Assembly (NCBI RefSeq): GCF_003918875.1 | Contig: NW_025767575.1 | Coordinates: 248,001-312,000 of the forward strand | DNA length: 64,000 nucleotides | Direction: 5' to 3' | Source: Haliotis rubra | Taxonomy: Eukaryota | Shown here: one piece after another, positions 1 through 64,000 of the stretch | How positions within the stretch are numbered: position 1 is the first letter of the stretch | How the letters are laid out: the number at the start of each line of letters is the position of its first letter | Position numbers and translations under genes: made by a program | Notes under the pieces: generated by a model | What the model saw: only the letters and a program-made list of their open reading frames with translations | Told to the model about the DNA's origin: nothing | Databases searched by the model: none

Positions 1-185
1 GTGTTTTTGTAAGGGCATTTCACGTCTTGTCTCTTCACCAGGTCCCTGAAGGTGGGGACATACCTGCCCCTGGGGCAAACCTGTATCTGGGGCAAACATT
101 TGCTCTTTTAACGAAGATTTTAGAAAGCCTAATAAACTCAAATATTTGGTTTTAACGCTCTAGCCTGAATCTGTATCGGCGAAAG

Positions 186-560
186 TCGAATCTGGTTGTT
201 TCCTTGCGTGAACGTGAGGGTTGTTGACTGGGCTGATGGCACCTTATAGAACCTAGACGTCGTGGGACAGTGTTAGTCTGTCACTGGATTGTGTGAGTAT
301 ATTATGTCTGTACCAAGGTTCATACAGCTGACATATTGCTGAGTGTCATGCTACACAACATACAAGTAAACGCTGTGCTCGGAGCCGCCGACAATATATT
401 TTGCATCATCAAGCATTAACATTCAACTATGACATGGGGACTGGTGAAGCCCGCCACGTAAAACCAGAGATAAACTAACGACTAGTCTGACAATACCCCT
501 GGAACCCCTCAACGAATGCAACAGCAGTGCTAGCTACTGGAAGGTTTACAGTACAGCATC
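186..560 (+). repeat. Direct repeat copy 1 (~375 bp) flanking the LINE
   Basis: Starts TCGAATCTGGTTGTTTCC; near-identical to 5116-5504. Confidence 0.95.
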
Positions 561-696
561 TATCAATCTTTATTTTCTTTGTAGTGGAGGCCATAGGCCC
601 AGGCTACACTTCAGGATTTCAGAGCGGTACATATGTGCATATATAGTTCAGAAGACAATAAGTTAATTTACAGAGTATACAAAAGGAAATATGATA

Positions 697-3600
697 TTAT
701 TGGCATAGAAGTGAATCTTTAAGTTTCATTGCATTGTGTATATAAATAGCTAGGTTTTTTACAATATATGGATTGCCAGTTGACATGAGCATATTAAACT
801 TATGAATAGTGGGATTCGAATAAAAGTTATGTGGTAAATACAAACATCTCAGATTTTGATAACATTTACATACCAAAATAAAATGAAATTCATTTTCAAT
901 AAAGTTATCTTTACATACAAAACATAATCTATTTGATCTGGGTTGATTAATATATCGACCGGTTTCAATTTGGAGGCGGTGTGAAGAAAATCTGAATTTA
1001 GCAAGGGCCGATCGGAATTTTGAAATTGATAAATCTTTTATGTAAAATTCAACATTAAATGAGATTTTAAAACAAGAATAAAGTGAAAAGTTAGGACTAT
1101 TTACAAGCGATGTGTGCCATTCTTGTTCATAACTTGCTCTTAATCTAAAAACAAATTCTGATATGAATTTATCGACGTTACATAAATTTTGCTGCTGTTC
1201 CCACATAAAGCCAAATCCAAAAGAGTAAAGAATATTCTTAATTTTTGATGCCCAGTTTGTTTTACCATTTACAGAGTCTAAAACTAACATGTTATAACAT
1301 TTCTTTACAAATCTGGAATCGGGTATTTTGCATATTTTACACCAATATTTAACAACTTTTTTATATATACATATATACATTGGATAACGGCCACATTCTC
1401 CCCTAACTACATGGTTCGAAGTCGACCGTTTGACATTTAAAAACGTTTACAACAAAACATATGTACAACTTCGACTTCTTTAAAGTTATCAACTCCCCAT
1501 ATTTCAGCTCCATATAAAAGAATCGGACTAATTTTTGTATCAAATATCTTAAAAAATACATCATAAGGAAGTGGATTAAACGTATAAAGAGATTTTAGAA
1601 TGCCATATGCAATTTTCTTAGCTTGCAAAGCAGCGTTATTCACATGGGGAGACCAAGATAGAGAACGTGCAAATAAAATACCCAAACATTTGTAAGATGA
1701 AACAGTTTCCAAAAGAATTCCATCGAAATGCCATTTTTCATATTTTGATAATTTACAACCATTTTTAAATATAACAATCTTGTGTTTTTCCAAGTTAACA
1801 GTTAATTGATGACTTTTACAGAAACTTTCTAAAATATTTATACGTTTTTGTAAACCAAATACAGAGTCTGCAAAAAGTACAATATCATCAGCAAAAAGTA
1901 GTAGGAACATTTGTACAACATCAGGGTGGAGCTGTACACCTGGGTAACATGTGGATTCAATTTCTAGAGCTAATCCATTGATAAAGAATGAGAACAATAG
2001 CGGGCTTAAAACACACCCTTGTCGCAAACCCTGTAGGCAATCAAACAACTGAGAGAGAGAAATATCACGCACCTGTCCCTTAACACACTTATAGATAGAA
2101 GTTAAGGCTTTAAGCATCTTAGGTGAAACGCCTCTATATTTGAGAATGGCCCATAGTTTATCCCTGTTACCAAAATCAAAAGCCTTTTTGAAATCAACAT
2201 ATATAGCATAGAACTTCCCCTTTTTCTTACATAGATAAAGTTGGATAACAGATTGTAGAATAAAAATATTATCAATTGTACAATAACCTTCCCTAAACCC
2301 TGCTTGTGATTCCACAGTATAGGTGAATCTAATATAGTACATTTTATGTCATCAACGTCATAATCAAAATCACATTCACTAATTTGGGGCTCGGCATGAT
2401 CAGACACAGTGCTTTAGTCTTCATACAAGTTCTTAAAATAGGAAAACCATACATCAATATCAACATTGCTCATTTTCGCTCTGGGGGCTGTATATGTTTT
2501 AAGCGTATTCCAGAATATTTTTGCATTATAGATATTCTGTAGTAATTTGTCCTTTATTGACATATTGTAGAGTCTTTTCTTGTTTCGTAAAGCATCATTG
2601 TACTTGTTTCTGCAATCGACATATGATTGTCGGGATATGTCAGATTTAACCCTTCTAAATATTATTAACAATCTTTGCGTTTCTAATCTAAGGAAATTAC
2701 ATTCGTAATCAAACCATGGCTGGTTAGATTTAGTATAGTTGTTGCAGCGTTTCTTTGTAAAGTCAGCAGCCTTGATTAAGGCATTAGTAAACGATTGAAC
2801 TGATTGATTTACATCATAGATAGCTTGGCAAGCACAATCGTCTAGAGTCTTTGTTACATCAGGTGAAAGCAGATTAGCACGGAATTCGTTTACACAGTCA
2901 TCAGTCCACTTGAACCTGAAGTTCTGTCCAGAGTGTGAATCGCGTGCACGTGCTTCCTTGTGGTTGTCAATGTCACCACGTGACTGAAATGCACAAGTGA
3001 TTGGCAGATGTGGAGACTCTGGCCTACATCCGATATCGAATCCGCTGCACAACGTAAACAAGTCACTCGATCCGATAACATAGTCTATCACACTTGTTCC
3101 GTTTGATGAGATATGCGTGGAGTCACCAATTAATTTATCATTTCCAGTTCTGCCGTTAAAAATTGAGATATTCAAACTTGCGCATAATTCAAATAATTTT
3201 TTACCATAGTTTGAAACAAAATTGTCACATGAGTACCGTCTATGTTGAATATTATCGTGTAAGAATTCGCAATAGTCCATCTTTAGAGTAGATATTATAT
3301 CGTCCTCTACATAGTCTAGGTTAGTGCCGGTTCTTGCGTTGAAGTCACCACCAATCAGAAGTGAGATGTTACTCAACTCTTGTAGAACATCAGTTAGTGA
3401 GTCTTGTAGCAAGGATATACCACAATGTACGTTATTATGAGCGTACCATGTAGATGTCTCAGGGTGAATATATACACAACCTAATAACACATCTTTTTCT
3501 GAATTAAAAAACACTTTGTCGAACAACAGGGATACACAATTTGGAGTAATCTTAGACATTCCCCCTGATGATCTGCCATGGGCAGAGATTCGAACTGCAT

Positions 3601-3765
3601 CTAGATTGTAGCACATGAACTCATCCGAGAACATATCATGGTCTTCTTGTGTATTCCACGTCTCACACATGCCAATTACATCGAATGTTTCAGCAGAGCT
3701 CACAAAGTCAGCATCCGATGATTTAGAAGTGAGTCCGTTGACATTCCAAACTAAAAATGAGTGAT
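697..3765 (-). pseudogene. LINE ORF2 (AP endonuclease, reverse transcriptase, C-terminal zinc-knuckle-like region), broken by stops/frameshifts
   Basis: APE motifs WNVNG, CETW, GGDFNARTG, SVIDY (2414-3765); RT motifs QAGFR, YVDFKKAFD, GLRQGCVLSPLLF, LFADD (1437-2342); C-terminal LQIETGRY...CFVC...ENEFHFILVC (697-1380). Confidence 0.9.
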
Positions 3766-3962
3766 TATTGATGGTATGGACACTAACATCTGGGCCCTGG
3801 CCACACCCCTATCTCCTCCTCTCCCGCTTGTCCCTAGAGCGTAGATTGGGTCCAGGCTTCTTGTTGCTTGATGTAAGGGGCTCTGGGTCGGGCCTAGTAG
3901 CAGACGACGCATCTGGCTGAGTGGGGGTGGTATCTGTATTCTGCCTCTCGGTCACAAACAGT

Positions 3963-4975
3963 TTACCATTTTTTGAAATAGCCAAGTTTGTTCTCAGCTT
4001 TCAAATCGTTGAGCTTCCGTCGTTGATTTTTCGTGAGGTCTGAGGAAATTCCGTATCTGTCCTCTTTAAGTCTGTCTATCAGTTTCAAGGCCCACACTTT
4101 ATCCTCTGGGTAGAGAAATTTGACTATCATGGGTCTTGGCTGGCCTGGCTTCCCCTTTAACCTGTGTGCGGCAACGATACAGTCGCTAGTGATATCATTA
4201 TCACCGTCTGTGTTATGTCCATTCAAAGTGTCACATACATATTTCTTACACACAGAGACTGTCTCTCGTGCTTTTCAGGTCGACCATACAGAATGACGTT
4301 GCAGCGTCTACTGTATTGTTCTTGTTTCTCCAGCATATCCTCTATACTGTCTAGTTTATCAGTAACCATGGTTATATTGTCGTTGCTTGGAGACATCTCT
4401 AGGCGATCTAACCTATCTGCAACTTCGTCAACATCAGCACGTAGAATTTCCTGTCTGCATCTTAGATCTGCCAGCTCAGAGCTTATGTTATCTAGCGTGT
4501 TACTCATCTTCCCCATATCTACCTTCAGGTCTCTGATTTCCGAGGTGATATCCTGTTTCATCGTTTTAAATGCTGATAGTATTTCTTCACGAAATGAAAC
4601 AACATTATCAACAGGTCCTGGGTTAAGTTCGATGTCACCAGATAGTATGAGAAGAGCACTTCGGTATATCAGAGTAAGGGTAGTGTTTACCTTTTCGTCG
4701 TCAGATGCGAGATGTGAAATCCTCCATGAACATCCAATGTGAAAATTAATCTCAATATCCCGATAGAGCTGTGTGAGTGTACAGCCTACCATGACAATAC
4801 AGAAGATCACAAACGTCACACTAACAATCCGGTAGCTTGTGTCCATCCCGGGTGACCATCGGCTGGTCAGTGTGTAGTGGTCACTGTCATGGCTGTCACT
4901 TCGGCGGGAACTGAGCTTGGGTCGGTGATAAAAAGTCCCAATTCTAGATCTCCAGAGTTCGATCGAGATACCCAT
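3963..4975 (-). pseudogene. LINE ORF1 (coiled coil + L1-ORF1-type RRM) with N-terminal 2A-like peptide; frameshift near 4250
   Basis: Heptad-rich region, EQYSRRCNVILYGRPE and AHRL...PRPMIVKF motifs; LLILSGDIELNPGP. Confidence 0.8.
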
Positions 4976-5115
4976 ATTCTCAGATTCAGTCGTTTATTAA
5001 ATTTCGTTGCAGAAACAGATATATATTCCGGGTCGAACGTACTTATTGGTGAATTATAAACATGGAATGCTGGGACCGATGTTTCGCACAACCGCTCTCT
5101 CAGGGCACAAGTAAC

Positions 5116-5504
5116 TCGAATCTGGTTGTTTCCTTGCGTGAACGTGAGGGTTGTTGACTGGGCTGATGGCGCCTTATAGAACCTAGACGTCGTGGGACAG
5201 TGTTAGTCTGTCACTGGATTGTGTGAGTGGATTATGTCTGTACCAAGGTTCATACAGCTGACATATTGCTGAGTGTCATGCTACACAACATACAAGTAAA
5301 CGCTGTGCTCGGAGCCGCCGACGATATATTTTGCATCATCAAGCATTAACATTCAACTATGACATGGGGACTGGTGAAGCCCTACACGTAAAACCAGAGA
5401 TAAACTAACGACTAGTCTGACAATACCCCTGGAACCGTGCCCCCTCAACGAATGCAACAGCAGTGCTAGCTACTGGAAGGTTTACAGTAGAAAAGTACAG
5501 CATC
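5116..5504 (+). repeat. Direct repeat copy 2 flanking the LINE
   Basis: Matches 186-560 with a few substitutions and two small indels. Confidence 0.95.
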
Positions 5505-6380
5505 AAAAACACACTCGTATATGATAACCTAAACTACAGCAGACATGTAACATTACGCAGCAGTCATGTAAGGGTATAAATGTACCTCCTAAGACAGATA
5601 TTACCAATCACGTATTGTAATGGCTCTGATCCTTAACATGAGTACATATCGTCGCAGTGTCTTCAGTTGAAGCCTGAGCTTCAGAATACTTAACTTTTTG
5701 AAGTTATGAAGTTATAGTTTCCAGCATAATACTATTAACATCCAACACTTTGGTGACATCTAAAATATAATTACGAGTAAGTTGTTTTGGAAAGAGTTTT
5801 CCAAAGCATTACGATGATCTGGACTGGATGAACACCATCAGGACTGTTCCGGTCATAGCAACCACTCACGCAATGGTTGATCGTGGACCCTGCGATAAAA
5901 TCGACACCAGGAAAAACTGGATACATCAACTTGAGCAGAACTAACAGGACAGCGGATGATCATTTAACTCAGTAACTATTCCATAGACAGATAATATGTA
6001 GCATACATGAACAATGTTCTTCACGCCTTGTTTTCCATGCAAACGTGTCTGGTGAGTCTGTTTGGGTAGAACGAAGTCAAGGACAGTCCGTGCATGAGCG
6101 ATTGGGCTCGGGTGATCTCAGTTTGGGTCATCTGCCTCGTTCGGGTGATCTAAGTTTGGGTCATCTGCCTCAGACATCTTTCTTTGGGTAGTTGGTGGTC
6201 AGACAGCAGAACGTTCCTGTTAAAAGGATTGAGAGCTTTCACACATATCTTGCATTCGTTTGCAATTACACCATCGTTCGGACGCAAAACGTAGAAGCAG
6301 CAGGCAAAGTGATAATTATAGCAAACACAATATTCCAACTCATATCCACCTACAAACAGGTGAAGATTCTAAAGATCAAA

Positions 6381-9300
6381 AGAGCCTAGCACCCAAAGGC
6401 AACTAGCCAGACTGTCCAATTTACCCCCATTTGGTTCAACACTGTAAGGACCATTCCAGGCATGACCAACACCGTCATGAGGAGTTCAGTCTGCTCCACC
6501 TCGTTGGCTGCACCACACTTTGACATGGTGTGGGTATTGCAGGCCCGAAGAAAGAGGCAGAAAGTACCGTTTCTGACGGTAGTGGAGCAGGCATGGGTGA
6601 TCCAGACAGAGTAACCCAAAGGCAGAAAACTAGACAATCTGGATGGCCCCTTTAGGTACAACTTACTCACGATCATTCCATACATGGCCAATACCATTTG
6701 GATCCTCTCGCTTTGGGGACATCCGCCTCAAATATCTGTCTCTTGGTACTTGGCGTTCGTGCATCAGAAAGTACCTGTTATAAACGGATTGAGAATCTAA
6801 CTTACACAACTGCAATGTCCCTCACACATATCTTGCTTTCGTTTTCAATTACACTATCGCAAGTTAAAGTGAGGTACCATTTTACGTCGAATCGGCATTA
6901 CTTCAACCTTAAAGCAAGTGTAGAGAGAACTGATAGTGTGAAAAGAATGCAAATAAACTGATGCAATTCATATCCACTTGCCATCAGGTGAAGATCCTAA
7001 GAATCTAGTCTTGTAGGTTTCTTCCTTTGAGACAGTACTGAACCAGAGGGCAGTGGACCAGGCATGGGTGATCAAGAGAGCCTAGCACCCAAAGGCAACT
7101 AGCCAGACTGTCCAATTTACCCCCATTTGGTTCAACACTGTAAGGACCATTCCAGGCATGACCAACACCGTCATGAGGAGTTCAGTCTGCCCCACCTCGT
7201 TGGCTGCACCACACTTTGACATGGTGTGGGTATTGCAGGCCCGAAGAAAGAGGCAGAAAGTACCGTTTCTGACGGTAGTGGAGCAGGCATGGGTGATCCA
7301 GACAGAGTAACCCAAAGGCAGAAAACTAGACAATCTGGATGGCCCCTTTAGGTACAACTTACTCACGATCATTCCATACATGGCCAATACCATTTGGATC
7401 CTCTCGCTTTGGGGACATCCGCCTCAAGTATCTGTCTCTTGGTACTTGGCGTTCGTGCATCAGAAAGTACCTGTTATAAACGGATTGAGAATCTAACTTA
7501 CACAACTGCAATGTCCCTCACACATATCTTGCTTTCGTTTTCAATTACACTATCGCAAGTTAAAGTGAGGTACCATTTTACGTCGAATCGGCATTACTTC
7601 AACCTTAAAGCAAGTGTAGAGAGAACTGATAGTGTGAAAAGAATGCAAATAAACTGATGCAATTCATATCCACTTACCATCAGGTGAAGATCCTAAGAAT
7701 CTAGTCTTGTAGGTTTCTTCCTTGAGACAGTACTGAACCAGAGGGCAGTGGACCAGGCATGGGTGATCAAGAGAGCCTAGCACCCAAAGGCAACTAGCCA
7801 GACTGTCCAATTTACCCCCATTTGGTTCAACACTGTAAGGACCATTCCAGGCATGACCAACACCGTCATGAGGGAGTTCAGTCTGCTCCACCTCGTTGGC
7901 TGCACCACACTTTGACATGGTGTGGGTATTGCAGGCCCGAAGAAAGAGGCAGAAAGTACCGTTTCTGACGGTAGTGGAGCAGGCATGGGTGATCCAGACA
8001 GAGTAACCCAAAGGCAGAAAACTAGACAATCTGGATGGCCCCTTTAGGGTACAACTTACTCACGATCATTCCATACATGGCCAATACCATTTGGATCCTC
8101 TCGCTTTGGGGACATCCGCCTCAAATATCTGTCTCTTGGTACTTGGCGTTCGTGCATCAGAAAGTACCTGTTATAAACGGATTGAGAATCTAACTTACAC
8201 AACTGTAATGTCCCTCACACATATCTTGCTTTCGTTTTCAATTACACTATCGCAAGTTAAAGTGAGGTACCATTTTACGTCGAATCGGCATTACTTCAAC
8301 CTTAAAGCAAGTGTAGAGAGAACTGATAGTGTGAAAAGAATGCAAATAAACTGATGCAATTCATATCCACTTACCATCAGGTGAAGATCCTAAGAATCTA
8401 GTCTTGTAGGTTTCTTCCTTGAGACAGTACTGAACCAGAGGGCAGTGGACCAGGCATGGGTGATCAAGAGAGCCTAGCACCCAAAAGTAACTAGCCAGAC
8501 TGTCAATTTACCCCCATTTGGTTCAACACTGTAAGGACCATTCCAGGCATGACCATCACCGTCATGAGCAGTTCAGTCTGCCCCACCTGTTGGCTGCACC
8601 ACACTTTGACATGGTGTGGGTATTGCAGGCCCGAAGAAGAGGCAGAAAGTACCGTTTCTGACGGTAGTGGAGCAGGCATGGGTGATCCAGACAGAGTAAC
8701 CCAAAGGCAGAAAACTAGACAATCTGGATGGGTCCTTTAGGTACAACTTACTCACGATCATTCCATACATGGCCAATACCATTTGGATCCTCTCGCTTTG
8801 GGGACATCCGCCTCAAGTATCTGTCTCTTGGTACTTGGCGTTCGTGCATCAGAAAGTACCTGTTATAAACGGATTGAGAATCTAACTTACACAACTGCAA
8901 TGTCCTCACACATATCTTGCTTTCGTTTTCAACTACACTATCGCAAGTTAAAGTGAGGTACCATTTTACGTCGAATCGGCATTATTTCAACCTTAAAGCA
9001 AGTGTAGAGAGAACTGATAGTGTGAAAAGAATGCAAATAAACTGATGCAATTCATATCCACTTACCATCAGGTGAAGATCCTAAGAATCTAGTCTTGTAG
9101 GTTTCTTCCTTGAGACAGTACTGAACCAGAGGGCAGTGGACCAGGCATGTGTGATCAAGAGAGCCTAGCACCCAAAGGCAACTAGCCAGACTGTCCAATT
9201 TACCCCCATTTGGTTCAACACTGTAAGGACCATTCCAGGCATGACCAACACCGTCATGAGCAGTTCAGTCTGCCCCACCTCGTTGGCTGCACCACACTTT

Positions 9301-11224
9301 GACATGGTGTGGGTATTGCAGGCCCGAAGAAAGAGGCAGAAAGTACCGTTTCTGACGGTAGTGGAGCAGGCATGGGTGATCCAGACAGAGTAACCCAAAG
9401 GCAGAAAACTAGACAATCTGGATGGCCCCTTTAGGTACAACTTACTCACGATCATTCCATACATGGCCAATACCATTTGGATCCTCTCGCTTTGGGGACA
9501 TCCGCCTCAAGTATCTGTCTCTTGGTACTTGGCGTTCGTGCATCAGAAAGTACCTGTTATAAACGGATTGAGAATCTAACTTACACAACTGCAATGTCCC
9601 TCACACATATCTTGCTTTCGTTTTCAATTACACTATCGCAAGTTAAAGTGAGGTACCATTTTACGTCGAATCGGCATTACTTCAACCTTAAAGCAAGTGT
9701 AGAGAGAACTGATAGTGTGAAAAGAATGCAAATAAACTGATGCAATTCATATCCACTTACCATCAGGTGAAGATCCTAAGAATCTAGTCTTGTAGGTTTC
9801 TTCCTTGAGACAGTACTGAACCAGAGGGCAGTGGACCAGGCATGGGTGATCAAGAGAGCCTAGCACCCAAAGGCAACTAGCCAGACTGTCCAATTTACCC
9901 CCATTTGGTTCAACACTGTAAGGACCATTCCAGGCATGACCAACACCGTCATGAGCAGTTCAGTCTGCCCCACCTCGTTGGCTGCACCACACTTTGACAT
10001 GGTGTGGGTATTGCAGGCCCGAAGAAAGAGGCAGAAAGTACCGTTTCTGACGGTAGTGGTGCAGGCATGGGTGATCCAGACAGAGTAACCCAAAGGCAGA
10101 CAACTAGACAATCTGGATGGCCCCTTTAGGTACAACTTACTCACGATCATTCCATACATGGCCAATACCATTTGGATCCTCTCGCTTTGGGGACATCCGC
10201 CTCAAATATCTGTCTCTTGGTACTTGGCGTTCGTGCATCAGAAAGTACCTGTTATAAACGGATTGAGAATCTAACTTACACAACTGCAATGTCCCTCACA
10301 CATATCTTGCTTTCGTTTTCAATTACACTATCGCAAGTTAAAGTGAGGTACCATTTTACGTCGAATCGGCATTACTTCAACCTTAAAGCAAGTGTAGAGA
10401 GAACTGATAGTGTGAAAAGAATGCAAATAAACTGATGCAATTCATATCCACTTACCATCAGGTGAAGATCCTAAGAATCTAGTCTTGTAGGTTTCTTCCT
10501 TGAGACAGTACTGAACCAGAGGGCAGTGGACCAGGCATGGGTGATCAAGAGAGCCTAGCACCCAAAGGCAACTAGCCAGACTGTCCAATTTACCCCCATT
10601 TGGTTCAACACTGTAAGGACCATTCCAGGCATGACCAACACCGTCATGAGCAGTTCAGTCTGCCCCACCTCGTTGGCTGCACCACACTTTGACATGGTGT
10701 GGGTATTGCAGGCCCGAAGAAAGAGGCAGAAAGTACCGTTTCTGACGGTAGTGGAGCAGGCATGGGTGATCCAGACAGAGTAACCCAAAGGCAGACAACT
10801 AGACAATCTGGATGGCCCCTTTAGGTACAACTTACTCACGATCATTCCATACATGGCCAATACCATTTGGATCCTCTCGGTTTTGGAACATCCCTCTCAA
10901 GTATCTGTCTCTTGGTACTTGGCGTTCGTGCATCAGAAAGTACCTGTTATAAACGGATTGAGAATCTAACTTACACAACTGCAATGTCCCTCACACATAT
11001 CTTGCTTTCGTTTTCAATTACACTATCGCAAGTTAAAGTGAGGTACCATTTTACGTCGAATCGGCATTACTTCAACCTTAAAGCAAGTGTAGAGAGAACT
11101 GATAGTGTGAAAAGAATGCAAATAAACTGATGCAATTCATATCCGCTTACCATCAGGTGAAGATCCTAAGAATCTAGTCTTGTAGGTTTCTTCCTTGAGA
11201 CAGTACTGAACCAGAGGGCAGTGG
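6381..11224. repeat. Tandem macrosatellite, ~695-bp unit, 7 copies
   Basis: Unit start AGAGCCTAGCACCCAAA recurs at about 6381, 7077, 7772, 8469, 9160, 9855, 10550; near-identical short ORFs repeat with the same period. Confidence 0.97.
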
Positions 11225-12705
11225 AGAGGGTTTTCTTGGGGGTGTTTCTATTTTCACTGCGGGTAATCACCTCATCAATATCAGTTGATACCTGACGGAA
11301 TCGATTCGTCGTCTGTAATGTGATCGATAGATCGATAGATCCTTGGTTGGTACCTTTCTTAGACGATTGCCTTTCAGTTGTGCCTCATAATCCGTACCTT
11401 CAATTTGAACAAAGTACTCTGTTTCATGTTTTCCAAAGACTGCAGTAGCGACTCCAGAACCTCTGTCATCAATTCTTACAGAATCACCAATTTTGAGAAA
11501 TGGGGGCAGCCATGTTTGGTTACAAACAATGTAATCTCGCGACGACGTCATCAATGAAATGTTAAAACGTTTTAGGATTCGCATGGCGTGTATGGAGTTT
11601 TGCGAAAGTAGTTCGTGGATTGACGTAATTTGCATAGTTATCAGATTTGGATACCAAGTTTATCAGATTGCTTTATTGCACCGATAACACCCTCCATTAT
11701 ATGATAACTAGCTTTATGATGATGTGTTACATGGCCATCCAGGCATTGAAGTATGGCAATTACCTGGTGATAGAAGAGTACTTATATCGCCCTCCACGCA
11801 TATTGCACTGCCCAAAGTTTATCCAGAATATTTGCCCGTTCGTCTGCCAGCGACGGACCACCGGTTACACTTGTAAAGTCAAATCGAACGTTTACTGTAC
11901 ATCTACTTCCCAGTGTAAGAGATATGGCCCCGTTTTTTCCCTTTTGCCCGGTAGTTTATAGATAATTTAAATTGTTACTGCGTCGGTCTGTAAACTCTTA
12001 CTTTTCAAGGTAAATTGTGTGCATGGCCCGTGATGTCATCACTTATATTCGGTGGTCCATTTCTACAACTTCCACTATTTCGCACTTCTCTAACTGTCTT
12101 GCAAATGAAATCTGTATGTGAAGATCGTCAGGAATATGTATTCATTTGTAGTGACGCTATATATTTATGGAATGTCAAAAACATTTATAACTGCTCGTAA
12201 ACGGCTTGAACAAGTAATACACTTACAGCATACGGTTACATGAGAGTGAGAGTGACTGGTGCTGACAATCCAGAAACACATGTGGAGCAATCGCGATTCG
12301 AACCCCCCTAATCAAGGGACGCAACTCTGCATAGCCTATTGCACCACCCACGTGACCCACAGCTGTATTCCGAAAGTACACACAACAACGGCCGTGTATC
12401 ACGACATTCGTCTGGCTGAATAATTGTCGCCATGCGGGATTTTACAGCACCTCAATCAATGTTCGCTGTTTGCGAGTTGCAGTCATGTACAATGCCATTC
12501 CAAGGAGCTGGTTTCCATTCCCAAGCTGCATGTGTGGCTGTTGTCACCTGCTCCGTGCAGATGAACTTCGATCGGATAGTATGTCTCTGTCCATTCATTC
12601 ATCATGTAGGTGAGGCCCTATGTGGTTTACCCAGGCTTTGTATACCAGGATATTTCAGTTATTATTTGTTGGATTATTATCTATTATTATATGATTGATT
12701 CCTAA

Positions 12706-12942
12706 GAGTGAGTGAGTGAGTGAGTTTAGTTTTACGCCGCACTCAACAATATTCCAGCTATATGGCGTCGGGCTCTAAATTATCGAGTCTGGACCAGACA
12801 ATCCAGTGATCAACAGCATGAGCATCGATCTACACAATTGGGATATTGCCAAGTCAGCGACCCCGACCACCCGATCCCGTTAGTGGCCTTTTACGATAAG
12901 CATGGGTTACTGAAGACCAATTCTGGCCCGGATCTTCCTGGG
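12706..12942 (-). mobile_element. SINE-like retroposon, family A, with (ACTC)n tail
   Basis: Homologous to 38124-38370 and 55707-55952; microsatellite tail; imperfect TSD. Confidence 0.85.
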
Positions 12943-13827
12943 TCTTGATCCCTGAGAAATACGAGTAGTAGCTACACTAGCGACGTAACGGCGAACTGAG
13001 ACGACACCAGCATCATCAAGTACCGGGTAGCTTCTCCCTGTGTGTATCACTACTATAGCCTCATGCCCCCAAACAGTCATATATAATCTTATGTATCATG
13101 CCTATTTATTCTATTTCCGCTATGATATATTGTTAATGCTTTTATACATTGTGTGGACACACACGCGAGCGCACGCACGAACGCTGAAACCTGCGCGACA
13201 CCTGGAAGTGTTTGTACTTGAGACCACAGTGTCTGGGTGTGGCAGGACGGCACATTCACTCCATGTTGATAAATTCAGTACAACCATTACAACCTTCTCT
13301 ACGTTTCTTTAAAAGAATGTTTCATGACATGACACACTTCCTCAACCGTTCGACTCTCAAAACAAACTCTTTCCATCAGCGGCATACAGGCGTATCATCA
13401 CTTCAATAGGCCCGCCCCGGTTCTAGTACCATCCTATGACTTCGGGACTTGTAGGGTGATTGTCTACTCGAGTACTAAGTCGGCAGTGTATGTACGTCAT
13501 AGTTTTGTTGTTTTGCTCCACTGTCTCTACACTTGTAGTGAGTGACACGAGAGGACACACAAACAGGAACTGTTCCCGACGTCAGTTTGGACTGTGTTCT
13601 GCGTCGTGTGTGTGTTTAAATAGAATCCCTTTCCACGAGCTGTTATTGAACTGCTGTCAGCCAGGATGGAGGGACATGTGAGTATTTCCTTACCTTAAAC
13701 AGATCATATGTATCTACAGCATCAGCCCATTCCCTGATACAGCTATACACTACTTGTCTGAAAGTGATGCTGACAAAGTACCTGTTCGGCCGGCGGTCGT
13801 ATATAATCACAGCAATACTGAAACAAA

Positions 13828-14320
13828 CACAGATCAGTGGCTTGTCTGGCGAAACTCGAGTACAGATCGATCAGTGGTTTGTCTGGCTGAAAGTCGAGTA
13901 AAGATCGATCAGTGGTTTGACTGGCCGAAAGTCGAGCACATATCGATCAGTGGCTTGTCTGGTCGAACGTTGAGTACAGATCGATCAGTGGCTTGTTTGG
14001 TCGAACGTTGAGTACAGATCGATCAGTGGCTTGTTTGGTCGAACGTTGAGTACAGATCGATCAGTGGCTTGTTTGATCGAACGTTGAGTACAGATCGATC
14101 AGTGGCTTGTTTGGTCGAAAGTTGAGTTCAGATCGATCAGTGGCTTGTCTGGCTGAACATTTGAGTAAAGGTCGATCAGTGGCTTGTCTGGCAAACCTCG
14201 AGTATATATCGATGAGCGGTTTATCTTGCCGAACGTCGAGTATATATTGACCAGTGGCTTGTCTCGTCTAACTTCGAGTAGAGATCGATGAGTGGTTTCT
14301 CTAGCGAACCTCGTATATAT
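13828..14320. repeat. Minisatellite, 38-bp unit, degenerate at both edges
   Basis: AGTACAGATCGATCAGTGGCTTGTTTGGTCGAACGTTG repeated. Confidence 0.9.
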
Positions 14321-14555
14321 ACAGGTTTGTGTCAAATAACGGAGATATTTAACGTAACGCGTTTCATTTGGGATAACACTTTATCAGTAAAGTACAGACC
14401 AGTACATTTTGTGTTTGAGTCCACATTTGACCATTTTCTACATGCAGGTTTCAAATACATCATACCTCGAATTAGCCTCGCATTTTGCAAAATATATAAC
14501 TTTGGCAAAATGATATTTAGGAACTTCAGATAAAAATCGAAGTGCCATTCCTGTT

Positions 14556-15527
14556 GGCAACTGTCCTGTGGTGTGGACCATGGTATCTGTCCAGGGATTG
14601 TCCTGTGGTAATTGTCCTGTGGTGTGGACCATGGTATCTGTCCAGGGATTGTACTGTGGTAATTGTCCTGTGGTGTGGATCATGGTATCTGTCCAGGAAT
14701 TGGACTGTGGTAATTGTCCTGTGGTGTGGACCATGGTATCTGTCCAGGGATTGTCCTGTGGTAATTGTCCTGTGGTGTGGACCATGGTATCTGTCCAGGA
14801 ATTGGACTGTGGTAATTGTCCTGTGGTGTGGACCATGGTATCTGTCCAGGGATTGTCCTGTGGTAATTGTCTTGTGGTGTGGACCATGGTATCTGTCCAG
14901 GGATTGTCCTGTGGTAATTGTCTTGTGGTGTGGACCATGGTATCTGTCCAGGAATTGGACTGTGGTAATTGTCTTGTGGTGTGGACCATGGTATCTGTCC
15001 AGGGATTGTCCTGTGGTAATTGTCCTGTGGTGTGGACCATGGTATCTGTCCAGGAATTGGACTGTGGTAATTGTCCTGTGGTGTGGACCATGGTATCTCG
15101 TCCAGGGATTGTCCCTGTGGTAATTGTCTTGTGGTGTGGACAAGGTATCTGTCCAGGGATTGGACTCGTGGTAATTGTCCTGTGGTGTGGATCATGGTAT
15201 CTGTCCAGGGATTGTCCTGTGGTAATTGTCTTGTGGTGTGGACCATGGTATCTGTCCAGGAATTGGACTGTGGTAATTGTCCTGTGGTGTGGACCATGGT
15301 ATCTGTCCAGGGATTGTACTGTGGTAATTGTCCTGTGGTGTGGACTCATGGTATCTGTCCAGGAATTGGACTGTGGTAATTGTCCTGTGGTGTGGACCAT
15401 GGTATCTGTCCAGGGATTGTCCTGTGGTAATTGTCCTGTGGTGTGGACCATGGTATCTGTCCAGGAATTGGACTGTGGTAATTGTCCTGTGGCGTGGATC
15501 ATGGTATCTGTCCAGGGATTGGACTGT
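14556..15527. repeat. Minisatellite, 51-bp unit, ~19 copies
   Basis: GTGGTAATTGTCCTGTGGTGTGGACCATGGTATCTGTCCAGG... repeated; 17-aa periodicity in spurious ORFs. Confidence 0.95.
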
Positions 15528-15787
15528 TACCGACCGCGGCCATAGCTGGACCTTTATTGAGAGCGACGCGCACCACACACGGAGCACTTGTAAACACCGG
15601 ATACGGTCAATCAAACACAAGAGTCGTTCTTACGTCACTTCACTGTGTGTCTTTTGTTACAAGCCGTGATATATGTCGGCTTGAATTGTTTGACTATGTC
15701 GTGCTATGATTTGAATGAACTATGCATACTTAGATACATGTTGCAGCAACTCAGACGCATGTTTAATTAATGTATTAATCAGACAAA

Positions 15788-16840
15788 ATGATTTTATTTC
15801 AGATCAGTCTATTTGTCGTGTTGGGATTGGTCATCACAACAGTTGCCGCACAGAGCTGTCCGACCGGATGTATTTGTCCAAGACCTGGTCACGTGTCTTG
15901 TACAGGGCTCTCCTCCTTCCCGAAATCCTTCCCAGCATCAACGGAAGTAGTTACAATTTATCTATCTTCCCTACCGGAGATACCGCCGGATTCGTTCAAG
16001 GGTCTGCCTCTCCTTAACACGGTGTCGCTGTACAAGAACACCATTGGGAAAATAAGAAACTGCGCCTTTAAGAACTTGGCCCAGATGAAGTCATTGAACA
16101 TCTACCAATCGAACATTGATACCATTGAGTCCGGGGCGTTTTCTAACATGTCGTTCGTAAATCCAGGATCGTTTTCTTTGTACAGCATCACTATTGGAGA
16201 CATCAAGCCCTACGCCTTCTCTTCACTCTCGGACTCCCGCTTCAGCATCTACAGCGCCAACATTACAATCATCAGGTCCTTCGCCTTCCACAACATATCG
16301 GCCAAGTCCTTCTCGTTGTATCTGGCAAACATTGACTTCATGGACACTTCAGCTTTCGAAGATTTCAACGGAACCAAATCAGCCAGCATATACTCCAGTT
16401 ACATCGCAAATACTCACTGCAACACCTTGGACGTCCTCCAGGAAGACGTTGGCAACGTCTTCTCGTTCTACCAGCTAACCTTCAACTGCAGCTGCCAGCT
16501 TGCTTGGTTGTTTGAGGCGGCGCAGACTAACCTGAACCTTGCCGCGTCGCTCAACCGAAACCGGTGCCACAACACCTCGACTGTGTTCCCTGGGAGACGT
16601 TTAGATGGTCTAAATGCCACGCTTCTGTGCCCGGGCGGAAGGGAGTCATCTCAATGTCTTAAACCGAAACTTCAGTTTCCAAGCCAGTGTCCCTTGCCTG
16701 GTGCTCCAACCCAGTCTCCGCTGCCTGGCAACGGAGACGACAGTAGTAGTAGTAGTAGTAGTAATGGTCACTGTCCGCATGTCCTTGGGTTTCTGTTGAC
16801 CCTGGTGACCGGTGTCTTCTTGAAGAATCAACTAAGATGA
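15788..16840 (+). CDS. Secreted / probably GPI-anchored leucine-rich-repeat protein (LRRNT-LRRs-LRRCT), single coding exon
   Basis: Hydrophobic signal peptide; LRRNT CPTGCICPRPGHVSC; repeats of LxxLxIYxxxIxxIxxxAFxxL; LRRCT FNCSCQLAWL...C; Ser-rich stalk and hydrophobic C-terminus; intact 350-aa ORF. Confidence 0.9.
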   Translation: MILFQISLFVVLGLVITTVAAQSCPTGCICPRPGHVSCTGLSSFPKSFPASTEVVTIYLSSLPEIPPDSFKGLPLLNTVSLYKNTIGKIRNCAFKNLAQMKSLNIYQSNIDTIESGAFSNMSFVNPGSFSLYSITIGDIKPYAFSSLSDSRFSIYSANITIIRSFAFHNISAKSFSLYLANIDFMDTSAFEDFNGTKSASIYSSYIANTHCNTLDVLQEDVGNVFSFYQLTFNCSCQLAWLFEAAQTNLNLAASLNRNRCHNTSTVFPGRRLDGLNATLLCPGGRESSQCLKPKLQFPSQCPLPGAPTQSPLPGNGDDSSSSSSSNGHCPHVLGFLLTLVTGVFLKNQLR

Positions 16841-17136
16841 CTGCCCCTTTGAGTATTGAGCCAAACACTGACGAGAACTGTACCTACAGCCCTGTCTTCT
16901 CAAACAGACATCTGATTTATCCAGACACTTACATATCACTTAGCTTTCTTTGAAGGTGTGTTGGAAAATGTTATATTGATAAGTTGTACATTGGTGAAAA
17001 GACGTGTTGGTTGGTTTTATTGGCGTTTCAAGTCCCCGCAATTGCAGCGAGATGTGTTGATATTGTTTGTATGAATTCCACAGGGTTACATAATAAACAA
17101 ACCTGCTCCCGCTGTCTGATTCTGGTCTTTTCACTA

Positions 17137-17700
17137 TGAGTGAGTGAGTGAGTCTGGGTGAGTAAGCGAGTGGGGGGTGTGGGTGGGGTGCGTCGGTGTC
17201 TGTGTGAATGAGTGTGTGTGTGTGTGTGCGTGTGTGTGTGTTTGAGAGTGTTGAGTGAGTGAGTGTATGTGTGGAGTGAGTTTGTTTGAGTGAATGAGTG
17301 ATTCATTGGTTGATTGATTGATTGAATAAGAGAGTGAATGGGAGGATGACTGGGTGAGTAAACAATGTGGTGGTGTGGTGTGTGTATGGGTGGAGTGAGT
17401 GGAGTGAGTGAGTGAGTGCGGTGAGTCAGGGAGTGAGTGGGTGAGTAAACAATGTGTGTGTATGGGTGTGTGTGAGTGTGAGTGAGTGAGTGAGTGCGTG
17501 GGTAGATGAGTGAGTGAGTGGGTGAGTGAGTTTGAGTGAGTTCAGTGGTGAGTGAGTGAGTGGGTGGGTGAGTGAGGGAGGGAGGGAGCGAGTGGGTGAG
17601 TAAACAATGTGGTGTGTGTATGGGTGAGTGAGTGAGTTTGAGTGAGTTCAGTAGTTAGTGAGTGAGTGGGTGTGTATGTGAGTGAGTAAACGAGTGAGTG
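17137..17700. repeat. Compound (GAGT)n/(GT)n microsatellite
   Basis: Direct inspection. Confidence 0.9.
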
Positions 17701-18489
17701 ATCCATGCTGTGTGACTACTACATGTAATAAGGGGGAACACGTGGCTAATGGTGTGAGCTGATGGTGGTACCGTTTTGTCAGATTTCACATATCACATTC
17801 CCGTTAATGGCTTTAGAGGGATGTGGTGAGTGATTTATAGACGTTTACTCTCGGTGCGGCATGAATCAAAAGGGATGCGGTAGTGTAAACTAATTGGGGC
17901 TAATTGAGTTGAAGGTGTCACTTGTTTGTTATTTAATTAGGATTAATTAAGAAGGAATTAATTAGGAAGTACTCACTGTTACGACTAAACACTTCTGATA
18001 ACGGATTATAGTTTGTACTTGTAATAAGAGACTTCTGACTACCTAGGGTTGTCAGGCTGACTGACTTTAAAGTTTAAATATCATCGTATAAAATATGCGT
18101 GGATATTAATGCTCATGATGTTAATCACTCGATGTTCTGGTTCTGACACTGTACGCCGAGCACTGCTCATCACTAGGTTACCGTAATTCGATTACTAACA
18201 GGGCGCCGCCCCTGGGTGTTATTGACAACGAAGCTTGGTGACTTAGAAGCCAAGCCAACAAATCTTGTCTACTGTTGGTAGAATCACACCGGCGGCTTAC
18301 TCATACAAGTCCTGTTTACCGGAGAATCACTTGCCCTTTAAATAACTGTAATGCTGGTCCCGGTCAGCCAGTCTCCAGATTCACCTCCAACGTGACTGTG
18401 GATGGACCATCAATTGTCTCAACCGTTCTGTAACTTAATTAGAGTCTCGGTGACGCCATGATGGTCTCCTCCAAACAGTTTTTCTCTGA

Positions 18490-19051
18490 ACACAGAATGC
18501 CTGATATATCAGGCCACGCGTGGTGTCCTTGTAACAGACAGAACAAAGGAGGTACTTGACACAGAATGCCTGACATATCAGGCCACGCGTGGTGTCTTTG
18601 TAACAGACAGAACAAAGGAGGTATTTGACACAGAATGCCTGACATATCAGGCCACGCGTGGTGTCCTTGTAACAGACAGAACAAAGGAGGTACTTGACAC
18701 AGAATGCCTGACATATCAGGCCACGCGTGGTGTCCTTGTAACAGACAGAACAAAGGAGGTACTTGACACAGAATGCCTGACATATCAGGCCACGCGTGGT
18801 GTCCTTGTAACAGACAGAACAAAGGAGGTACTTTGACACAGAATGCCTGACATATCAGGCCACGCGTGGTGTCCTTGTAACAGACAGAACAAAGGAGGTA
18901 CTTTGACACAGAATGCCTGACATATCAGGCCACGCGTGGTGTCCTTGTAACAGACAGAACAAAGGAGGTACTTGACACAGAATGCCTGACATATCAGGCC
19001 ACGCGTGGTGTCCTTGTAACAGACAGAACAAAGGAGGTACTTGACACAGAA
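18490..19051. repeat. Minisatellite, 69-bp unit, ~8 copies
   Basis: CACAGAATGCCTGACATATCAGGCCACGCGTGG... repeated. Confidence 0.95.
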
Positions 19052-19797
19052 TCAGAGAGAACGATAGACGAATATAACGCCATGGCCAGACAATAACCAG
19101 TCAATATAGGCCGTAAAAGGCAACATAACGTAGACAAGTATATGAATGACACCGGGTGTCCTGCCCTACCCGCCACACACACAGTGTGCGTACAGAAGTT
19201 GTGTTTGTTGCTTGACACCGTGCAATACAACGGCCGCCTGTAAACAGACCAGACATTCAAGTGATTGTGGGCTTGAAAACCCGTTGAGTCAGTGTTGACA
19301 CTGACGTTTTGAAACTGTGTTAATTTTGAACAACGTCTATAGCTTGTAAATATAGAGAAAACAGATTCCAACAGAGGGCAACTTAGCGGTGAAAATGATA
19401 TGAATGTATCATTGAAAGTACAGTTTATAATGTATCGGGTCAAACATGGCTTTTGTAGTTCACCAAGCATAGTTATGTGCTACTGAGCTTAATAAATAAT
19501 AATAATAATAATAATAATAATATGGGTATACTAGGCTCTCTTTATACCCTATAGAATCATTCTACATGTGGAATGGATGTAATTACTGCTTTAATATTGC
19601 TGCGTTTTGGCGATTGATATTGCTATGTGTAAACAGAAAATGGAAAAGTGTTACTGTGCAAGATAAAATTTTAACAAAGACAATTTTAGATGTTCCTAAA
19701 CATTTTTTCACAATATCAAAGACACGTTTTACTTGTTTTAACTAATGCAAATCAGCAGAAAATGTTTTAAAAGACTGAAATCATAGGAATGATTATT

Positions 19798-19799
<2 letters not shown>

Positions 19800-19829
<30 letters not shown>

Positions 19830-19863
19830 CATACATACATACATACATACATACATACATACA
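19800..19863. repeat. (ACAT)n microsatellite
   Basis: Direct inspection. Confidence 0.95.
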
Positions 19864-19865
19864 CA

Positions 19866-20014
19866 TGACTGACTGAGTTTGGTTTTACGCCGCTTTTAGC
19901 AATATTCCAGCAATATCACAGCGGGGGACACCAGAAATGGGCTTCACACATTGTGCCCATGTGGGGATTCGAACCCGGGTCTTCGGCGTGACGAGCCAAC
20001 GCTTTAACCATTAG
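19866..20014 (-). mobile_element. tRNA-derived SINE, family B (5' end runs into the gap)
   Basis: Minus strand has A-box-like CTAATGGTTAAAG and B-box GGGTTCGAATCCC, then a tail GCTGGAATATTGCTAAAAGCGGCGTAAAAC-(AGTC)n; related copies at 31387-31476 and 54470-54566. Confidence 0.85.
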
Positions 20015-20146
20015 NNNNNNNNNNNNNNNNNNNNNNNNNNNNNNNNNNNNNNNNNNNNNNNNNNNNNNNNNNNNNNNNNNNNNNNNNNNNNNNNNNNNNN
20101 NNNNNNNNNNNNNNNNNNNNNNNNNNNNNNNNNNNNNNNNNNNNNN
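20015..20146. other. Assembly gap (132 N)
   Basis: Run of N. Confidence 1.
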
Positions 20147-20626
20147 TATATCCAGCTCAGCTGAGCTGCTCAAAGGCGCTTTGTTTTTCCCTCGTTCACT
20201 GGATGTCAATCTCAACGGCACATCGTAATGTCAATCTCAACTCCCTGGGGAGCATACAACTCTTGCAGCCACTAGGCGCACCGAGTTATTGTGGCATTCC
20301 CATCCTTACGAGGTACCCATTCACAGCTGGGTGGACTGGGACACATAGTCACAGCACTTTGTCCCTTTTTACTGCACGTTGCTGTACCCGCAACCGGGTG
20401 TTTGCACGTATTCATGTGGCCACCATCTGGTCATATACCAACGGATTCGTGGGTTCTTTTAAGTGCATAGGGTTGTGTACTGTACACTAGGCGTTGTGAC
20501 AACACTGAAAGAGTCTGCACACAAAGTTGACTCCAAGGTTTTTACACCCGGTCACTGGTGGGCTCGATCCCGTCACCTCAAGCTCGCTGGATCACCAGCC
20601 TGGCGCTTTAGCCAGTTCGCCCACCG
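20147..20626 (-). mobile_element. tRNA-headed composite SINE, family C, with L2-like tail
   Basis: tRNA-like head (TGGCTAAAGCG...GGGATCGAGCCC); central segments ACTTTGTGTGCAGACTCT and CCACCCAGCTGTGAATGGGTACC resembling conserved Meta- and V-type SINE domains; 3' AAAGCGCCTTTGAG. Confidence 0.6.
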
Positions 20627-20841
20627 CGAACAATTTTACACACTCAACAACAATTGTTTCTTGTTATAGTAGTTGAAAAATGGTGACTTTCAATGGTTTA
20701 TCATTGTCCCCAAGCAGAATTATATTTCAACCTTTATTTGGATATCAAAATCACTACTATTGGTTCATTTATATATATAGGACAATTTAACTCTTCTGAA
20801 AGAGATGCATTTCACCTAATAATAATAATAAAATAATAATA

Positions 20842-21735
20842 GCAATCCCACCGACTCCTTCGCCTGGATGAAGTCGGCTGGTCTTTAATGTGAAACTGAG
20901 GGCTTCCTTTTTGCTGCTCAGGACCAGTCACTTCCCACTCGCAATCGCCTAAATGTGATTCTTAAAGAAAATATCAATATGAAATGTCGACTTTGCAATG
21001 AATTCACGGAGACTGTCCAACACCTTGTCAGTGGATGCCCTTCCTTGGCACAAACATCATATCTTAAACGACATGATGGCATGGCTCGCTGCTTTTACTA
21101 CCGTCTCCGACATGCCTGTGGCTTTGACTCCGAGGTCCATCCATGGTACGACCCTGAACATGTCCAGGGCGTCATGGAAAATGATGCTTTCAAACTTCTC
21201 TGGAATAGGCCCATATACAGCCCCAGAAGAATTCCAGCCAACAAACCTGATCTTGTCCTTTTTGATAAAGCCAATGAATTTATTTATATCATTTAATTTT
21301 CTGTCCCTTTTGACACCAATGTGATTTGCAAGATTCAGGAAAAGCACGATAAATATGCGGACCTCGCCTTTGAAATGTCTCGCTTGCAACCCAAGTACAC
21401 TGTCGTCAGGCTCCCCATTGTTCTCGGTGCCCTTGTTTGGTACCTCCTGATCTCTTGGCGCAGATTAGGAGAGTGCCCGGATTCTCCACCGGGAGTACAG
21501 CCCTTCTGACACTCTGGGTAATGCAGACGGCTGCAGTGTTGGGGAGTCTTCATATTCTTCGGAAAGTTCTTGGTGGGTTCTACTAGGCGGCGTTTCCTGG
21601 GAGAAGTCCCATTCGCTGTCTGGGCTGCGTGTGGTTGGCAAGGTCCCTGAGCTGATGATGAGCCTTACCAGCCTGACTGTGCCAGGATCACCCGAACCCT
21701 CTCTGCTGCATAGTATCTTTAAACTGTAAAACAAA
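20842..21735 (+). mobile_element. 5'-truncated R4/Dong-clade non-LTR retrotransposon (CCHC knuckle + restriction-like endonuclease), decayed
   Basis: ETEGFLFAAQDQ, CRLC...ETVQHLVSGC, YLKRHD, NKPDLVLFDK, EKHDKYADL, PIVLGAL; flanked on both sides by (TAA)n. Confidence 0.85.
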
Positions 21736-21756
21736 ATAATAATAATAATAATAATG

Positions 21757-23520
21757 TGGGTATTTATATAGCGCTACATCCAGGTACTAATACCCGCTCA
21801 TGGTGCTACAATACTATAGGAGAAAAATAGTTAAAACTTTTTACAGAGAGACAATTGAACATAGAAAGTCTAGTAATAGGCAAGACGGAAAAAGTGGGTT
21901 ATTAGAGACGATTTAAATGTGTCCAAAGATTCAGCATTCTTGATGTGAGTGGGCAAGTTGTTCCAGAGACTGGCGGCTGCGTGTTGGAATCATCTTTTCC
22001 CATAGGATGAGAGTCGAACTTTAGGAATGACAAGTAGCTGGTGATTCTTGGATCGTAATGGTCGGGTTGGGATGTACTGACACAGAAGACTGGAGAGGCA
22101 TTCAGGTGTTTGTCCATGTAGAGCTTTGAAAGTGATACATAGATTTTGAAGTCAATCGGGAATTTGACGGGCAACCAGTGTAGAGACATCAGTGAAGGTG
22201 TGATGTGATCTTTCTTGGACTTGAGGCTGACGATGCGCGCAGCTGAGTTCTGTAATTTTTGAAGTTTCTGAAGTTGAGTTGAACTGATGCCAAAGTGCAA
22301 ACTGTTGCAATAGTCGAGTCGAGAGAGTATAATGGATCGAACCAAAGAATGAGCACATTCTGTTGTTATGAGATTTCTAATGGAGCTGATGGTTCGCAGA
22401 TAATAGTGACAGTTCTTATAAAGATGGTTGACTTGCGATTCCAAAGACAAACTGGCATCAAGAAATACTCCAAGATCCTTAGTGGCAGGGGAAGGTTGAA
22501 TGTGAGATGTTGAAATCTTCACATTGCAGATGGAGGTTTTCTGCAGCTGTTTGGAATTTCCAAGCACGAGCAACTCCGTTTTGTCATCATTCAGTTGGAG
22601 TTTCCTTGTCTTCATCCAGGTCTTTATGTCGGAAACGCAACTGTCTATGATCTGTAGATCAGTGTCTGGAGATTGCAGATTAAGAATCCTGGTAACCTGA
22701 TTGTCATCAGCTTAGGCATAGTGCCCACAGTCATGAGAGTCGATAACCGCGGGAAGAGAGTTTACATATAGCAAGAAGAGAATGGGAAGAAGGACCGAGC
22801 CCTCGGGCACGCCACATGTTAACTCTACTTTGTCAGATGTATGATTCTTAACTTTTAAAACGTGTGTTCGCTGGTCCAAATATGAGGAGAACCAGCTGAG
22901 TGCTAGTCCTTTGACACCAACTTCAAGTTCCAATGTGTGTAACAGGCACTTGTGGTCAACCGTATCAAACGCGGCACTTAGGTCGAGTAGGACTAATGCC
23001 GCCATATTGCCACTGTCCAGGATCATTCTGAGATCATTCACTAAACGGAGGAGAATGGTCTCAGTAGAGTGGAACGGTCTGTATGCTGACTGGAATGGGT
23101 CAAGGATATTGTTGGATGAAATGTGATCCATTAATCTCTTAGACACTGCTCGCTTTATGGCTTTAGAAAAGAAACTAAGATTTGAGACCGGTCTATAGCT
23201 CTTTAAGAGTGAACTATCCATGGTTTTGTTTTTGATGAGAGGTTTAATTATAGCATTCTTCAGAGATTCTGGAAATGTGCCTGTTGTTAAGCTTTTGTCG
23301 ATTATGCATGTAATCACAGGAATCAACATGCATATGTGATCCATTACCAGGGGTGTTGGCATAGGATCAGATTCACATGTGGTCTTAGCTGAAGACTTGA
23401 TCATAGCCAAAACATCACTTTGGGAATATGGTTCCAAGGCCTGGAGAGTGGGGCCATCAAATACAATATCAGACACGTGGTCCTGAGGTGCAATGGAGTC
23501 AAGGTAGCTTATGAGAAAGC
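21757..23520 (-). mobile_element. 5'-truncated L2-clade LINE (RT pseudogene)
   Basis: YRPVSNLSF, FQSAYRPFHSTET, LLDLSAAFDTVDH, GVPEGSVL, LQLNDDKTE, SRLDYCNS, LHWLP; tail GCGCTATATAAAT followed by (TAT)n. Confidence 0.9.
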
Positions 23521-23751
23521 TTCGTGCCTCCAGGTGACCATGAGAAACATCAACTCCAGGAACATATAAAACAACGCCAGAGAGGAAACACATTTTGGCG
23601 AAGAAGGAAATACAAACAAGTGAATGTTCACCAGGTACGATCTTTAGGGATCCCTGTCCAACACACTTTTATAAACGTAACATATGTTATTTTGGGCCTT
23701 TTTATCATCATGCAATCATAGCTTTCGGACGTGGACGCTGTGTCAAGTTCC

Positions 23752-24625
23752 ACTTGTCAGGTGGATACACAAGCTACGTGAGCTGGACCACCACTTGTCA
23801 GGTGGATACACAAGCTACGTGAGCTGGACCACCACTTGTCAGGTGGATACACAAGCTACGTGAGCTGGACCACCACTTGTCAGGTGGATACATAAGCTAC
23901 GTGAGCTGGACCACCACTTGTCAGGTGGATACACAAGCTACGTGAGCTGGACCACCACTTGTCACGTGGATACATAAGCTACGTGAGCTGGACCACCACT
24001 TGTCAGGTGGATACACAAGCTACGTGAGCTGGACCACCACTTGTCAGGTGGATACACAAGCTACGTGAGCTGGACCACCACTTGTCACGTGGATACATAA
24101 GCTACGTGAGCTGGACCACCACTTGTCAGGTGGATACACAAGCTACGTGAGCTGGACCACCAGTTGTCAGGTGGATACACAAGCTACGTGAGCTGGACTA
24201 CCAGTTGTCAGGTGGATACACAAGCTACGTGAGCTGGACTACCAGTTGTCAGGTGGATACACAAGCTACGTGAGCTGGACTACCAGTTGTCAGGTGGATA
24301 CACAAGATATAGTGAGCTGGACTACCAGTTGTCAGGTGGATATACAAGCTACGTGAGCTCGACCACCACTTGTCAGGTGGATACATAAGATATAGTGAGC
24401 TGGACTACCAGTTGTCAGGTGGATACACAAGCTACGTGAGCTGGACTACCAGTTGTCAGGTGGATACACAAGATATAGTGAGCTGGACTACCAGTTGTCA
24501 GGTGGATACACAAGCTACGTGAGCTGGACTACCAGTTGTCAGGTGGATACACAAGATATAGTGAGCTGGACTACCAGTTGTCAGGTGGATACACAAGCTA
24601 CGTGAGCTCGAATACCAGTTGTCAG
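23752..24625. repeat. Minisatellite, 41-bp unit, ~21 copies
   Basis: ACTTGTCAGGTGGATACACAAGCTACGTGAGCTGGACCACC repeated. Confidence 0.95.
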
Positions 24626-24767
24626 ACACATATGGCCTCACGGACACCCACACCCCACCCCAATCCCTAACAGAGCGGCCATATGCCGGTGTCATGTTTA
24701 ATTGACCTGATCCTCGGCCCTGTTCAAGCGCGTGAGTCTGTGAGGTCGCTTCAGTGACTGGGAACCA

Positions 24768-25318
24768 GCACGGAGATGACCACGGGCTGTCACAGTCGAG
24801 CCCACTGCACGGGGATGACCACGGGGCTGTCACAGTCGAGCCCGCTGCACGGGGATGACCACGGGGCTGTCACAGTCGAGCCCGCTGCACGGAGATGACC
24901 ACGGGCTGTCACAGTCGAGCCCGCTGCACGGGGATGACCACGGGGCTGTCACAGTCGAGCCCACTGCACGGAGATGACCACGGGCTGTCACAGTCGAGCC
25001 CACTGCACGGGGATGACCACGGGCTGTCACAGTCGAGCCCACTGCACGGAGATGATCACGGGCTGTCACAGTCGAGCCCACTGCACGGAGATGACCACGG
25101 GCTGTCACAGTCGAGCCCACTGCACGGAGATGACCACGGGCTGTCACAGTCGAGCCCACTGCACGGAGATGACCACGGGCTGTCACAGTCGAGCCCACTG
25201 CACGGAGATGACCACGGGCTGTCACAGTCGAGCCCACTGCACGGAGATGACCACGGGCTGTCACAGTCGAGCCCACTGCACGGAGATGACCACGGGCTGT
25301 CACAGTCGAGCCCACTGC
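24768..25318. repeat. Minisatellite, 39-bp unit, ~14 copies
   Basis: GCACGGAGATGACCACGGGCTGTCACAGTCGAGCCCACT repeated. Confidence 0.95.
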
Positions 25319-26169
25319 GTCCATAGCTGCATCCCATACCGAAACTGAGGTTCTAAACGGGCTACCCAATCATTAAGTACAGGGTATTGCAGTCTTTATA
25401 TCTTTATTTATATCCTCAAAGTTCGAGTAGAATAGTTCAGAATGTATTGCGTCAGCAATGTTTGAACCGTAATGTATTTCCAGTGATGGATTCCCGGCCC
25501 CTGGTAGACGATGTCGCCCACAGCAGCGGACCTCTACTATAAGTCTCGGTCTGTGTTTGTGAAAACCCAATACCATATACACGTTCAGTAGCATTAGACA
25601 ACCGACTCGACACGCTACCAGACACTGTATAGTATCACATCTGTCACACACAACACAACGGTTACAGACATGTATCGTGGGGCGCGTTAAAGCAGGACGC
25701 CCTTTGAGTTTGATGTAATCCTTACCAAGGAAAATTTAATTATGAGAACAATGTGCATTTATCAAGTATTTTAATGTCGTCATACCCGCTAATTTTATCA
25801 ACCACTGTGAGTAACATGTTTAGAAGACGACTTCTATTCCTGTAAAACTTATTATCCATTTTAACTACTTCTTATACCTTACTTTAAAACGAAATAAGCC
25901 TTATTGGCTGGGTGAACGATATTTTACTGCGTCTATTGTGTATCTCATTGCATGTAATCGTTCACGTGACACTTTAATAAACTATATCTGTCTGTCTGTC
26001 TGTCTGTCTTACTAAGGGCTCAACCCCCAAGTTGGATAAACTGTGCAGACAGACAGATATTTGTATTTTTGTCTCACTTGTTTGTTTATACAACCAATCG
26101 CTCAGCGATTTATGGGCCACACTTCTGCATACAAATCCTGTTTTAGAGATAGATAGTAGTTTTATTTTT

Positions 26170-26330
26170 TGTGTCTGTGATATTCTAGTTGGTTTTACTG
26201 TCCTTCATTGACAGGCTTTAGTGATTTACATGTACATGTATTTATGATAAAGTTAAAAACTAATTTTAGCCACGATATGGCTGAAATAATGCCAATGTAA
26301 CTTTAAATTTTAACTGACTCACTTACTCAT
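26170..26330 (+). mobile_element. Retroposon 3'-end fragment, same family as 61289-61735
   Basis: GGTTTTACTGTCCTTC...ATATGGCTGAAAT..TGCCAATGT.ACTTTAAATTTTAACT-(ACTC) shared with the 61-kb copy. Confidence 0.7.
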
Positions 26331-26398
26331 GGGGTATATTTATGTTTGTTCTTAAAGTCTACATTAGTCTCTCATAACCCTAAACGGGTGGCTCACTT

Positions 26399-26900
26399 CT
26401 ATTCTGTATTACAGCCTATATATGTCCTGTATTTTACAAGTGAGGTGAGACTCAAATAAATAATCTGTCTGTCTGTCTGTCTGTCTGTCGGTCGGTCTGT
26501 CTGTCGGTCTGTCTGTCTACAATTCAAAACCATCGAGCTTGCTACAGCAGGGCAAAAATAGGTCAGACCTAAAGGTGTCGTATAAAAGACAGAAAAGTAA
26601 AATGTGCATTTCATCTTCTATAATGTTAACACAATTAAAACAGTATCTATGGATAAAATATAGGTTCTCATAACGTCCTGTTTCAAACCTCAGTGGCGCT
26701 ACCCCACACCTAAACTTAACAAGCGCGGCTCTATGTGATCTCGGTAGAGGGTGAGTGAGGTAGCTCCCAGCTTGATATTGCCCCTTGAACTGCCTATAAT
26801 GTCGAAGTTTGCTGAGACCGGTTGATGAACGGTTGTGGTCAGGATTAGCATTTAGTTTCTCACTCCAGTTAGACATATAGCTTTCAAAAGATATTCTTGC
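26399..26900 (-). mobile_element. LINE ORF2 C-terminal remnant (same type as the 561-5115 element), interrupted by (CTGT)n
   Basis: LVKFRCGVAPLRFETGRY...CFNC...EDEMHILLFC. Confidence 0.75.
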
Positions 26901-27168
26901 AACTGTCTAAGATAAAAGGAGGCTTTCTAACGTTTCGCACCTTGACCGAACATTGAATGCCCGGACACAGGCGCAGTTATAAATACCCACTATTGTTATT
27001 ATATTATTGATAAATACCCACTATTGTTATTATATTATTTATGAAACTGAAAATTAAGATTTTGCAGATTGAAAGGATATAGAATTTAAAATGCTATACA
27101 TCTTACAATGAACGTTCCCACAATCCACTTGAACTCTTCAGGGTATAGAAAGAACGTTTACTTTGTAC

Positions 27169-27636
27169 GGTAACCCCCCATTACCCCTACATGCCACTAC
27201 CCCTACAGCTTATAACAACATAGTTTACGGTCTGTTGCACCACTCGTGCACTGCCTGTTACCTATTCCACACAATGGACCTCATTTCCCTCCACTTCTCA
27301 ATAATACTGTGTATCTTTTATCATGGCACTAAAACAACTTAATTTCAACATTTAACAACCTACACATTATCCAATTTGTAAAATTGTTCTACTCACTAGA
27401 GGTTTATCTTTCATCATGAAACTAAAACAACTTTTAGCTAATCCCAAATTTCCTTGACACAAAACACTAAAGAACAGTTTAATCCCTCCCTTGATCTCAT
27501 CTGTATACTCTATACACTAATCTCTCTTTGGGTCAGTTCATTATGCCAGACCGGTAAATGCCGTGTGTTGTTTTAACTAATTGTAGGGTACTGGGCTGTA
27601 GGGAAGTGGCATGTAGGGGTTATGGGATACAACCCT
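27169..27636. mobile_element. MITE-like element with ~40-bp imperfect TIRs
   Basis: ACCCCTACATGCCACTACCCCTACAGC at left versus GCTGTAGGGAAGTGGCATGTAGGGGT at right. Confidence 0.65.
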
Positions 27637-28139
27637 TTGTACAGTAATGGTTTAATACATTGTACAGTAATACTGTAATACTTTGTGCAGTACTGATATA
27701 CAGCCGGCCAGGGGATAGAAGTGCACACTCTTCGTTTAAAACATTGTCGGCGTCACCTGACAGTTTCTATGTATGAGTTTAACCACGCTTGTGTCATGAA
27801 TTATATAACCCCTCATTGCTAGCGACTGAAACAATCCTAACCGAGCGTGGCTTGTGTTGAACGGAAGTAGTTCCGGACCACTGACGGGAAGACAACACAT
27901 TTCCACGATAAAAGAGACAAATGAAGACGTTCTTGTTAATATTGAAAGATTTTAATTTCCGCTTCCATTGTGAACTCTGCTGACAGTTCTTGATAACAGC
28001 GGCATGACTCATAATAACTGGACCTCAATATCTTTCAACTGCGTAACGACTCACGGCTCAAGGCGTATGTTGTATTGCTCCTCTTCTGTCGGAAGTCACT
28101 GTATAATTCAATGTATCGACATATCGGGTGATCCGAAGG

Positions 28140-28328
28140 GTGGGGATCGGGGGATGGGGGACTGGGTGGAGGATGTGGGGTTCTGGGGATAGGGATGATG
28201 GATCGAGGGAGGTCGGGTTCGGGAGATTTAGGGATGGGGGGATAGGGATCGAGGGAGGTCGGGTTCGGGAGATTTAGGGATGGGGAGATAGGAATGATAT
28301 GGATCGAGGGAGGTCGGGTTCGGGAGAT
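28140..28328. repeat. G-rich short tandem repeat
   Basis: GGATCGAGGGAGGTCGGGTTCGGGAGAT three times. Confidence 0.8.
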
Positions 28329-28779
28329 CACAGTTAAGATCACAACGTATTGCGCAAATATACTTAAACTGTGTCTTCCCATTCTGCCTACAGTCCCATT
28401 CTGCCTTTGCGTTAAAACCAGATAATACGGTCCAGTGATCAGGAAGTAAGGTTAATGTGCTGTCCCATTCTACCCTTACTAAAATGAACTTGACCAATAC
28501 GGGAAACATGATATCTTTATTCTTTCTGAATGCATTTCATTCATTGGAAAATGTCAAGGGATTTAATACATAATCATTGGAACTGACAAAATCTTATGGA
28601 ATATAATACATATATACCAAATATGGAAAAAATATATGTCAATTTGACAAGCCTTAATCGATCAGTCAGTCAAATTGACATATCGCGTGGTCAGGCATGA
28701 TACAGATAATCTTATTTCATTCAGCTTAGTTATCAAGGAGGCATTACAAGTAACACTTACTTTCAAGAATGATGATAAT

Positions 28780-29400
28780 TCTATTGATATACAACTTCTT
28801 TCTTCTGTAATAGGCGACGTTTCGACATAGATTCTAATGTCGTTGTCAAGCAAGTGATACATTAAAAAAAGATTTGAGAGAATATAATACATGAGTTGTT
28901 ATAACAATAGATTGGGGATGAATTGTTTATACAATAGATGAGGTTAATGCACAAAGCTTGTCGTCGGATGTGATGGCTGGTTGATCCTACGTAGGGGAGA
29001 CTGATGGTGAAGGGGGATGTTTGTCGTTGGGTCGAGGGTGTTGTTGATGGTGTGGTTGGCGACAGGGCCAGGGTATTCATGGTAGTTGATGAAGACATAT
29101 GTAAGGTGGCCCAGCTCGGTACTAAGGGAGCCCATGGGTCTGTTGAAATGTCTTATCTTTCCAGGTGGAGTATGTTAAGCTGATGTAGACGTTGTGGAGT
29201 TCTATGATGGGGGAAAGGTGGGTGTCAGGGGTGGACTTCTTCTACTGTGGATGTGATGATGGTGGGCTAGTTCATAGGGAACATTAGTGAATAAGTCAAC
29301 CACGCCATAGCTAAGCAGCTTGTCATGTTCCCGGATGGTGCTGACCTTCCTGCAGAATTCCTTAGGGCATCGTTTTTTTTCTATTTGTTTCACCAAATTC
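28780..29400 (-). mobile_element. Penelope-like element remnant
   Basis: RT motif LLSYGVVDLFTNVP; linker motif ISLPYVGSTSHHIRR; pLTR-like end with GACAT...ATGTCGAAACGTC. Confidence 0.65.
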
Positions 29401-31301
29401 TGAACATGGGTCGGTCGGGAAAAATAAAACAGAAAAAAACTTGATAAAGACAATATTATCTGAATAATGTTCATGATTCGCATTTATTGTAATTCTTATT
29501 TCAATTTTTCGCGTTCTTTGGGCTTGCGGCAGCCATGTTTAGGAGATAAACATTTTATATGACGAGGCGGTACGTTTTAGGTTCGAGTCGGCGGTGTTGG
29601 AATGAAAAAGGTGTAATTTCAGTGAAATTGCATTAATTACCCTTTCTCCAAACCCAACAACATACCCTTCAGTGACTGGTAAATGGGTTGTTCCATTATT
29701 TTATAGGTAAAAAAATCATTTCCCATTCTGCCTACAGTAATATTTGTAGGCCGAATGTGATGTAGCCCTAGAATCTAGCAGTGAGTGTGATGGACGCGAC
29801 ACCGACAGGATGGTGTCTATGGTGCCAGCTTCCGCAGCGTCAAGTAGCAATTACAATGTTTATGCAACATCACCTCAGTGTGGGCAGTTGAATCTGCTGG
29901 CAGTAAACTATTTATCTACTCCTGTGCATGTAGACACATTAACATTGCCGAACAAACGCTGTGCTGTAAATACTTTGTTTAGTTTCAGGAACGAGGAAAG
30001 AGTTCATGAACCGAGGTCGAGTAGTTAAGCGACAGAATGTATTTGCTAAAAACTTCAGGGAGTTGCTGTAAAGAACAAATGGATTAAGTTTATAACAAGG
30101 ATGTAAACTAACACGAGGAACGCGCCCACATTCCATATAAGGCAACACGGTAACAGTAGTTACAAGTACTATGTATTCCAGCAATCTGTGCCCATCGAAT
30201 GTATCTTCTTAAATATAAATCCATCTGTGTTGTGCTTTACCAACACCGAGAACGTACCAATAATGTTTGTAGGTTTTTGTACAGGCTTTTAATACCACTC
30301 AGTTGTCTCAATACTGCAAGGGAACAATCAAATAACAATTCTACCATGACTTCAGTAAATACTGGCTTGTGATTGGTTAATTAACGCCATTCAGTGGTAT
30401 ATATAATTACGTTACGTAGGTCTGTGATGTTCGCTGCGCAAACATACATGGTTTACGGTAATGCACGTTTTCCGTCTGCTTAACACCATGGCGAACGTCA
30501 AACAACCAACCGATATTTCGAAGGATTACGGCGATTTTGCTGTCGAAAGTTATACATCTGTATTTGAAGATGGATTTAGCGATGATGAGCTTGACTCACT
30601 TTAGGTTTTGGTTGCGAAAATCAAAGGGAATTATGTCGGAATTCGTTTACCGTCGAAACAGACGGCTTGACGCGTCACCAAAGAAAGAATTCCAACTGAA
30701 ATTGTTCATAAACTTGTCATGGTTGAATGGAGATAAACCTACTGTGAAATAAGAGGTAGTATATGGGAATTATAATAGCTCTAAATTCAATTTAAAACCG
30801 AAAGCTAACGCGCTCCGTTTTAAATTAGATTTAGAGCTATTATACGCTAACGAGTTCAGTTTTAAATTACATTTCGAGCTATTATAATTCGGCTATACTA
30901 TCTCTAATGTCAAAACACAGTCAGTATATCTCCTACATATATTTCCTGATTTACTTTAGTACACTGCGGACGATCTTTAGACATTAATTGTTTTGAAGGC
31001 AAATTTTGTCAGCTGTTCAAAAAGATTCAAACATGCATTCTTACAAATGTAATAACATTATCAGAAAAGTCTTTATTGATGGTAATACAAGAGTTTTATT
31101 GATGGTAATACAAGCGTTTTCACGATTCGAATGTGTCATTGGGTTAAAAGATTAGCAAATTGCTGCTCTGCTGTGCATGGGACCCTGTGCATATACGGTG
31201 TTGTTGATGTAACATATATAAGATTGACCAACTCCACACTCGTCCCGACTGCGTTCTTCTTTGTCCATGTTGCACATCGAGCCTTCACTAACATGCTACA
31301 A

Positions 31302-31344
31302 ACACACACACACACACACGCACACGCACACACACGCACGCACA

Positions 31345-31376
<32 letters not shown>

Positions 31377-31385
31377 CACGCACAC
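31302..31385. repeat. (CA)n/(CACG)n microsatellite
   Basis: Direct inspection. Confidence 0.9.
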
Positions 31386-31386
31386 G

Positions 31387-31476
31387 TGTGTGTAAAGCCC
31401 ATTTCTGGTGTACCCCGCTTTGATATTGCTCGAATATTGACAAAAGTGGCGTAATACATAAACAATACTCACTCAC
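31387..31476 (+). mobile_element. SINE family B 3' fragment
   Basis: AAGCCCATTTCTGGTGT...GATATTGCT...AATATTG...GGCGTAA. Confidence 0.7.
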
Positions 31477-31514
31477 CGTAGTGAACTGGTTATATGGGCT
31501 GCGGATGCAGCAGC

Positions 31515-31936
31515 GTGATGATGTCAGGTGCGTCTTTGTGTGATAATGATCTACTACATCTGTCAGTGTGATGTGTCAGGTGCGTCTTTGTGTGATAATG
31601 ATCTACTACATCTGTCAGTGTGATGTGTCAGGTGCGTCTTTGTGTGATAATGATCTACTACATCTGTCAGTGTGATGTGTCAGGTGCGTCTTTGTGTGAT
31701 AATGATCTACTACATCTGTCAGTGTGATGTGTCAGGTGCGTCTTTGTGTGATAATGATCTACTACATCTGTCAGTGTGATGTGTCAGGTGCGTCTTTGTG
31801 TGATAATGATCTACTACATCTGTCAGTGTGATGTGTCAGGTGCGTCTTTGTGTGATAATGATCTACTTCATCTGTCAGTGTGATGTGTCAGGTGCGTCTT
31901 TGTGTGATAATGATCTACTACATCTGTCAGTGTGAT
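31515..31936. repeat. Minisatellite, 52-bp unit, ~8 copies
   Basis: GTGATGTGTCAGGTGCGTCTTTGTGTGATAATGATCTACTACATCTGTCAGT repeated. Confidence 0.95.
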
Positions 31937-31964
31937 CATGAGTTCCGGAGTTGCCTTCAGCAGT

Positions 31965-32084
31965 CCCGGGGAATGTTCACCTGGACCCCCGGGGGATGTT
32001 CACCTGGACCCCCGGGGGATGTTCACCTGGACCCCCGGGGGATGTTCACCTGGACCCCGGGGATGTTCACCTGGACCCCCGGGG
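31965..32084. repeat. Minisatellite, ~24-bp unit, ~5 copies
   Basis: CCCCGGGGGATGTTCACCTGGACC. Confidence 0.9.
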
Positions 32085-32715
32085 CAGACTGTCACTGTCA
32101 CCAATCCTTAGAGGGGAGGAGTGAACAGAATTAGCAGCTTCAGCAGGGATATAACGATGATATCCAGTCTTTCAAAAGTGGATTAATCAGTCGACATGCA
32201 TCGGCGTTAAGTAAGATTGAGAACGTTCCCATCGCCTGCATTCAACCTGCTCACTGAGGGACTACATCCTGTAGAACATATTTTGTGGAGATGCAGCCCA
32301 CTTCAGTTTGGTTGACGCGGTGGGCTACTTTCCACGCCGCACCGACACGGTCCGGACACATAATGCTGCAGTTATCACAAGTGTTTGATGAAATGCAGGC
32401 AGACGTTATATACACAAAGAACTTAAATAAACACCTCTGTATTTTTGCAATGATAGATTTTCAAACTTCTCGTGGTGACAACGATGGAAAAACATGAGTT
32501 TTTCTGACCCGTATAATCCTTTGTCTCATAAAAACGACAAAATAATTGGAATCCATGTTGATTTTATGATGAGAATTGCTCATTAAAAAAAACAACAACT
32601 GATTTTCGTACAAAACCATGTCTGTACAAGTATGGCTCTGGAATGTTTAATGTTGAATTTATTGGTGAATGTGAACATTCATTATGTCATGTTGCTCGTC
32701 TTACACGATTCAAGG

Positions 32716-32930
32716 TCAATACCGAGTGTAACCTCCATGTGACTGTATGACAGCCAGCACTCTCCTCCTCATACCCCTGTCAGTCTCCTGATCCTCTGAA
32801 GGGGCAGTCTACGCCATTCTTCGTGTAAAGCAGCTTCCGACTGGGCCAGGTTCTGTACAGGAGGATCCCTTTGTTGCACACGACGACCAATCATGTCCCA
32901 GATATGCTCCAAAAGATTAAGATCGGGGCT
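32716..32930 (-). mobile_element. Tc1-family transposase C-terminal remnant
   Basis: Manual translation SPDLNLLEHIWDMIGRRV...LHEEW...GGYTRY*. Confidence 0.8.
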
Positions 32931-35177
32931 CATTCAATCGTGAGATATGTCAGGGGGTGCTTAACTAAGTTCTTTGTGTATAAACGTGTAACTGCCAATA
33001 ACATAAGTGTTCAACACATATGGGTGTTAATAACATAGATGTCCGACTCATATATGAGTCAGTAGCACAGTTGTTTGTGTACATATGTGTAGCTGCCAAT
33101 AACATCAGTAACAGTAGTGTTCGAATTCGACACATGTCTCTGTCAAGTAAATGGATGTTCGACACATATGACTGTCAGTAACATAAGCGTTGGGGTTATG
33201 TGTAGTTGTTGGTGTCAGGTGTCAAGACGGGATGTTCAAAAGATGTAATGAAAACAGAGACAACACATCATGTGTTGAACAACGTCTCTGTTAATGCCGC
33301 ACATCGATATTTCTGCTAATATTCGAGCAAGGACACGAAAGTCTGACACCATGATCAAAGTACCACGCCGTGTGGACGCCAAGCCAGTTTCCCACCCTGA
33401 CCACCAGATCCATTAAGTCGTCAGCTGATCGATCCTGCGGGGCTTCACACACGAAGGTGCAGTTATATTTTGAACCTGCATTAGCACTTATTTCTAGGTA
33501 GCAGCGGAACATGTTTGGAGACATCAGTTGGATGGTATGCTCGTCCACGGAACGGACTGTGGTGTTGAGGCATCAACCAGCGTGGGTGTCTGACGCTGTG
33601 ACGCAGATCTACATAGTCACTAAAGACGCTATAGATGCCCTCTGCTCTAAACATCAACACTGCATATACGTCATGACGTCGTAGACAGTTGAGATACCTT
33701 GGTACCGTCCGCCACCAGCATCACACACTCAACTTTGTAGACAAGTTAATGCGCTTGAGCCAACTGGGACGCTCCCCCTGGTACAACACCACCTCACATA
33801 ACTGACAGCAGGGTAATTATTATCAGGGCAAATCTGAACTTTGTGACGGAGTGAGATTCTACAGCGATTCAATCCTTCAGCGCTGTTAGACAACTGACAA
33901 ACTCATGGCACTTGGGAAACTTGGTACACTTGGTACATTTGTATTCAGTTAAGGCCCAAGATGATTACACGCATCTTAAACATAAACCCCAATAATGCTT
34001 TCTTTCGACTACTAATTAACTTCCTTGTCAATATAATGCATTTTGCTTAGTTTCATTTCCCACTGGTATTGTCGAGGAGTGATGAAGCTAAATTAAAAAA
34101 GACGTGCAGTTAAAGACAACCATTCGTGTCTAGAGTCCCATGGGACAATGCTCATGTCAATGTATCTGGAGGATGTTATTCTGGACAAATATTGGTGCGC
34201 TGAACTCAAACCAGGGTTTCACAGTAACTGTTATTGAGACATGGGAGATGATTGAATGATTTTGTACTTTATGTTTGACATATTGTAAACCATTCTTATC
34301 TTTGTGATAAACATGAAATGTATAAATTTATTGTCAGTTGTTCCATACGTTTTGGGAACAGGAACTGAACAGCAGAGCTGCAAATGACTACAGATCTCTA
34401 TTCAGACATCTTTTACAACTATTTTCACAAAACCACAATAAAACACCAGAATGACGGTGGGCTGGTCTTGTTCACAGTGTTTAATGAAATGTTTAAAGTA
34501 AATTATGAAAATGGATATTTTTCAAGTCTTTTTGTGTGAACATATAAAAGTTGTCTCTATTAACACACGGCTGTCCACAGAAAATGCTGCTCATCTTGAC
34601 ATATAAAGAGAGAATGGTATTCTACTTCAATAAATGGTACAATGCCGAGAACGCACGTTCTGTCTTCCCTGGAAACACCAGGCCACCTGCTGGTTCCACA
34701 GACAGGTTCTTACTTCATGATATATTTGAGGCTCAGGAAGTAAGTTTGGAGAGTAGTCTGGAGGTAAGTCTGGAGGTAAGCCTGGAGAGTAGTCTGGAGG
34801 TAAGTCAGGAGGTAAGTCTGGAGAGTAGTGCATAGTTTTCTAAAGGAAGTAATCCTTTAAAGGAGAACAACAATTTCCTTAGAGCATAATCACAAGGTGT
34901 TATTCCATCACAGGAAGTAGCGATCTTGAAAGGGATGATTAAAACAAAACCCTACTTATCTTGAGAGATCAAAACCAAACCGAATATATTCTGAACTGCG
35001 AAAGAAACGCCACGCTGATAGAAGTTTCCTAAAGCACACACTTTAATTCGCTCTAATTAACAATCGTGGATTGAGTTCAAACTTGACAATTATGGTTAAC
35101 ACATTTTCGTGAATCACATTGATATCTCGCGCAAGCAAAATCACAAAATCACATGGTACCATTAAGATACCCCAAAG

Positions 35178-36140
35178 TCAATATCGTATGTGGCATCCAT
35201 GGGCATCGATGACGGGGTTGCATCGTCTGTACATGGGATGAATTAGCCGGTTGATGATGGCCATATGCACTTTTGTCCATACTCTGCGAAATGCCTGATT
35301 GAGTTCAGCAGCAGTTGTCAGCCTTGGTTGGAGGTCATTCAGTCCTCTTTGAATCTCGTCACAAAGGTGTTCTGTTGAACGTAAATCCGGACAAGTGCAG
35401 GCCATTGTAGAGTTTGGATGCCATGTTGGCTAAGGAAGTCCAGTGTTGCTCTGGCAGTGTGGGCACGAGCTTTGTCTTGCGTGGGGTCTTATGACTTGGT
35501 GAATATAGTGAGCCTTTTCCTCTTCTTGAGCCGAGATTCTGGAACACCACGGGGCCAACTCTCTGGTTCAGACCGATTGCACCCAACAACATGATGCTTG
35601 GACCACCCCACGAGTCTCTTTCAACAATACACTTATTGAAAAATCGTTCGCCTTCGTCATGCTACCACTCTGCCATCGGCTGTCGAAACACAATATCGTC
35701 TTTCATCAGATAAAAGCAAAGTTCTCCACTGTCGATAACGCCAATTTAGATGCTGAGTTGCCCATTGCATGCGGTTTTAGCGGTGACGAGCGGTGAGGAC
35801 AGGACCACGATATGGTCTGTGACAGCAGAGGTTTCTTCCGCGCAAACGTCGACGCACTGTATCGGCACTAATGGGTCTGTTGTGAGTCTCAATGGCCTGA
35901 CGTGCTGTTTCCGTCGCTCTGATGAAGCGATCCTGACGGTCTTGACGTTGTGATGTTACTGAAGGTCGTCCACTGCGTGGACAGTCTTGGATGCTGTTAG
36001 TGGAATGATACCGCTCCTGCAGTCGCTAGATTGTCCTAACATGAACATAAAAGTGATTGGCTATCCTCTGTGCAGTCTGGCCAACTTGCAATCGTCCCAA
36101 ATCTTGGTTCCTCTGATCTCTCGTAAGTCGTGGCATGGCG
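35178..36140 (-). mobile_element. Decayed Tc1-family transposase
   Basis: WRTLLLSDE-like, WGGPSIM..GAIG and PDLRSTEHLCDEI...GCHIRY* segments in shifted frames. Confidence 0.7.
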
Positions 36141-36273
36141 ACTGTGTCAAAGCAAGAATGATTTCAGACGGGTTTGGGACTCGCTTTCATTGGTAGGGTT
36201 GTCACAATATGCACGTCAATTTTCCTTTTCACGAATGCCATACGGAATCTTTCACCACGTCAGTCTTTTTAGG

Positions 36274-36935
36274 TAGTGTGTCTAGTTGAACATGGGAGAC
36301 AGTGTGTCTAGTTGAACATGGGAGACAGTGTGTCTAGTTGAACATGGGAGACAGTGTGTCTAGTTGAACATGGGAGATAGTGTGTCTAGTTGAACATGGG
36401 AGACAGTGTGTTTACTTGAACATTGGAGACAGTGTGTCTAGTTGAACATGGGAGACAGTGTGTCTAGTTGAACATGGGAGACAGTGTGTCTAGTTGGGAA
36501 CATGTTGAACATGGGGAGTCTAGTTGTGACAGTGTGTCTAGTTGAACATGTCTAGTTGAACATGGGAGACAGTGTGTCTAGTTGGGAGATAGTGTGTCTA
36601 GTTGAACAGTTGGGAGACAGTGTGTCTAGTTGAACATGGGAGACAGTGTGTCTAGTTGAACATGAGAGACAGTGTGTCTAGTTGGACATGGGAGACAGTG
36701 TGTCTAGTTGAACATGGGAGATAGTGTGTCTAGTTGAACATGGGAGATAGTGTGTCTAGTTGAACATGGGAGATAGTGTGTCTAGTTGAACATGGGAGAC
36801 AGTGTGTCTAGTTGAACATGGGAGATAGTGTGTCTAGTTGAACATAGGAGATAGTGTGTCTAGTTGAACATTGGAGACTGTGTCTTTAGTTGAACATGGG
36901 AGATAGTTTGTGTAGTTGAACATGGGAGACGGTGT
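36274..36935. repeat. Minisatellite, 26-bp unit
   Basis: AGTGTGTCTAGTTGAACATGGGAGAC repeated. Confidence 0.95.
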
Positions 36936-36968
36936 ATTTACTTAAATATGAGCGTGTATCTAACATAA

Positions 36969-37705
36969 CAACGTTTGGTATGGATTTACAATTTCTCAAC
37001 TATTTACAACACGACGTTTCTGGGCTACTTCTTGCCCCTTCATTGAGTGAATGACAGAATATGATTTACAAGCAAGATATGTATTGTACGTACAGGAGGC
37101 AAGTGTGATGGAATTAAAGATTAAGATTACAGAGATCAGCTAGCTGGGTGTCGGCTACCAGAGACACCTTGTAGAAACCATCGTCAAGTCCACCGTTCAA
37201 CAACGAGATCAACCTCCAACTAAACCTGAACCATCCCCAATCTTCATTAACATTCCCTGTGCTGGATCCATGAGTCATTACATCAGAAAGCTGCCAGCAT
37301 TGACACAGCTATCTCATCTGGCAAACCCCTCAAATCTTTATTAAGAACCAGTGTTACGGAAGCCGCCAGACGACTCCTAATCCAAGACGGTGCGCATATT
37401 GAAATGCACACGTTGCTGCTCCTCATCGCTGTACTTCGTTAGTGGCTTCCAGTCAATGTATATCCTTTTCGTTGTATAAACACTCTGTACACATTTCATA
37501 AACATCTCAATCGACACATGTCACTTAATCTCACTTAATCTCCTTGATCTGTGTACATCTCAGTCTTTAATTCCACCTCAATGGCCTCCTGTACGTACTA
37601 TATGTGTTGCTTGTAAATCATTTACCCGATAAAGGGGCAAGAAGTAACCTGAAACGTCGTGTTGTAAATAGCAAAGAAGGTTGTAAATCCATACCATACG
37701 TTGTT
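36969..37705. mobile_element. Penelope-like remnant with ~170-bp inverted terminal (pLTR-like) repeats
   Basis: 36969-37138 is an imperfect reverse complement of 37545-37705; internal IFINIPCAGSMSHYIRKL linker motif. Confidence 0.65.
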
Positions 37706-37717
37706 GGTGATCGGGAA

Positions 37718-37822
37718 GAAAGTCATAGGAATAAAAGTCATGGACAAAAAGTCATGGGAATAAAAGTCATGGGTATAAAAGTCATGGGAAAAAAGTCATG
37801 GGGAAAAAAGTCATGGGAAAAA
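37718..37822. repeat. ~16-bp tandem repeat (AAAAGTCATGGG)
   Basis: About six to seven copies; resembles DNA-transposon subterminal repeats. Confidence 0.8.
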
Positions 37823-38123
37823 TAACTACATATGATAAAACATCATGTTCTCCTGTTAGTAACTTTGTTTATTAAATAAATTTAATAATACCATTTCACT
37901 TTCATCGTGAGTAATAAAACACCCTGTCCTCCAGTTATTCGCGAAAACGTCCTGTTCTCCATTTACTTTGTTTATACTATTTCACTTTCAAGTTAATTAT
38001 TCCTTTCAGTGTCATGCTGTAAGCAATTGGATCTTATTAAAACACGAGAAATGAACATATTATTAGTTCTCTAGTTCTAATCTGCTTTTGCAGATGGTAG
38101 TGTGATCTGTTCATTTTATGATG

Positions 38124-38370
38124 CCCGTGAAGGTCTGGGTTAGAATAGTGATCTTCAGTAACCCATGCTTGTCGTAAGAGGCGTCTAACGGGATCGGGTG
38201 GTCAGGCTCGCTGACTTGGTTGACACATGTAATCGGTTCCCAATTGCGCAGATCAATGCTCATGCTGTTGATCACTAGAATTGTCTGGTCCAGACTCGAT
38301 TATTTACAGACTGCCGCCATATAGCTGGAATATTGCTGAATGCGGTGTAAAACTAAACTCACTCACTCAC
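38124..38370 (+). mobile_element. SINE-like retroposon, family A, full-length copy
   Basis: Starts CCCGTGAAGG, ends (ACTC)n; TSD TTTATGATG. Confidence 0.9.
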
Positions 38371-39399
38371 AGTTTATGATGGGAAAATGTCATGGGAAAC
38401 AGTATTTCTAGTTTAACATATTAGATAGTGTGTTTCAAGTACCTTGTTGTATCGTCCCCTTGTTTGTGCCAAGTAGACCTGTCATGTGACATTGTAGAGA
38501 AGTAGTCAATCAGCTGTAAATAGTTCAAGTCATAGATCTACACTTATTGGTTCCTGGAATGACGGTCCAGCATGACATGGGATGTATAACTTCACATCGT
38601 TACATCATTACATCGTTACATCCGTTGTAGATGATGCAATCTTCTCCCTATTACGACATGATAAATGGATGCAACATTAAATGTGAAATATTGATGCAGA
38701 AGTAAACAAGCTATACTTGGACAAGACTGTTCATTCAAGATCCTAACTGCGAACTTGTACCACCTGATCATAGAATAATTTGTCGTAGGCGATATGCCTG
38801 GAAGTGTAGTTCTTATCTGAGTGCGGCATTTATTGAAAACAAATTGGCGTTTCCCACACAACAGTATCCGGCAGTATGGTTTATTCTTGGACAGAGGTAG
38901 TACTTAATAACTACAGGATCTAATCGCGGACGACCTTTGATACACAAGTCCTTCTCTCTGATGTAGGAGATGGGAGGAGAATGTCTCACTAGAATTTGAA
39001 CATATACGAACCAAATAACCCCGACAGTGGCAGGGCCAGTCTTACAGAATTACACACCAAGAAATGACTACACCAAACTGCACCAGTCCGAAACAGACGT
39101 AACAATGAAATGTATGCTGGCCATTAGCTGCCTGGCTCGGAGAGAGTGGGTTCGAATCCCGAATGGGACTCAGTCTAACAAAAGTACTAGAATCTCAAAT
39201 ATAGCATATGTTGCAATGAGCAACGATACATAGCAATGACTAACACAACTCACAAGAATTAATAATGACACAAGGTCTTTTTTATCGATTTTCATGTTGA
39301 ACGTGCATTTACAGGTTGAGTGAACATAGAACTTTTACTTGTCAGCTTCTGTTACTGCACGTTATAATATAACACGTGACGGCGTCATTATCGCATGGC

Positions 39400-40530
39400 A
39401 CACAGTGTAGTAACCAACACAATGTAGTAACCAACAAAGTGTAGTTACCAGCACAATATAGTACCCAGCACAATGTAGTAACCACCAGCACAATGTAGTA
39501 ACCAGCACAATGTAGTAACCACACAATGTAGTAACCAGCACAATGTAGTAACCAGCACAATGTAGTAACCAGCACAATGTAGTAACCAGCACAATGTAGT
39601 AACCAGCACAAAGTGCAAGTAACCAGCACAATGTAGTAGTAACCAGCATTAACCAGCACAATGTAGTAACCAACAACAACAGTGTAGTAACAATGTAGTA
39701 ACCAGCACAATGTAGTAACCAGCACAATGTAGTAACCAGCACAATGTAGTAACCAGCACAATGTAGTAACCAGCACAATGTAGTAACCAGCACAATGTAG
39801 TAACCAGCACAATGTAGTAACCAGCACAATGTAGTAACCAGCACAATGTAGTAACCAGCACAATGTAGTAACCAGCACAATGTAGTAACCAACACAGTGT
39901 AGTAACCAGCACAATGTAGTAACCAGCACAATGTAGTAACCAGCACAATGTAGTAACCAGCACAATGTAGTAACCAGCACAATGTAGTAACCAGCACAAT
40001 GTAGTAACCAGCACAATGTAGTAACCAGCACAATGTAGTAACCAACACAATGTAGTAACCAGCACAATGTAGTAACCAAGTAACCAACACAATGTAGTAA
40101 CCAGCACAATGTAGTAACCAACACAATGTAGTAACCAACACAATGTAGTAACCAGCACAATGTAGTAACCAGCACAATGTAGTAACCAGCACAATGTAGT
40201 AACCAGCACAATGTAGTAACCAGCACAATGTAGTAACCAACACAATGTAGTAACCAACCAGCACAACACAAGTAACCAAGCACAATGTAGTAACCAACAC
40301 AATGTAGTAACCAACACAATGTACACAATGTGGTAACCAACACAATGTAGTAACCAACACAATGTAGTAACAAATGTAGTAACCAACACAATGTAGTAAC
40401 CACACAATGTAGTAACCAAACACAATGTAGTAACCAATGTTGTAAGCACAATGTAGTAACCAACACAATGTAGTAACCAGCACAATGTAGTAACCAGCAC
40501 AATGTAGTAACCAGCACACTGTAGTACCAG
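39400..40530. repeat. Minisatellite, 17-bp unit
   Basis: CACAATGTAGTAACCAG repeated more than 55 times. Confidence 0.97.
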
Positions 40531-41147
40531 GCACAGTATAGGAACCAGTCTTCTCTGCAGCAAATGTCAACAGAAACTCACTGTTCTACTAGGAAGCTCA
40601 AGACAGCTGATAATGCACTTTAACCAAAGTGACTAATGATTGCAAGGTTTCCGGACTAACAGGGCTTTGAAGCATTAAAATAACACTGGTAACTTTATTT
40701 CACGCACCACCCTGAAACTAACCCAACCCAAGGAAACACTACACTCTGCCTAGTTTCCGGGTCTCCATTACATCCTCACTGCCATTCAGTCTTTTGATTG
40801 ATCCAAAAATCAGATCGACACCGCGACTAACGACTGAGTAATATGACACCTGTTGAGAGGTTCCGACGCTAGGGATGAGGACGAGGATGTGTATCACTAT
40901 TCAGGAATGTATTGTTCTCCCTCCAGGCTGCTGGGAAGGTACCATATGAATGGCAATATCAAATGTATATTTGGTCCTTAGTAGTAATACTGAACCATAA
41001 GTTGTCTTCTATTACCTATCTATGCCCACCATCTCACGTCGTATTACCAGTACCTGCTATACAACACGTCATGTAATCTGAACACTTGTTAGACATCACC
41101 GGGAAGTACCTTGCTGGCGACTTGAAATGCATGCCGCTGTCAATTAC

Positions 41148-41664
41148 GTCATACCTCTGTGGGCCATACCTCTGTGTAGGTCATACCTCTGTGTAGGTCG
41201 TACCTCTGTGTGGCCGTATCTCTGTGTAGGTCATACCTCTGTGTAGGCCATACCTCTCTGTAGGTCATACCTCTGTAGGTCGTACCTCTGTGTAGCCGTA
41301 CCTCTGTGTAGGTCGTACCTCTGTGTAGCCGTATCTCTGTGTAGGTCATACCTCTGTGTAGGTCGTACCTCTGTGTAGGCCATACCTCTGTGTAGGTCAT
41401 ACCGCTGTAGGTCGTACCTCTGTGTAGGTCGTACCTCTGTGTAGCCGTACCTCTGTGTAGGTCGTACCACTGTGTAGCCGTATCTCTGTGTAGGTCATAC
41501 CTCTGTGTAGGTCGTACCTCTGTGTAGGTCATACCTCTGTAGGTCATACCTCTGTGTAGGTCATACCTCTGTGTAGGTCATACCTCTGTGTGGGTCGTAC
41601 CTCTGTGAAGGTCGTACATCTGTAGGTCGTACCTCTATGTAGGTCGTACCTCTGTGTAGGTCGT
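41148..41664. repeat. Minisatellite, 17-bp unit
   Basis: GTCATACCTCTGTGTAG repeated. Confidence 0.95.
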
Positions 41665-42410
41665 GCCCACTACAAGAAGTAGTTTCGGAGCAATTAGTTG
41701 TGTCTTCAGTTGCAGATCAACTCAGAATATCCTAGAATTGATTTCAGAGATGATGGTGAAGTCGGGATATGGGTTTGAAGGAAACTAACCAGATGTAACC
41801 TCCCAGGGGGTGACACATTGCTGGCCAGGGAATACATTTACAGGATTACTGTGGGGAAGATCTGGACTAATACATCCTTTTCGCCACATACCACATTCCT
41901 GCCAAAAGAAATAGTCGTCAAGCGGACTTTGTTTCAGCGAACAACACAAGGCTCCTCCTGGTTACACGTAGGACAATAAAAGAAACCACTCATGTCATCC
42001 TACTGGTGCTACGTTTTTCTGCCCAGTCCGGGACACTCTACAGAATCCATTGTGGTATCATAACCTGATCACTGCTGAAACAGGCTCGACAACTTAAACC
42101 GTGTTTCTTCTCTAGGACGTCTTCAAGTCTTCATCAAAGCAACAGGGTATTTCGGCATTAACGTTTTTATACTAAGTGTCGTTCCTGGGATTCTAACCCG
42201 TAATTTGCATCGTATTTGGTTATTGATTCTAAGCTCAAAGTCATGAAGTCAAACTACGACCGATTTAGAACAGTAAGGCCGCGTCCATATAGAGCTGCGG
42301 AATGTGTATGTAGTGTAGTAGTAGCGCCGCCACTCACAAACTCATTAAACATGCTGGTGGCCAAGGATGTCTGAATCTCCAGGTAAAGGTAATGCGTTCC
42401 CCATAACACC

Positions 42411-42660
42411 ATGCATCGTGTTCACAAGCAACGTGTTCACATGCATCGTTTTCACAAGCAACGTGTTCACAAGCATCGTGTTTACAAGAAACGTGTTCAC
42501 ATGCATCGTGTTCACAAGCATCGTGTTCACAAGAAACGTGTTCACAAGCATCGTGTTCACAAGCATCGTGTTCACATGCATCGTGTTCACAAGCAACGTG
42601 TTCACAAGCATCGTGTTGACAAGTGACGTGTTTATAAGCAATGTGTTCACAAGCGACGTG
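42411..42660. repeat. Minisatellite, 15-bp unit
   Basis: GCATCGTGTTCACAA repeated. Confidence 0.95.
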
Positions 42661-43649
42661 TCATAACCAGACCCGCAGTTCCTCGGTGTGTCTGAAATTT
42701 GAGAAAAACCATAAATGCGCTAGATGGAGATTTCATCAGATGGATCTAAATTGCACGAAATCAACATTGTCGTATCGGACTTAGCGTGATTCTTGTGTTG
42801 TCATGGTGATGAAGCCAACAAGTGAGGAGCGTCTGATAAGCATCCTTGTTTCCCCCACTGCGTGTTTACAGCTACTGAATATCGGCAGTGAAAATCCTCA
42901 CACCACCAAATGTGATCAACCAACATATGAAGGAATGACAGGTCTTAATGGATGATCAGCTTCTTTATTAACTGTGCAATACACGTAGATACTTGTACCG
43001 TTTTCAAGCTTCCCATTACTTACAACTTCTAGAATGCCTCTCAAACAGTTCACCATATGGAGCACTATAAGGGCGTGTTATAGTACGTATGTCTGTAAGA
43101 TATGCTGTAGTCATGTGGGGTGGGATGGGTAGTCCTTGTGTTGGATGTATAGGACCAATGGCTGGAGTATAGGAAGCAAGACCTATCTATCGGACCAATG
43201 ATCATGTTTATTTAGATCAAAGACTGTTGCTGTTGATCCATGAACTTGTGTATGATCAAAGGAATTCTATAAAGGAGCAGTAACCGTTGCATGTGATCAG
43301 TGGCGTGTGATCAAGACTGTTGAAAGATAAATGAAATTTACACAGGATGGATAACGCGCTAAAATCCCATTGTCAGCTAGAGAATAGCAGCACCAGAAGT
43401 CGGTGCCTATAGCCGATATATGACACTGTTGAAGGGTACTGAGAAAGAACTACCAAGGCGTTTAGAACGACTGACCCATGTGCTAGCAGGTCTTTCAGTA
43501 ATAACAGCCTGATACGAGTTGTGACGACACAGTGACCACGTGGCCGAGCATCAGTAAGGAGGCGGGGACCGATGGTATTGATGGTACATGAGAGTAGCCC
43601 GACACGGACTTACCGGCGGGACTGTACTTTTGTATGGAGACATGGTACT

Positions 43650-45080
43650 GCTGTAGACTTGCACGGAGATACGACGCTCTTGTAGACTAGTACGGAAATA
43701 TGCCACTCTTGTAGACTCTTGTAGACGTGCACGGAAATACAACACGCCTGTAGACTAGTACGGAAATATGCCGCTCTTGTAGTTTTGCACGGAGATGCGA
43801 CACTCTTGTAGACTAGCAAGGAGATACGGCACTTTTGTAGACGTGCACGGAAATACGCCGCTCTTGTAAACGTGCACGGAAATACGCCCCTCTTGCAGAA
43901 TAGCACGGGGATACACGGCCCTCTTGTAAACGTGCACGGAAATACGCCCCTCTTGCAGAATAGCACGGGGATACACGGCCCTCTTGTAAACGTGCACGGA
44001 AATACGCCCCTCTTGCAGAATAGCACGGGGATACACGGCCCTCTTGTAAACGTGCACGGGGAAATAAACGCACGGAAATACGCCCCTCTTGCAGAATAGC
44101 ACGGGGATACACGGCCCTCTTGTAAACGTGCGGAAATACGCCGCTCTTGTAAACGTGCACGGAAATACGCCGCTCTTGCAGAATAGCACGGGGATACACG
44201 GCCCTCTTGTAAACGTGCACGGAAATACGCCCCTCTTGCAGAATAGCACGGGGATACACGGCCCTCTTGTAAACGTGCACGGAAATACGCCGCTCTTGTA
44301 AACGTGCACGGAAATACGCCCCTCTTGCAGAATAGCACGGGGATACACGGCCCTCTTGTAAACGTGCACGGAAATACGCCCCTCTTGCAGAATAGCACGG
44401 GGATACACGGCCCTCTTTGTAAACGATGCACGGAAATACGCCGCTCTTGTAAACGTGCACGGAAATACGCCGCTCTTGCAGAATAGCACGGGGATACACG
44501 GCCCTCTTGTAAACGTGCACGGAAATACGCCCCTCTTGCAGAATAGCACGGGGATACACGGCCCTCTTGTAAACGTGCACGGAAATACGCCGCTCTTGTA
44601 AACGTGCACGGAAATACGCCCCTCTTGCAGAATAGCACGGGATACACGGCCCTCTTGTAAACGTGCACGGAAATACGCCCCTCTTGCAGAATAGCACGGG
44701 GATACGGCCCTCTTGTAAACGTGCACGGAAATACGCCGCTCTTGTAAACGTGCACGGAAATACGCCCCTCTTGCAGAATAGCACGGGGATACACGGCCCT
44801 CTTGTAAACGTGCACGGAAATACGCCCCTCTTGTAAACGTGCACGGAAATACGCCGCTCTTGCAGAATAGCACGGGGATACACGGCCCTGTTGTAAACGT
44901 GCACGGAAATACGCCCCTCTTGCAGAATAGCACGGGGATACACGGCCCTGTTGTAGACGTGCACGGAAATACGCCCCTCTTGCAGAATAGCACGGGGATA
45001 CACGGCCCTCTTGTAAACGTGCACGGAAATACGCCACTGTGTCGACGTGCACGGAGATACGGCACTCGTGTAGACAAGCA
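43650..45080. repeat. Minisatellite with 29-bp and 31-bp monomers forming 60-bp higher-order units
   Basis: CTCTTGTAAACGTGCACGGAAATACGCCC alternating with CTCTTGCAGAATAGCACGGGGATACACGGCC. Confidence 0.95.
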
Positions 45081-46030
45081 CGGACGGAATACGTACACAG
45101 GTAGGTGGCTCTACAATGTCTCTTAATTCAGTGATGACATACAGTGTTTGGCAGGAGGAGTGGCCAGGCTCTCGGGGCTGTATTCTAATGGCGTAATTTC
45201 TGTCTCTGGCAAAATCACAGGTAATGTGCATTAAACTATTTTTTCTAAACATTATGTTACTGGTGGAAAATATGATATCCTCCGTATGTAAGCCCGGTGT
45301 TTTATACGGGAGAAATGGCAGTCTCATCAACGGTATGGTCCAGTAATATTCTCTGCCACCTTCAGGAAATGTCAAGTATTTTTTGACGAACTAAACCTCT
45401 TTTAAAATGCTTGCAGTCGGCTCTTTATGATAATACATGTATAATGAAATTAGAGAAAGCTGCATTTTACACATTTGATGATTTTAGATAAAATTACGCA
45501 TTTGAGAAAAAGACACTTTAAATTGTGATTCTTTAAAAACTGATGACTTCGACCAATTCGGTCAGAGATTCCCAATTGATATGCATTGAGAACAATACCG
45601 AACTCAAAATCGCGTGCAGTTTCACATATAGGTTAAAGAAAGTAACGGATTCACAATAAAATAGGTGTCACAATTATTGCTATCTTATACCATTAGTGAG
45701 ATTGTAAATAGTCTAACATTGTAACATATACATCTGACTGAGATTTGCATTATAGTCCGTTTGAAGCGGACCGATGAATTGCTATCTAACTCGAAAAATG
45801 GAACAGCCAGGTGTACGCGAAGCACGTGCACAATTCAACAAAGTTATTGATTCATTTACCCGTGCTGTGCCGTCTCAATCCTTCCTCGCACACCTGGCTG
45901 TTCCTCTCTTGAACTCCTCCCTCGTAACAAATAGTGAACTGGGTCAATACTTTAATGATAGTTTGTTAAACAACCTTATTATTTTTAGGACATAAATTCT
46001 ACAAAAAACCCACAGAGTTGGTCTTATGTT

Positions 46031-46429
46031 AGTAGTGTACAGCGTCACCCTGGGGTATTTTTCAAGATGGCGGCATATCCGGCGTGTGCGTGCGCATCGC
46101 GATGGCGTCACTTCCGGTTCCGGCGTGCGCGCGCATCCCGATGATATCACCTCCGGCCAAGATGGACGCCCTGTTCAAGATGGCGGCCCATCCGGTGGGA
46201 TCTCGCGGGGTCTCGTGGGATCTCGCGGAGTCTCGCGGGATCTCGCGAGAGTGGACACAATTCAAGATGGCGGACGGACGGAACGGACGGGAAGGAGAGA
46301 GGGAGGGAGGGAGGGAGGGAGAGTGGTGAGAGGACGATGGCGTGTCTAGAGAAGTGTGTGGTTCAAGCTTTGTCACTCAGGTTTTCTTTCGAGCCGGATG
46401 GGTGGCCCTGAAAAGAGCCGTTGGCATGG
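46031..46429 (+). repeat. Left terminal inverted repeat of the Polinton-like element
   Basis: Reverse complement of 53366-53740 apart from one divergent internal block. Confidence 0.93.
46383..46424 (-). terminator. Histone-mRNA-type 3' stem-loop plus HDE-like element in the left TIR
   Basis: Minus strand CCAAC-GGCTCTTTTCAGGGCC-ACCCA-TCCGGCTC-GAAAGAAA; hairpin at 46404-46419. Confidence 0.85.
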
Positions 46430-46439
46430 CAAGGCATGT

Positions 46440-46893
46440 TTAACACCGGCATAGCAGATCAAGGCCTCGGAAGATAAATTTCCCTGGGCAGACATCATCA
46501 TGTAGGTGGTGCGCTCCCTTCCTGATCCCTTCCCCACAGTAGACACACGTAAAACACGGAGCTCCTGGGACTACATCGAAGCGATTGGAGGGAAAGGCTT
46601 TGAAGCAGGTAGGGCCATTTTGACGACCATTTTGGTAGGCTTTCAGATGTAGCTGCCGTTGGTGGTGGTGGTCGGGCTACCGTTTCTGCTGACGTTGTTG
46701 GTGGTGGGGCTGCCGCTGCTTCTGCTGCCGTTGTCGGTATCAGTACCGGTTCTGATGCTGTTGTACCCTCTTCCATTTTGATACCGGTCTTCACTTGCAA
46801 GCTTGGGCTACATCGTAGACATTGCTTTCTACCGCAGTTATTTCGGTAAGGTGTTGGTAGGATGACTTCAACTCGTCTGTGTCCATGTTGCAT
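46440..46893 (-). pseudogene. Element terminal gene: Thr/Pro/Ala-rich region and a probable frameshifted C-terminal C2HC zinc finger
   Basis: ORF 46498-46893 downstream of TATA at 46924-46931; the adjacent frame reads CVYCGEGIRKGAHHLHDDVC and stops at 46440-46442. Confidence 0.45.
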
Positions 46894-47021
46894 CGAGATA
46901 GCCCTTACTTACAAATGCTGGAGTTTATATAGGCGACGAGACATCGATGACGTGTCGTCGATGACGTGGCACTGATGACGTCATGGTCGCACGTGAGGGT
47001 GGTGACGTGGCACCGGTGACG

Positions 47022-47312
47022 TCATGGTCGAGCGTGAGGCGTTGGCGCCGCCATGGCCTTTGATTGGCTGATTGTTTGCAAAAGTGTTCTAGTGGGTGCT
47101 GTGGGGTACAACTGCTTTAAGGAAGGTCTTTGTTTGGAGGAGGAAGCAGAGGGAGGAGCACTTAGCCTTTCGTACAACCGTTGCACACCCGATCCATGTT
47201 GTTTGGTGGGATCACGACCCATGGTGGTCAGGAGTGTTTTACGGATCGGTTTAAACAACCCTGTGGCAACAACACGTTTGCGGGGCCGGGCCTGTTTCCG
47301 TCTGTCTCTCAT
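47022..47312 (-). CDS. Small basic (Arg/Lys-rich) protein of unknown function, element-encoded
   Basis: 96-aa ORF MRDRRKQARPRKR...; upstream ATAAATA and TCAGTT initiator-like motif. Confidence 0.45.
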   Translation of the reverse strand: MRDRRKQARPRKRVVATGLFKPIRKTLLTTMGRDPTKQHGSGVQRLYERLSAPPSASSSKQRPSLKQLYPTAPTRTLLQTISQSKAMAAPTPHARP

Positions 47313-47778
47313 GACAGCTCTGGGTCAACTGATGGTAGGGTAGACGGTCGGCTCTATTTATCACTACTTGGGAATGTAAACGGTGGTGGGGTTGCAAAAG
47401 AGATGAATACGTACACAGTGCTCTTTGGCCGTGGTAGGTTTCAAGTCCAGGAACAAATAGGAATAAGAGCCAAAGTGGCATCCTCATAGGCTTCCCGAAG
47501 GAACATGGTAAAGGGATGACGTAACGTGAGTGGGGTGACCATGGCCTCCACCAGGTCTGTCCCTGACATAGTCCCTGACATAGTCTCTGACATAGTGTCC
47601 TGACAGACGTCTTACCATCCTGCAAGTTACACCGGAAATTACCTCCAAGAGCTAAGATCCTTAAAGATATAGAAGACCCAACCCATTGAAATTGAATTTA
47701 CATTTCAGTGATGAACAAAACAGGTTATGAATGAACAATAATGCATCAACACTACATCAACAACAGTACATCAACAGA

Positions 47779-48900
47779 TCACCACCTGTTCAGGTGATCC
47801 TGAGGATTGCAGGTACAACAAGGCAAGAATTCCATTTGTCCTGCATGAAAATGATTTTCATCGTTAAACATGGGGATGTCGATGATGGCCTCTGGCTCCT
47901 CTGGAGTCATCACTGAAGTCATCACCAGATCCGTCTGCAGAGTCATCACTGGAGTCGTCTCAGGAGCCACCACTGGAGCCGACTGCTCTGTTTCCGTTGT
48001 GACAGGCATCGGGAGTAGATCATACAGTTGTTGAAGATCTGGAGGTAACTCGTCATGGGGCTAGCAGGACTGATCCCTTGACCCTTCTTGCTCTCTTCAA
48101 CAATAGCACGGCTGGCTTGTTGATCGTTCTCCCACAAAGCCATCAACTGTTTCTTGGGAGTCCTTGGTGCTTTGAGACTCTTAGGCTTTCGGGGTGCCTT
48201 GGCGATTGTTTTAGTGGGTGTCTTGGGAAGGGGTACCTTCTTGGTGGAGACCTTGGTGGGGGCCTTCTTCTTCTTCTTCTTCTTCTTCTTTGGAGAAGTC
48301 TTGGCAGGAGTGGCCTGGGGTGGGGGTGGGGGTGTTGGGCGTCATGTCTGTGACCTCTGGATCGTTGGAGAACAAGGGTAGAGTGCAGGTGGCACGTTGA
48401 AGATCGTAGCTGGGCGGGTAAGCCCAGAGTTTCACCTGGAGTTTGTCCAGCAGCTTGATATAGGACGACCATTCCTCAGACTTGAATACGATGTGTAACA
48501 GCTTGCTGAGGTAAGTCTCCCCTGCATTTTCCTTGGCATGTGCATTGTCGATACCCATGAGTACCAAGGGAACAGAGTTGGTGGCGCTGTCGGAGAGGAG
48601 CTGTAAGAGGTCTTGGTGATAAGACATCCAGTTATAATCTTCCTCAGTCAACTCACAGAAGCGACCCATCAACCCATACAGTGTCTCTGTTTCAGGATGA
48701 ATAACCTCCAGCTTGCTAATGATCGACGGTAACTTTTGTTCCATCACTCGGATCTGGTCCTGGAGATCCATGTGGTTGGTCTTGTACAACTGGTTTTGAG
48801 CCATCATGTTGTTGTGGAGATTGGCGATGTCAGAAGCCAGGTCCTTTGCTTGCGAATTCATGTTGACGAAAGTAGAAGGGAGGTTGCCTGGAAATGCCAT
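47779..48900 (-). pseudogene. Element gene: N-terminal helical/coiled-coil region, Lys/Pro-rich H1-tail-like region, acidic Thr-rich end; probable frameshifts
   Basis: MAFPGNLP... from 48900; after the C-run near 48320 another frame reads TPAKTSPKKKKKKKKKAPTKVSTKKVPLPKTPTK...RTPKKQLMALWEND; TATA at 49030-49039. Confidence 0.55.
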
Positions 48901-49078
48901 CTTTAGACTTAGTTGGTGCAACTGATGACCCACTCGACTGATCCTGCGTATCTCTCTTCTAGATACGTTGCTACCACAAAGAGCAGCGTGAACAACATGA
49001 CTACGAATAACGATTTGGCCAGAAACGCCTATATATATACACACAGAGTGGTGTCACGTGGGTCGTCCATGGATGACG

Positions 49079-49366
49079 TCACTGAGTCTCGAGACCCAGT
49101 AATGTCATGGCTTCTGTCTCTCCACATTCCTCCAAAGCTTTGCAGAAGAGGGAGTAAGCTCTGGGTCCACGTCTGGGAAGCATATCTAACAATTCTCTGA
49201 CACAGTCAAAGGATGTTCGAGGTTTTTCGATAATCTCTGCCTTCATGAAGATGGTAAGGACTTTAAACTCCATCAGTTTGTCGACCACAGCCTCGAGCTG
49301 CTTGATATCTAGCACGAGGGCGGAACGATTCTCCCTAAGCCTATCGCGGTGAATGGGTTCGATCAT
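49079..49366 (-). CDS. CARD-only protein (caspase-2/RAIDD-like CARD)
   Basis: Intact 95-aa ORF with CARD pattern HR..L..NR..LV...VVD.L....VLT..M..EI....T....RELLD.LP.RGP.AY..FC.AL.E.G; own TATA and two TGACGTCA upstream. Confidence 0.85.
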   Translation of the reverse strand: MIEPIHRDRLRENRSALVLDIKQLEAVVDKLMEFKVLTIFMKAEIIEKPRTSFDCVRELLDMLPRRGPRAYSLFCKALEECGETEAMTLLGLETQ

Positions 49367-49799
49367 TTTCTTTCTTAGATAATAGACTCTGGCAGAAACT
49401 CCTCTCTATATACACAGGGTCGTGATGACGTCATAGGGTGTGTGTGACGTCATGGGTGACCATGGCATCCACCACGTCTGATCCTAACAGGATAAAAAAA
49501 AGGGTTGAGGGTGACCATGGACTCCACCAGGTCTGGCCCCTGAACAGAGACGACTCAACACATTTCATTTGAAATAACATTGAATGGATGAACAATGCAA
49601 ACATGGTATCGCTTAAACATCATTAGATCAACAGTACATTTACAGAGCATGTCATGGGGTACAATAAAAGTCCATTTGTTTTTTTTATTCCCCATTCAAA
49701 AAACCCTTAGGGGGCATAAGCAGGAGGGGCCACCCCTTCAGGTCCATAGGACTGATAGTAGAACTGATGGCACTCCATCTTTGGCTGAGTCTCGGGCGT

Positions 49800-50280
49800 C
49801 ATGGTCGTGACCACTGAATCATAGGTTGGCGGCTTAAAAACTTTGTCAGTGATAAGAAGTCCTCATTGATGGGCTCTAAGTCCCACACTTGATTTCCCGG
49901 AACCTCGGAGGGGAATCCAAATATTCTGTCACTATGATGTTGTAATTGCCGATGATAGAAGGCAACTCCCTTGGCCAGGAGAAAGAAGGGAGGTCGTCTC
50001 GGGATGTGTTCTCTGGATCTTAGAATTCAGGCTTACAGACGACGTAACTGATACAAAAGTCCTCTTCGAAGATGCCCAAGTCCTTCACCTGATAATGCTC
50101 TTCCTGGAGGATTTCAAGGAGCCGCTCAGTGGCTGTATCCGATGTATCGAGGTATTCTGTCACCAAGATCTTGTGCTGATTGTTGATGAGAGAATCCTTG
50201 TACTTCTGTACTGCTTGCCAAACAATGGTGTAGGTAGGAGAGGAACAAGAAGAAAAAAAGGGTTTGCCTGGAGATGTCAT
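49800..50280 (-). pseudogene. Element gene of unknown function with an internally duplicated motif; premature stop
   Basis: ILVTEYLD...VKDLGIFEEDF then, past the stop at 50020, IIVTEYLD...VWDLEPINEDF; TATA at 50332-50338; minus-strand AATAAA near 49685. Confidence 0.5.
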
Positions 50281-50398
50281 CTTCAACGGCTGAGCTGGTG
50301 CGACTGATGACCCACTTGACTAATTCTGAGGTTTTATAGGCAGCAACAGCAGCGCGAGCTATGACGTCACTTCAAATCGCGTCACGATTTTTTTGGGT

Positions 50399-52552
50399 TC
50401 ACTCTTTATAGCCATAGGGGAGAGTTTCCACGGGGACTTCTTGTGGGTCGTACTGGACTCGACCTTTGGTGTAGACCATTCGATACTCTTTGGTGGTGTC
50501 GTTGGACAGCAACGCATTGCCCTGGCGAAGTCCTCCGCGAATGATGCGGTGCGAGTATGGGACAGTGATGCTGACTTGATCCCTCTGACAGACGAGGTTC
50601 TTTATGTTGTCAAAGTGGACATGTTGTCGCCCTGTGATTCAGAGTAAATCCTCGGACTTTGCTGATGCCTACACTACCGTCAGGTTGAGGATGGCGCAGC
50701 TTGTAGGTGTAGTTCTTGGGTCCTCTCGAGACAAAGGCGTGAATGCTGTTGCCCCCTCCCAGTTCATCGGTCAGCTCCCCTAAGGTATCTCCCAGTGGAG
50801 GGTTCTAGCTTAGTGCACGGTGAATGTAGATGATACTGTATGTATCAAAATAGAGTACGCGTCGATCCAAGGGTTTCAAGTAGGAATACAGCTTGAGATG
50901 GGCTTATGCTGTCACCCAGGCTGCAATGACCACATTGTGGGCGGGATGCGTGTCGTGAAATTCTGACTTAGGTTCGTAAGTGACACACACGAGGGCCTCG
51001 TTGACGAAGTGCACATCCTTTACCACACACCGTTCATCCCGGAGGAGGGCAAAGAACCTCTCAGGGGAACTGTATTCGGTCTTGTCAAACCTGACGCTTT
51101 GGCCAAACTTGCCTCAATGGTTGTTCAGGCAAGCTTTAGCTAGGGCACGTAGTCCTGGGTTTTTGCGGATGTGAGCAGGATCCAAGGTGACTCCTTCTTT
51201 TCATGAATCTCCCTGATGTAGGCGTCTGGGTCTGAACAGCCTTCTGGAAATCCGCTGGCCTCTTGCTTGATCTTGAAGAAATTGTTCACATACTTGGCAA
51301 ACAGTCCTCCCTCTTGAGAGTCAGGGTCGTAGGTGGTGAGCGTGTCAAAGTGGCAAGCCTCAAAGACGTGAAGCACTTGATAGCCGCACTCTCGAACGGC
51401 ATACTGAAGCTCCTTGCTGACATACGTGCCGATCCATGCTCGGTCTTCATCCCTGTGGGGGCAGGAACCAGCCAACACAGCACGACACAGAGAAAATAAC
51501 AACTTGCTCTGGACGCGGTTAGGAAGAACAGGATGGTAGAGGTCGGTGGGTTGTAAGACTCGGCACTGGATGAGGCCATGTAACTCGAACAAGTCAGCCA
51601 TGGGATGATGATCTTTGATCTCGGGATGACCCACGGGGTAAGTACCATACTTGCACATGTAAGGGTACAGTGAACAAACGTCCACATATTTCATTTCTTC
51701 ATCTTCTTTCGCTCCGTAGTACAACTTGGTGGCGTTTGTGCGTCCTCCAAAGAAGGCATCTCTGGGATCCAACGGTTCAGGCATGTAGTCATGAGGTCCT
51801 TGCAGTGTGGTCAGGAACGCTCTCAGATCAGCGTTGTCTTTCTGTTCTTTCCGAAAATCACATTTCCACAGGGTCACCACTTGGTGGATGTCAGAATGTT
51901 GGCGTAACACCACCAGTCGGTACCTTGTATGATGGTATCATTCCCAAGGTGCTGTACCCATGGTACTGTGGGGTTCACATCGACCTGTCTTGTAACAGTG
52001 AGTACATCCATGACCAGGGCAGGGGCAAAGCAGAGTTGATCATCATTCTTGATTTGTAAGATGCATTGTTTCTTTTCCAGGAAAGTGTTTAAGCCAATGA
52101 TGTACCTTGGCCGTCCATGTCCCTTGCCTACACGATCAGGATCTTCTACATGCAGTTAGTATATATCCATGGTCTCACCGATATACAAGTCGTGGTTACT
52201 TTGCTGTACTTTTTCCACTTTGGCCATGATGCGTTCCCCCCTGGAGGTCACCCATCTGCTGACATGTGATTGGGATGTCTGAATCCAGGGCTGGATGTTT
52301 CAGGGCCAATCCCACGCGATCATCATCCTGGCCGTTCATATTGTTTCTCAGGTCTAACAAGACAGCATCAAACTGCTCTCTGAGAATGACGGGGAGGTCT
52401 TCAGGTTGTTGATGCTGCAACCAAGCTGGACTGAACTTCAGCTTATAGCGATGAGTGTTGCTCCGGAACTTCTTCTGTGTAAGTAGGGACGTTGGCTCCG
52501 ACCAGTAAAGTTCTTCTTCTTCCTCTGCTTTGTTCATTCGTGGTGACTGCAT
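50399..52552 (-). pseudogene. Protein-primed family B DNA polymerase (Polinton-type), internally deleted and disrupted
   Basis: LDPRDAFFGGRT, YVDVCSLYP, YPVGHP, KIKQEASGFP, GKFGQ, YFDTYS (for YxDTDS), LGELTDE, GPKNY, KVRGF, terminal TLPYGY; N-terminal domain at 52196-52552. Confidence 0.92.
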
Positions 52553-52585
52553 GGTGAGAATTGACAAGACCCACACTGAGCCTGG

Positions 52586-52791
52586 TTTATATAGACAACG
52601 TCACCCTATGACGTCACAATAGGTCGTCCTAAGCGTGGCAGTGCGCATCACAAGCTCATTTGGTGTTGAATGACGTCACAAGTTTTTCTCTCATGGGCAT
52701 GCCCTAGGACGTTACACTAGTCTGTCGACCCATGAAACGAGAATGTAAGGCGATTCGCGCCAAAGTGACGTCATCGACTCCAGCTATAAAA
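52586..52791. promoter_or_regulatory. Divergent promoter for PolB and the zinc-knuckle gene: two TATA boxes, three TGACGTCA, one E2F-type site
   Basis: TTTATATA 52586-52593 (minus), TGACGTCA at 52609, 52671, 52766, TTCGCGCCAAA 52754-52764, TATAAAA 52785-52791. Confidence 0.7.
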
Positions 52792-52841
52792 ACTCGAGGT
52801 TTTCCAGCTCTCCCCATTAGTTGCTCACTGAAACTGGAAGC

Positions 52842-53341
52842 ATGCAGTCGTCTCCCGCCTCCGCCTCCTTCCGTTGCCGCCTGTGCGAAACAGATGACCA
52901 CAGTTATCTGCACTGTCCCAAGGTGACCTGTACCGAGTGTGGTGCTCAAGGCCATCGTCATTACGTATGTCCCAAGAAGGCCACGGACAGTAACAAGCAC
53001 GATAACAACACCTGCTACAACTGCGGACAAAAAACGAAGGCCATCTCAGTTACGACTGTCCACATCCCAGCCGCCACTGTGGTAAAGAGGACCATAAGAG
53101 TATGACCTGCACCTACAAGACCCAGAAACGTGCGGCTCCCGTCAACCAGTCAGCTCAACCAACAAAGAAAGTGGGTAAACATGAAGACAATCGTCTACTG
53201 GCTCTACTCCATGACAAGGTCATCCTCGTTGAAGACCGTATAGACACCGTGCACTCTCTACTTCAATGTGTCTTGGAGTTTGTTGAACCCATGGACGATT
53301 CCAGCAGCACCGCCTCGAGTGGACCACCATCACCACAATAG
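52842..53341 (+). pseudogene. Multi-CCHC zinc-knuckle protein (nucleocapsid/CNBP-like) with C-terminal helical segment; one frameshift near 53030
   Basis: CRLCETDDHSYLHC, CTECGAQGHRHYVC, CYNCGQ/EGHLSYDC, degenerate RHCGKEDHKSMTC; joins the 53102-53341 frame. Confidence 0.8.
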
Positions 53342-53365
53342 ATACCTCGGTGATGTCTCACCCAC

Positions 53366-53740
53366 CCATACCAACGGCCCTTTTCAGGGCCACCCATCCC
53401 AGATCGAAAGAAAACCTGAGTGACAAAGCTTGAACCACACACTTCTCTAGACACGCCATCGTCCTCTCACCACTCTCCCTCCCTCCCTCCCTCTCCTTCC
53501 CGTCCGTTCCGTCCGTCCGCCATCTTGAATTGTGTCCACTCTCGCGAGATCCCGCGAGACTCCGCGAGATCCCACCGGATGGGCCGCCATCTTGAACAGG
53601 GCGTCCTTCTTGGCCCGCACACGCCGAAACCGGAAGCACCGGAACCAGAACCCGAGTAACCTCCCCTTATCGGAAGTGATGCCATCTTGGGTCACGTGAC
53701 CCATCTTGAAAAAGACCCCAGGGTGACGCTGTACACTACT
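53366..53740 (-). repeat. Right terminal inverted repeat of the Polinton-like element
   Basis: Reverse complement of the left TIR; ends ACTACT followed by the TSD. Confidence 0.93.
53371..53414 (+). terminator. Histone-mRNA-type 3' stem-loop plus HDE-like element in the right TIR
   Basis: CCAAC-GGCCCTTTTCAGGGCC-ACCCA-TCCCAGATC-GAAAGAAAA; hairpin at 53376-53391, 34 nt after the stop at 53341. Confidence 0.88.
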
Positions 53741-54019
53741 TATGTTTTTATTAGGATAGGCGTTTCATTGAGTATTATATGTGTATTAGTTTTCGAGTTA
53801 GATTGCAATTCATCAGTTCGCTTTAAGCCAAAGGGACTATACTTGTTTTGAATTATATATTTGAATGACGGACGTGCAGCGCCTAATGTTCTCTCACTTT
53901 TACGTAAACATACTATTCCAAAAAGGAAACGCATAACCCAGAAATCTGTTGCGAAAAGGTTGCATTTTCAAACATGTATATCTCGTCCACAAATATACTT
54001 TAAGAAATGAATTTTTACA

Positions 54020-54410
54020 TCAGGTTAGAAGAAGGTAATGTCTATACAACCAAGTGGATAATATTAGATAACAGAGACGTTGAGCGCGATGGTGACCACG
54101 TAGCATGGTCCCGACGTCGGATCTCCTGGCTCTCAGTCCAGTCTCTCTCAACGTGTTCCGTACAGTTTGACCGGATATCCTCCGAAGTCCAGGCACGCTG
54201 GCAGCTGTGCTCTCACCCGTGGCAGTACCATCAGGCAAATGTAGTACCCGGGTGTAACGATCTTGGGCTACAGTGGTGACTCGAGGTCTGCCTGTACGGA
54301 GACGGTCATTTGTTATACCTGTTTGGTTGTAACGAGCTGCAAGCCGTGATTTAGTGCTCAGACTAACAGTCAGACGCCTGGCAAGAGGAGATTGGTAATT
54401 TTCCAGCGTG
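54020..54410 (-). mobile_element. Tc1-family transposase N-terminal (HTH) remnant
   Basis: RRISGQTVRNTLRETGLRARR...HHRAQRL. Confidence 0.75.
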
Positions 54411-54469
54411 CATTCGTAAACTTTGGTCGTACTTGGTCTGTGTTAGAGAGTAGTAGTTCTGACCGTACT

Positions 54470-54566
54470 GCACAATGTGTTAAGCCCATTTCTGGTGTCC
54501 CCCGCCGTGATATTGCTGGAATATTGCTAAAAGCGGCGTAAAACCAAACTCAGTCAGTCAGTCAGT
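54470..54566 (+). mobile_element. 5'-truncated SINE family B
   Basis: Matches the 19866-20014 body; TSD TCTGACCGTACT. Confidence 0.85.
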
Positions 54567-55706
54567 CTGACCGTACTTAGTCTGAGTTAGAGAGTAGTAG
54601 CTCTGGGCCCTTATTCTCGAAACGTTAGTATCCCTAAGAACTTAACTTTGATGTGTTAAGAATGGGCTTAAGAAGTTCATAAGGCTCCCGTACTCCCCGA
54701 TCCCCCCTTCCCCCTCAGGCCCCTAGCTAGATCGTACTCCCCCTCACCCCTCACCTAGCTAGGTCGTCATTCCCCCTCACCCTCAGGCCCCTAGCTAGGT
54801 CGTACTCAGCCTGCGTTTGGGTGTTATAGCTTTGGTCGTACTTGGTCTGTGTTAGAGTGTAGTAACTATGACTGGAGTCACACTGAGTGGCGTATATCTA
54901 GGCCTGTGGTACAGTAATCTGTACAAGTTCTATCTCTCTCCTCCCCCCCATGTCACCCTCAGGCCCCTACTAGGGAGGCTGTAATAACCAGAGAAGAACA
55001 CTCCATTCAAAATGTAACGATAAAAGTTGGTGTGTGTGTTTTGTCACCTTTGTTCCCTAAGCCTCTACTCTGAAGCATCATCTGACAGATATGAGTGGCA
55101 ATCTCCTACATCTGACAGACAGTAACCTGGTTAAACGAATCCCTAAGATTACTTTGACACACGATGACTCAATGTTGATGTAGGAAACGTGTATTGGCTA
55201 TCATAACATCCCTTACCACGTGTTTGGCTATCATAACATCCCTTACCACGTTTCCCAAAGTGATCACACTTTCTCTAACTGTTGAATAAATACTTTTTTA
55301 CCCAATTGGAATTGAGATTAAGCTCGCCTGACTTGTGATCGATGGACGAGGCCGGAGGGAACCTCGTTTATAGCGTGCAGTGTATTGCTGAACTTTGACA
55401 TGAACTGCCGGATAATCAGCTTGGTTGTGTGTTGGTATAACGAGGTCAAATGGTATAATTGTAAAGTGACATCTAAGAAACGTCCAGTTGTTTGTTACGG
55501 TTCTTGATACGTGTAAAAATTAGGCTTCCATTGTTCGTGTTACGGTTCTTGATACGTGTAGTTATTACATTGTCCGTGTTCGTGTTACGGTTGCATCCAG
55601 GGTACTAGTGGAGATATATCGGAACGTATACCCTGGAGATTATCGACGATGGATAAACATGGGTTACTGAATATCAGTTTTAACCCTGATCTTCACGGGT
55701 CCCTTG

Positions 55707-55952
55707 TGAGTGAGTGAATGAGTGAGTTTTACGCCGCACTCAGCAATATTCCAGCTATATGGCGACGGTCTGTAAATAATCGAGTCTGGATCAGACAATC
55801 CAGTGATCAACAGCATGAGCATCGATCTGCGCAATTGGGAACCGATGACATGGGTCAACCAAGTCAGCGAGCCTGACCACCCGATCCAGTTAGTCGCCTC
55901 CTACGACAAGTAAGGGTTACTGAAGGTTCATTCTGACCCGGACCTTCACGGG
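55707..55952 (-). mobile_element. SINE-like retroposon, family A
   Basis: Full-length copy, TSD GGTCCCTTGTG; an extra 5'-end fragment lies adjacent at 55658-55699. Confidence 0.9.
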
Positions 55953-56485
55953 TTGGTCCCTTGTGTCGGAAACAGCGAGGAACTTACTGAGGAATCCCCA
56001 CGGCAATGCACGTCAGTCTGACAGCTTGTAACAGTAATGAAAATATAGAACATAGAAGTAGAACAAGTCCACAACTAACACCTTGGACTCTGACTTTCTC
56101 CTGGAGGTTTCGGTCAGTGAGTTAGCCCTCCCGGGAGGAGTCCCCCCCACGTGGTTGTCCCGCCCCGGCAGTGGGAGGATGACCTGTCGGATAGACAGTT
56201 GGTGTTCACGGTGTTGTCAGAATGCCACTAACATAATCAGGCCACAGAGAATTAAATAAATAGCCTCGATAATTGATCGTCATATAGATAGGCAGTTGTA
56301 TATGCCCAGGGGTGTTGTACAGTGATAGGTTATTTGGCCTGACCACTCCTCCGCATATACATGTATGAATAATAAGGCTGACCAGGAGACTCAGCTGTGT
56401 GTAACACTAGCTAAGATACATACATAGGTGCCCGACTCTGATATATTTATAAGCATGATTATATCTTATATATATAGGTCATGCT

Positions 56486-57279
56486 TATAAATATATCAGA
56501 GTCGGGCGTCTATGGATACATAGCGGTCACTGACATGAACGCTATGCAGTACCTCCATAGGCCGCAATGGTGGAAATCCTTTGTCGCACTTTCGCGCACT
56601 CGTTACGACTGAGTTTTGAATCACGTGACCTGTGACGCGAAGGGGATATCCCTCCCAAAAATAGTAACACACGTGTTCCATACCTCGTTGCTTGTTGACA
56701 ACACATGTTCATACAATTTAGGCAATTAAAACGATTGTAAGGAGATTTTCGTTTCCAATCTAGACTGACTGACCACCCCTGCTTTTTCAACAGCTGTTTT
56801 CAAAGGAATTGCTGTTGAGTTTTCAATGCTTCATATAATATTAGATTATTGCTGTCACCTTCACAGTTCCATGGGTGTCTCTGTACTACTCCTGAATATT
56901 TGCCTACAAAACACAGTTTACTAATAAGACTTATTAGAATTTAGGAATTAAATAATTATCGAGTTCACAAATCGATTATCTAAAATTTCATTTGTACCAT
57001 AGGATTCAAAATGTCCCCGCTCATATGTGAGCGATCGACTGAGATGTTTGATGGCTTGTAAATATATATTTTTGTATATTTTGATAACGAAAATAGGGCG
57101 CACGTGTAGGTATAAGTACAAAGAAGTAATTCATATAAGTTTTTCGAGCGCAAAAATCGTAACGAGTGCGTGAAAGTGCGACAAAGGATTTCCACCATTG
57201 CGGCCTATGGAGGTACTGCATAGCGTTCATGTCAGTGAACTCTATGTATCCATAGACGCCCGACTCTGATATATTTATA
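56486..57279. mobile_element. MITE with ~125-bp TIRs
   Basis: ATATATCAGAGTCGGGCGTCTATGGATACATAG...CGTTACGA at left is the reverse complement of 57157-57279; no coding capacity. Confidence 0.85.
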
Positions 57280-58879
57280 TGTTAGCTGGTGTAACACCTA
57301 GTGTTGGTGTCAGCATATCACTGGGACTGTATCCAGGGACTGTATCCAGGGACTGTATCCAGGGACTGGCCATTTCATGAATCATTTGCCCTAAAGTCTA
57401 TAAACATCTGTCAAACTGGCGGTACAAAAATAATCAGGGTGGGTACATATATATTCGGGAGTGTCTTAGGTTTGATTGTCCGGAGGCGGTTGAGACGAAA
57501 CATAGTATACTGGGCCTGGCCCTCTCTCCCGAGAACTTCAAATGACCGGTCCCTCGTATATAGCGAGATATAGGAGAAACATGTTAATATACAGGATGCA
57601 AATACATAAGTAAGGTAGCCATTGGTATCGTCTACACGGAGCTGGAGGAGACAACACTCGTGTCGGACTTTTGGCAGCAGTGCCGCTACACTCACCGTGT
57701 TTCCCGGATTACCATATGTCACTTCCTCAAAGGCAGTTACCGACCCATGTGATCAATTTGGTCGTGACCCTTATCCCACCTTATAGATTATAAACCTTTA
57801 CAAGACAGTTAACAAGTATGAAAGAACGTTCACATTGTATTCTGGACATAAGTTGTCGACAATTTAATATAAAGGTCAGGGATTTCGTTTTACGTCTATC
57901 TGAGAGTATCTCTCATCTTGTTTCCTGATACAACCAATTCCCGGTGAGTATTTAGGAAGACCAAGTACTATTGTAGCTGTTACAAGTTGAATTTGTAGAA
58001 AGGTCAACGGCCTTGAGCTGAGGGTAAGCCCAACCAGCATCAATATGCCAGCATTACCAAAATCCACTTTTCTGCATTTATTTATTTAAATCTGTTAAGG
58101 AAAATAAAACTAAAGTGTACGACATTGATCATACAAAGATGAAGTTCCTCAGCGGCGCGCCAGCCTCCGTAGCCTACCTAAAGACCTACGGCGGTTTGGA
58201 AGTCAACGGAAACAATCGATACTGTCCATACCATTCAGCTCAGAGTGGAGATAGTTCTGTTGGTGAACACCCGTCTCTGTAAAAGCTAGCTGTGCAGAAC
58301 TTGTTTTAATGTCTGTTATTACCGAGATTTCGTCCCTTTCTGATCTCAGTGATTTGAAGGTTGATATGGATGGACTCAGTCAGGTAGGCTGGTGACTTCT
58401 CACCGTTAATCGTAGACTAAGGCAAGCAGACAAATCTTTAATCGATTCCACGTTCTGTTGGTAGGCAGTGTGATTCTTTCAACTCAGGTGGTCGTCTGTG
58501 CTCTATGACCGGTTTCTGGGAATCTGGACGTTACAATTGTCATTTCTTGATGTCACGGAAGAATGAGGAAGAATAATGTTAATACTGTGTCCATGTTCCG
58601 ATCACTTGCTCTCTGGGCCCTGCTGACTGGCCACACGTTTGGGAAAAAGGTAATCCACACGTTCTCCTCCTGATCTGAAAATCTAATTTCATTCGTCCAT
58701 ATTAGAACCAACTCCATGATATGACATTATCTTTGTCTTAATCGCAATACTGACTTCATTTGATAAAACTATTCAACATAATGCATTCCTTAATCTCAGT
58801 CCCTATTTATGCACATGCAGTTATTCAAAATTCTCTATGTACATGTCTCAACTATTCAACATTACCTGTTATAGAATGA

Positions 58880-60053
58880 CCAGAAATTATTGAGAATTTT
58901 AGGAATATGTTTAATTGAATTTCTAGTATAAACAACCTTGACCAGCTATCAAGTGCTTGGTTTCATTCAAGAGAGACAACTCCGTTAATCCTTTTTTCAT
59001 TAGTTTGTGAAGAGTTATCAAACTCTGTTTACTTGCTAGCAGACGACATTTTCAGTGATCCTCAGTATGGATGATTTAGAGAAGAGGAAGTTGATTTTAG
59101 AGTATTATAACAATGACATCAGATCAGGTAAAGTGATTTCAAGTAGAACAGGCATCCCTTTGTCCACTGTTTATCGTGTTTTGAAAAATATTGCAAATGG
59201 ATATGGCATTGAGCACCAGGGAGGCGCAGGTAGGCCCAGAAAATTGACTGTCGGTGACAGGACTCGGCTTGGTATTCTTGTTTCTAAAAACAAACGAAGG
59301 AGTTTAGAAAACGTAAGGCTGGATATGATTGATAGAGGTACTGTGGCTGTCTGTAAGGAGACAATTAGAACTGAGCTGCATGCAATGGGTTGGCAGAAAA
59401 GTCGAGGAATTCCATCACCGATCATGAAACCTGAACAAAAGGAGCGAATGTTGAACTGGTGCTTACAGCATAGAAATTTTAACTGGGACAATGTGAAATT
59501 CTCAGATGAAAGTTCTGTGTGGCTGTTTCCTAATACACTGAAATTCTGCACCAAACAAACTGAAAAACCTTTGTATCAGCGCCCAAAGTACAGTCCGAAA
59601 TTTAACGTGTGTGGTGGCATATCTGTGTTAGGGACAACGCCTCTCTGTGTATTTGAAGGTAATATGAACAGTGAGCGGTACGCAGATATTCTCGAGGGAC
59701 ATTTACTTCCATCTGCTCACGTGTTCTATGGTAAAAAAATTATTTTCCAGCAGGACAACGACCCAAAAGTGTCAATAAGAAAAATTTGACAAATATTGCT
59801 GAAATGAAAGAAGAGGTGGTCCGATATTGGGACAGTATGGACCACGACTTTCTAACTTCTTTGATCAGTAGTATGCCCCGCCGCATTGAAGCCTGCATTG
59901 CTGCCCATGGTGACTTGACAAAATACTAACTGTTCACCTGTCTTTGAATCTGGAGTTATGTTCTGCTAATATTCACATTTAATACGTGAGTAATGAGTGA
60001 AAAAAAGAAAAGAATTACATTCTTAAATTCTCAATAATTTCTGGTTGTACTGT
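58880..60053 (+). mobile_element. Tc1/mariner DNA transposon, internally deleted
   Basis: TIR CCAGAAATTATTGAGAATTT.AGGAAT versus ATTCTTAAATTCTCAATAATTTCTGG; transposase ORF inside. Confidence 0.9.
59055..59928 (+). pseudogene. Tc1-family transposase lacking the SPDLNPIE segment
   Basis: HTH, GRPRKLT, FSDES, FQQDNDPK, then out-of-frame C-terminus SMPRRIEACIAAHGDLTKY*. Confidence 0.9.
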
Positions 60054-60639
60054 ATATGTCCTGTTCTGTTGATTTAAGAAACTCGGCACAGAAGATGGCA
60101 AGATTGGCTTTGTATTCATAATTCTTCTGCTGTATTCTATAGTAGTATAAATCACATTACACGTTTTAATCATGAAGTACCAGAGATATATATAACTGAA
60201 CATTAAATAAAATGCAAAAATGTTGTCCAACCATTGTTCGATGATTCAGATTTTAGCTGATCGCCTTTTGACTGCAGTTTAGGTATCAGCTGTTGAGGTG
60301 ACTGGCTGTGTTTGAGCTGATGCGTGATCCTTGCATCATTTATTGTGTGTAACCTAGTATCGTGTTTAATGGCACCCTGGAGACCGTGGAACCAGCTCGA
60401 AAAAGGAACTAAGAATGTCCAGGACGTGTGATGAAACTCTAGCAAAGAGAATCAGCGCTAAAATTTGAGGTGTTGTGAAGTTTGTGTGTTCCTAAAAGCG
60501 TCTTAAAATACATTCAAAACAGACAGCTTAGGAGAATTCTTATTGGCACGTGATTTGTGAAACGCAACGTAAATACTTTATTAGTTGATTCGTTACTGCA
60601 CTGACGTTGTGGTATATGCCGCGGAATATGGGAAGCTGG

Positions 60640-63612
60640 GCTGCCGTGGTATACGAGAACATGAACTGCCGTGGTATACGAGAACATGAACTGCCGTTGT
60701 AAATGAGAACATGAACTACCGTGGTATACGAGAACATGAACTGCCGTGGTATACGAGAACATGAACTGCCGTGGTATACGAGAACATGACCTATCGTGGT
60801 ATATGAGAACATGAACTGCCGTGGTATATGGGAACATGAACTGCGGTGGTATATGGGAACATGAACTGCCGTTGTAAATGAGGAACATGAACTACCGTGG
60901 TTTACGAGAACATGAACTGCCGTGGTATACGAGAACATGAACTGCCGTGGTATACATATGAGAACATGAACTGCCGTGGTATACAAGAACATGAACTGCC
61001 GTGGTATACGAGAACATGAACTGCCGTGGTATACGAGAACATGAACTGCCGTGGTATACGAGAACATGAACTGCCGTTGTAAATGAGAACATGAACTACC
61101 GTGGTATACGAGAACATGAACTGCCGTGGTATACGAGAACATGAACTGCCGTGGTATACGAGAACATGAACTGCCGTGGTATACAAGAACATGAACTGCC
61201 TTGGTATACGAGAACATGAACTGCCGCGGTATACGAGAACATGAACTGCCGTGGTTTATGGGAACATGAACTGCCGTGGTATATGCGAGTGAGTGAGTTA
61301 AAATTTAAAGTCACATTGGCAATATTTCAGCCATATAGTGACTAAAACTAGTTCTAAATTCATAATACATACAGATAATATATAAAACCCTGTCAACGAA
61401 GGACAGTAAAACCACTAGATTATCACAAAATGTGTTAAAACTAGCTAGCATATATCTTTAAAAGTAGAAAACTATTTTTGGACAATACAATGTAAAAATG
61501 GGATATATATCGCCAGCAACTGAAGGCTGATCACCATGCTAGGGACCATAGGGACTTACAGTACTTTGGCTACCTACATGGACCCTAGCTGGATTTACAC
61601 CATGCCTTCAGCCACTGGTGATTGTAGTGAACTTTAGCCATTATTTAAAACAACAATTATTCCACGATTAAAATATTTTTGTAGGTCCAAATTGACTTGG
61701 AAAATTGTGGGACTTACGTACCCTCTCAGGAGGACTGGTATATGCGAACATGAACTGCCGTGGTATATGAGAACATGAACTGCCGTGGTATATGTGAACA
61801 TGACCTACCGTGGTATATGAAAACATAACCTACGCTGGTATATGAGGACATGAACTGCCGTGGTATATGAGAACATGAACTGTCGTGGCATATGGGAACA
61901 TGAACTGCTGTGATATATGAGAACATGAACTGCCGTGGTATATGAGAACATGACCTACCGTGGTATAGGAGAACATGAACTGCCGTGGTATATGAGAACA
62001 TGAACTGCCGTGGTATATGAGAACATGAACTGCCGTGGTATATGGGAACATGACCTGCCGTGGTATATGAGAACATGACCTACCGTGGTATATGAGAACA
62101 TGAACTGCCGTGGTATATGAGAACATGACCTACCGTGGTATATGAGAACATGAACTGATGTGGTATATTAGAACATGAACTGCCGTTGTATATGAGAACA
62201 TGAAGTGCCGTGATATATGAAAACATGAACTGCCGTAGTATATGGGAAAATGAACTGCCGTAGTATATGGGAAAATGAACTGCCGTGTTATATGCGAACA
62301 TGAACCGCCGTTGTATATGAGTACATGAACTACCGTGGTATATGAGAACATGGACTGCCGTGGTATATGTGAACATGGACTGCCGTGGTATATGTGAACA
62401 TGAACTGCCGTGGTATATGTGAACATGAACTGCCGTGGTATATGTGAACATGAAATGCCGTGGTATATGAGAACATGGACTGCCGTGGTATATGTGAACA
62501 TGAACTGCCGTGGTATATGTGAACATGAAATGCCGTGGTATATGTGAACATGAACTGCCGTGGTATATGTGAACATGAACTGCCGTGGTATATGAGAACA
62601 TGAACTGATGTGGTATATTAGAACATGAACTGCCGTAGTATATGGGAAAATGAACTGCCGTAGTATATGGGAAAATGAATTGCCGTCTTATATGCGAACT
62701 TGAACTGCCGTTGTATATGAGAACATGAACTGCCGTGGTATATGAGATCATGAACTGCCGTGGTATATGTGAACATGAACTGCCGTGGTATATGGAAACA
62801 TGACATGCCGTGGTATACGAGAACATGAACTGCCTCGGTATACGAGAACATGAACTGCCGTGGTGTATGGGAACATGACCTACCGTGGTATATGAGAACA
62901 TGAACTGATGTGGTATATGAGAACATGAACTGCTGTGGTATATGCGAACATGAACTGCCGTGGTACATGGGAACATGAACTGCCGTGGTATATGAGAACA
63001 TGAACTGCCGTGGTATATGAGAACATGAACTGCCGTGGTATATGCGAACATGAACTGCCGTGGTATATGGGAACATGAACTGCCGTGGTATATGGGAATA
63101 TGAACTGCCGTGGTATATGAGAACATGAACTGCCGTAGTATATGGGAACATGAACTGCCGTAGTATATGAGAACATGAACTGCCGTGGTATATGCGAACA
63201 TGAACTGCCGTTGTATATGAGTACATGAACTGCCGTGGTATATGCGAACATGAACCTGCCGTGGAACATGAACTGCCGTGGTATATGAGTACATAAACTG
63301 CCGTGGTATATGCGAACACGAGCTACCATGGTATATGGGAACATGAACTGCCGTTGTATATGAAAACATGACGTGCCGTGGCATATGAGAACACGAACTG
63401 TCGTGGTATACGAGAACATGAACTGCCGTTGTATATGGGAACACGACTTACCGCGGTATATGAGAACATGAACTGATGTGGTATATGGGAACATGAACTG
63501 CTGTTGTATACGAGAACATGACCTACCGTGGTATACGAGAACATGAACTGCCGTGGTATATGGGAACATGAACTGCCGTGGTATATGTGAACATGAACAG
63601 CCGTGGTATATA
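60640..63612. repeat. Minisatellite, 25-bp unit, ~100 copies, interrupted at 61289-61735
   Basis: GAGAACATGAACTGCCGTGGTATAY repeated. Confidence 0.97.
61289..61735 (-). mobile_element. Retroposon 3'-end (probable LINE 3' UTR) inserted into the minisatellite
   Basis: (ACTC)n tail; flanked by TGGTATATGCGA on both sides; homologous to 26170-26330. Confidence 0.75.
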
Positions 63613-64000
63613 CTCTCTATAAATATAAATCAACAATGATCTGGAAATTCTGTATCGTAAATATATCAAATGGAATCGAAATTTGAATATATTTGAATGT
63701 TTTCATCATGTGAAATTCCCCAAATTTACTTGATGCTATGAGCATAGGCCAGTCACCACCTTATGGTGCAGGCACTGTGAGTTTAACTACATCAGTAAAG
63801 TGCTATTATGAATCTATGATGATCTGATTAATAAGTAATTAAATGGCAGGTATTGTCCGGTTATGGCAGGTATTGTCCGGTTACGACCGTATTGTTTTCA
63901 GGTTGTATAACGGGACTACTACTCTGTGGCGGTAGGCAACAAACCTCACTATTAGATGGTGAGAGTGGAGGTTTCACTTTTAACGAAACACCTAGCGCCA

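Follow-up and report, generated by a model that had tools for sequence, protein, structure and literature searches.

The closest described systems to the element reported here include: (i) Polintons/Mavericks with a group-2 protein-primed DNA polymerase B (pPolB; Alpha-type adintovirus PolB, pfam03175), (ii) their non-autonomous derivatives, (iii) a Polinton family of abalones (Haliotis), and (iv) the 3' ends of histone mRNAs (RF00032). Non-autonomous Polinton derivatives were reportedly described by Kapitonov and Jurka in 2006; they share with this element intact ends around a body incapable of replicating alone; that the deletion form seen here has been amplified is only a possibility. Polintons/Mavericks are recognized by inverted repeats of 100-1500 bp, (AGT)2//(ACT)2 ends and a 6-bp target duplication (PMC8097293 and 10.1101/2023.08.22.554363). 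Mobile polintons that lack pPolB are also described (10.1101/2025.02.07.637071), as are mollusc pPolBs with a VSR domain (Jeong et al., 10.1101/2023.08.22.554363), and anti-apoptotic cargo has already been reported in adintoviruses (PMC8502044, section 3.2). According to the abstract of PMC4604434, no cellular mRNAs other than those of replication-dependent histones are known to lack poly(A). A 2026 survey, in which the hairpin was sought only behind histone genes, searched large DNA viruses for SLBP homologues and found none (10.64898/2026.10.14.759114). Histone-type 3' signals in Polintons were not found in the literature searched, which excluded bioRxiv supplements.

The window (the whole 64-kb stretch of Haliotis rubra DNA that was analysed) holds a 7.7-kb element that shares with group-2 Polintons/Mavericks the ends, 6-bp duplication, inverted repeats of ~400 bp, intronless genes and, as a remnant of its two ends, a packaging-ATPase gene. 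It differs from them in size (13-25 kb in Polintons), in having no integrase, capsid or protease matches and in the internal deletion of both pPolB and ATPase. It is best explained as a decayed Polinton copy with internal deletions, from a Haliotis-type family that has many copies. Its two terminal genes end in a histone-mRNA-type stem-loop and purine-rich element that likely recruit the host SLBP and U7 snRNP, a reading given a probability of about 0.6. The features are as follows.

46025..46030, no strand: left target-site duplication TATGTT, a perfect 6 bp that matches the right copy and the empty-site joints
46031..46429, plus strand: left terminal inverted repeat, starting AGTAGT
46382..46424, minus strand: candidate histone-type 3' signal behind gene A (CCAAC, then stem-loop 46419-46404, ACCCA, purine-rich GAAAGAAAA at 46390-46382)
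46440..46886, minus strand: gene A, broken; three in-frame stops in the likeliest frame
47053..47343, plus strand: gene B, an open frame of 96 aa with a GCCGCCATGG start and without a family match
47364..47542, minus strand: packaging-ATPase remnant; ATPase profile match at 47468-47382 (i-E 6e-4 and 8e-4)
47779..48900, minus strand: gene C, two frame changes
49079..49366, minus strand: CARD-only gene, open, 95 aa (Pfam CARD, E 7.8e-15)
49707..50280, minus strand: gene E, an optional cassette, broken; the sole gene with AATAAA behind it
50399..52552, minus strand: pPolB, broken (Pfam DNA_pol_B_2, E 8.9e-17)
52842..53341, plus strand: gene F/G, multi-zinc-knuckle and coiled-coil; frame change near 53030
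53366..53740, minus strand: right terminal inverted repeat, last letters ACTACT
53371..53414, plus strand: candidate histone-type 3' signal behind gene F/G (CCAAC, then stem-loop 53376-53391, ACCCA, purine-rich GAAAGAAAA at 53406-53414)
53741..53746, no strand: right target-site duplication TATGTT, identical to the left copy

Ends, remnants and relatives of the element

The element spans 46031-53740 (7,710 bp, termini AGTAGT/ACTACT) and displays every end feature listed above for Polintons/Mavericks. The inverted repeats reach inward to 46429 and 53366; a block of the left repeat (46070-46154) has no counterpart in the right. The left repeat also contains AAGATGGCG and TCTCGCG repeats, presumably YY1- and BANP-like. 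The 20-nt terminal word has two exact copies in the window and none in 100 shuffles, and contigs from three DNA runs (X1, X2 and X4) connect 46025 directly with 53742, as expected of an empty site. The repeat comparison, the duplication and the empty sites thus bear out the sequence-only reading of intact ends, 6-bp duplication and ~400-bp repeats around 7.7 kb.

The same reading had described a broken pPolB, and the Pfam match is indeed accompanied by three frame changes, five in-frame stops and an internal deletion of ~630 codons at ~52012 that removes the exonuclease region (residues ~190-821 of a 1,334-aa H. asinina relative). A run X1 contig joint (52051 to 52008) adjoins this deletion. 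The pPolB phylogeny that had been suggested as a check groups the element with Haliotis proteins (support 100). The claim that no packaging ATPase is present did not survive, since one unassigned stretch proved to be an ATPase remnant in which an N-terminal LRHPFTM stretch is fused directly to the C-terminal part, with one frame change. The middle, including the Walker motifs, is deleted at ~47502, where DNA-run contigs show loose ends (47502/47503), and the two gene ends that are left both match the ATPase of locus L103. The rest of the missing-gene claim stood: a six-frame search with a profile from 11 integrase ORFs gave no match, nor did profiles for major capsid, putative minor capsid and protease, which were built from 6, 4 and 6 ORFs labelled by the author's reading of motifs and sizes rather than by database assignment, and are small enough to miss short remnants. 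The deleted copy is unable to replicate, package or integrate alone.

The Haliotis relatives are known through gene models (XP_067660043, XP_067676458, XP_067660619 and XP_046556771), and the family has many copies on at least eight large contigs. The H. asinina and H. rubra members share with the element a pPolB that is 69-84% identical by segment and a CARD gene directly behind it (fused model P0125). Rather than cargo retained by a satellite, CARD is a gene that characterizes the family. By contrast, the relatives have a full-length pPolB, seen only in Haliotis species other than the host, and the H. rubra CARD proteins extend into PC4 domains, while the element gene is CARD-only. P0006 used alone as a query matched no viral locus, and an Atlas search with the N-terminus of P0138 and a prokaryote scan with P0153 gave nothing useful.

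Of the six cargo genes, four are interrupted by stops or frame changes (A, C, E and F/G). The likeliest frame of gene A ends in a C-x2-C..H-x3-C zinc-finger-like motif; its open pieces match neither Pfam nor PHROGs. Assignments of gene A as BIR/IAP and of gene B as Bcl-2-like were dropped, as neither has Pfam or PHROGs support. Gene C has a helical N-terminus, a Lys/Pro-rich middle and a C-terminal Cys/His motif that resembles the one with which H. rubra CARD-PC4 proteins end (E 0.008); the homologue search found no longer homologue, the Atlas gave no result, and the single-sequence structure model (pLDDT 38) is unusable. The CARD gene is 56-81% identical to CARD domains in Haliotis gene models and relatives. 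Gene E has a promoter and start similar to those of gene C and is weakly similar to a pPolB segment (pairwise E 5e-4 to 0.008, profile only 0.04). Contig joints (49675-50399) bypass it, and its depth in the DNA runs is at least 6-fold lower, mostly more than 10-fold; all other genes are deeply covered in three DNA runs, the depths being sums over contigs and no measure of copy number. F/G is likely one gene divided by the frame change, with zinc knuckles in the first (zf-CCHC_6, E 0.009) and second (zf-CCHC, E 0.0056) frames, both below the Pfam cut-off.

Sense-strand TATA boxes precede six genes, and perfect TGACGTCA sites number nine within the element compared to none in the remaining 56.3 kb; at the level of motifs, the genes have their own promoters, as had been read from the sequence. 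The accompanying view that the element retained cargo for apoptosis control and nucleic-acid binding fared less evenly: the CARD assignment holds, the zinc knuckles are sub-threshold, and "retained" overstates the state of the broken genes.

Histone-type 3' signals in the window and in other Polinton-like loci

Hairpins that the sequence-only reading missed lie at the inner edges of both inverted repeats. The right hairpin scores 33.8 bits against Rfam Histone3 (E 7e-7), which is 0.2 bit under the gathering score of 34, and the left 27.6 bits (E 1.5e-4), which is 6 bits under; a gathering-level Rfam scan of the whole window gives no match, and the hairpins surface only at E-value level. Against 0.08 expected, the 64 kb contain two matches to the degenerate motif; as both hairpins sit in inverted repeats, they are not independent. 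Like histone mRNA 3' ends, they form a 16-nt stem-loop, with a stem of 6 bp whose second pair is G-C and a loop of 4 nt whose third position is U; AAC precedes it and ACCCA follows, with a purine-rich element (GAAAGAAAA) at most 15 nt behind the stem and a short 3' UTR. On the sense strand, one hairpin follows the F/G stop codon by 34 nt and the other that of gene A by 20 nt in its likeliest frame (78 nt in an alternative open frame, 46498-46893). Histone hairpins are expected some 20-60 nt after the stop, and the metazoan median is given as 30 nt (section 9 of 10.64898/2026.10.14.759114). For both signals, no A(A/T)TAAA occurs within 420 nt. In its 73-nt context, the left hairpin has another fold of lowest energy. 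A diverged run X4 contig aligns across gene G as far as 53393, the stem end, and then diverges. Unlike histone genes, the genes here are non-histone (a Pfam scan found no histone domain among the window ORFs) and reside on a virus-like mobile element.

Similar hairpins turned up in a scan of 84 other Polinton-like loci (535,583 bases), where a pattern widened after the first matches were known identifies eight hairpins in four loci, compared to one match in 20 shuffles. The other 80 loci, most of them fragments, have none; 14 further loci gave no Rfam match, and three patterns had no match in a viral contig collection. A strict pattern matched none of 121 loci, as it required an A after the loop where the relatives have G. 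Each of the eight hairpins follows a reading frame of at least 60 codons, at 10-41 nt from its stop, a placement shared by 9.4% of background positions (p ~7e-6, with five sites counted as independent), and four pass the Rfam gathering score (35.0-35.5 vs 34). The carriers represent three separate pPolB lineages, the element's own and two others. Every one of the 48 cells in the hairpin stems is paired, two pairs show two-sided changes, and an AAAG-containing element 11-17 nt behind the stem is kept in the other lineages. One hairpin is behind a protein kinase gene. Those of L109 are between integrase and pPolB, on both strands and away from any terminal repeat, and L081 has two in tandem. An AATAAA-type word is close behind five of the six L081/L109 hairpins; thus, these genes may be polyadenylated instead.

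Possible alternatives: satellite, fossil or passive hairpin

The sequence-only reading took the element for a non-autonomous, satellite-like derivative, mobilised in trans or else deleted after insertion. As a rival explanation, this makes it a member of a 7.7-kb satellite family that multiplied in trans and persisted owing to its host-modulating cargo. The perfect ends and duplication, the unmatched integrase, capsid and protease profiles and the deep coverage of every gene but E all speak for this. The two repeats, moreover, differ at only 2 of 251 aligned sites, while the pPolB stops imply ~6% unselected change and thus 10-31 differences (P 0.002 at the low bound; 0.10 with the stem-loop margin counted in). 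Decay has thus touched the ends far less than the polymerase, a contrast that is weaker with that margin included; gene conversion could also account for the likeness of the repeats. Among the short contigs of the DNA runs, no second copy with the same deletions is seen, though the family is multi-copy. At the ATPase junction these contigs have additional DNA, and they do not agree with the window at one of its stops and two of its frame changes. All five H. asinina models with sequence on either side of the pPolB deletion keep its middle (wholly in four, largely in the fifth), and four of the six cargo genes are broken. A satellite family is less likely than not.

Somewhat less probable still is that a complete Polinton inserted and then lost its virion/integrase block and gene middles in place, with the hairpins a functionless relic of captured histone-gene DNA. 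Lesions do extend across nearly all genes, 96% of vertebrate Maverick loci are described as degraded (PMC8097293), and tRNA genes adjoin the hairpin genes of L081 and L109, a sign that host non-coding DNA is taken up. Against a relic, in three lineages the hairpins follow unrelated genes at a spacing like that of histone genes, with all pairs kept, no histone domain is present in the 61 frames scanned near those of L070, L081 and L109, and the ends are too similar for decay in place unless converted. A passive terminator, stability element or SLBP decoy, on mRNAs that are polyadenylated or not cut by U7, is improbable: the AATAAA-type words and the L081 tandem pair are in keeping with it, as is the requirement of HCMV for SLBP outside histone synthesis (PMC9169081), but the terminal genes of the window have no poly(A) signal and do have the purine-rich element close behind the stem, and an AAAG-containing element is kept behind the stem in the other lineages.

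Proposed use of the host histone pathway

The preferred reading, a deleted Polinton copy with histone-type 3' signals, predicts that the terminal genes are transcribed and that their stem-loop and purine-rich element recruit the SLBP and U7 snRNP of the host. SLBP binding and U7-guided cleavage just after ACCCA would yield mRNAs without poly(A), whose synthesis and translation would be concentrated in S phase. This would tie early regulatory genes to the time at which the host replicates its DNA and can supply nucleotides and replication factors. As the signal also follows non-histone genes in two other Polinton lineages, the elements likely borrow the host histone pathway to time expression. 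The copy itself was probably last copied with the enzymes of a helper after its polymerase had begun decaying, the least certain step of the scheme.

The chance is slightly better than even that animal Polintons from several lineages hijack SLBP/U7 in this way, through signals behind their own regulatory genes; this would be the first case, both among non-histone protein-coding mRNAs and among virus-like elements, of histone 3' ends used for S-phase-locked expression. Minus the histone-type signal, the deleted copy would be an ordinary Polinton fossil or non-autonomous derivative. If the reading is true, Polinton transcripts would escape poly(A)-selected RNA-seq, which may partly explain their silent look, and a virus-like element would have a direct route to time its genes to S phase, providing something testable on the unknown life cycle of animal Polintons.

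Histone-type 3' ends behind Polinton genes

The signal that closes histone mRNAs, with its sequence, structure and spacing, is present behind non-histone genes of a Polinton-derived element and recurs in other Polinton-like loci. Within the element it lies at the inner edge of both terminal repeats and consists of CCAAC, a 6-bp stem with a TTTC loop, ACCCA and then GAAAGAAAA.

Element, repeats and 3' signals in window coordinates
46031-53740: Polinton-type element, 7,710 bp, starting AGTAGT and ending ACTACT
46429 and 53366: inner limits of the terminal inverted repeats
46424-46379, reverse strand: left signal, Rfam Histone3 27.6 bits, E 1.5e-4
53371-53417, forward strand: right signal, Rfam Histone3 33.8 bits, E 7e-7 (gathering 34)

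The stem-loop motif occurs twice in the 64 kb (0.08 expected), each time on the sense strand of a terminal gene (A on the left, F/G on the right). The hairpin follows the stop of F/G by 34 nt and the likely stop of A by 20 nt (78 nt in an alternative frame); section 9 of 10.64898/2026.10.14.759114 puts the median for metazoans at 30 nt and treats a G-C at pair 2 with U at loop position 3 as diagnostic. Both signals of the element share these two features with metazoan histone 3' ends. Neither A nor F/G has a poly(A) signal; among the element genes only E, a cassette between the CARD gene and the protein-primed DNA polymerase B (pPolB), has one. The two copies of the margin differ at 5 of 37 sites with six of six pairs kept, and a contig of sequencing run X4, with 51 differences in 346 nt, follows the window through gene G up to the stem's end, past which it diverges. 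The lowest-energy fold of the 3' region includes the right hairpin, not the left.

Among other Polinton-like loci, a strict hairpin pattern had no match in 121, and a relaxed pattern led to a form with a TTTA loop. The final scan, its pattern fixed after the relaxed hits had been seen, returned 8 hairpins, confined to 4 of the 84 loci (535,583 bases), versus one match in 20 shuffles; the other 80 loci are not read as absences, since most loci are fragments. Independently of any pattern, Rfam placed four of these hairpins above gathering in the seven loci scanned, and none in 14 further loci. Three patterns found no match in the viral contig collection. Each of the 8 hairpins follows a frame of 60 or more codons, 10-41 nt after its stop, a zone covering 9.4% of positions by chance (p about 7e-6 once merging of near-copies, of tandem copies and of the pair in the window leaves 5 sites). 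No histone domain was detected in 61 frames around the hairpins, and one hairpin follows a protein kinase. The 8-site alignment pairs in 48 of 48 stem cells, with two pairs changed on both sides, a result equalled by 5 of 500 shuffles, the rows being few and related. An AAAG-containing element lies 11-17 nt downstream of the stem and in loci L081 and L109 mostly overlaps AATAAA. On a quick pPolB tree, the carriers (window; L070/L071; L081/L109) require three separate gains or losses.

In locus L109, four hairpins occupy the interval from an integrase-like ORF to pPolB, some on each strand, and an ATPase and further core genes lie beyond it. At 5372-6400 of L109, three small paralogous genes stand in tandem, each closed by its own histone-type hairpin; a weak match to PRANC (F-box-like, E 0.0015) was obtained for the first. 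Transfer RNA genes also occur within L109 (6428-6949; Trp, His, Val), L081 (245-426; Ala, Met) and L104 (5280-5351; Met), adjoining hairpin-ended genes in the first two; none was found in 12 other loci scanned.

The element and its insertion site

The intact ends and 6-bp target-site duplication claimed by the sequence-only reading were borne out, as the AGTAGT and ACTACT termini are flanked on either side by TATGTT. PMC8097293 gives the same end motif and 6-bp duplication for Mavericks. The 20-mer at the terminus has two copies in the window and none in 100 shuffles. The repeats agree across their first 39 nt and across 46155-46392, while block 46070-46154 of the left repeat has no match in its right partner (53616-53701); this block sits mid-repeat, the remaining terminal repeat sequence is 99% identical, and the arrangement suggests subfamily recombination or a variable promoter block.

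Contigs from all three DNA runs (X1, X2, X4) contain an empty site, with 46025 joined to 53742, a joint that falls within a highly abundant host repeat. This repeat (45751-46030 and 53747-53841; about 380 bp, 83% inverted ends, very high run depth) is probably a MITE. One X1 contig (53650-53943, about 5% differences) spans the right junction, so the insertion site may be shared or preferred. A tandem satellite of 29/31-nt units (43600-45100) lies immediately left of the element. Judged from long ORFs, the window outside the element is repeat-rich animal DNA; its sole clear host gene is a 353-aa single open frame (15779-16840), by eye like a secreted leucine-rich-repeat membrane protein.

Gene content and decay

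The open pPolB piece, used as query, matched 286 proteins, the best from Haliotis asinina (78%), H. rufescens and H. cracherodii, and in a quick tree of 104 rows it groups with Haliotis proteins (support 99 and 100), which makes an abalone the likely host. The gene is broken, as had been claimed, by a single clean deletion near 52012, three frame changes and five in-frame stops. Residues ~190-821 (numbering of P0006, a 1,334-aa H. asinina relative) are absent and the exonuclease region is thereby gone. Copies in H. asinina are many (a 16-member cluster, 15 members of it listed, on at least 8 large contigs), and of five models bridging the deletion, four have the whole middle and one a different, shorter gap. 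In one H. asinina model pPolB is fused with a CARD that has 64% identity to that of the window, and the accession numbers of two separate 'caspase-2-like' models adjoin those of pPolB models; thus, a CARD behind pPolB is read as a family trait.

Profiles of recurrent ORF families drew on 80 metagenome loci and on 4 viral loci out of 41; the other 37 were omitted as their matches were limited to short or giant-virus segments. The expected lack of virion and integrase genes held in part: profiles named from motifs for integrase, major capsid, putative minor capsid and protease, and five small-protein profiles, had no match in the element (only 4-11 sequences in each), whereas an ATPase remnant was found. 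The latter matches at 47468-47382 (i-E 6e-4; second profile 8e-4), and the upstream frame, LRHPFTM, runs straight into the C-terminal part. Because of this match, the likeness of both ends to the ATPase of locus L103, and the departure of contigs from three runs at 47502/47503, the element is considered to hold a packaging-ATPase gene that, like pPolB, has lost its middle.

Retained cargo was likewise upheld in part, as open frames remain just for CARD (Pfam E 7.8e-15) and gene B, and A, C, E and F/G are disrupted by stops or frame changes. A single zinc-knuckle gene probably underlies F and G, since the knuckle series carries on in the second frame. Sense-strand TATA boxes precede six genes, in agreement with the separate promoters proposed for about six small genes, and TGACGTCA sites number 9 within the element versus 0 across 56.3 kb outside. 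Motifs in the element are labelled YY1-, BANP-, ETS-, CRE- and Kozak-like. Adintoviruses have already been reported to carry anti-apoptotic cargo (PMC8502044, section 3.2).

CARD models of H. rubra extend into PC4 domains, and one relative's CARD extends into a BIR domain. The window's CARD gene, upstream of gene C, terminates directly after CARD, and the end of C (47794-47913) resembles the Cys/His tail of the CARD-PC4 proteins; C may have been inserted into, or substituted for, the PC4 part. Gene E has two short repeats (within 49912-50187) with weakly scoring likeness to a pPolB segment of its own family (residues ~1105-1150 of P0006), shares promoter and start sequence with C, and is optional among other copies. 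A 36-nt intergenic repeat (47533-47568, 49454-49489, 49509-49544) adjoins the gain or loss of cassette E and is also present behind pPolB in H. asinina gene models.

The element is a decayed Haliotis-type Polinton. A satellite-like derivative mobilised in trans (or deleted after insertion) had been proposed, and copying after decay had set in, with a helper required, fits one contrast: the stop count of pPolB (five in 724 codons) implies about 6% unselected change (2-15%), and the matched repeat blocks show 2 differences over 251 sites where 10-31 would be expected (P 0.002 at the low bound; 0.10 with the stem-loop margin added). Gene conversion between repeats would yield equal likeness, however, and some of the frame changes fall within single-base runs and could reflect assembly errors. 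Contigs from the three runs cover 30 of 30 bins, most at 90-99% likeness. Coverage drops strongly in one place, the gene E region, which joints (49675-50399) bypass. Against an amplified defective family, run contigs disagree with the window's sequence at one stop and at two frame changes and have additional DNA at the ATPase junction; the runs have no more than 14-25% of the words of the window in common with it and may be from other species. Non-autonomous Polintons were reportedly described by Kapitonov and Jurka. Among Mavericks, degraded copies are usual (96%, PMC8097293). The element may be a satellite or a fossil, and this part of the finding is ordinary.

Proposed use of the histone pathway

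In the accessible literature (subscription papers, Repbase reports and closed supplements lie outside it), listings and abstract openings showed no report of such 3' ends in a Polinton, Maverick, adintovirus, transposon or virus; term searches of PMC8502044, PMC11131425, PMC8097293, 10.1101/2025.02.07.637071 and 10.64898/2026.10.14.759114 found no mention of the signal. One virus depends on SLBP, with no viral hairpin in the passages seen (PMC9169081). Histone-type 3' ends across three Polinton lineages are the surprising result.

In the histone pathway, the hairpin is bound by SLBP and the downstream element is paired by U7; CPSF73 cleaves the RNA five nucleotides past the stem, and histone mRNA is limited to S phase. 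Rival readings are that the Polinton hairpin is a passive relic, or an SLBP decoy on mRNAs that have poly(A) ends. From sequence, we favor, at a probability of about 0.55-0.6, SLBP/U7-type processing of the signal-bearing Polinton genes as histone mRNAs, which would time these genes to host DNA replication and conceal their mRNAs from poly(A) RNA-seq.

What the first reader, a model, noticed from the sequence alone, without database searches (positions are those of the whole stretch)
46383..46442. Left TIR: histone-type stem-loop terminates the leftward terminal gene
Seen: minus strand CCAAC GGCTCT TTTC AGGGCC ACCCA, then GAAAGAAA 8 nt later. It lies 20 nt after the TAA of the zinc-finger frame (46440-46442), or 78 nt after the stop of the listed ORF. 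The one difference from the right-hand hairpin (C to T) turns a C-G pair into U-G, so pairing is kept, while the spacer before the purine tract has diverged more. This is the mirror partner of the signal at 53376.
Basis: partly seen in the sequence, partly recalled or inferred. Interest (0 to 1): 0.85.

Follow-up and report, generated by a model that had tools for sequence, protein, structure and literature searches.

The report
Histone-type mRNA ends on a transposon's genes
A decayed, polymerase-carrying mobile element in what is probably an abalone genome ends both of its small outward-facing genes with the RNA hairpin that animals otherwise reserve for histone messages, and related copies keep that hairpin letter for letter, which suggests the family ties these genes to the DNA-synthesis phase of the cell cycle.

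Summary
On the minus strand, 46399-46424 is a histone-type stem-loop with a purine tract 8 nt further on. It starts 20 nt after a stop codon and mirrors 53371-53396.

Rfam Histone3 scores are 27.6 bits (left) and 33.8 bits (right). Both fall below the 34-bit cut-off, but E is 2e-4 and 8e-7.

The hairpins sit at the inner edges of ~400-bp inverted arms of a 7.7-kb element (46031-53740). The element has AG...CT ends, a 6-bp target duplication and a ruined protein-primed polymerase B gene, so it is a reduced Maverick/Polinton derivative.

Four related Haliotis asinina loci settle the main question:
- The left gene is intact there (172 aa) and the right gene is intact there (170 aa).
- Every gene end present (5 of 5) carries the hairpin 20-34 nt after the stop.
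- A 24-nt block is identical in 4 of 5, while the flanks are 25-50% alike.
- No poly(A) signal follows any of the five ends.

The finding's copy alone has the C-to-U wobble. Its gene has one frameshift, so this instance is probably a relic.

RNA 3'-end processing by SLBP/U7 is inferred, not shown. I found no precedent in the literature.

The parts
46031..53740 (.). Whole element, 7.7 kb: a reduced, non-autonomous derivative of the Maverick/Polinton polymerase lineage
   Evidence: Inverted arms. Ends read AGTAGTG...CACTACT. A 6-bp duplication flanks it. A complete 10.08-kb relative, L002 3017-13097, has the same ends and its own 6-bp duplication.
46025..46030 (.). Left target-site duplication, TATGTT
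   Evidence: The same hexamer lies at 53741-53746.
46031..46429 (.). Left inverted arm
   Evidence: It carries four AAGATGG/CCATCTT motifs and CGCGAGA repeats.
46399..46424 (-). Left histone-type stem-loop (5' flank, 6-bp stem, 4-nt loop, ACCCA). This is the finding.
   Evidence: (27.6 bits). It has a U.G wobble in the fourth pair.
46383..46390 (-). Purine tract GAAAGAAA, a candidate histone downstream element for U7 pairing
   Evidence: A purine tract lies at the same distance in all five gene ends. Pairing to the host U7 could not be tested.
46440..46893 (-). Left terminal gene, encoding a small Cys-rich (zinc-ribbon-like) protein. In this copy it is broken by one frameshift.
   Evidence: The two pieces match the intact 172-aa ORF of L005: C-terminal part 70% identity, E 4e-31; N-terminal part 46%, E 6e-16. 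dN/dS is 0.11 and 0.40. There is no Pfam family.
46894..47075 (-). Promoter-like region of the left gene: a TATA-like box, two TGACGTCA sites and a CCAAT box
   Evidence: Read directly. Inference only.
49082..49405 (-). CARD-domain reading frame (cargo)
   Evidence: Pfam PF00619, E 7.8e-15. It is 63-68% identical in protein to L001 and L002.
50400..52620 (-). Remnant of the protein-primed DNA polymerase B gene. It is broken by at least 2 frame changes and at least 4 in-frame stops, and it lacks about 1.9 kb relative to the H. asinina copies.
   Evidence: Pfam PF03175, E 8e-17. 4451 relatives were found; the best are Haliotis proteins. It covers about 700 of the 1518 residues of an intact relative.
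52600..52841 (+). Promoter-like region of the right gene: three TGACGTCA sites and TATAAAA at 52785-52791
   Evidence: Inference only.
52842..53341 (+). Right terminal gene, encoding a CCHC zinc-knuckle protein. In this copy it is broken by one frameshift.
   Evidence: Weak Pfam zf-CCHC matches. The gene is an intact 170-aa ORF in L001 2317-2829. dN/dS is 0.16 and 0.47.
53371..53396 (+). Right histone-type stem-loop
   Evidence: (33.8 bits, E 7.8e-7).
53406..53413 (+). Right purine tract GAAAGAAA
53366..53740 (.). Right inverted arm
53741..53746 (.). Right target-site duplication, TATGTT

Best explanation
The hairpin at 46399-46424 and its purine tract are a histone-type pre-mRNA 3'-end processing signal. 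They belong to the leftward terminal gene of a small mobile element derived from the Maverick/Polinton polymerase lineage.

In this element family two short, intronless genes of about 170 codons face outward, one at each end. One encodes a zinc-ribbon-like protein and the other a CCHC zinc-knuckle protein. Each has its own CRE/TATA-type upstream region. Each ends 20-34 nt after the stop codon in the stem-loop, ACCC(A) and a purine tract, with no poly(A) signal before the element's end.

Inferred mechanism: the host's stem-loop binding protein and U7 snRNP cut the transcripts after ACCCA. This would give non-polyadenylated messages whose level follows S phase, as histone messages do. That timing would suit an element that copies its own DNA. 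It would also stop transcription before the terminal repeats.

Shown here: the motif, its position, its strict conservation across diverged copies on two unrelated genes, and purifying selection on both genes.

Inferred: cleavage, protein binding and cell-cycle coupling.

The copy in this window is dead. Both terminal genes are frameshifted and the polymerase is ruined. Its left hairpin carries the family's only deviation, so here the signal is most likely a relic. In this copy's lineage the two arms were also made alike from the hairpin outward.
For: - Rfam Histone3 hits appear at all five gene ends available: window right 33.8 bits and left 27.6 bits, L001 33.6, L002 35.4, above the cut-off, L005 33.4. 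There are no other Histone3 hits in the window or in about 106 kb of related loci (regex scans).
- A 24-nt block is 24 of 24 identical in 4 of 5 copies and 23 of 24 in the fifth. The 40 nt upstream are 18-70% identical and the spacer is 17-75% identical.
- The hairpin lies 20, 20, 23 and 34 nt after the stops of two unrelated genes that are intact in relatives.
- There is no AATAAA or ATTAAA between stop and element end in any of the five gene ends.
- dN/dS is 0.11-0.47 for the gene pieces.
- The signal has the sense orientation at both ends.
- The element is real: two independent 6-bp duplications and AG...CT ends.
Against: - There is no RNA evidence of any kind.
- The left copy and three of the other four score below Rfam's 34-bit cut-off.
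- There is no covariation: five of six stem pairs never vary, so the support is conservation only.
- In a 71-nt context the left hairpin is not the predicted minimum-energy fold.
- Neither the host's own histone hairpins nor its U7 RNA could be obtained for comparison.
- Only five gene ends from two genomes were seen.
- The more distant Maverick-type relatives L003 and L004 have no such hairpin. In L004 the gene at the equivalent position has AATAAA instead.
Confidence: 0.68

Rival explanations
1. The block is a passive remnant. It was picked up once or repeatedly from host histone gene flanks, or is refreshed by gene conversion from the many host histone genes. It has no role in the element's own expression.
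For: The motif fits the general histone model closely. Abundant host histone genes could act as conversion donors. The arms of the window copy show that homogenisation does occur.
Against: No histone coding remnant is nearby (Pfam). The block keeps the same short distance to the stops of two unrelated genes that are under purifying selection. No alternative poly(A) signal exists. A purine tract is kept at a fixed distance although its letters differ.
Confidence: 0.12
2. It is a DNA-level signal of the terminal repeats, such as a hairpin or protein-binding site used in replication or integration of the element, and not an RNA signal.
For: In the window it sits exactly at the inner edge of each inverted arm, symmetrically.
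Against: In the complete H. asinina copy the hairpin lies outside the part of the arms that is alike, and only one end has it. The asymmetric features (ACCCA and the purine tract on the sense strand of each gene) and the fit to an RNA family model are not expected of a DNA palindrome. Its presence tracks the presence of the gene end, not the presence of the arm: L002's left arm has no hairpin.
Confidence: 0.07
3. The signal works in RNA, but mainly as a transcription stop or insulator that keeps polymerase out of the terminal repeats. Cell-cycle coupling would then be incidental.
For: Both genes point outward into arms that are packed with factor-site-like motifs.
Against: It cannot be separated from the main explanation with sequence alone. 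It uses the same machinery.
Confidence: 0.1
4. It is a chance hairpin.
For: The score is sub-threshold in Rfam for this copy.
Against: 0 of 100 shuffles give a match. E is 1.7e-4 and 7.8e-7. The hairpin recurs in three further loci at the same place.
Confidence: 0.01

Closest known systems
[quoted passage not shown]
   Same: Both have a 6-bp stem with GG at the base, a U-rich 4-nt loop, an A-rich 5' flank, ACCCA, a purine tract about 9 nt further on, a position shortly after the stop of a short intronless gene, and no poly(A) signal.
   Different: The genes encode zinc-binding proteins, not histones. They lie in a mobile element, not a histone cluster. Scores sit at or just under Rfam's cut-off. 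Processing has not been shown.
Maverick/Polinton self-synthesising, virus-like elements
   Same: Both have a protein-primed polymerase B of the same lineage, inverted arms of some hundred bp, 5'-AG...CT-3' ends and a 6-bp target duplication. A relative at 57% polymerase identity (L004) sits beside an rve-chromo integrase and an A32-type ATPase.
   Different: The element is 7.7-10 kb, not 15-20 kb. No integrase, packaging ATPase, protease or capsid gene was found inside it. It carries a CARD gene and two small terminal genes with histone-type ends, which the papers I searched do not describe for Mavericks.
U7 snRNA repression of human LTR12 elements (PMC11417402, abstract seen)
   Same: It is a link between the histone-processing machinery and a mobile element.
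   Different: There U7 restrains retroviral LTRs through sequence motifs. Here a DNA element appears to use the stem-loop as its own gene-end signal.

Membership tests
Histone 3' UTR stem-loop (RF00032) | 6-bp stem, 4-nt U-rich loop, GG at the stem base, A-rich 5' flank, ACC(C)A 3' flank | tested here: met
   cmscan alignments, fold, pair counts. The left copy has one U.G pair.
Histone 3' UTR stem-loop (RF00032) | Score at or above Rfam's gathering cut-off (34 bits) | tested here: not met
   Left 27.6 and right 33.8. Relatives score 33.6, 35.4 and 33.4. Only L002 passes.
Histone 3' UTR stem-loop (RF00032) | Purine-rich downstream element at a fixed short distance, complementary to U7 snRNA | tested here: inconclusive
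   A purine tract is present at the same distance in all five gene ends.
Histone 3' UTR stem-loop (RF00032) | Lies shortly after the stop codon of an intronless gene that lacks a poly(A) signal | tested here: met
   20-34 nt after the stops. No AATAAA or ATTAAA follows.
Histone 3' UTR stem-loop (RF00032) | The gene encodes a replication-dependent histone | tested here: not met
   No histone fold is found. The genes show CCHC knuckles and a Cys-rich protein of no known family.
Histone 3' UTR stem-loop (RF00032) | mRNA ends after ACCCA, is bound by SLBP and is not polyadenylated | not testable with these tools
   No RNA data were available.
Maverick/Polinton | [quoted passage not shown] | tested here: met
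   PF03175, E 8e-17, though only as a broken remnant.
Maverick/Polinton | Retrovirus-like (rve) integrase inside the element | tested here: not met
   No rve hit in 39 reading-frame pieces of the window element, nor in the nine reading frames of L002 that were scanned. It is present next to the more distant relative L004.
Maverick/Polinton | Capsid proteins, packaging ATPase and maturation protease | tested here: not met
   There are no Pfam hits in the element (same calls). Capsid models are weak in Pfam, so a decayed remnant cannot be excluded.
Maverick/Polinton | Long terminal inverted repeats, 5'-AG...CT-3' ends, 6-bp target-site duplication | tested here: met
   Window: TATGTT on both sides. 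L002: TGGCAT on both sides.

The most novel reading that the evidence does not exclude
A lineage of Maverick-derived elements in abalone has taken over the histone mRNA 3'-end pathway for its own non-histone genes. Element-encoded zinc-binding proteins would then be made from non-polyadenylated, stem-loop-ended messages in step with host DNA synthesis. These would be the first animal protein-coding messages outside the histones known to end this way, and the first case in a mobile or virus-like element.
Probability: 0.5. Interest if true: 0.85.

Novelty: new variant of a known kind. Interest (0 to 1): 0.72.

Why it matters
From established knowledge, replication-dependent histone messages are regarded as the only animal mRNAs that end in this stem-loop rather than a poly(A) tail.

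- A mobile element that uses the signal on two unrelated genes would be a natural experiment. It would show whether stem-loop plus downstream element are enough for this kind of processing and timing away from histone genes and their nuclear body.
- It would reveal a new way for a self-copying element to synchronise with S phase.
- There is a practical point. Such genes are invisible to poly(A)-selected RNA-seq. They were also missed by gene prediction: neither protein has a relative among 5.8 billion predicted proteins.

Tried and rejected
- The Rfam scan at gathering threshold found nothing. The hits appear only in E-value mode.
Haliotis is inferred from polymerase relatives at 57-80% identity.
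- Word-based protein searches with the right gene's C-terminal piece and with the intact 170-aa relative gave nothing.
- PDB sequence searches gave only generic zinc-knuckle and zinc-finger matches at E 7e-4 or worse.
- I first read the left gene as starting at another ATG, with three in-frame stops that an intron might remove. I dropped this reading once L005 showed one gene in two frames. No intron is proposed.
- I considered the left hairpin a mere by-product of arm homogenisation. L005 rejects this as the origin, because it has the hairpin after the intact left gene while its flanks are unlike those at the right-end hairpins of L001 and L002. Homogenisation from the hairpin outward did happen in this copy.
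- tblastn of the left 2.6 kb against the first four loci found only the CARD domain.
- A protease-like frame in L005, noticed by eye, had no Pfam hit, so I make no claim for it.
- The L003 and L004 loci had no hairpin.
- Paper searches for the histone stem-loop together with Polinton, Maverick, transposon or viral mRNA found no precedent.

Slips, declared:
- Tables printed by my scripts show alignment bounds that border breaks in the element's genes. In my reasoning I also located the frame changes. None of these places is repeated here.
- Loci L001-L006 are chromosomal stretches of abalone assemblies. I fetched them through proteins that the search with the window's own polymerase piece returned. 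Once one search showed the lineage to be Maverick-type, I fetched no more.

Full report
**1. What is there**

On the minus strand the window reads CCAAC, a 6-bp stem, a TTTC loop, the return stem and ACCCA at 46424-46399. An 8-nt spacer and GAAAGAAA (46390-46383) follow.

The partner lies at 53371-53396 on the plus strand, 34 nt after the stop at 53339-53341. The 26-nt pattern occurs only at these two places in 64 kb, and in none of 100 shuffles.

Rfam's Histone3 model gives 27.6 bits (E 1.7e-4) for the left copy and 33.8 bits (E 7.8e-7) for the right in a 9-kb scan. The family cut-off is 34 bits, so the default scan lists neither.

The only difference inside the hairpin is C versus U in the fourth stem pair, which gives U.G on the left. 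As a 26-mer the left copy folds at -8.4 kcal/mol and the right at -11.4. In 71 nt of context the left hairpin is not the best predicted fold.

**2. The setting is a mobile element**

The two hairpins sit at the inner edges of inverted arms, 46031-46429 and 53366-53740. The element ends read AGTAGTG...CACTACT, and TATGTT flanks both ends.

Between the arms lie:
- a CARD-domain frame (PF00619, E 7.8e-15);
- a CCHC zinc-knuckle gene on the plus strand at the right end.

A full-library search with the polymerase piece found 4451 relatives. The best are uncharacterised proteins of Haliotis rufescens, H. asinina and H. cracherodii, followed by a sea urchin. Insects and an oyster appeared in the separate word-based search. 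The host is therefore probably an abalone or a close relative. Exact look-ups did not name it.

**3. Relatives**

I fetched chromosomal loci around six of the Haliotis proteins. Four H. asinina loci (L001, L002, L005, L006) belong to the same family, at about 71-85% DNA identity.

L002 holds a complete 10.08-kb copy (3017-13097). It has the same terminal letters and its own 6-bp duplication, TGGCAT. Two independent duplications make the element and its insertion mechanism secure.

L004 (H. cracherodii) is a more distant relative, with polymerase about 57% identical in protein. There the polymerase is long and open. It sits beside an rve integrase with a chromodomain, an A32-type ATPase and a PC4-domain gene. 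The polymerase lineage is thus that of Mavericks/Polintons.

The window's family lacks integrase, ATPase and capsid genes as far as Pfam can see. I read it as a reduced, non-autonomous derivative. After I fetched no further relatives.

**4. The two terminal genes**

The right gene is an intact 170-aa ORF in L001 (2317-2829, minus strand in the locus) with several CCHC knuckles. The window's version (52842-53341) has one frameshift.

The left gene is an intact 172-aa ORF in L005 (12811-13329). The window's 131-aa 'listed ORF' matches its N-terminal part (46% identity, E 6e-16). The 'zinc-finger frame' matches its C-terminal part (70%, E 4e-31). The left gene is therefore one gene, 46440-46893, with one frameshift in this copy.

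Piece-by-piece Nei-Gojobori estimates against the intact relatives give dN/dS of 0.16 and 0.47 for the right gene and 0.40 and 0.11 for the left. Both genes evolved under constraint.

Neither protein has a relative among 5.8 billion predicted proteins, nor any informative solved structure.

Upstream of each gene lie TGACGTCA sites and a TATA-like box, plus a CCAAT box on the left. Reading these as promoters is inference.

**5. Conservation of the hairpin**

Every terminal-gene end available carries it:
- window right and window left;
- L001 right, 33.6 bits;
- L002 right, 35.4 bits, above the cut-off;
- L005 left, 33.4 bits.

No other Histone3 hit, and no hairpin fitting a relaxed pattern, occurs in the related loci. 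The relaxed pattern gave one further, unrelated hit in the window, at 56741.

In an alignment of the five ends (A2), a 24-nt block comprises four flank bases, the stem-loop and ACCC. It is identical in four sequences and differs at one base in the finding's copy. Leaving aside the window's own two arms, the 40 nt upstream are 18-70% identical, the spacer 17-36%, and the 40 nt beyond the purine tract 33-45%.

A purine tract is present at the same distance in all five, although its letters differ. There is no covariation: five pairs never vary and one varies on one side. The case therefore rests on conservation against diverged flanks, on position and on orientation.

Between stop codon and element end there is no AATAAA or ATTAAA in any of the five. 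By contrast, the PC4 gene of the Maverick-type relative L004 has AATAAA 83 nt after its stop and no hairpin.

**6. Hairpin and arms**

In the H. asinina copies the stretches next to the hairpin differ between right-hand and left-hand ends, and the alike part of the arms begins further out. In L002 the left gene and its hairpin are absent although the arm is present.

In the window the two arms are 98-100% alike from the purine tract outward, and 9 of 12 alike in the spacer. The likeness starts about 5 nt upstream of the hairpin.

I infer that in this copy's lineage one arm was copied onto the other, with the shared hairpin block as the inner limit. The hairpin is thus a gene-end signal. Its membership in the 'TIR' here is secondary.

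**7. State of this copy**

- Both terminal genes carry one frameshift each.
- The polymerase covers about 700 of the 1518 residues of an intact relative.
- It has at least two frame changes and at least four in-frame stops.
- It lacks about 1.9 kb present in the H. asinina copies.

The element is dead. The C-to-U change in the left hairpin is the only deviation in the family. It costs 6 bits and 3 kcal/mol, and it is most simply read as decay that happens to keep pairing, not as a selected compensatory change.

**8. Mechanism proposed**

From established knowledge of histone pre-mRNA processing, the stem-loop binding protein binds the hairpin, U7 snRNP pairs with the purine-rich downstream element, and cleavage follows ACCCA. 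The resulting message is stable only in S phase.

I propose that the family's two terminal genes are expressed this way. This would time two small nucleic-acid-binding proteins to host DNA synthesis and end transcription before the terminal repeats. The proposal is inferred from sequence; no RNA data were available.

Rivals are a passive histone-flank remnant, a DNA-level role in the repeats, and a pure terminator role. They are weighed in their own sections.

**9. Novelty**

Searches of 8.4 million papers for the histone stem-loop together with Polinton, Maverick, transposon or viral mRNA found nothing comparable. The nearest item is U7 repression of human LTR12 elements (PMC11417402), which is a different matter. 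Mollusc histone genes do carry the hairpin and purine elements (PMC6210712).

Noticed in passing
window 49082-49405 (-); L001 7635-7925; L002 8524-8802: A CARD (caspase-recruitment) domain frame lies inside the element. It is 63-68% identical in protein in L001 and L002, and about 75% at DNA level in L005 and L006. It may be an immune- or death-signalling cargo gene. The 280-aa frame after it (48214-53 to 49053) has no known family.
   Followed up: partly
window 46031-46320 and 53470-53740; L002 3017-3260 and 12770-13097: The arms are packed with AAGATGG(CGG)/CCATCTT motifs: four per arm, against four in the other 56 kb. They also carry CGCGAGA-type repeats, and the H. asinina copies carry TGACGTCA repeats. 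These look like arrays of host-factor sites. Their role (origin, enhancer) is unknown.
   Followed up: partly
L004 (H. cracherodii) 998-5484: This Maverick-type relative has an rve-chromo integrase, an A32-like ATPase and a PC4-domain (single-strand DNA binding) gene. The PC4 gene is divergent from the polymerase, in the place the zinc-knuckle gene holds here. It has AATAAA after its stop and no histone hairpin.
   Followed up: partly
window 47092-47503; L005 9797-10198: A stretch 81% identical between the window element and L005, with no recognisable reading frame or family.
   Followed up: no
window 43600-45100: A minisatellite of 29-31-bp units lies about 0.9 kb left of the element. It produces long spurious ORFs on the minus strand.
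   Followed up: no
window 6820-11290; 14450-15630; 23630-24390; 36170-37020; 39380-40500; 60500-63500: There are many further tandem arrays, with units of about 695, 51, 41, 26, 17 and 25 bp. The region is very repeat-rich.
   Followed up: no
window 697-3703 (-); 21902-23593 (-); 59055-59789 (+); 15788-16840 (+): LINE-like endonuclease and reverse-transcriptase frames occur twice. There is also a Tc1/mariner-type transposase HTH frame and a leucine-rich-repeat frame.
   Followed up: partly
window 56486-56608 / 57157-57279; 38153-38370 / 55725-55925; 19866-19956 / 54470-54560: Other inverted repeat pairs at 93-98% identity, probably copies of small dispersed repeats (MITE-like).
   Followed up: no
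window 20015-20146: A run of 132 N. It was left as it is.
   Followed up: no

Follow-up and report, generated by a model that had tools for sequence, protein, structure and literature searches.

We identified a small gene encoding a single CARD inside a defective Polinton/Maverick element in a 64,000-nt stretch of Haliotis rubra DNA (the window). We judge it moderately likely that this gene, P0001, is the front part of a CARD-PC4-PC4 family gene that was cut by a rearrangement at a second copy of its promoter and that it is now a passenger of the defective element. This reading is based on the position of the stop codon, which overlaps a duplicated promoter box, and on the close relatives of P0001, most of which continue from the CARD directly into PC4-like sequence.

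The CARD gene and the element that carries it

The ORF of P0001 (49079..49366, minus strand) runs from 49366 to 49079 for 95 codons without interruption, followed by a stop codon. Residues 8 to 89 match the Pfam CARD profile PF00619 (E value, 7.8e-15; 55 bits with a cut-off of 23.9); the domain is complete and is the only one that Pfam detects in this copy. The pattern LLD.LP.RGP.A...FC.AL is present at residues 59 to 78. An AlphaFold model built from an alignment of 11 sequences has a pLDDT of 86.9 and folds as a helical bundle with the six-helix death fold. In a fold search of the PDB with this model, CARDs came out on top, with those of Apaf-1 and caspase-9 at a TM score of ~0.8, and CARD filaments and ICEBERG were also among the matches; the best E value was 1.7e-3, and none was at or below 1e-3. 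These data bear out the original prediction, made from the DNA letters, of an intact 95-aa single-CARD ORF with this pattern, and the profile match on which that prediction hinged was found. CpG depletion was alike in the CARD (0.73), the element (0.67), and the left flank (0.69) and did not separate them. The sole minus-strand AATAAA of the element is located at 49689, and the poly(A) test did not discriminate.

Based on its ends, TIRs, TSD, and a pPolB remnant, the 7,710-bp element around the CARD gene (46031..53740; no strand assigned) was classified as a Polinton/Maverick derivative. It opens with AGTAGT, closes with ACTACT, and is flanked by a TSD of TATGTT on the left (46025..46030, plus strand) and on the right (53741..53746, plus strand). 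Comparison of the two arms defined a left TIR at 46031..46429 (plus strand) and a right TIR at 53366..53740 (minus strand). The outer 40 bp of the arms are 97.5% identical, and the inner ~275 bp are 88% identical and differ mainly by indels of repeat units, while an unlike stretch of ~85 nt lies between these two parts (46070-46154 versus 53616-53700). The TIR similarity suggests that the insertion may be fairly young. Both TIRs carry YY1-like and ETS-like motifs.

A shortened remnant of pPolB is located at 50399..52552 on the minus strand (PF03175; E value, 5e-17) and contains several stop codons and frameshifts; its motifs are scattered over three frames with seven to eight breaks, as counted by eye without a reference. 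The element has 60 stop-free stretches of at least 60 aa, the longest being at most 280 aa, and 21 of these were chosen for a Pfam scan. No match to an integrase, ATPase, protease, or major or minor capsid protein was found in these 21 stretches. Because these matches are absent and pPolB is broken, we conclude that the element is a non-autonomous derivative. Thus, the ends, the TIRs, the TSD, and the PF03175 match confirm the Polinton-like element that had been proposed, and the claim that genes next to the CARD gene are disrupted holds for pPolB.

Several smaller ORFs share the element with the CARD gene and pPolB. A 131-aa ORF (46498..46893, minus strand) is preceded by two TGACGTCA boxes and a TATA box and has no Pfam match. 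The 86-aa ORF at 50020..50280 (minus strand) has its own TGACGTCA/TATA module and a 5' end paralogous to that of a 229-aa ORF (48211..48900, minus strand), for which we obtained no Pfam match above the cut-off and a weak Atlas lead to DUF4806 (0.90). On the plus strand, a zinc-knuckle-like ORF spread over two frames (52842..53341) has a zf-CCHC match below the cut-off, with TGACGTCA and TATA motifs upstream. Judging from the reading frames, the 229-aa ORF may be the first part of a larger, disrupted gene that extends to ~47779; the frames downstream of it contain a lysine-rich stretch and a Cys/His tail. At 47779..47920 (minus strand), a Cys/His motif resembles the C-terminal end of CARD-PC4-PC4 proteins (profile positions 127-166; E value in the window, 0.005; 9 of 18 residues identical to the family tail with a pairwise E value of 6e-5), a weak match that is located 1.2 kb downstream of the CARD and has no accompanying PC4.

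When the stretch is divided into 30 bins, contigs of four runs cover 28 to 30 of them and show many variants; a subset of the contigs joins both flanks and skips the whole element. These flank-to-flank joints support that the element sits in a host repeat of which element-free copies exist. The host repeat is present in high copy, has 37-nt inverted arms at 45761-45797 and 53790-53826, and is probably a small non-autonomous DNA transposon.

Promoter modules and the stop codon of the CARD gene

The CARD gene is preceded by a promoter-like module (49370..49452, minus strand) in which the TGACGTCA motif is matched twice (49426-49433 and 49445-49452) and a TATA box lies 46 nt ahead of the ATG; together, the motifs span 46 to 86 nt upstream of the gene. 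We take the TGACGTCA palindromes to be CRE-type. Nine TGACGTCA boxes are present in the element, where 0.12 would be expected, versus none in the remaining 56 kb. From 46900 to 52800, the palindromes mostly occur together with a TATA box in front of genes and represent an element-wide promoter style. Because the same promoter type precedes most genes of the element, including the broken pPolB, the promoter of the CARD gene is not a special sign. The gene therefore has a promoter-like module of its own, as had been claimed, but of a type that is common to its neighbors.

P0001 terminates one residue beyond a conserved LET motif, i.e., where the continuations of its relatives begin. Its stop codon, TGA, coincides with the start of a TGACGTCA box at 49074-49081, which is part of a second CARD-type promoter module identified by alignment (49000..49085, minus strand). 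The 85 nt starting at the stop codon are a paralogue of the promoter upstream of the CARD gene itself, and the alignment score of the two copies, 57, was equalled in none of 500 shuffles. This location of the stop codon inside a duplicated promoter box suggests that the site is a likely rearrangement junction. In run X8, 13 of the contigs listed part ways with the window at 49084, where the CARD ends, and no PC4 domain was found in the window using a profile of the PC4 part. The stop codon at the LET end, the promoter paralogue, the X8 breakpoint, and the window devoid of PC4 fit a rearrangement that severed the CARD from its partner. To account for the common breakpoint, we also considered an intron behind the LET motif, which need not be invoked; the residue following the motif varies, and in the relative P0007 the linker begins in the same way.

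Further cassette parts are duplicated within the element (47533-47790 versus 49454-49650 and 48870-48946 versus 50250-50328), and a motif beginning GGGTGACCATGG is present three times within its paralogous parts. Based on the duplicated cassette parts, the element has been rearranged, and the paralogy between intergenic and between 5' parts of the cassettes suggests an old internal duplication.

The CARD-PC4 family and the question of selection

The 22 close relatives of P0001 that we analyzed are predicted gene models, mostly from Haliotis and mainly from two species, with many near-duplicates; every close relative that carries a species name is a Haliotis protein, in keeping with an abalone host. 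Using the profile of the PC4 part, we found that the CARD continues directly into PC4-like sequence in 17 of the 22, including P0167, in which the match is limited to the first 21 positions. Full CARD-PC4-PC4-Cys/His proteins of 268 to 270 aa account for 9 of the 22 relatives. In two relatives (P0008 and P0161), the CARD is fused to a single BIR domain; two others (P0002 and P0007) have tails of 36 to 39 residues after the CARD, which are similar to each other and occur in two species; and one relative is a 69-aa fragment. None of the 22 ends at the stop point of P0001, and a stand-alone CARD is thus not conserved across the family. The CARD-PC4-PC4-Cys/His members P0004, P0006, and P0162-P0169 are mostly annotated as "uncharacterized." P0002, P0007, and P0167 are annotated as "caspase-2-like," yet they have no protease domain; our analysis suggests that these abalone models belong to the CARD family and may be element cargo rather than caspases of the host.

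PC4-PC4-Cys/His proteins without a CARD also exist (P0156-P0158 and L002), and L002:1-240 represents an intronless, CARD-less PC4-PC4 gene with a ~27-nt repeat array ahead of it. Genes for 10 proteins in H. rubra, including the CARD-deleted P0155, are located on 10 different contigs, and those in H. asinina are located on at least 4 contigs. In the structural model of P0004, residues 101 to 240 have a beta4-alpha-linker-beta4-alpha arrangement with a pLDDT of mostly 70 to 93, while the CARD and the tail are of low confidence. The PC4 part of this model matches human PC4 (TM score, 0.88 over the target), MRP1/2, and PURA. Mollusca and Preplasmiviricota are listed for the Atlas clusters that resemble the PC4 part, which we regard as a lead only.

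Scanning of viral contigs for CARD loci returned one short match of 44% (L001), which has no CARD according to the clade profile, and scanning of metagenome contigs returned none. The viral contigs also gave no match to the PC4 protein, the PC4 alignment, or the pPolB piece. Among the metagenome contigs, the PC4 alignment identified at least 64 loci, which are short and contain distant PC4 relatives; no match to the CARD or to any element stretch was detected in the 64 loci listed. The matches in 80 selected stretches from 23 of these 64 short loci were to PC4, a single piece of an RT, two pieces of transposases, and a zinc finger; no Polinton core gene was found.

An intact CARD frame among broken genes had been put forward as a possible sign of selection. 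At the density of breaks in pPolB (6 to 7 per 2,154 nt), however, the probability of finding no break in 288 nt is 0.39 to 0.45, and the intact frame is therefore within chance and no evidence of selection. P0001 retains 43 of the 46 columns that are invariant in 14 other family CARDs, and its three private differences tie for the most among the 15 sequences (others, zero to three). Of the 22 relatives, 17 continue into PC4 and none ends where P0001 ends, and the stop codon of P0001 is supplied by a promoter box. The original prediction that P0001 is a CARD-only decoy, possibly maintained by selection, is therefore unsupported as regards a dedicated decoy under selection.

These observations bear on an alternative that we regard as possible but doubtful, namely, that the CARD-only gene is a maintained gene of a Polinton subfamily, either ancestral or derived, whose product acts as a free-standing decoy for the initiator caspases of the host in the manner of ranavirus vCARD. 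The whole domain, the start context, the promoter, and the retained invariant columns are compatible with such a gene, as are the further short forms P0002 and P0007, with their similar tails, and P0167. Moreover, the CARD-BIR relatives point to cell-death control, and GIV-CARD is reported to block apoptosis (PMC4457926). Among the contigs listed, the spacer behind the CARD stop codon (place 49002) is present in eight contigs in run X2 and nine in run X4 versus none in runs X8 and X11; in X2 and X4, no loose end is located at the end of the CARD, and none of the listed contigs bridges the junction. Based on these spacer contigs, the CARD-only layout may represent a multi-copy subfamily in the organisms of X2 and X4. 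Also, because the root of the family clade is unplaced and P0001 is among the more divergent members (66 to 76% identity to the full-length relatives), the CARD-only form could be the older state. Nevertheless, the relatives and the borrowed stop codon argue against a maintained CARD-only gene, as do the intact frame expected by chance, the broken neighbors with the same promoter type, and the private differences of P0001. We therefore favor the reading of P0001 as a severed front part.

Origin, possible role, and known counterparts of the CARD

In a quick-search tree of CARDs (151 rows and 91 columns), the majority of whose forks are open, the 11 family CARDs, i.e., P0001 and 10 relatives, form one clade among the 151 (SH-aLRT, 99; stem, 0.64). 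This clade sits in an open fork, and the tree places neither its root nor the donor family. When the clade profile was compared to 143 host-type proteins, caspases had five of the eight best scores; one top match is named caspase-2-like, and the sequence matches to host-type proteins reach ~48% identity. Judged by sequence likeness, the CARD of the family likely came from a host caspase prodomain. The closest relatives of P0001 are abalone proteins, with 54 to 81% identity, and not iridovirus CARDs, for which the matches have 24 to 26% identity. The suggested likeness to caspase-2 and RAIDD is thus retained in part: the best host-type CARDs are mostly caspase prodomains, but the phylogeny against host CARDs that had been proposed as a check, while yielding one well-supported clade, leaves the donor open. 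Similarly, of the suggested capture of an intronless host domain, we recovered a real CARD that is intronless in this copy and has host-type matches, but not the dedicated CARD-only form.

In the explanation that we favor, the family would have acquired its CARD in a single event from a caspase-type prodomain of the host, and the CARD-PC4 genes would themselves be Polinton accessory genes. The role of the tandem PC4 repeat would be to bind single-stranded or melted DNA from protein-primed replication; that of the CARD would be to occupy the CARDs of host caspases or adaptors and to dampen damage-triggered cell death, with the PC4 fusion placing this decoy on the single-stranded replication DNA of the element. 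In the window, a rearrangement would have joined the CARD to the second promoter copy, the TGACGTCA box of which would supply the stop codon. P0001 could act as a free decoy if it is expressed; most likely, it rides along as a passenger. That the most probable role of the family CARD would be to occupy caspase or adaptor CARDs of the host is suggested by the donor type, the CARD-BIR relatives, the Bcl2 and IAP homologues that adintoviruses are reported to carry (PMC8502044), and GIV-CARD. An anti-death role, as originally predicted, fits the family to the extent that it fits the two CARD-BIR relatives and the adintovirus reports, but not as that of a dedicated decoy. If CARD-PC4 proteins work in the way outlined here, element replication would be linked to host caspase control in molluscs.

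A broader version, which we consider rather unlikely, is that abalone Polintons use the captured caspase-type CARD as a swappable module, joined to PC4-PC4, joined to BIR, or alone, the PC4 form being a DNA-tethered decoy and the CARD-only forms being kept as free decoys. If true, this would represent a hitherto undescribed silencing of DNA-damage cell death by a transposon-like virus in an invertebrate germ line.

Alternatively, the CARD could be a self-assembly module that polymerizes PC4 units on the ssDNA of the element, in which case a lone CARD would be inert or interfering. The tandem PC4-type fusion is the commonest form, PC4-like domains are reported to multimerize on unwound DNA (PMC7549692), the fold matches include CARD filaments, and the long clade stem reflects divergence from host CARDs. 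However, the existence of PC4-PC4-Cys/His proteins without a CARD and the fusion of the family CARD to BIR, an apoptosis domain, make this idea improbable. Finally, we give little credence to CARD-PC4 being a domesticated host family, e.g., an ssDNA sensor recruiting caspases, of which the element took the first part only: near-identical H. asinina copies, possibly on one contig, are compatible with a tandem cluster, and a Polinton context was seen for none of the relatives in the viral and short metagenome loci scanned, but the H. rubra copies are spread over many contigs with deleted and truncated forms, CARD-PC4 proteins with a species name are limited to two species of Haliotis, and the promoter of the CARD gene is of the type used by the element's own genes.

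Returning to P0001 as a severed front part, we compared the gene and its element to known systems. Mavericks have been described as having an (AGT)2//(ACT)2 end motif and a 6-bp TSD, with intact vertebrate copies of 12.7 to 24.6 kb (PMC8097293, PMC8502044). The window element resembles Polinton/Mavericks and adintoviruses, as portrayed in these accounts, in its (AGT)2//(ACT)2 ends, TIRs, 6-bp TSD, pPolB, and small accessory ORFs; it is unlike them in its length of 7.7 kb, its broken pPolB, and the absence of an integrase, ATPase, protease, or capsid gene among the stretches scanned. The main text of the adintovirus paper (PMC8502044), accessory-gene supplementary figures aside, mentions no CARD or PC4 gene. 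As in ranavirus/iridovirus vCARDs, including GIV-CARD with its reported 91 aa (PMC4457926), a single CARD of ~90 to 95 aa is present on a DNA-virus-type element, and the CARD protein of cod iridovirus is the best viral fold match to P0001 (TM score, 0.80). In contrast to these proteins, P0001, with an identity of only 24% to the viral match (E value, 6e-3), falls into an abalone clade of its own that consists mostly of fusions.

Among host proteins, mollusc caspase-2-like prodomains and RAIDD-type CARD-Death adaptors are the best host-type matches and share a C-terminal helix motif with P0001, whereas P0001 has no protease or death domain and is on a long-stem clade. The type I PC4-like arrangement is described as a nucleic-acid-binding fold family including Pur-alpha and MRP1 (PMC7549692). 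According to the structural model, the C-terminal part of the relatives would share the beta4-alpha-linker-beta4-alpha arrangement with PC4/Sub1, Pur-alpha, and MRP1. Unlike in PC4/Sub1, the PC4 of the relatives sits behind a CARD and is followed by a Cys/His tail, and it is absent from P0001. Human ICEBERG and CARD16/COP each have a lone CARD that stems from a longer protein, caspase-1, much as P0001 likely stems from a CARD-PC4 gene; they are host genes, in contrast to P0001, which is located in a mobile element. Polinton anti-death cargo and lone viral CARDs are both already known. In the literature covered, i.e., mostly open papers, Repbase and supplements aside, we found neither a CARD on a Polinton nor a fusion of a CARD to PC4. 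The value of these observations lies in the family to which P0001 points and not in P0001 itself, which is probably a shortened passenger.

Elsewhere in the window, a remnant of a Tc1/mariner-type transposase is located at 59067-59789 on the plus strand (HTH_Tnp_Tc3_2; E value, 2.5e-6, below the cut-off). Minisatellites are present at 14453-15628 (51-nt unit), 23627-24391 (41-nt unit), 36171-37022 (26-nt unit), 39383-40190 (17-nt unit), 43622-45100 (29/31-nt unit), and from 60497 onwards (25-nt unit).

What the first reader, a model, noticed from the sequence alone, without database searches (positions are those of the whole stretch)
53339..53414. Top candidate: Polinton-like TIRs encode histone-mRNA 3'-end signals for non-histone element genes
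Seen: 34 nt after the zinc-knuckle stop codon lies CCAAC GGCCCT TTTC AGGGCC ACCCA, followed 9 nt later by GAAAGAAAA. The same cassette sits at the inner edge of the other TIR (46404-46419), after the other outward-pointing gene; TIR similarity ends ~10 bp inside the hairpin. There is no histone-fold ORF nearby and no AATAAA between stop and hairpin. Known: a 6-bp stem/4-nt loop with CCAA- and -ACCCA flanks plus a purine-rich downstream element is the SLBP/U7 snRNP signal, regarded as nearly exclusive to replication-dependent histone mRNAs and giving non-polyadenylated, S-phase-restricted, often maternally stored transcripts. Inference: the element uses this pathway to time its terminal genes to S phase or oogenesis, and placing the signal in the TIR gives it to whichever gene is terminal. 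I know of no description of this in Polintons, but cannot search the literature.
Basis: partly seen in the sequence, partly recalled or inferred. Interest (0 to 1): 0.95.

Follow-up and report, generated by a model that had tools for sequence, protein, structure and literature searches.

The report
Histone-type mRNA ends on Polinton genes
A decayed virus-like mobile element (Polinton) in what is probably an abalone genome carries, after each of its two outward-facing small genes, the RNA hairpin and downstream signal that normally end only histone mRNAs. The same signal follows non-histone genes in relatives from three abalone species and in two distant metagenomic Polinton-like genomes, so these elements seem to have borrowed the histone mRNA-ending pathway.

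Summary
A histone 3' stem-loop (HSL) with a purine-rich downstream element lies at 53371-53417 (+), and a mirror copy lies at 46378-46424 (-). Rfam Histone3 scores are 33.8 and 27.6 bits (gathering score 34). These are the only two such sites in the 64 kb window.

They form the inner edges of the ~395-bp terminal inverted repeats of a 7,710-bp element (46031-53740). That element has a 6-bp target duplication and a remnant protein-primed DNA polymerase, so it is a decayed, non-autonomous Polinton.

Each HSL is in sense orientation just after a small non-histone gene: a zinc-knuckle gene on the right and a Cys-rich gene on the left.

The same cassette follows zinc-knuckle, Cys-rich and BIR genes in Polintons of three Haliotis species. 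It also follows small genes in a 16-kb metagenomic adintovirus-like genome (pPolB 47% identical). A variant of it, with an added AATAAA, follows genes in a second metagenomic contig. Several of these HSLs score above Rfam's gathering score.

The stem shows compensatory changes. Conservation peaks on the hairpin and dips in the flanks.

Functional histone-type 3'-end processing is therefore the best explanation (about 0.7). It is not shown: no transcript data were available. I found no prior description in the literature I could search.

The parts
46025..46030 (.). Left copy of the 6-bp target-site duplication (TATGTT)
   Evidence: the same hexamer directly abuts both element termini.
46031..46429 (.). 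Left terminal inverted repeat. The outer terminus begins AGTAGTG. It holds three exact CAAGATGGCGG motifs. Its inner ~50 nt are the HSL/HDE cassette.
   Evidence: 88-98% identity to the right arm, with indels; for the motif.
46378..46424 (-). Left histone-type 3'-end cassette. 5' flank CCAAC at 46424..46420, stem-loop at 46419..46404 (one G-U pair), ACCCA at 46403..46399, purine-rich element at 46390..46382.
   Evidence: Rfam Histone3 27.6 bits, E 1.7e-4; own model R1 56.4 bits; folds at -8.4 kcal/mol.
46440..46878 (-). Remnant of the small Cys-rich terminal gene. It is broken: two pieces in different frames and no start codon in the last piece. Its stop codon lies 15 nt before the HSL flank.
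   Evidence: homologous to an intact 171-aa gene in L003 (70% identity over the C-terminal 57 aa). No Pfam family.
48211..49366 (-). CARD-domain gene carried by the element. The CARD ORF is 49079-49366, followed by a 277-aa ORF without a domain hit. No HSL follows it.
   Evidence: Pfam CARD 7.8e-15. The CARD ORF is conserved in L001, L003 and L004.
50375..52576 (-). Remnant of the protein-primed family-B DNA polymerase. It is broken: four matching pieces in three frames. About 625 of 1342 residues of an intact relative are covered, and a large part is missing.
   Evidence: Pfam DNA_pol_B_2 8e-17 on ORF 51140-51913; 4438 relatives; tblastn counts and outer bounds.
52577..52841 (.). Divergent promoter-like spacer between the polymerase and the zinc-knuckle gene. 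It has a TATA box at 52785-52791 for the + strand gene and several TGACGTCA motifs.
   Evidence: Read directly. Conserved in L001. The promoter role is inferred.
52842..53341 (+). CCHC zinc-knuckle gene (about 165 codons), broken by one frameshift. Its TAG stop is at 53339-53341.
   Evidence: About 50-56% identical to the intact 165-aa gene of L005 (called genes of 134-199 aa in L006-L009). PDB matches are to retroviral nucleocapsid, Lin28 and Air2 knuckles only.
53371..53417 (+). Right histone-type 3'-end cassette. CCAAC at 53371-53375, stem-loop at 53376-53391, ACCCA at 53392-53396, purine-rich element at 53406-53414.
   Evidence: Rfam Histone3 33.8 bits, E 7.8e-7; R1 58.3 bits; folds at -11.4 kcal/mol, z -3.2.
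53366..53740 (.). Right terminal inverted repeat. It holds two exact CAAGATGGCGG motifs.
53741..53746 (.). Right copy of the 6-bp target-site duplication (TATGTT)

Best explanation
The two hairpins are genuine histone-type 3'-end signals: a stem-loop of the kind SLBP binds, followed by a purine-rich element of the kind that pairs with U7 snRNA. A lineage of animal Polinton/adintovirus-like elements has attached these signals to short, apparently intronless accessory genes. Those genes encode a CCHC zinc-knuckle protein, small Cys-rich proteins, BIR proteins and, in distant relatives, other small proteins and a kinase.

In an active element, RNA polymerase II would transcribe each small gene from its own compact promoter. 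The pre-mRNA would be cut a few nucleotides after the hairpin by the host's histone processing machinery instead of being polyadenylated.

The expected consequences are inferred, not shown. The mRNAs would be non-polyadenylated and SLBP-bound. Their production, translation and decay would follow the host's histone mRNAs, meaning S phase and possibly maternal stores. The signal is also very compact (~50 nt) and stops transcription before it runs out of the element.

In the window's family and in the L005-L008 family the cassette forms the innermost part of the terminal inverted repeat, so both terminal genes share it. Elsewhere it travels with individual genes.

The copy in the window is a decayed, non-autonomous 7.7-kb derivative. 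Its cassettes are inherited relics that are still well formed.
For: SHOWN

(1) Sequence and fold match the family.
- Rfam Histone3 gives 33.8 and 27.6 bits in the window.
- Relatives reach or pass the gathering score of 34: L001 35.4; L004 35.8, L005 36.4 and 34.1; L011 34.7; L054 35.5 and 35.0.

(2) Position.
- All 14 canonical copies in the window and Haliotis loci, the 3 in L011 and the 4 in L054 lie downstream of ORFs in sense orientation.
- Where measured, the stop codon lies 5-236 nt before the flank in the window and Haliotis loci (mostly under 60 nt) and 13-30 nt before it in L011 and L054.

(3) None of the 8 window, L001 and L003-L005 copies examined has AATAAA or ATTAAA from -300 to +80.

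(4) Conservation across independent lineages.
- pPolB identity falls to 47% (L011) and about 40% (L054), yet the hairpin persists.
- Mean pairwise identity among 10 independent copies: 0.34 upstream, 0.75 5' flank, 0.87 stem, 0.91 loop, 0.73 3' flank, 0.30 spacer, 0.53 purine-rich element, 0.40 beyond.

(5) Covariation.
- 99% of cells are paired.
- Two of six pairs show changes on both sides: G-C to A-U, and C-G to U-A in two lineages.
- One G-U pair is a valid pair only on the sense RNA strand.

(6) The cassette moves with genes.
- A 68-nt copy (hairpin plus downstream element) was duplicated behind an internal BIR gene in L005 and L008.
- L011's three copies are not in any detectable inverted repeat.

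(7) Copies in visibly decayed genes carry hairpin-breaking mutations (L003, L004, L007). Intact genes carry canonical hairpins. This is as expected if selection acts only in live elements.

(8) None of the genes served by these signals that were scanned has a histone fold (Pfam).

FROM ESTABLISHED KNOWLEDGE
- The defining nucleotides are all present: G at stem position 2, a U-A pair on top, U at loop positions 1 and 3, an A-rich 5' flank and an ACCCA 3' flank.
- The purine-rich core starts about 15 nt after the stem, the usual spacing for the U7 'ruler'.
Against: - There is no transcript evidence of any kind. The real 3' ends, the absence of poly(A), SLBP binding and U7 dependence are all untested.
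- The host's own histone hairpins and its U7 snRNA were not available. Pairing of the purine-rich element with U7 is therefore unverified.
- The window's two copies score just below Rfam's curated threshold.
- The element in the window and several relatives are dead copies.
- In L005 the hairpin lies 236 nt after the zinc-knuckle stop codon, which is long for a histone-type 3' UTR.
- In L054 every hairpin has a U-G top pair and is followed by AATAAA. That lineage may polyadenylate instead, or as well.
- Most Polinton-like contigs surveyed show no such signal. The trait is therefore lineage-restricted. Only about ten of those contigs were long enough to be informative.
- The many Haliotis copies are partly non-independent because they share inverted-repeat sequence.
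Confidence: 0.7

Rival explanations
1. The hairpin works as an RNA element but not as a U7-dependent cleavage site. For example, SLBP binding could give stability, export or translation. Or the hairpin could act as a roadblock or terminator that stops read-through into the inverted repeat and host DNA, with the real 3' ends made by polyadenylation elsewhere or by both routes.
For: In L054 each hairpin is followed within about 10-20 nt by AATAAA. This resembles histone genes known to carry both kinds of signal. The purine-rich element is less conserved than the hairpin (0.53 against 0.87-0.91).
Against: In the window, L001 and L003-L005 no poly(A) hexamer lies within 80 nt downstream. A purine-rich AAAGA core keeps its distance from the stem while the spacer between them diverges freely.
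Confidence: 0.15
2. The hairpins are functionless relics. An ancestral element once captured a host histone gene or its 3' flank, the coding part was lost, and the hairpin has been copied passively with the inverted repeat.
For: The hairpin sits inside a repeat that is homogenised or copied as a block. Many of the Haliotis copies share identical downstream sequence. The window copy is dead. A divergent pair of small genes ending in hairpins (L003, L004, L011, L054) recalls the layout of a histone gene pair, which fits an origin by capture.
Against: Passive relics would not explain any of the following:
- survival across lineages whose polymerases are only 40-47% identical;
- a conservation peak exactly on the hairpin, with flanks at 0.30-0.34;
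- compensatory pair changes;
- an orientation and distance that always fit a preceding ORF;
- re-use behind newly acquired genes (BIR, kinase).
Capture explains the origin, not the maintenance.
Confidence: 0.08
3. The hairpin is a DNA-level feature of the element's ends, for example a binding or structural site for the integrase, the terminal protein or the polymerase. Its likeness to the histone signal would then be coincidental.
For: In the window and in L005-L008 it marks the exact inner boundary of the inverted repeat.
Against: - Copies occur outside any detectable inverted repeat and inside elements.
- One inverted repeat of L001 lacks it.
- It always follows a gene in sense orientation.
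- The G-U pair in the window's left copy pairs only in the sense-strand RNA.
- The match extends beyond the hairpin to both flanks and to a spaced purine-rich element. Chance expectation is 0.02 per window.
Confidence: 0.04

Closest known systems
Histone 3' UTR stem-loop (Rfam RF00032) with the histone downstream element: the SLBP/U7 snRNP processing signal of metazoan replication-dependent histone mRNAs
   Same: - A 6-bp stem with a 4-nt U-rich loop.
- G at the second stem position and a U-A pair on top.
- An A-rich 5' flank and an ACCCA 3' flank.
- A purine-rich element about 15 nt after the stem.
- A position tens of nucleotides after the stop codon of a short gene without apparent introns.
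- No poly(A) hexamer nearby.
- Rfam scores around or above the gathering score.
   Different: The upstream genes are not histones. They encode zinc-knuckle, Cys-rich, BIR, kinase and unknown small proteins. The signals sit in a virus-like mobile element, in some families inside its terminal inverted repeats. In human cells SLBP cross-linking recovered essentially only histone mRNAs (PMC4604434).
Polintons/Mavericks and adintoviruses (protein-primed polymerase, retrovirus-like integrase, packaging ATPase, capsid genes, terminal inverted repeats, 6-bp target duplications)
   Same: - The window element has the 6-bp duplication, AG...CT termini, inverted repeats and a pPolB remnant.
- The relative L005 (16,165 bp) also has a 6-bp duplication and carries pPolB, a chromodomain integrase and an A32-like ATPase.
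- L011 carries the same core genes.

   Different: The window copy lacks any detectable homologue of the relatives' integrase, ATPase or other core genes, and its remaining genes are broken. Histone-type 3' signals are not mentioned in the adintovirus description (PMC8502044). They were also absent from every paper my searches returned.
Histone genes that carry both a stem-loop and a poly(A) signal (for example H2A.X, PMC7807067; from memory, some invertebrate histone genes)
   Same: In L054 each hairpin is followed closely by AATAAA.
   Different: The genes are not histones. The Haliotis and L011 cassettes show no such hexamer, apart from one ATTAAA that lies between the stop codon and the hairpin of gene C in L011.

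Membership tests
Histone 3' stem-loop / HDE signal (Rfam Histone3, RF00032) | A 6-bp stem with a 4-nt loop, plus the conserved nucleotides: G at stem position 2, a U-A top pair, U at loop positions 1 and 3 | tested here: met
   All window and Haliotis copies keep these. The left window copy has one G-U pair.
Histone 3' stem-loop / HDE signal (Rfam Histone3, RF00032) | Score at or above the curated gathering score (34 bits) | tested here: inconclusive
   The window copies score 33.8 and 27.6 bits, both below. Homologous cassettes in relatives score 34.1-36.4, above.
Histone 3' stem-loop / HDE signal (Rfam Histone3, RF00032) | Sense orientation in a short 3' UTR, soon after the stop codon, with no poly(A) signal | tested here: met
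   The stop-to-flank distance is 29 nt on the right and 15 nt on the left. No AATAAA or ATTAAA from -300 to +80.
Histone 3' stem-loop / HDE signal (Rfam Histone3, RF00032) | A purine-rich downstream element at the canonical distance, complementary to the host U7 snRNA 5' end | tested here: inconclusive
   An AAAGA-type core sits 9-11 nt after ACCCA in the 14 window and Haliotis copies and at a similar distance in L011.
Histone 3' stem-loop / HDE signal (Rfam Histone3, RF00032) | The upstream gene encodes a replication-dependent histone | tested here: not met
   Pfam finds CCHC knuckles, BIR, a kinase or nothing, and never a histone fold. This failed criterion is the point of the finding. The element fits the RNA family but not its usual gene context.
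Histone 3' stem-loop / HDE signal (Rfam Histone3, RF00032) | SLBP binding, U7-dependent cleavage after ACCCA, and a mature mRNA without poly(A) | not testable with these tools
   No transcript or binding data were within reach.
Polinton/Maverick | 6-bp target-site duplication and terminal inverted repeats with AG...CT ends | tested here: met
   TATGTT on both sides; ~395-bp inverted repeats.
Polinton/Maverick | Protein-primed family-B DNA polymerase | tested here: met
   PF03175, 8e-17. The closest relatives are Haliotis and metagenomic Polinton polymerases. Only a broken remnant is present.
Polinton/Maverick | Retrovirus-like integrase, packaging ATPase, capsid proteins and protease | tested here: not met
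   tblastn with the called genes of L005, L010 and L011 finds none in the window element. It is therefore a non-autonomous deletion derivative. L005 and L011 carry integrase and ATPase.

The most novel reading that the evidence does not exclude
Some animal Polinton/adintovirus-like elements express their accessory, host-interaction genes (zinc-knuckle, Cys-rich, BIR, kinase) as histone-like mRNAs: non-polyadenylated and processed by SLBP and U7. These would be the first natural non-histone clients of that pathway. The effect would be to tie expression of the element's genes to host DNA replication or to maternal mRNA stores. The cassette may have come from a captured divergent histone gene pair whose coding parts were replaced.
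Probability: 0.55. Interest if true: 0.9.

Novelty: new variant of a known kind. Interest (0 to 1): 0.82.

Why it matters
Replication-dependent histone mRNAs are regarded as the only cellular mRNAs that end in a stem-loop instead of a poly(A) tail. SLBP cross-linking in human cells found no other clients (PMC4604434). A mobile, virus-like element that places this signal behind non-histone genes, and keeps it across lineages whose polymerases are only 40-47% identical, would be a natural exception.

It would show that the pathway can be hijacked. It would give Polintons and adintoviruses, whose gene regulation is essentially unknown, a concrete and testable expression logic. It would also provide natural non-histone reporters for how the stem-loop alone governs the timing and decay of an mRNA.

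There is a practical point for annotation. Histone3 hits in animal genomes need not mark histone genes, and poly(A)-selected RNA-seq may systematically miss these element transcripts.

Tried and rejected
- The zinc-knuckle ORF of the window (94 aa) found no relatives. The length filter excludes the intact proteins of 165-199 aa. An alignment headed by the intact L005 protein then found homologues, in Haliotis only.
- L002 (H. rufescens, polymerase 57% identical) has no hairpin and no inverted repeat.
- L009's zinc-knuckle gene has no hairpin. Its 3' UTR loses similarity to those of its relatives shortly before the place where the hairpin would be; the cause was not determined.
- L010 and L012, two other Polinton-like metagenome contigs, have no hairpin.
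- A survey of 84 more polymerase-bearing contigs (573 kb) gave clear hits only in L054 and weak ones in L075 and L076. Most contigs were too short to include the element ends, so absence there means little.
- An exact-pattern scan of IMG/VR gave one contig (L097) with two hairpins. Its ORFs have no Pfam family and its nature stayed unresolved.
- The 131-aa ORF 46498-46893 was rejected as the left terminal gene.
- Literature searches for a prior description returned nothing relevant. Subscription journals are not covered.

A slip, declared. After I worked out in thought where the zinc-knuckle reading frame changes and read on in the second frame. My scripts printed the bounds of ORF pieces, from which break places could be inferred.

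The N run at 20015-20146 was left untouched. Nothing in the window or the loci looked human.
Full report
OBSERVATION

On the + strand the zinc-knuckle reading frame stops at 53339-53341. The flank CCAAC follows 29 nt later (53371-53375). Then come a 6-bp stem with a 4-nt loop (53376-53391), ACCCA (53392-53396), nine nucleotides, and GAAAGAAAA (53406-53414).

The mirror copy is on the minus strand, with its stem at 46419..46404. It differs by one C-to-T change that turns a C-G pair into a G-U pair.

- Rfam finds nothing in the window at gathering thresholds.
- A permissive scan of 45500-54500 gives Histone3 (RF00032) at 53371-53417, 33.8 bits, E 7.8e-7. It also gives 46424-46379 (-), 27.6 bits, E 1.7e-4. 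The gathering score is 34.
- A degenerate hairpin pattern matches only these two places in 64 kb. The shuffle expectation is 0.02.
- Both fold as drawn.

WHAT THE ELEMENT IS

The two hairpins are the inner ends of a pair of ~395-bp inverted repeats (46031-46429 and 53366-53740). The repeats end in AGTAGTG...CACTACT, and the same hexamer, TATGTT, flanks them on both sides. That is the hallmark of a Polinton/Maverick insertion.

Inside the 7,710-bp element are:
- a remnant protein-primed polymerase on the minus strand (Pfam PF03175, 8e-17);
- a CARD-domain ORF (7.8e-15);
- a CCHC zinc-knuckle gene on the plus strand, divergent from the polymerase, with a TATA box and TGACGTCA motifs in the spacer between them.

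The copy is dead and non-autonomous.
- The polymerase matches an intact relative in four pieces in three frames, covering about 625 of 1342 residues.
- The zinc-knuckle gene has one frameshift.
- The left terminal gene is in two pieces.
- No homologue of the integrase, the ATPase or any other non-polymerase gene of the relatives L005, L010 and L011 is present.

The surrounding window is repeat-rich animal DNA, with LINE reverse transcriptases, a Tc1-like transposase and many minisatellites.

RELATIVES

The polymerase ORF has thousands of relatives. The closest are annotated in Haliotis asinina. I fetched loci around these and around homologues of the zinc-knuckle gene, which exist only in Haliotis cracherodii and H. 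rufescens.

Eight of the nine Haliotis loci contain related Polintons. Seven of them carry canonical hairpins:
- L001: one
- L003: one
- L004: one
- L005: three
- L006: two
- L007: two
- L008: two

Three more are degenerate copies in visibly decayed genes.

L005 is a 16,165-bp element with its own 6-bp duplication and 577-bp inverted repeats. It carries the polymerase, a chromodomain integrase, an A32-like ATPase and BIR genes. As in the window, its inverted repeats begin exactly at the hairpin.

Every hairpin is in sense orientation behind a small ORF. There are four kinds.
- The zinc-knuckle gene, which is intact in L005-L008.
- A Cys-rich gene of 171 aa, which is intact in L003. Its stop codon is 15 nt before the flank. 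This is the true left terminal gene of the window.
- A second Cys-rich gene of 107 aa.
- A BIR gene that lies inside the element, not in the inverted repeat.

In the eight copies examined (the window, L001 and L003-L005) no AATAAA or ATTAAA lies from -300 to +80. None of the genes served has a histone fold.

Two distant elements settle the question of whether this is a quirk of one repeat family.

L011 is a 16,062-bp metagenome contig. It has an intact 1342-aa polymerase (47% identical to the window's ORF), an integrase, an ATPase and a zinc-knuckle gene divergent from the polymerase. It holds three Histone3 hits of 34.7, 32.3 and 30.1 bits. They lie 21-30 nt after the stop codons of three small genes near one end. 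Two of those genes are a divergent pair around a CCAAT-rich spacer. No inverted repeat was detectable in that contig.

L054 is an 18.8-kb metagenome contig whose polymerase is about 40% identical. It holds four hits of 35.5, 35.0, 28.1 and 26.6 bits. They lie 13-15 nt after the stop codons of a protein-kinase gene, its divergent 124-aa partner and two tandem small genes. In L054 the top pair of the stem is U-G, and an AATAAA follows each hairpin.

A survey of 84 further polymerase-bearing contigs found nothing else convincing. Only about ten of those contigs reach far enough from the polymerase to be informative.

EVIDENCE OF CONSTRAINT

An alignment of 17 cassettes (A5) gives the following.
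- 99% of stem cells are paired.
- Two of the six pairs change on both sides: G-C to A-U once, and C-G to U-A in two lineages.
- Sliding the partner column by one to three positions destroys the pairing.

Among ten copies taken as independent, mean pairwise identity runs as follows:
- 0.34 upstream
- 0.75 in the 5' flank
- 0.87, 0.91 and 0.87 in stem, loop and stem
- 0.73 in the 3' flank
- 0.30 in the spacer
- 0.53 in the purine-rich element
- 0.40 beyond

That is the profile of a histone signal, not of a passively copied repeat. The G-U pair in the window's left copy pairs only in the sense RNA.

In L005 a 68-nt unit, consisting of the hairpin plus the downstream element, has been duplicated behind the BIR gene. 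This marks out the functional unit.

HOW IT MOST LIKELY WORKS

The following is inferred from the established SLBP/U7 pathway. Each small gene is transcribed from a compact promoter. SLBP binds the hairpin. U7 snRNP pairs with the purine-rich element about 15 nt after the stem. The transcript is cut after ACCCA and is not polyadenylated. The mRNAs would then share the fate of histone mRNAs: made and translated in S phase, degraded afterwards, and possibly stored maternally.

For a self-replicating DNA element that is a plausible advantage. So is a 50-nt terminator that prevents read-through out of a tightly packed genome. Placing the cassette at the inner edge of the inverted repeat would let the two ends keep identical signals. 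This is a family-specific arrangement, not the principle.

None of these steps is shown. I had no transcript data, no host U7 and no host histone genes.

RIVALS

1. The hairpin may act on RNA without U7 cleavage, or alongside polyadenylation. L054 hints at this.
2. It may be a functionless relic of a captured histone flank. Capture is a likely origin, given the histone-pair-like layout of divergent small genes. It does not explain the maintenance.
3. It may be a DNA-level feature of the termini. This is contradicted by the internal copies, the constant sense orientation and the G-U pair.

COMPARISON AND NOVELTY

As an RNA motif this is a member, or near-member, of Rfam Histone3. The defining context, a histone gene, was tested and is not met, and that is what makes it interesting.

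- I found no paper that links the histone stem-loop with Polintons, adintoviruses, transposons or viral genes.
- The adintovirus description does not mention it.
- A 2026 survey of the pathway's evolution reports no SLBP or other histone 3'-end processing proteins in large DNA virus genomes, and does not mention non-histone genes or transposons.
- SLBP cross-linking in human cells recovered only histone mRNAs.
- The library searched omits most subscription journals, so prior description cannot be excluded.

SLIP AND LIMITS

After I located the zinc-knuckle frame change in thought and read on in the second frame. My scripts printed the bounds of ORF pieces. I stopped, joined nothing and report only counts. 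The N run was left alone. Nothing looked human.

VERDICT

The signal is real, conserved and gene-linked. The timing and the mechanism are untested.
- Confidence in functional histone-type 3'-end processing in active relatives is about 0.7.
- Interest is 0.82.

Noticed in passing
window 46063-46273 and 53517-53594; L001 7113-7180 and 16849-16982; L005 4995-5075 and 20955-21035: The motif CAAGATGGCGG occurs five times exactly in the window, only inside the two inverted repeats and always pointing inwards. From memory it resembles a YY1 site. It recurs 8 times in L001's repeats and 4 times in L005's, although the repeats of these families are otherwise dissimilar. Its role is unknown: promoter, replication origin or protein binding.
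   Followed up: partly
window 49079-49366 (-); L001 12497-12868; L005 6390-6857 and 18801-19145; L054 2890-3738: These Polintons carry cargo genes related to cell death and signalling. A CARD-domain gene is present in the window's family. BIR (IAP-like) genes are present in the L005-L009 family. L054 has a protein kinase and a weak PRANC-like gene. The CARD gene has no hairpin behind it.
   Followed up: partly
L003 15421-16329; L004 18903-19917; L011 2004-2781; L054 2890-4195: Hairpin-ended small genes often form divergent pairs around a short spacer of 82-250 bp, which is CCAAT-rich in L011. This is the layout of a histone gene pair. It may hint that a histone pair was captured and its coding parts replaced.
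   Followed up: no
L005 5898-6165, 6960-7165, 11535-11706, 19516-19783: A promoter-like module of about 170-270 bp with CCAAT boxes is repeated, in both orientations, at four places in the element. Three of these lie just upstream of the hairpin-ended genes. Promoter and terminator therefore both look modular.
   Followed up: no
L006 7455-10749; L007 9340-10501: These look like miniature derivatives. Only 3.3 kb and 1.1 kb separate two outward-facing hairpins, leaving room for little more than the terminal gene(s). A second zinc-knuckle copy in L007 (about 17450-18086) has a hairpin with a broken top pair.
   Followed up: partly
L054 4874-5395: Three tRNA genes (Trp, His, Val) lie directly after the tandem hairpin-ended genes, about 2 kb upstream of the polymerase in this Polinton-like contig.
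   Followed up: no
L005 13421-14323 and 17459-18361: A 903-bp inverted duplication, 99% identical, lies inside the element. It includes the start of the integrase gene, so this is an internal rearrangement.
   Followed up: no
L097 1660-1680 and 2634-2679: An IMG/VR contig (UViG 2716885016_000001) has two canonical histone-type hairpins on one strand. The ORFs around them have no Pfam family, and no histone was found. It is unresolved whether this is viral, whether the hairpins lie in UTRs, and what the host is.
   Followed up: partly
window 13832-15527, 18490-19052, 23750-25318, 31511-31936, 36275-36935, 39401-41664, 43652-45084, 60641-63611: The window has an unusual density of minisatellite arrays, with periods of 15-75 nt and up to 3 kb long. 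These account for the long ORFs that are open in several frames at 14.4-15.5, 39.3-40.6, 43.6-45.4 and 62-63.6 kb.
   Followed up: no
window 697-3703, 21902-23593, 59055-59789, 56486-57279: Other mobile elements in the window: two LINE-like reverse transcriptase/endonuclease stretches, a Tc1/mariner-like transposase ORF, and a pair of 123-nt inverted repeats (98% complementary) 548 nt apart that looks like a small foldback or MITE.
   Followed up: no
   Followed up: no
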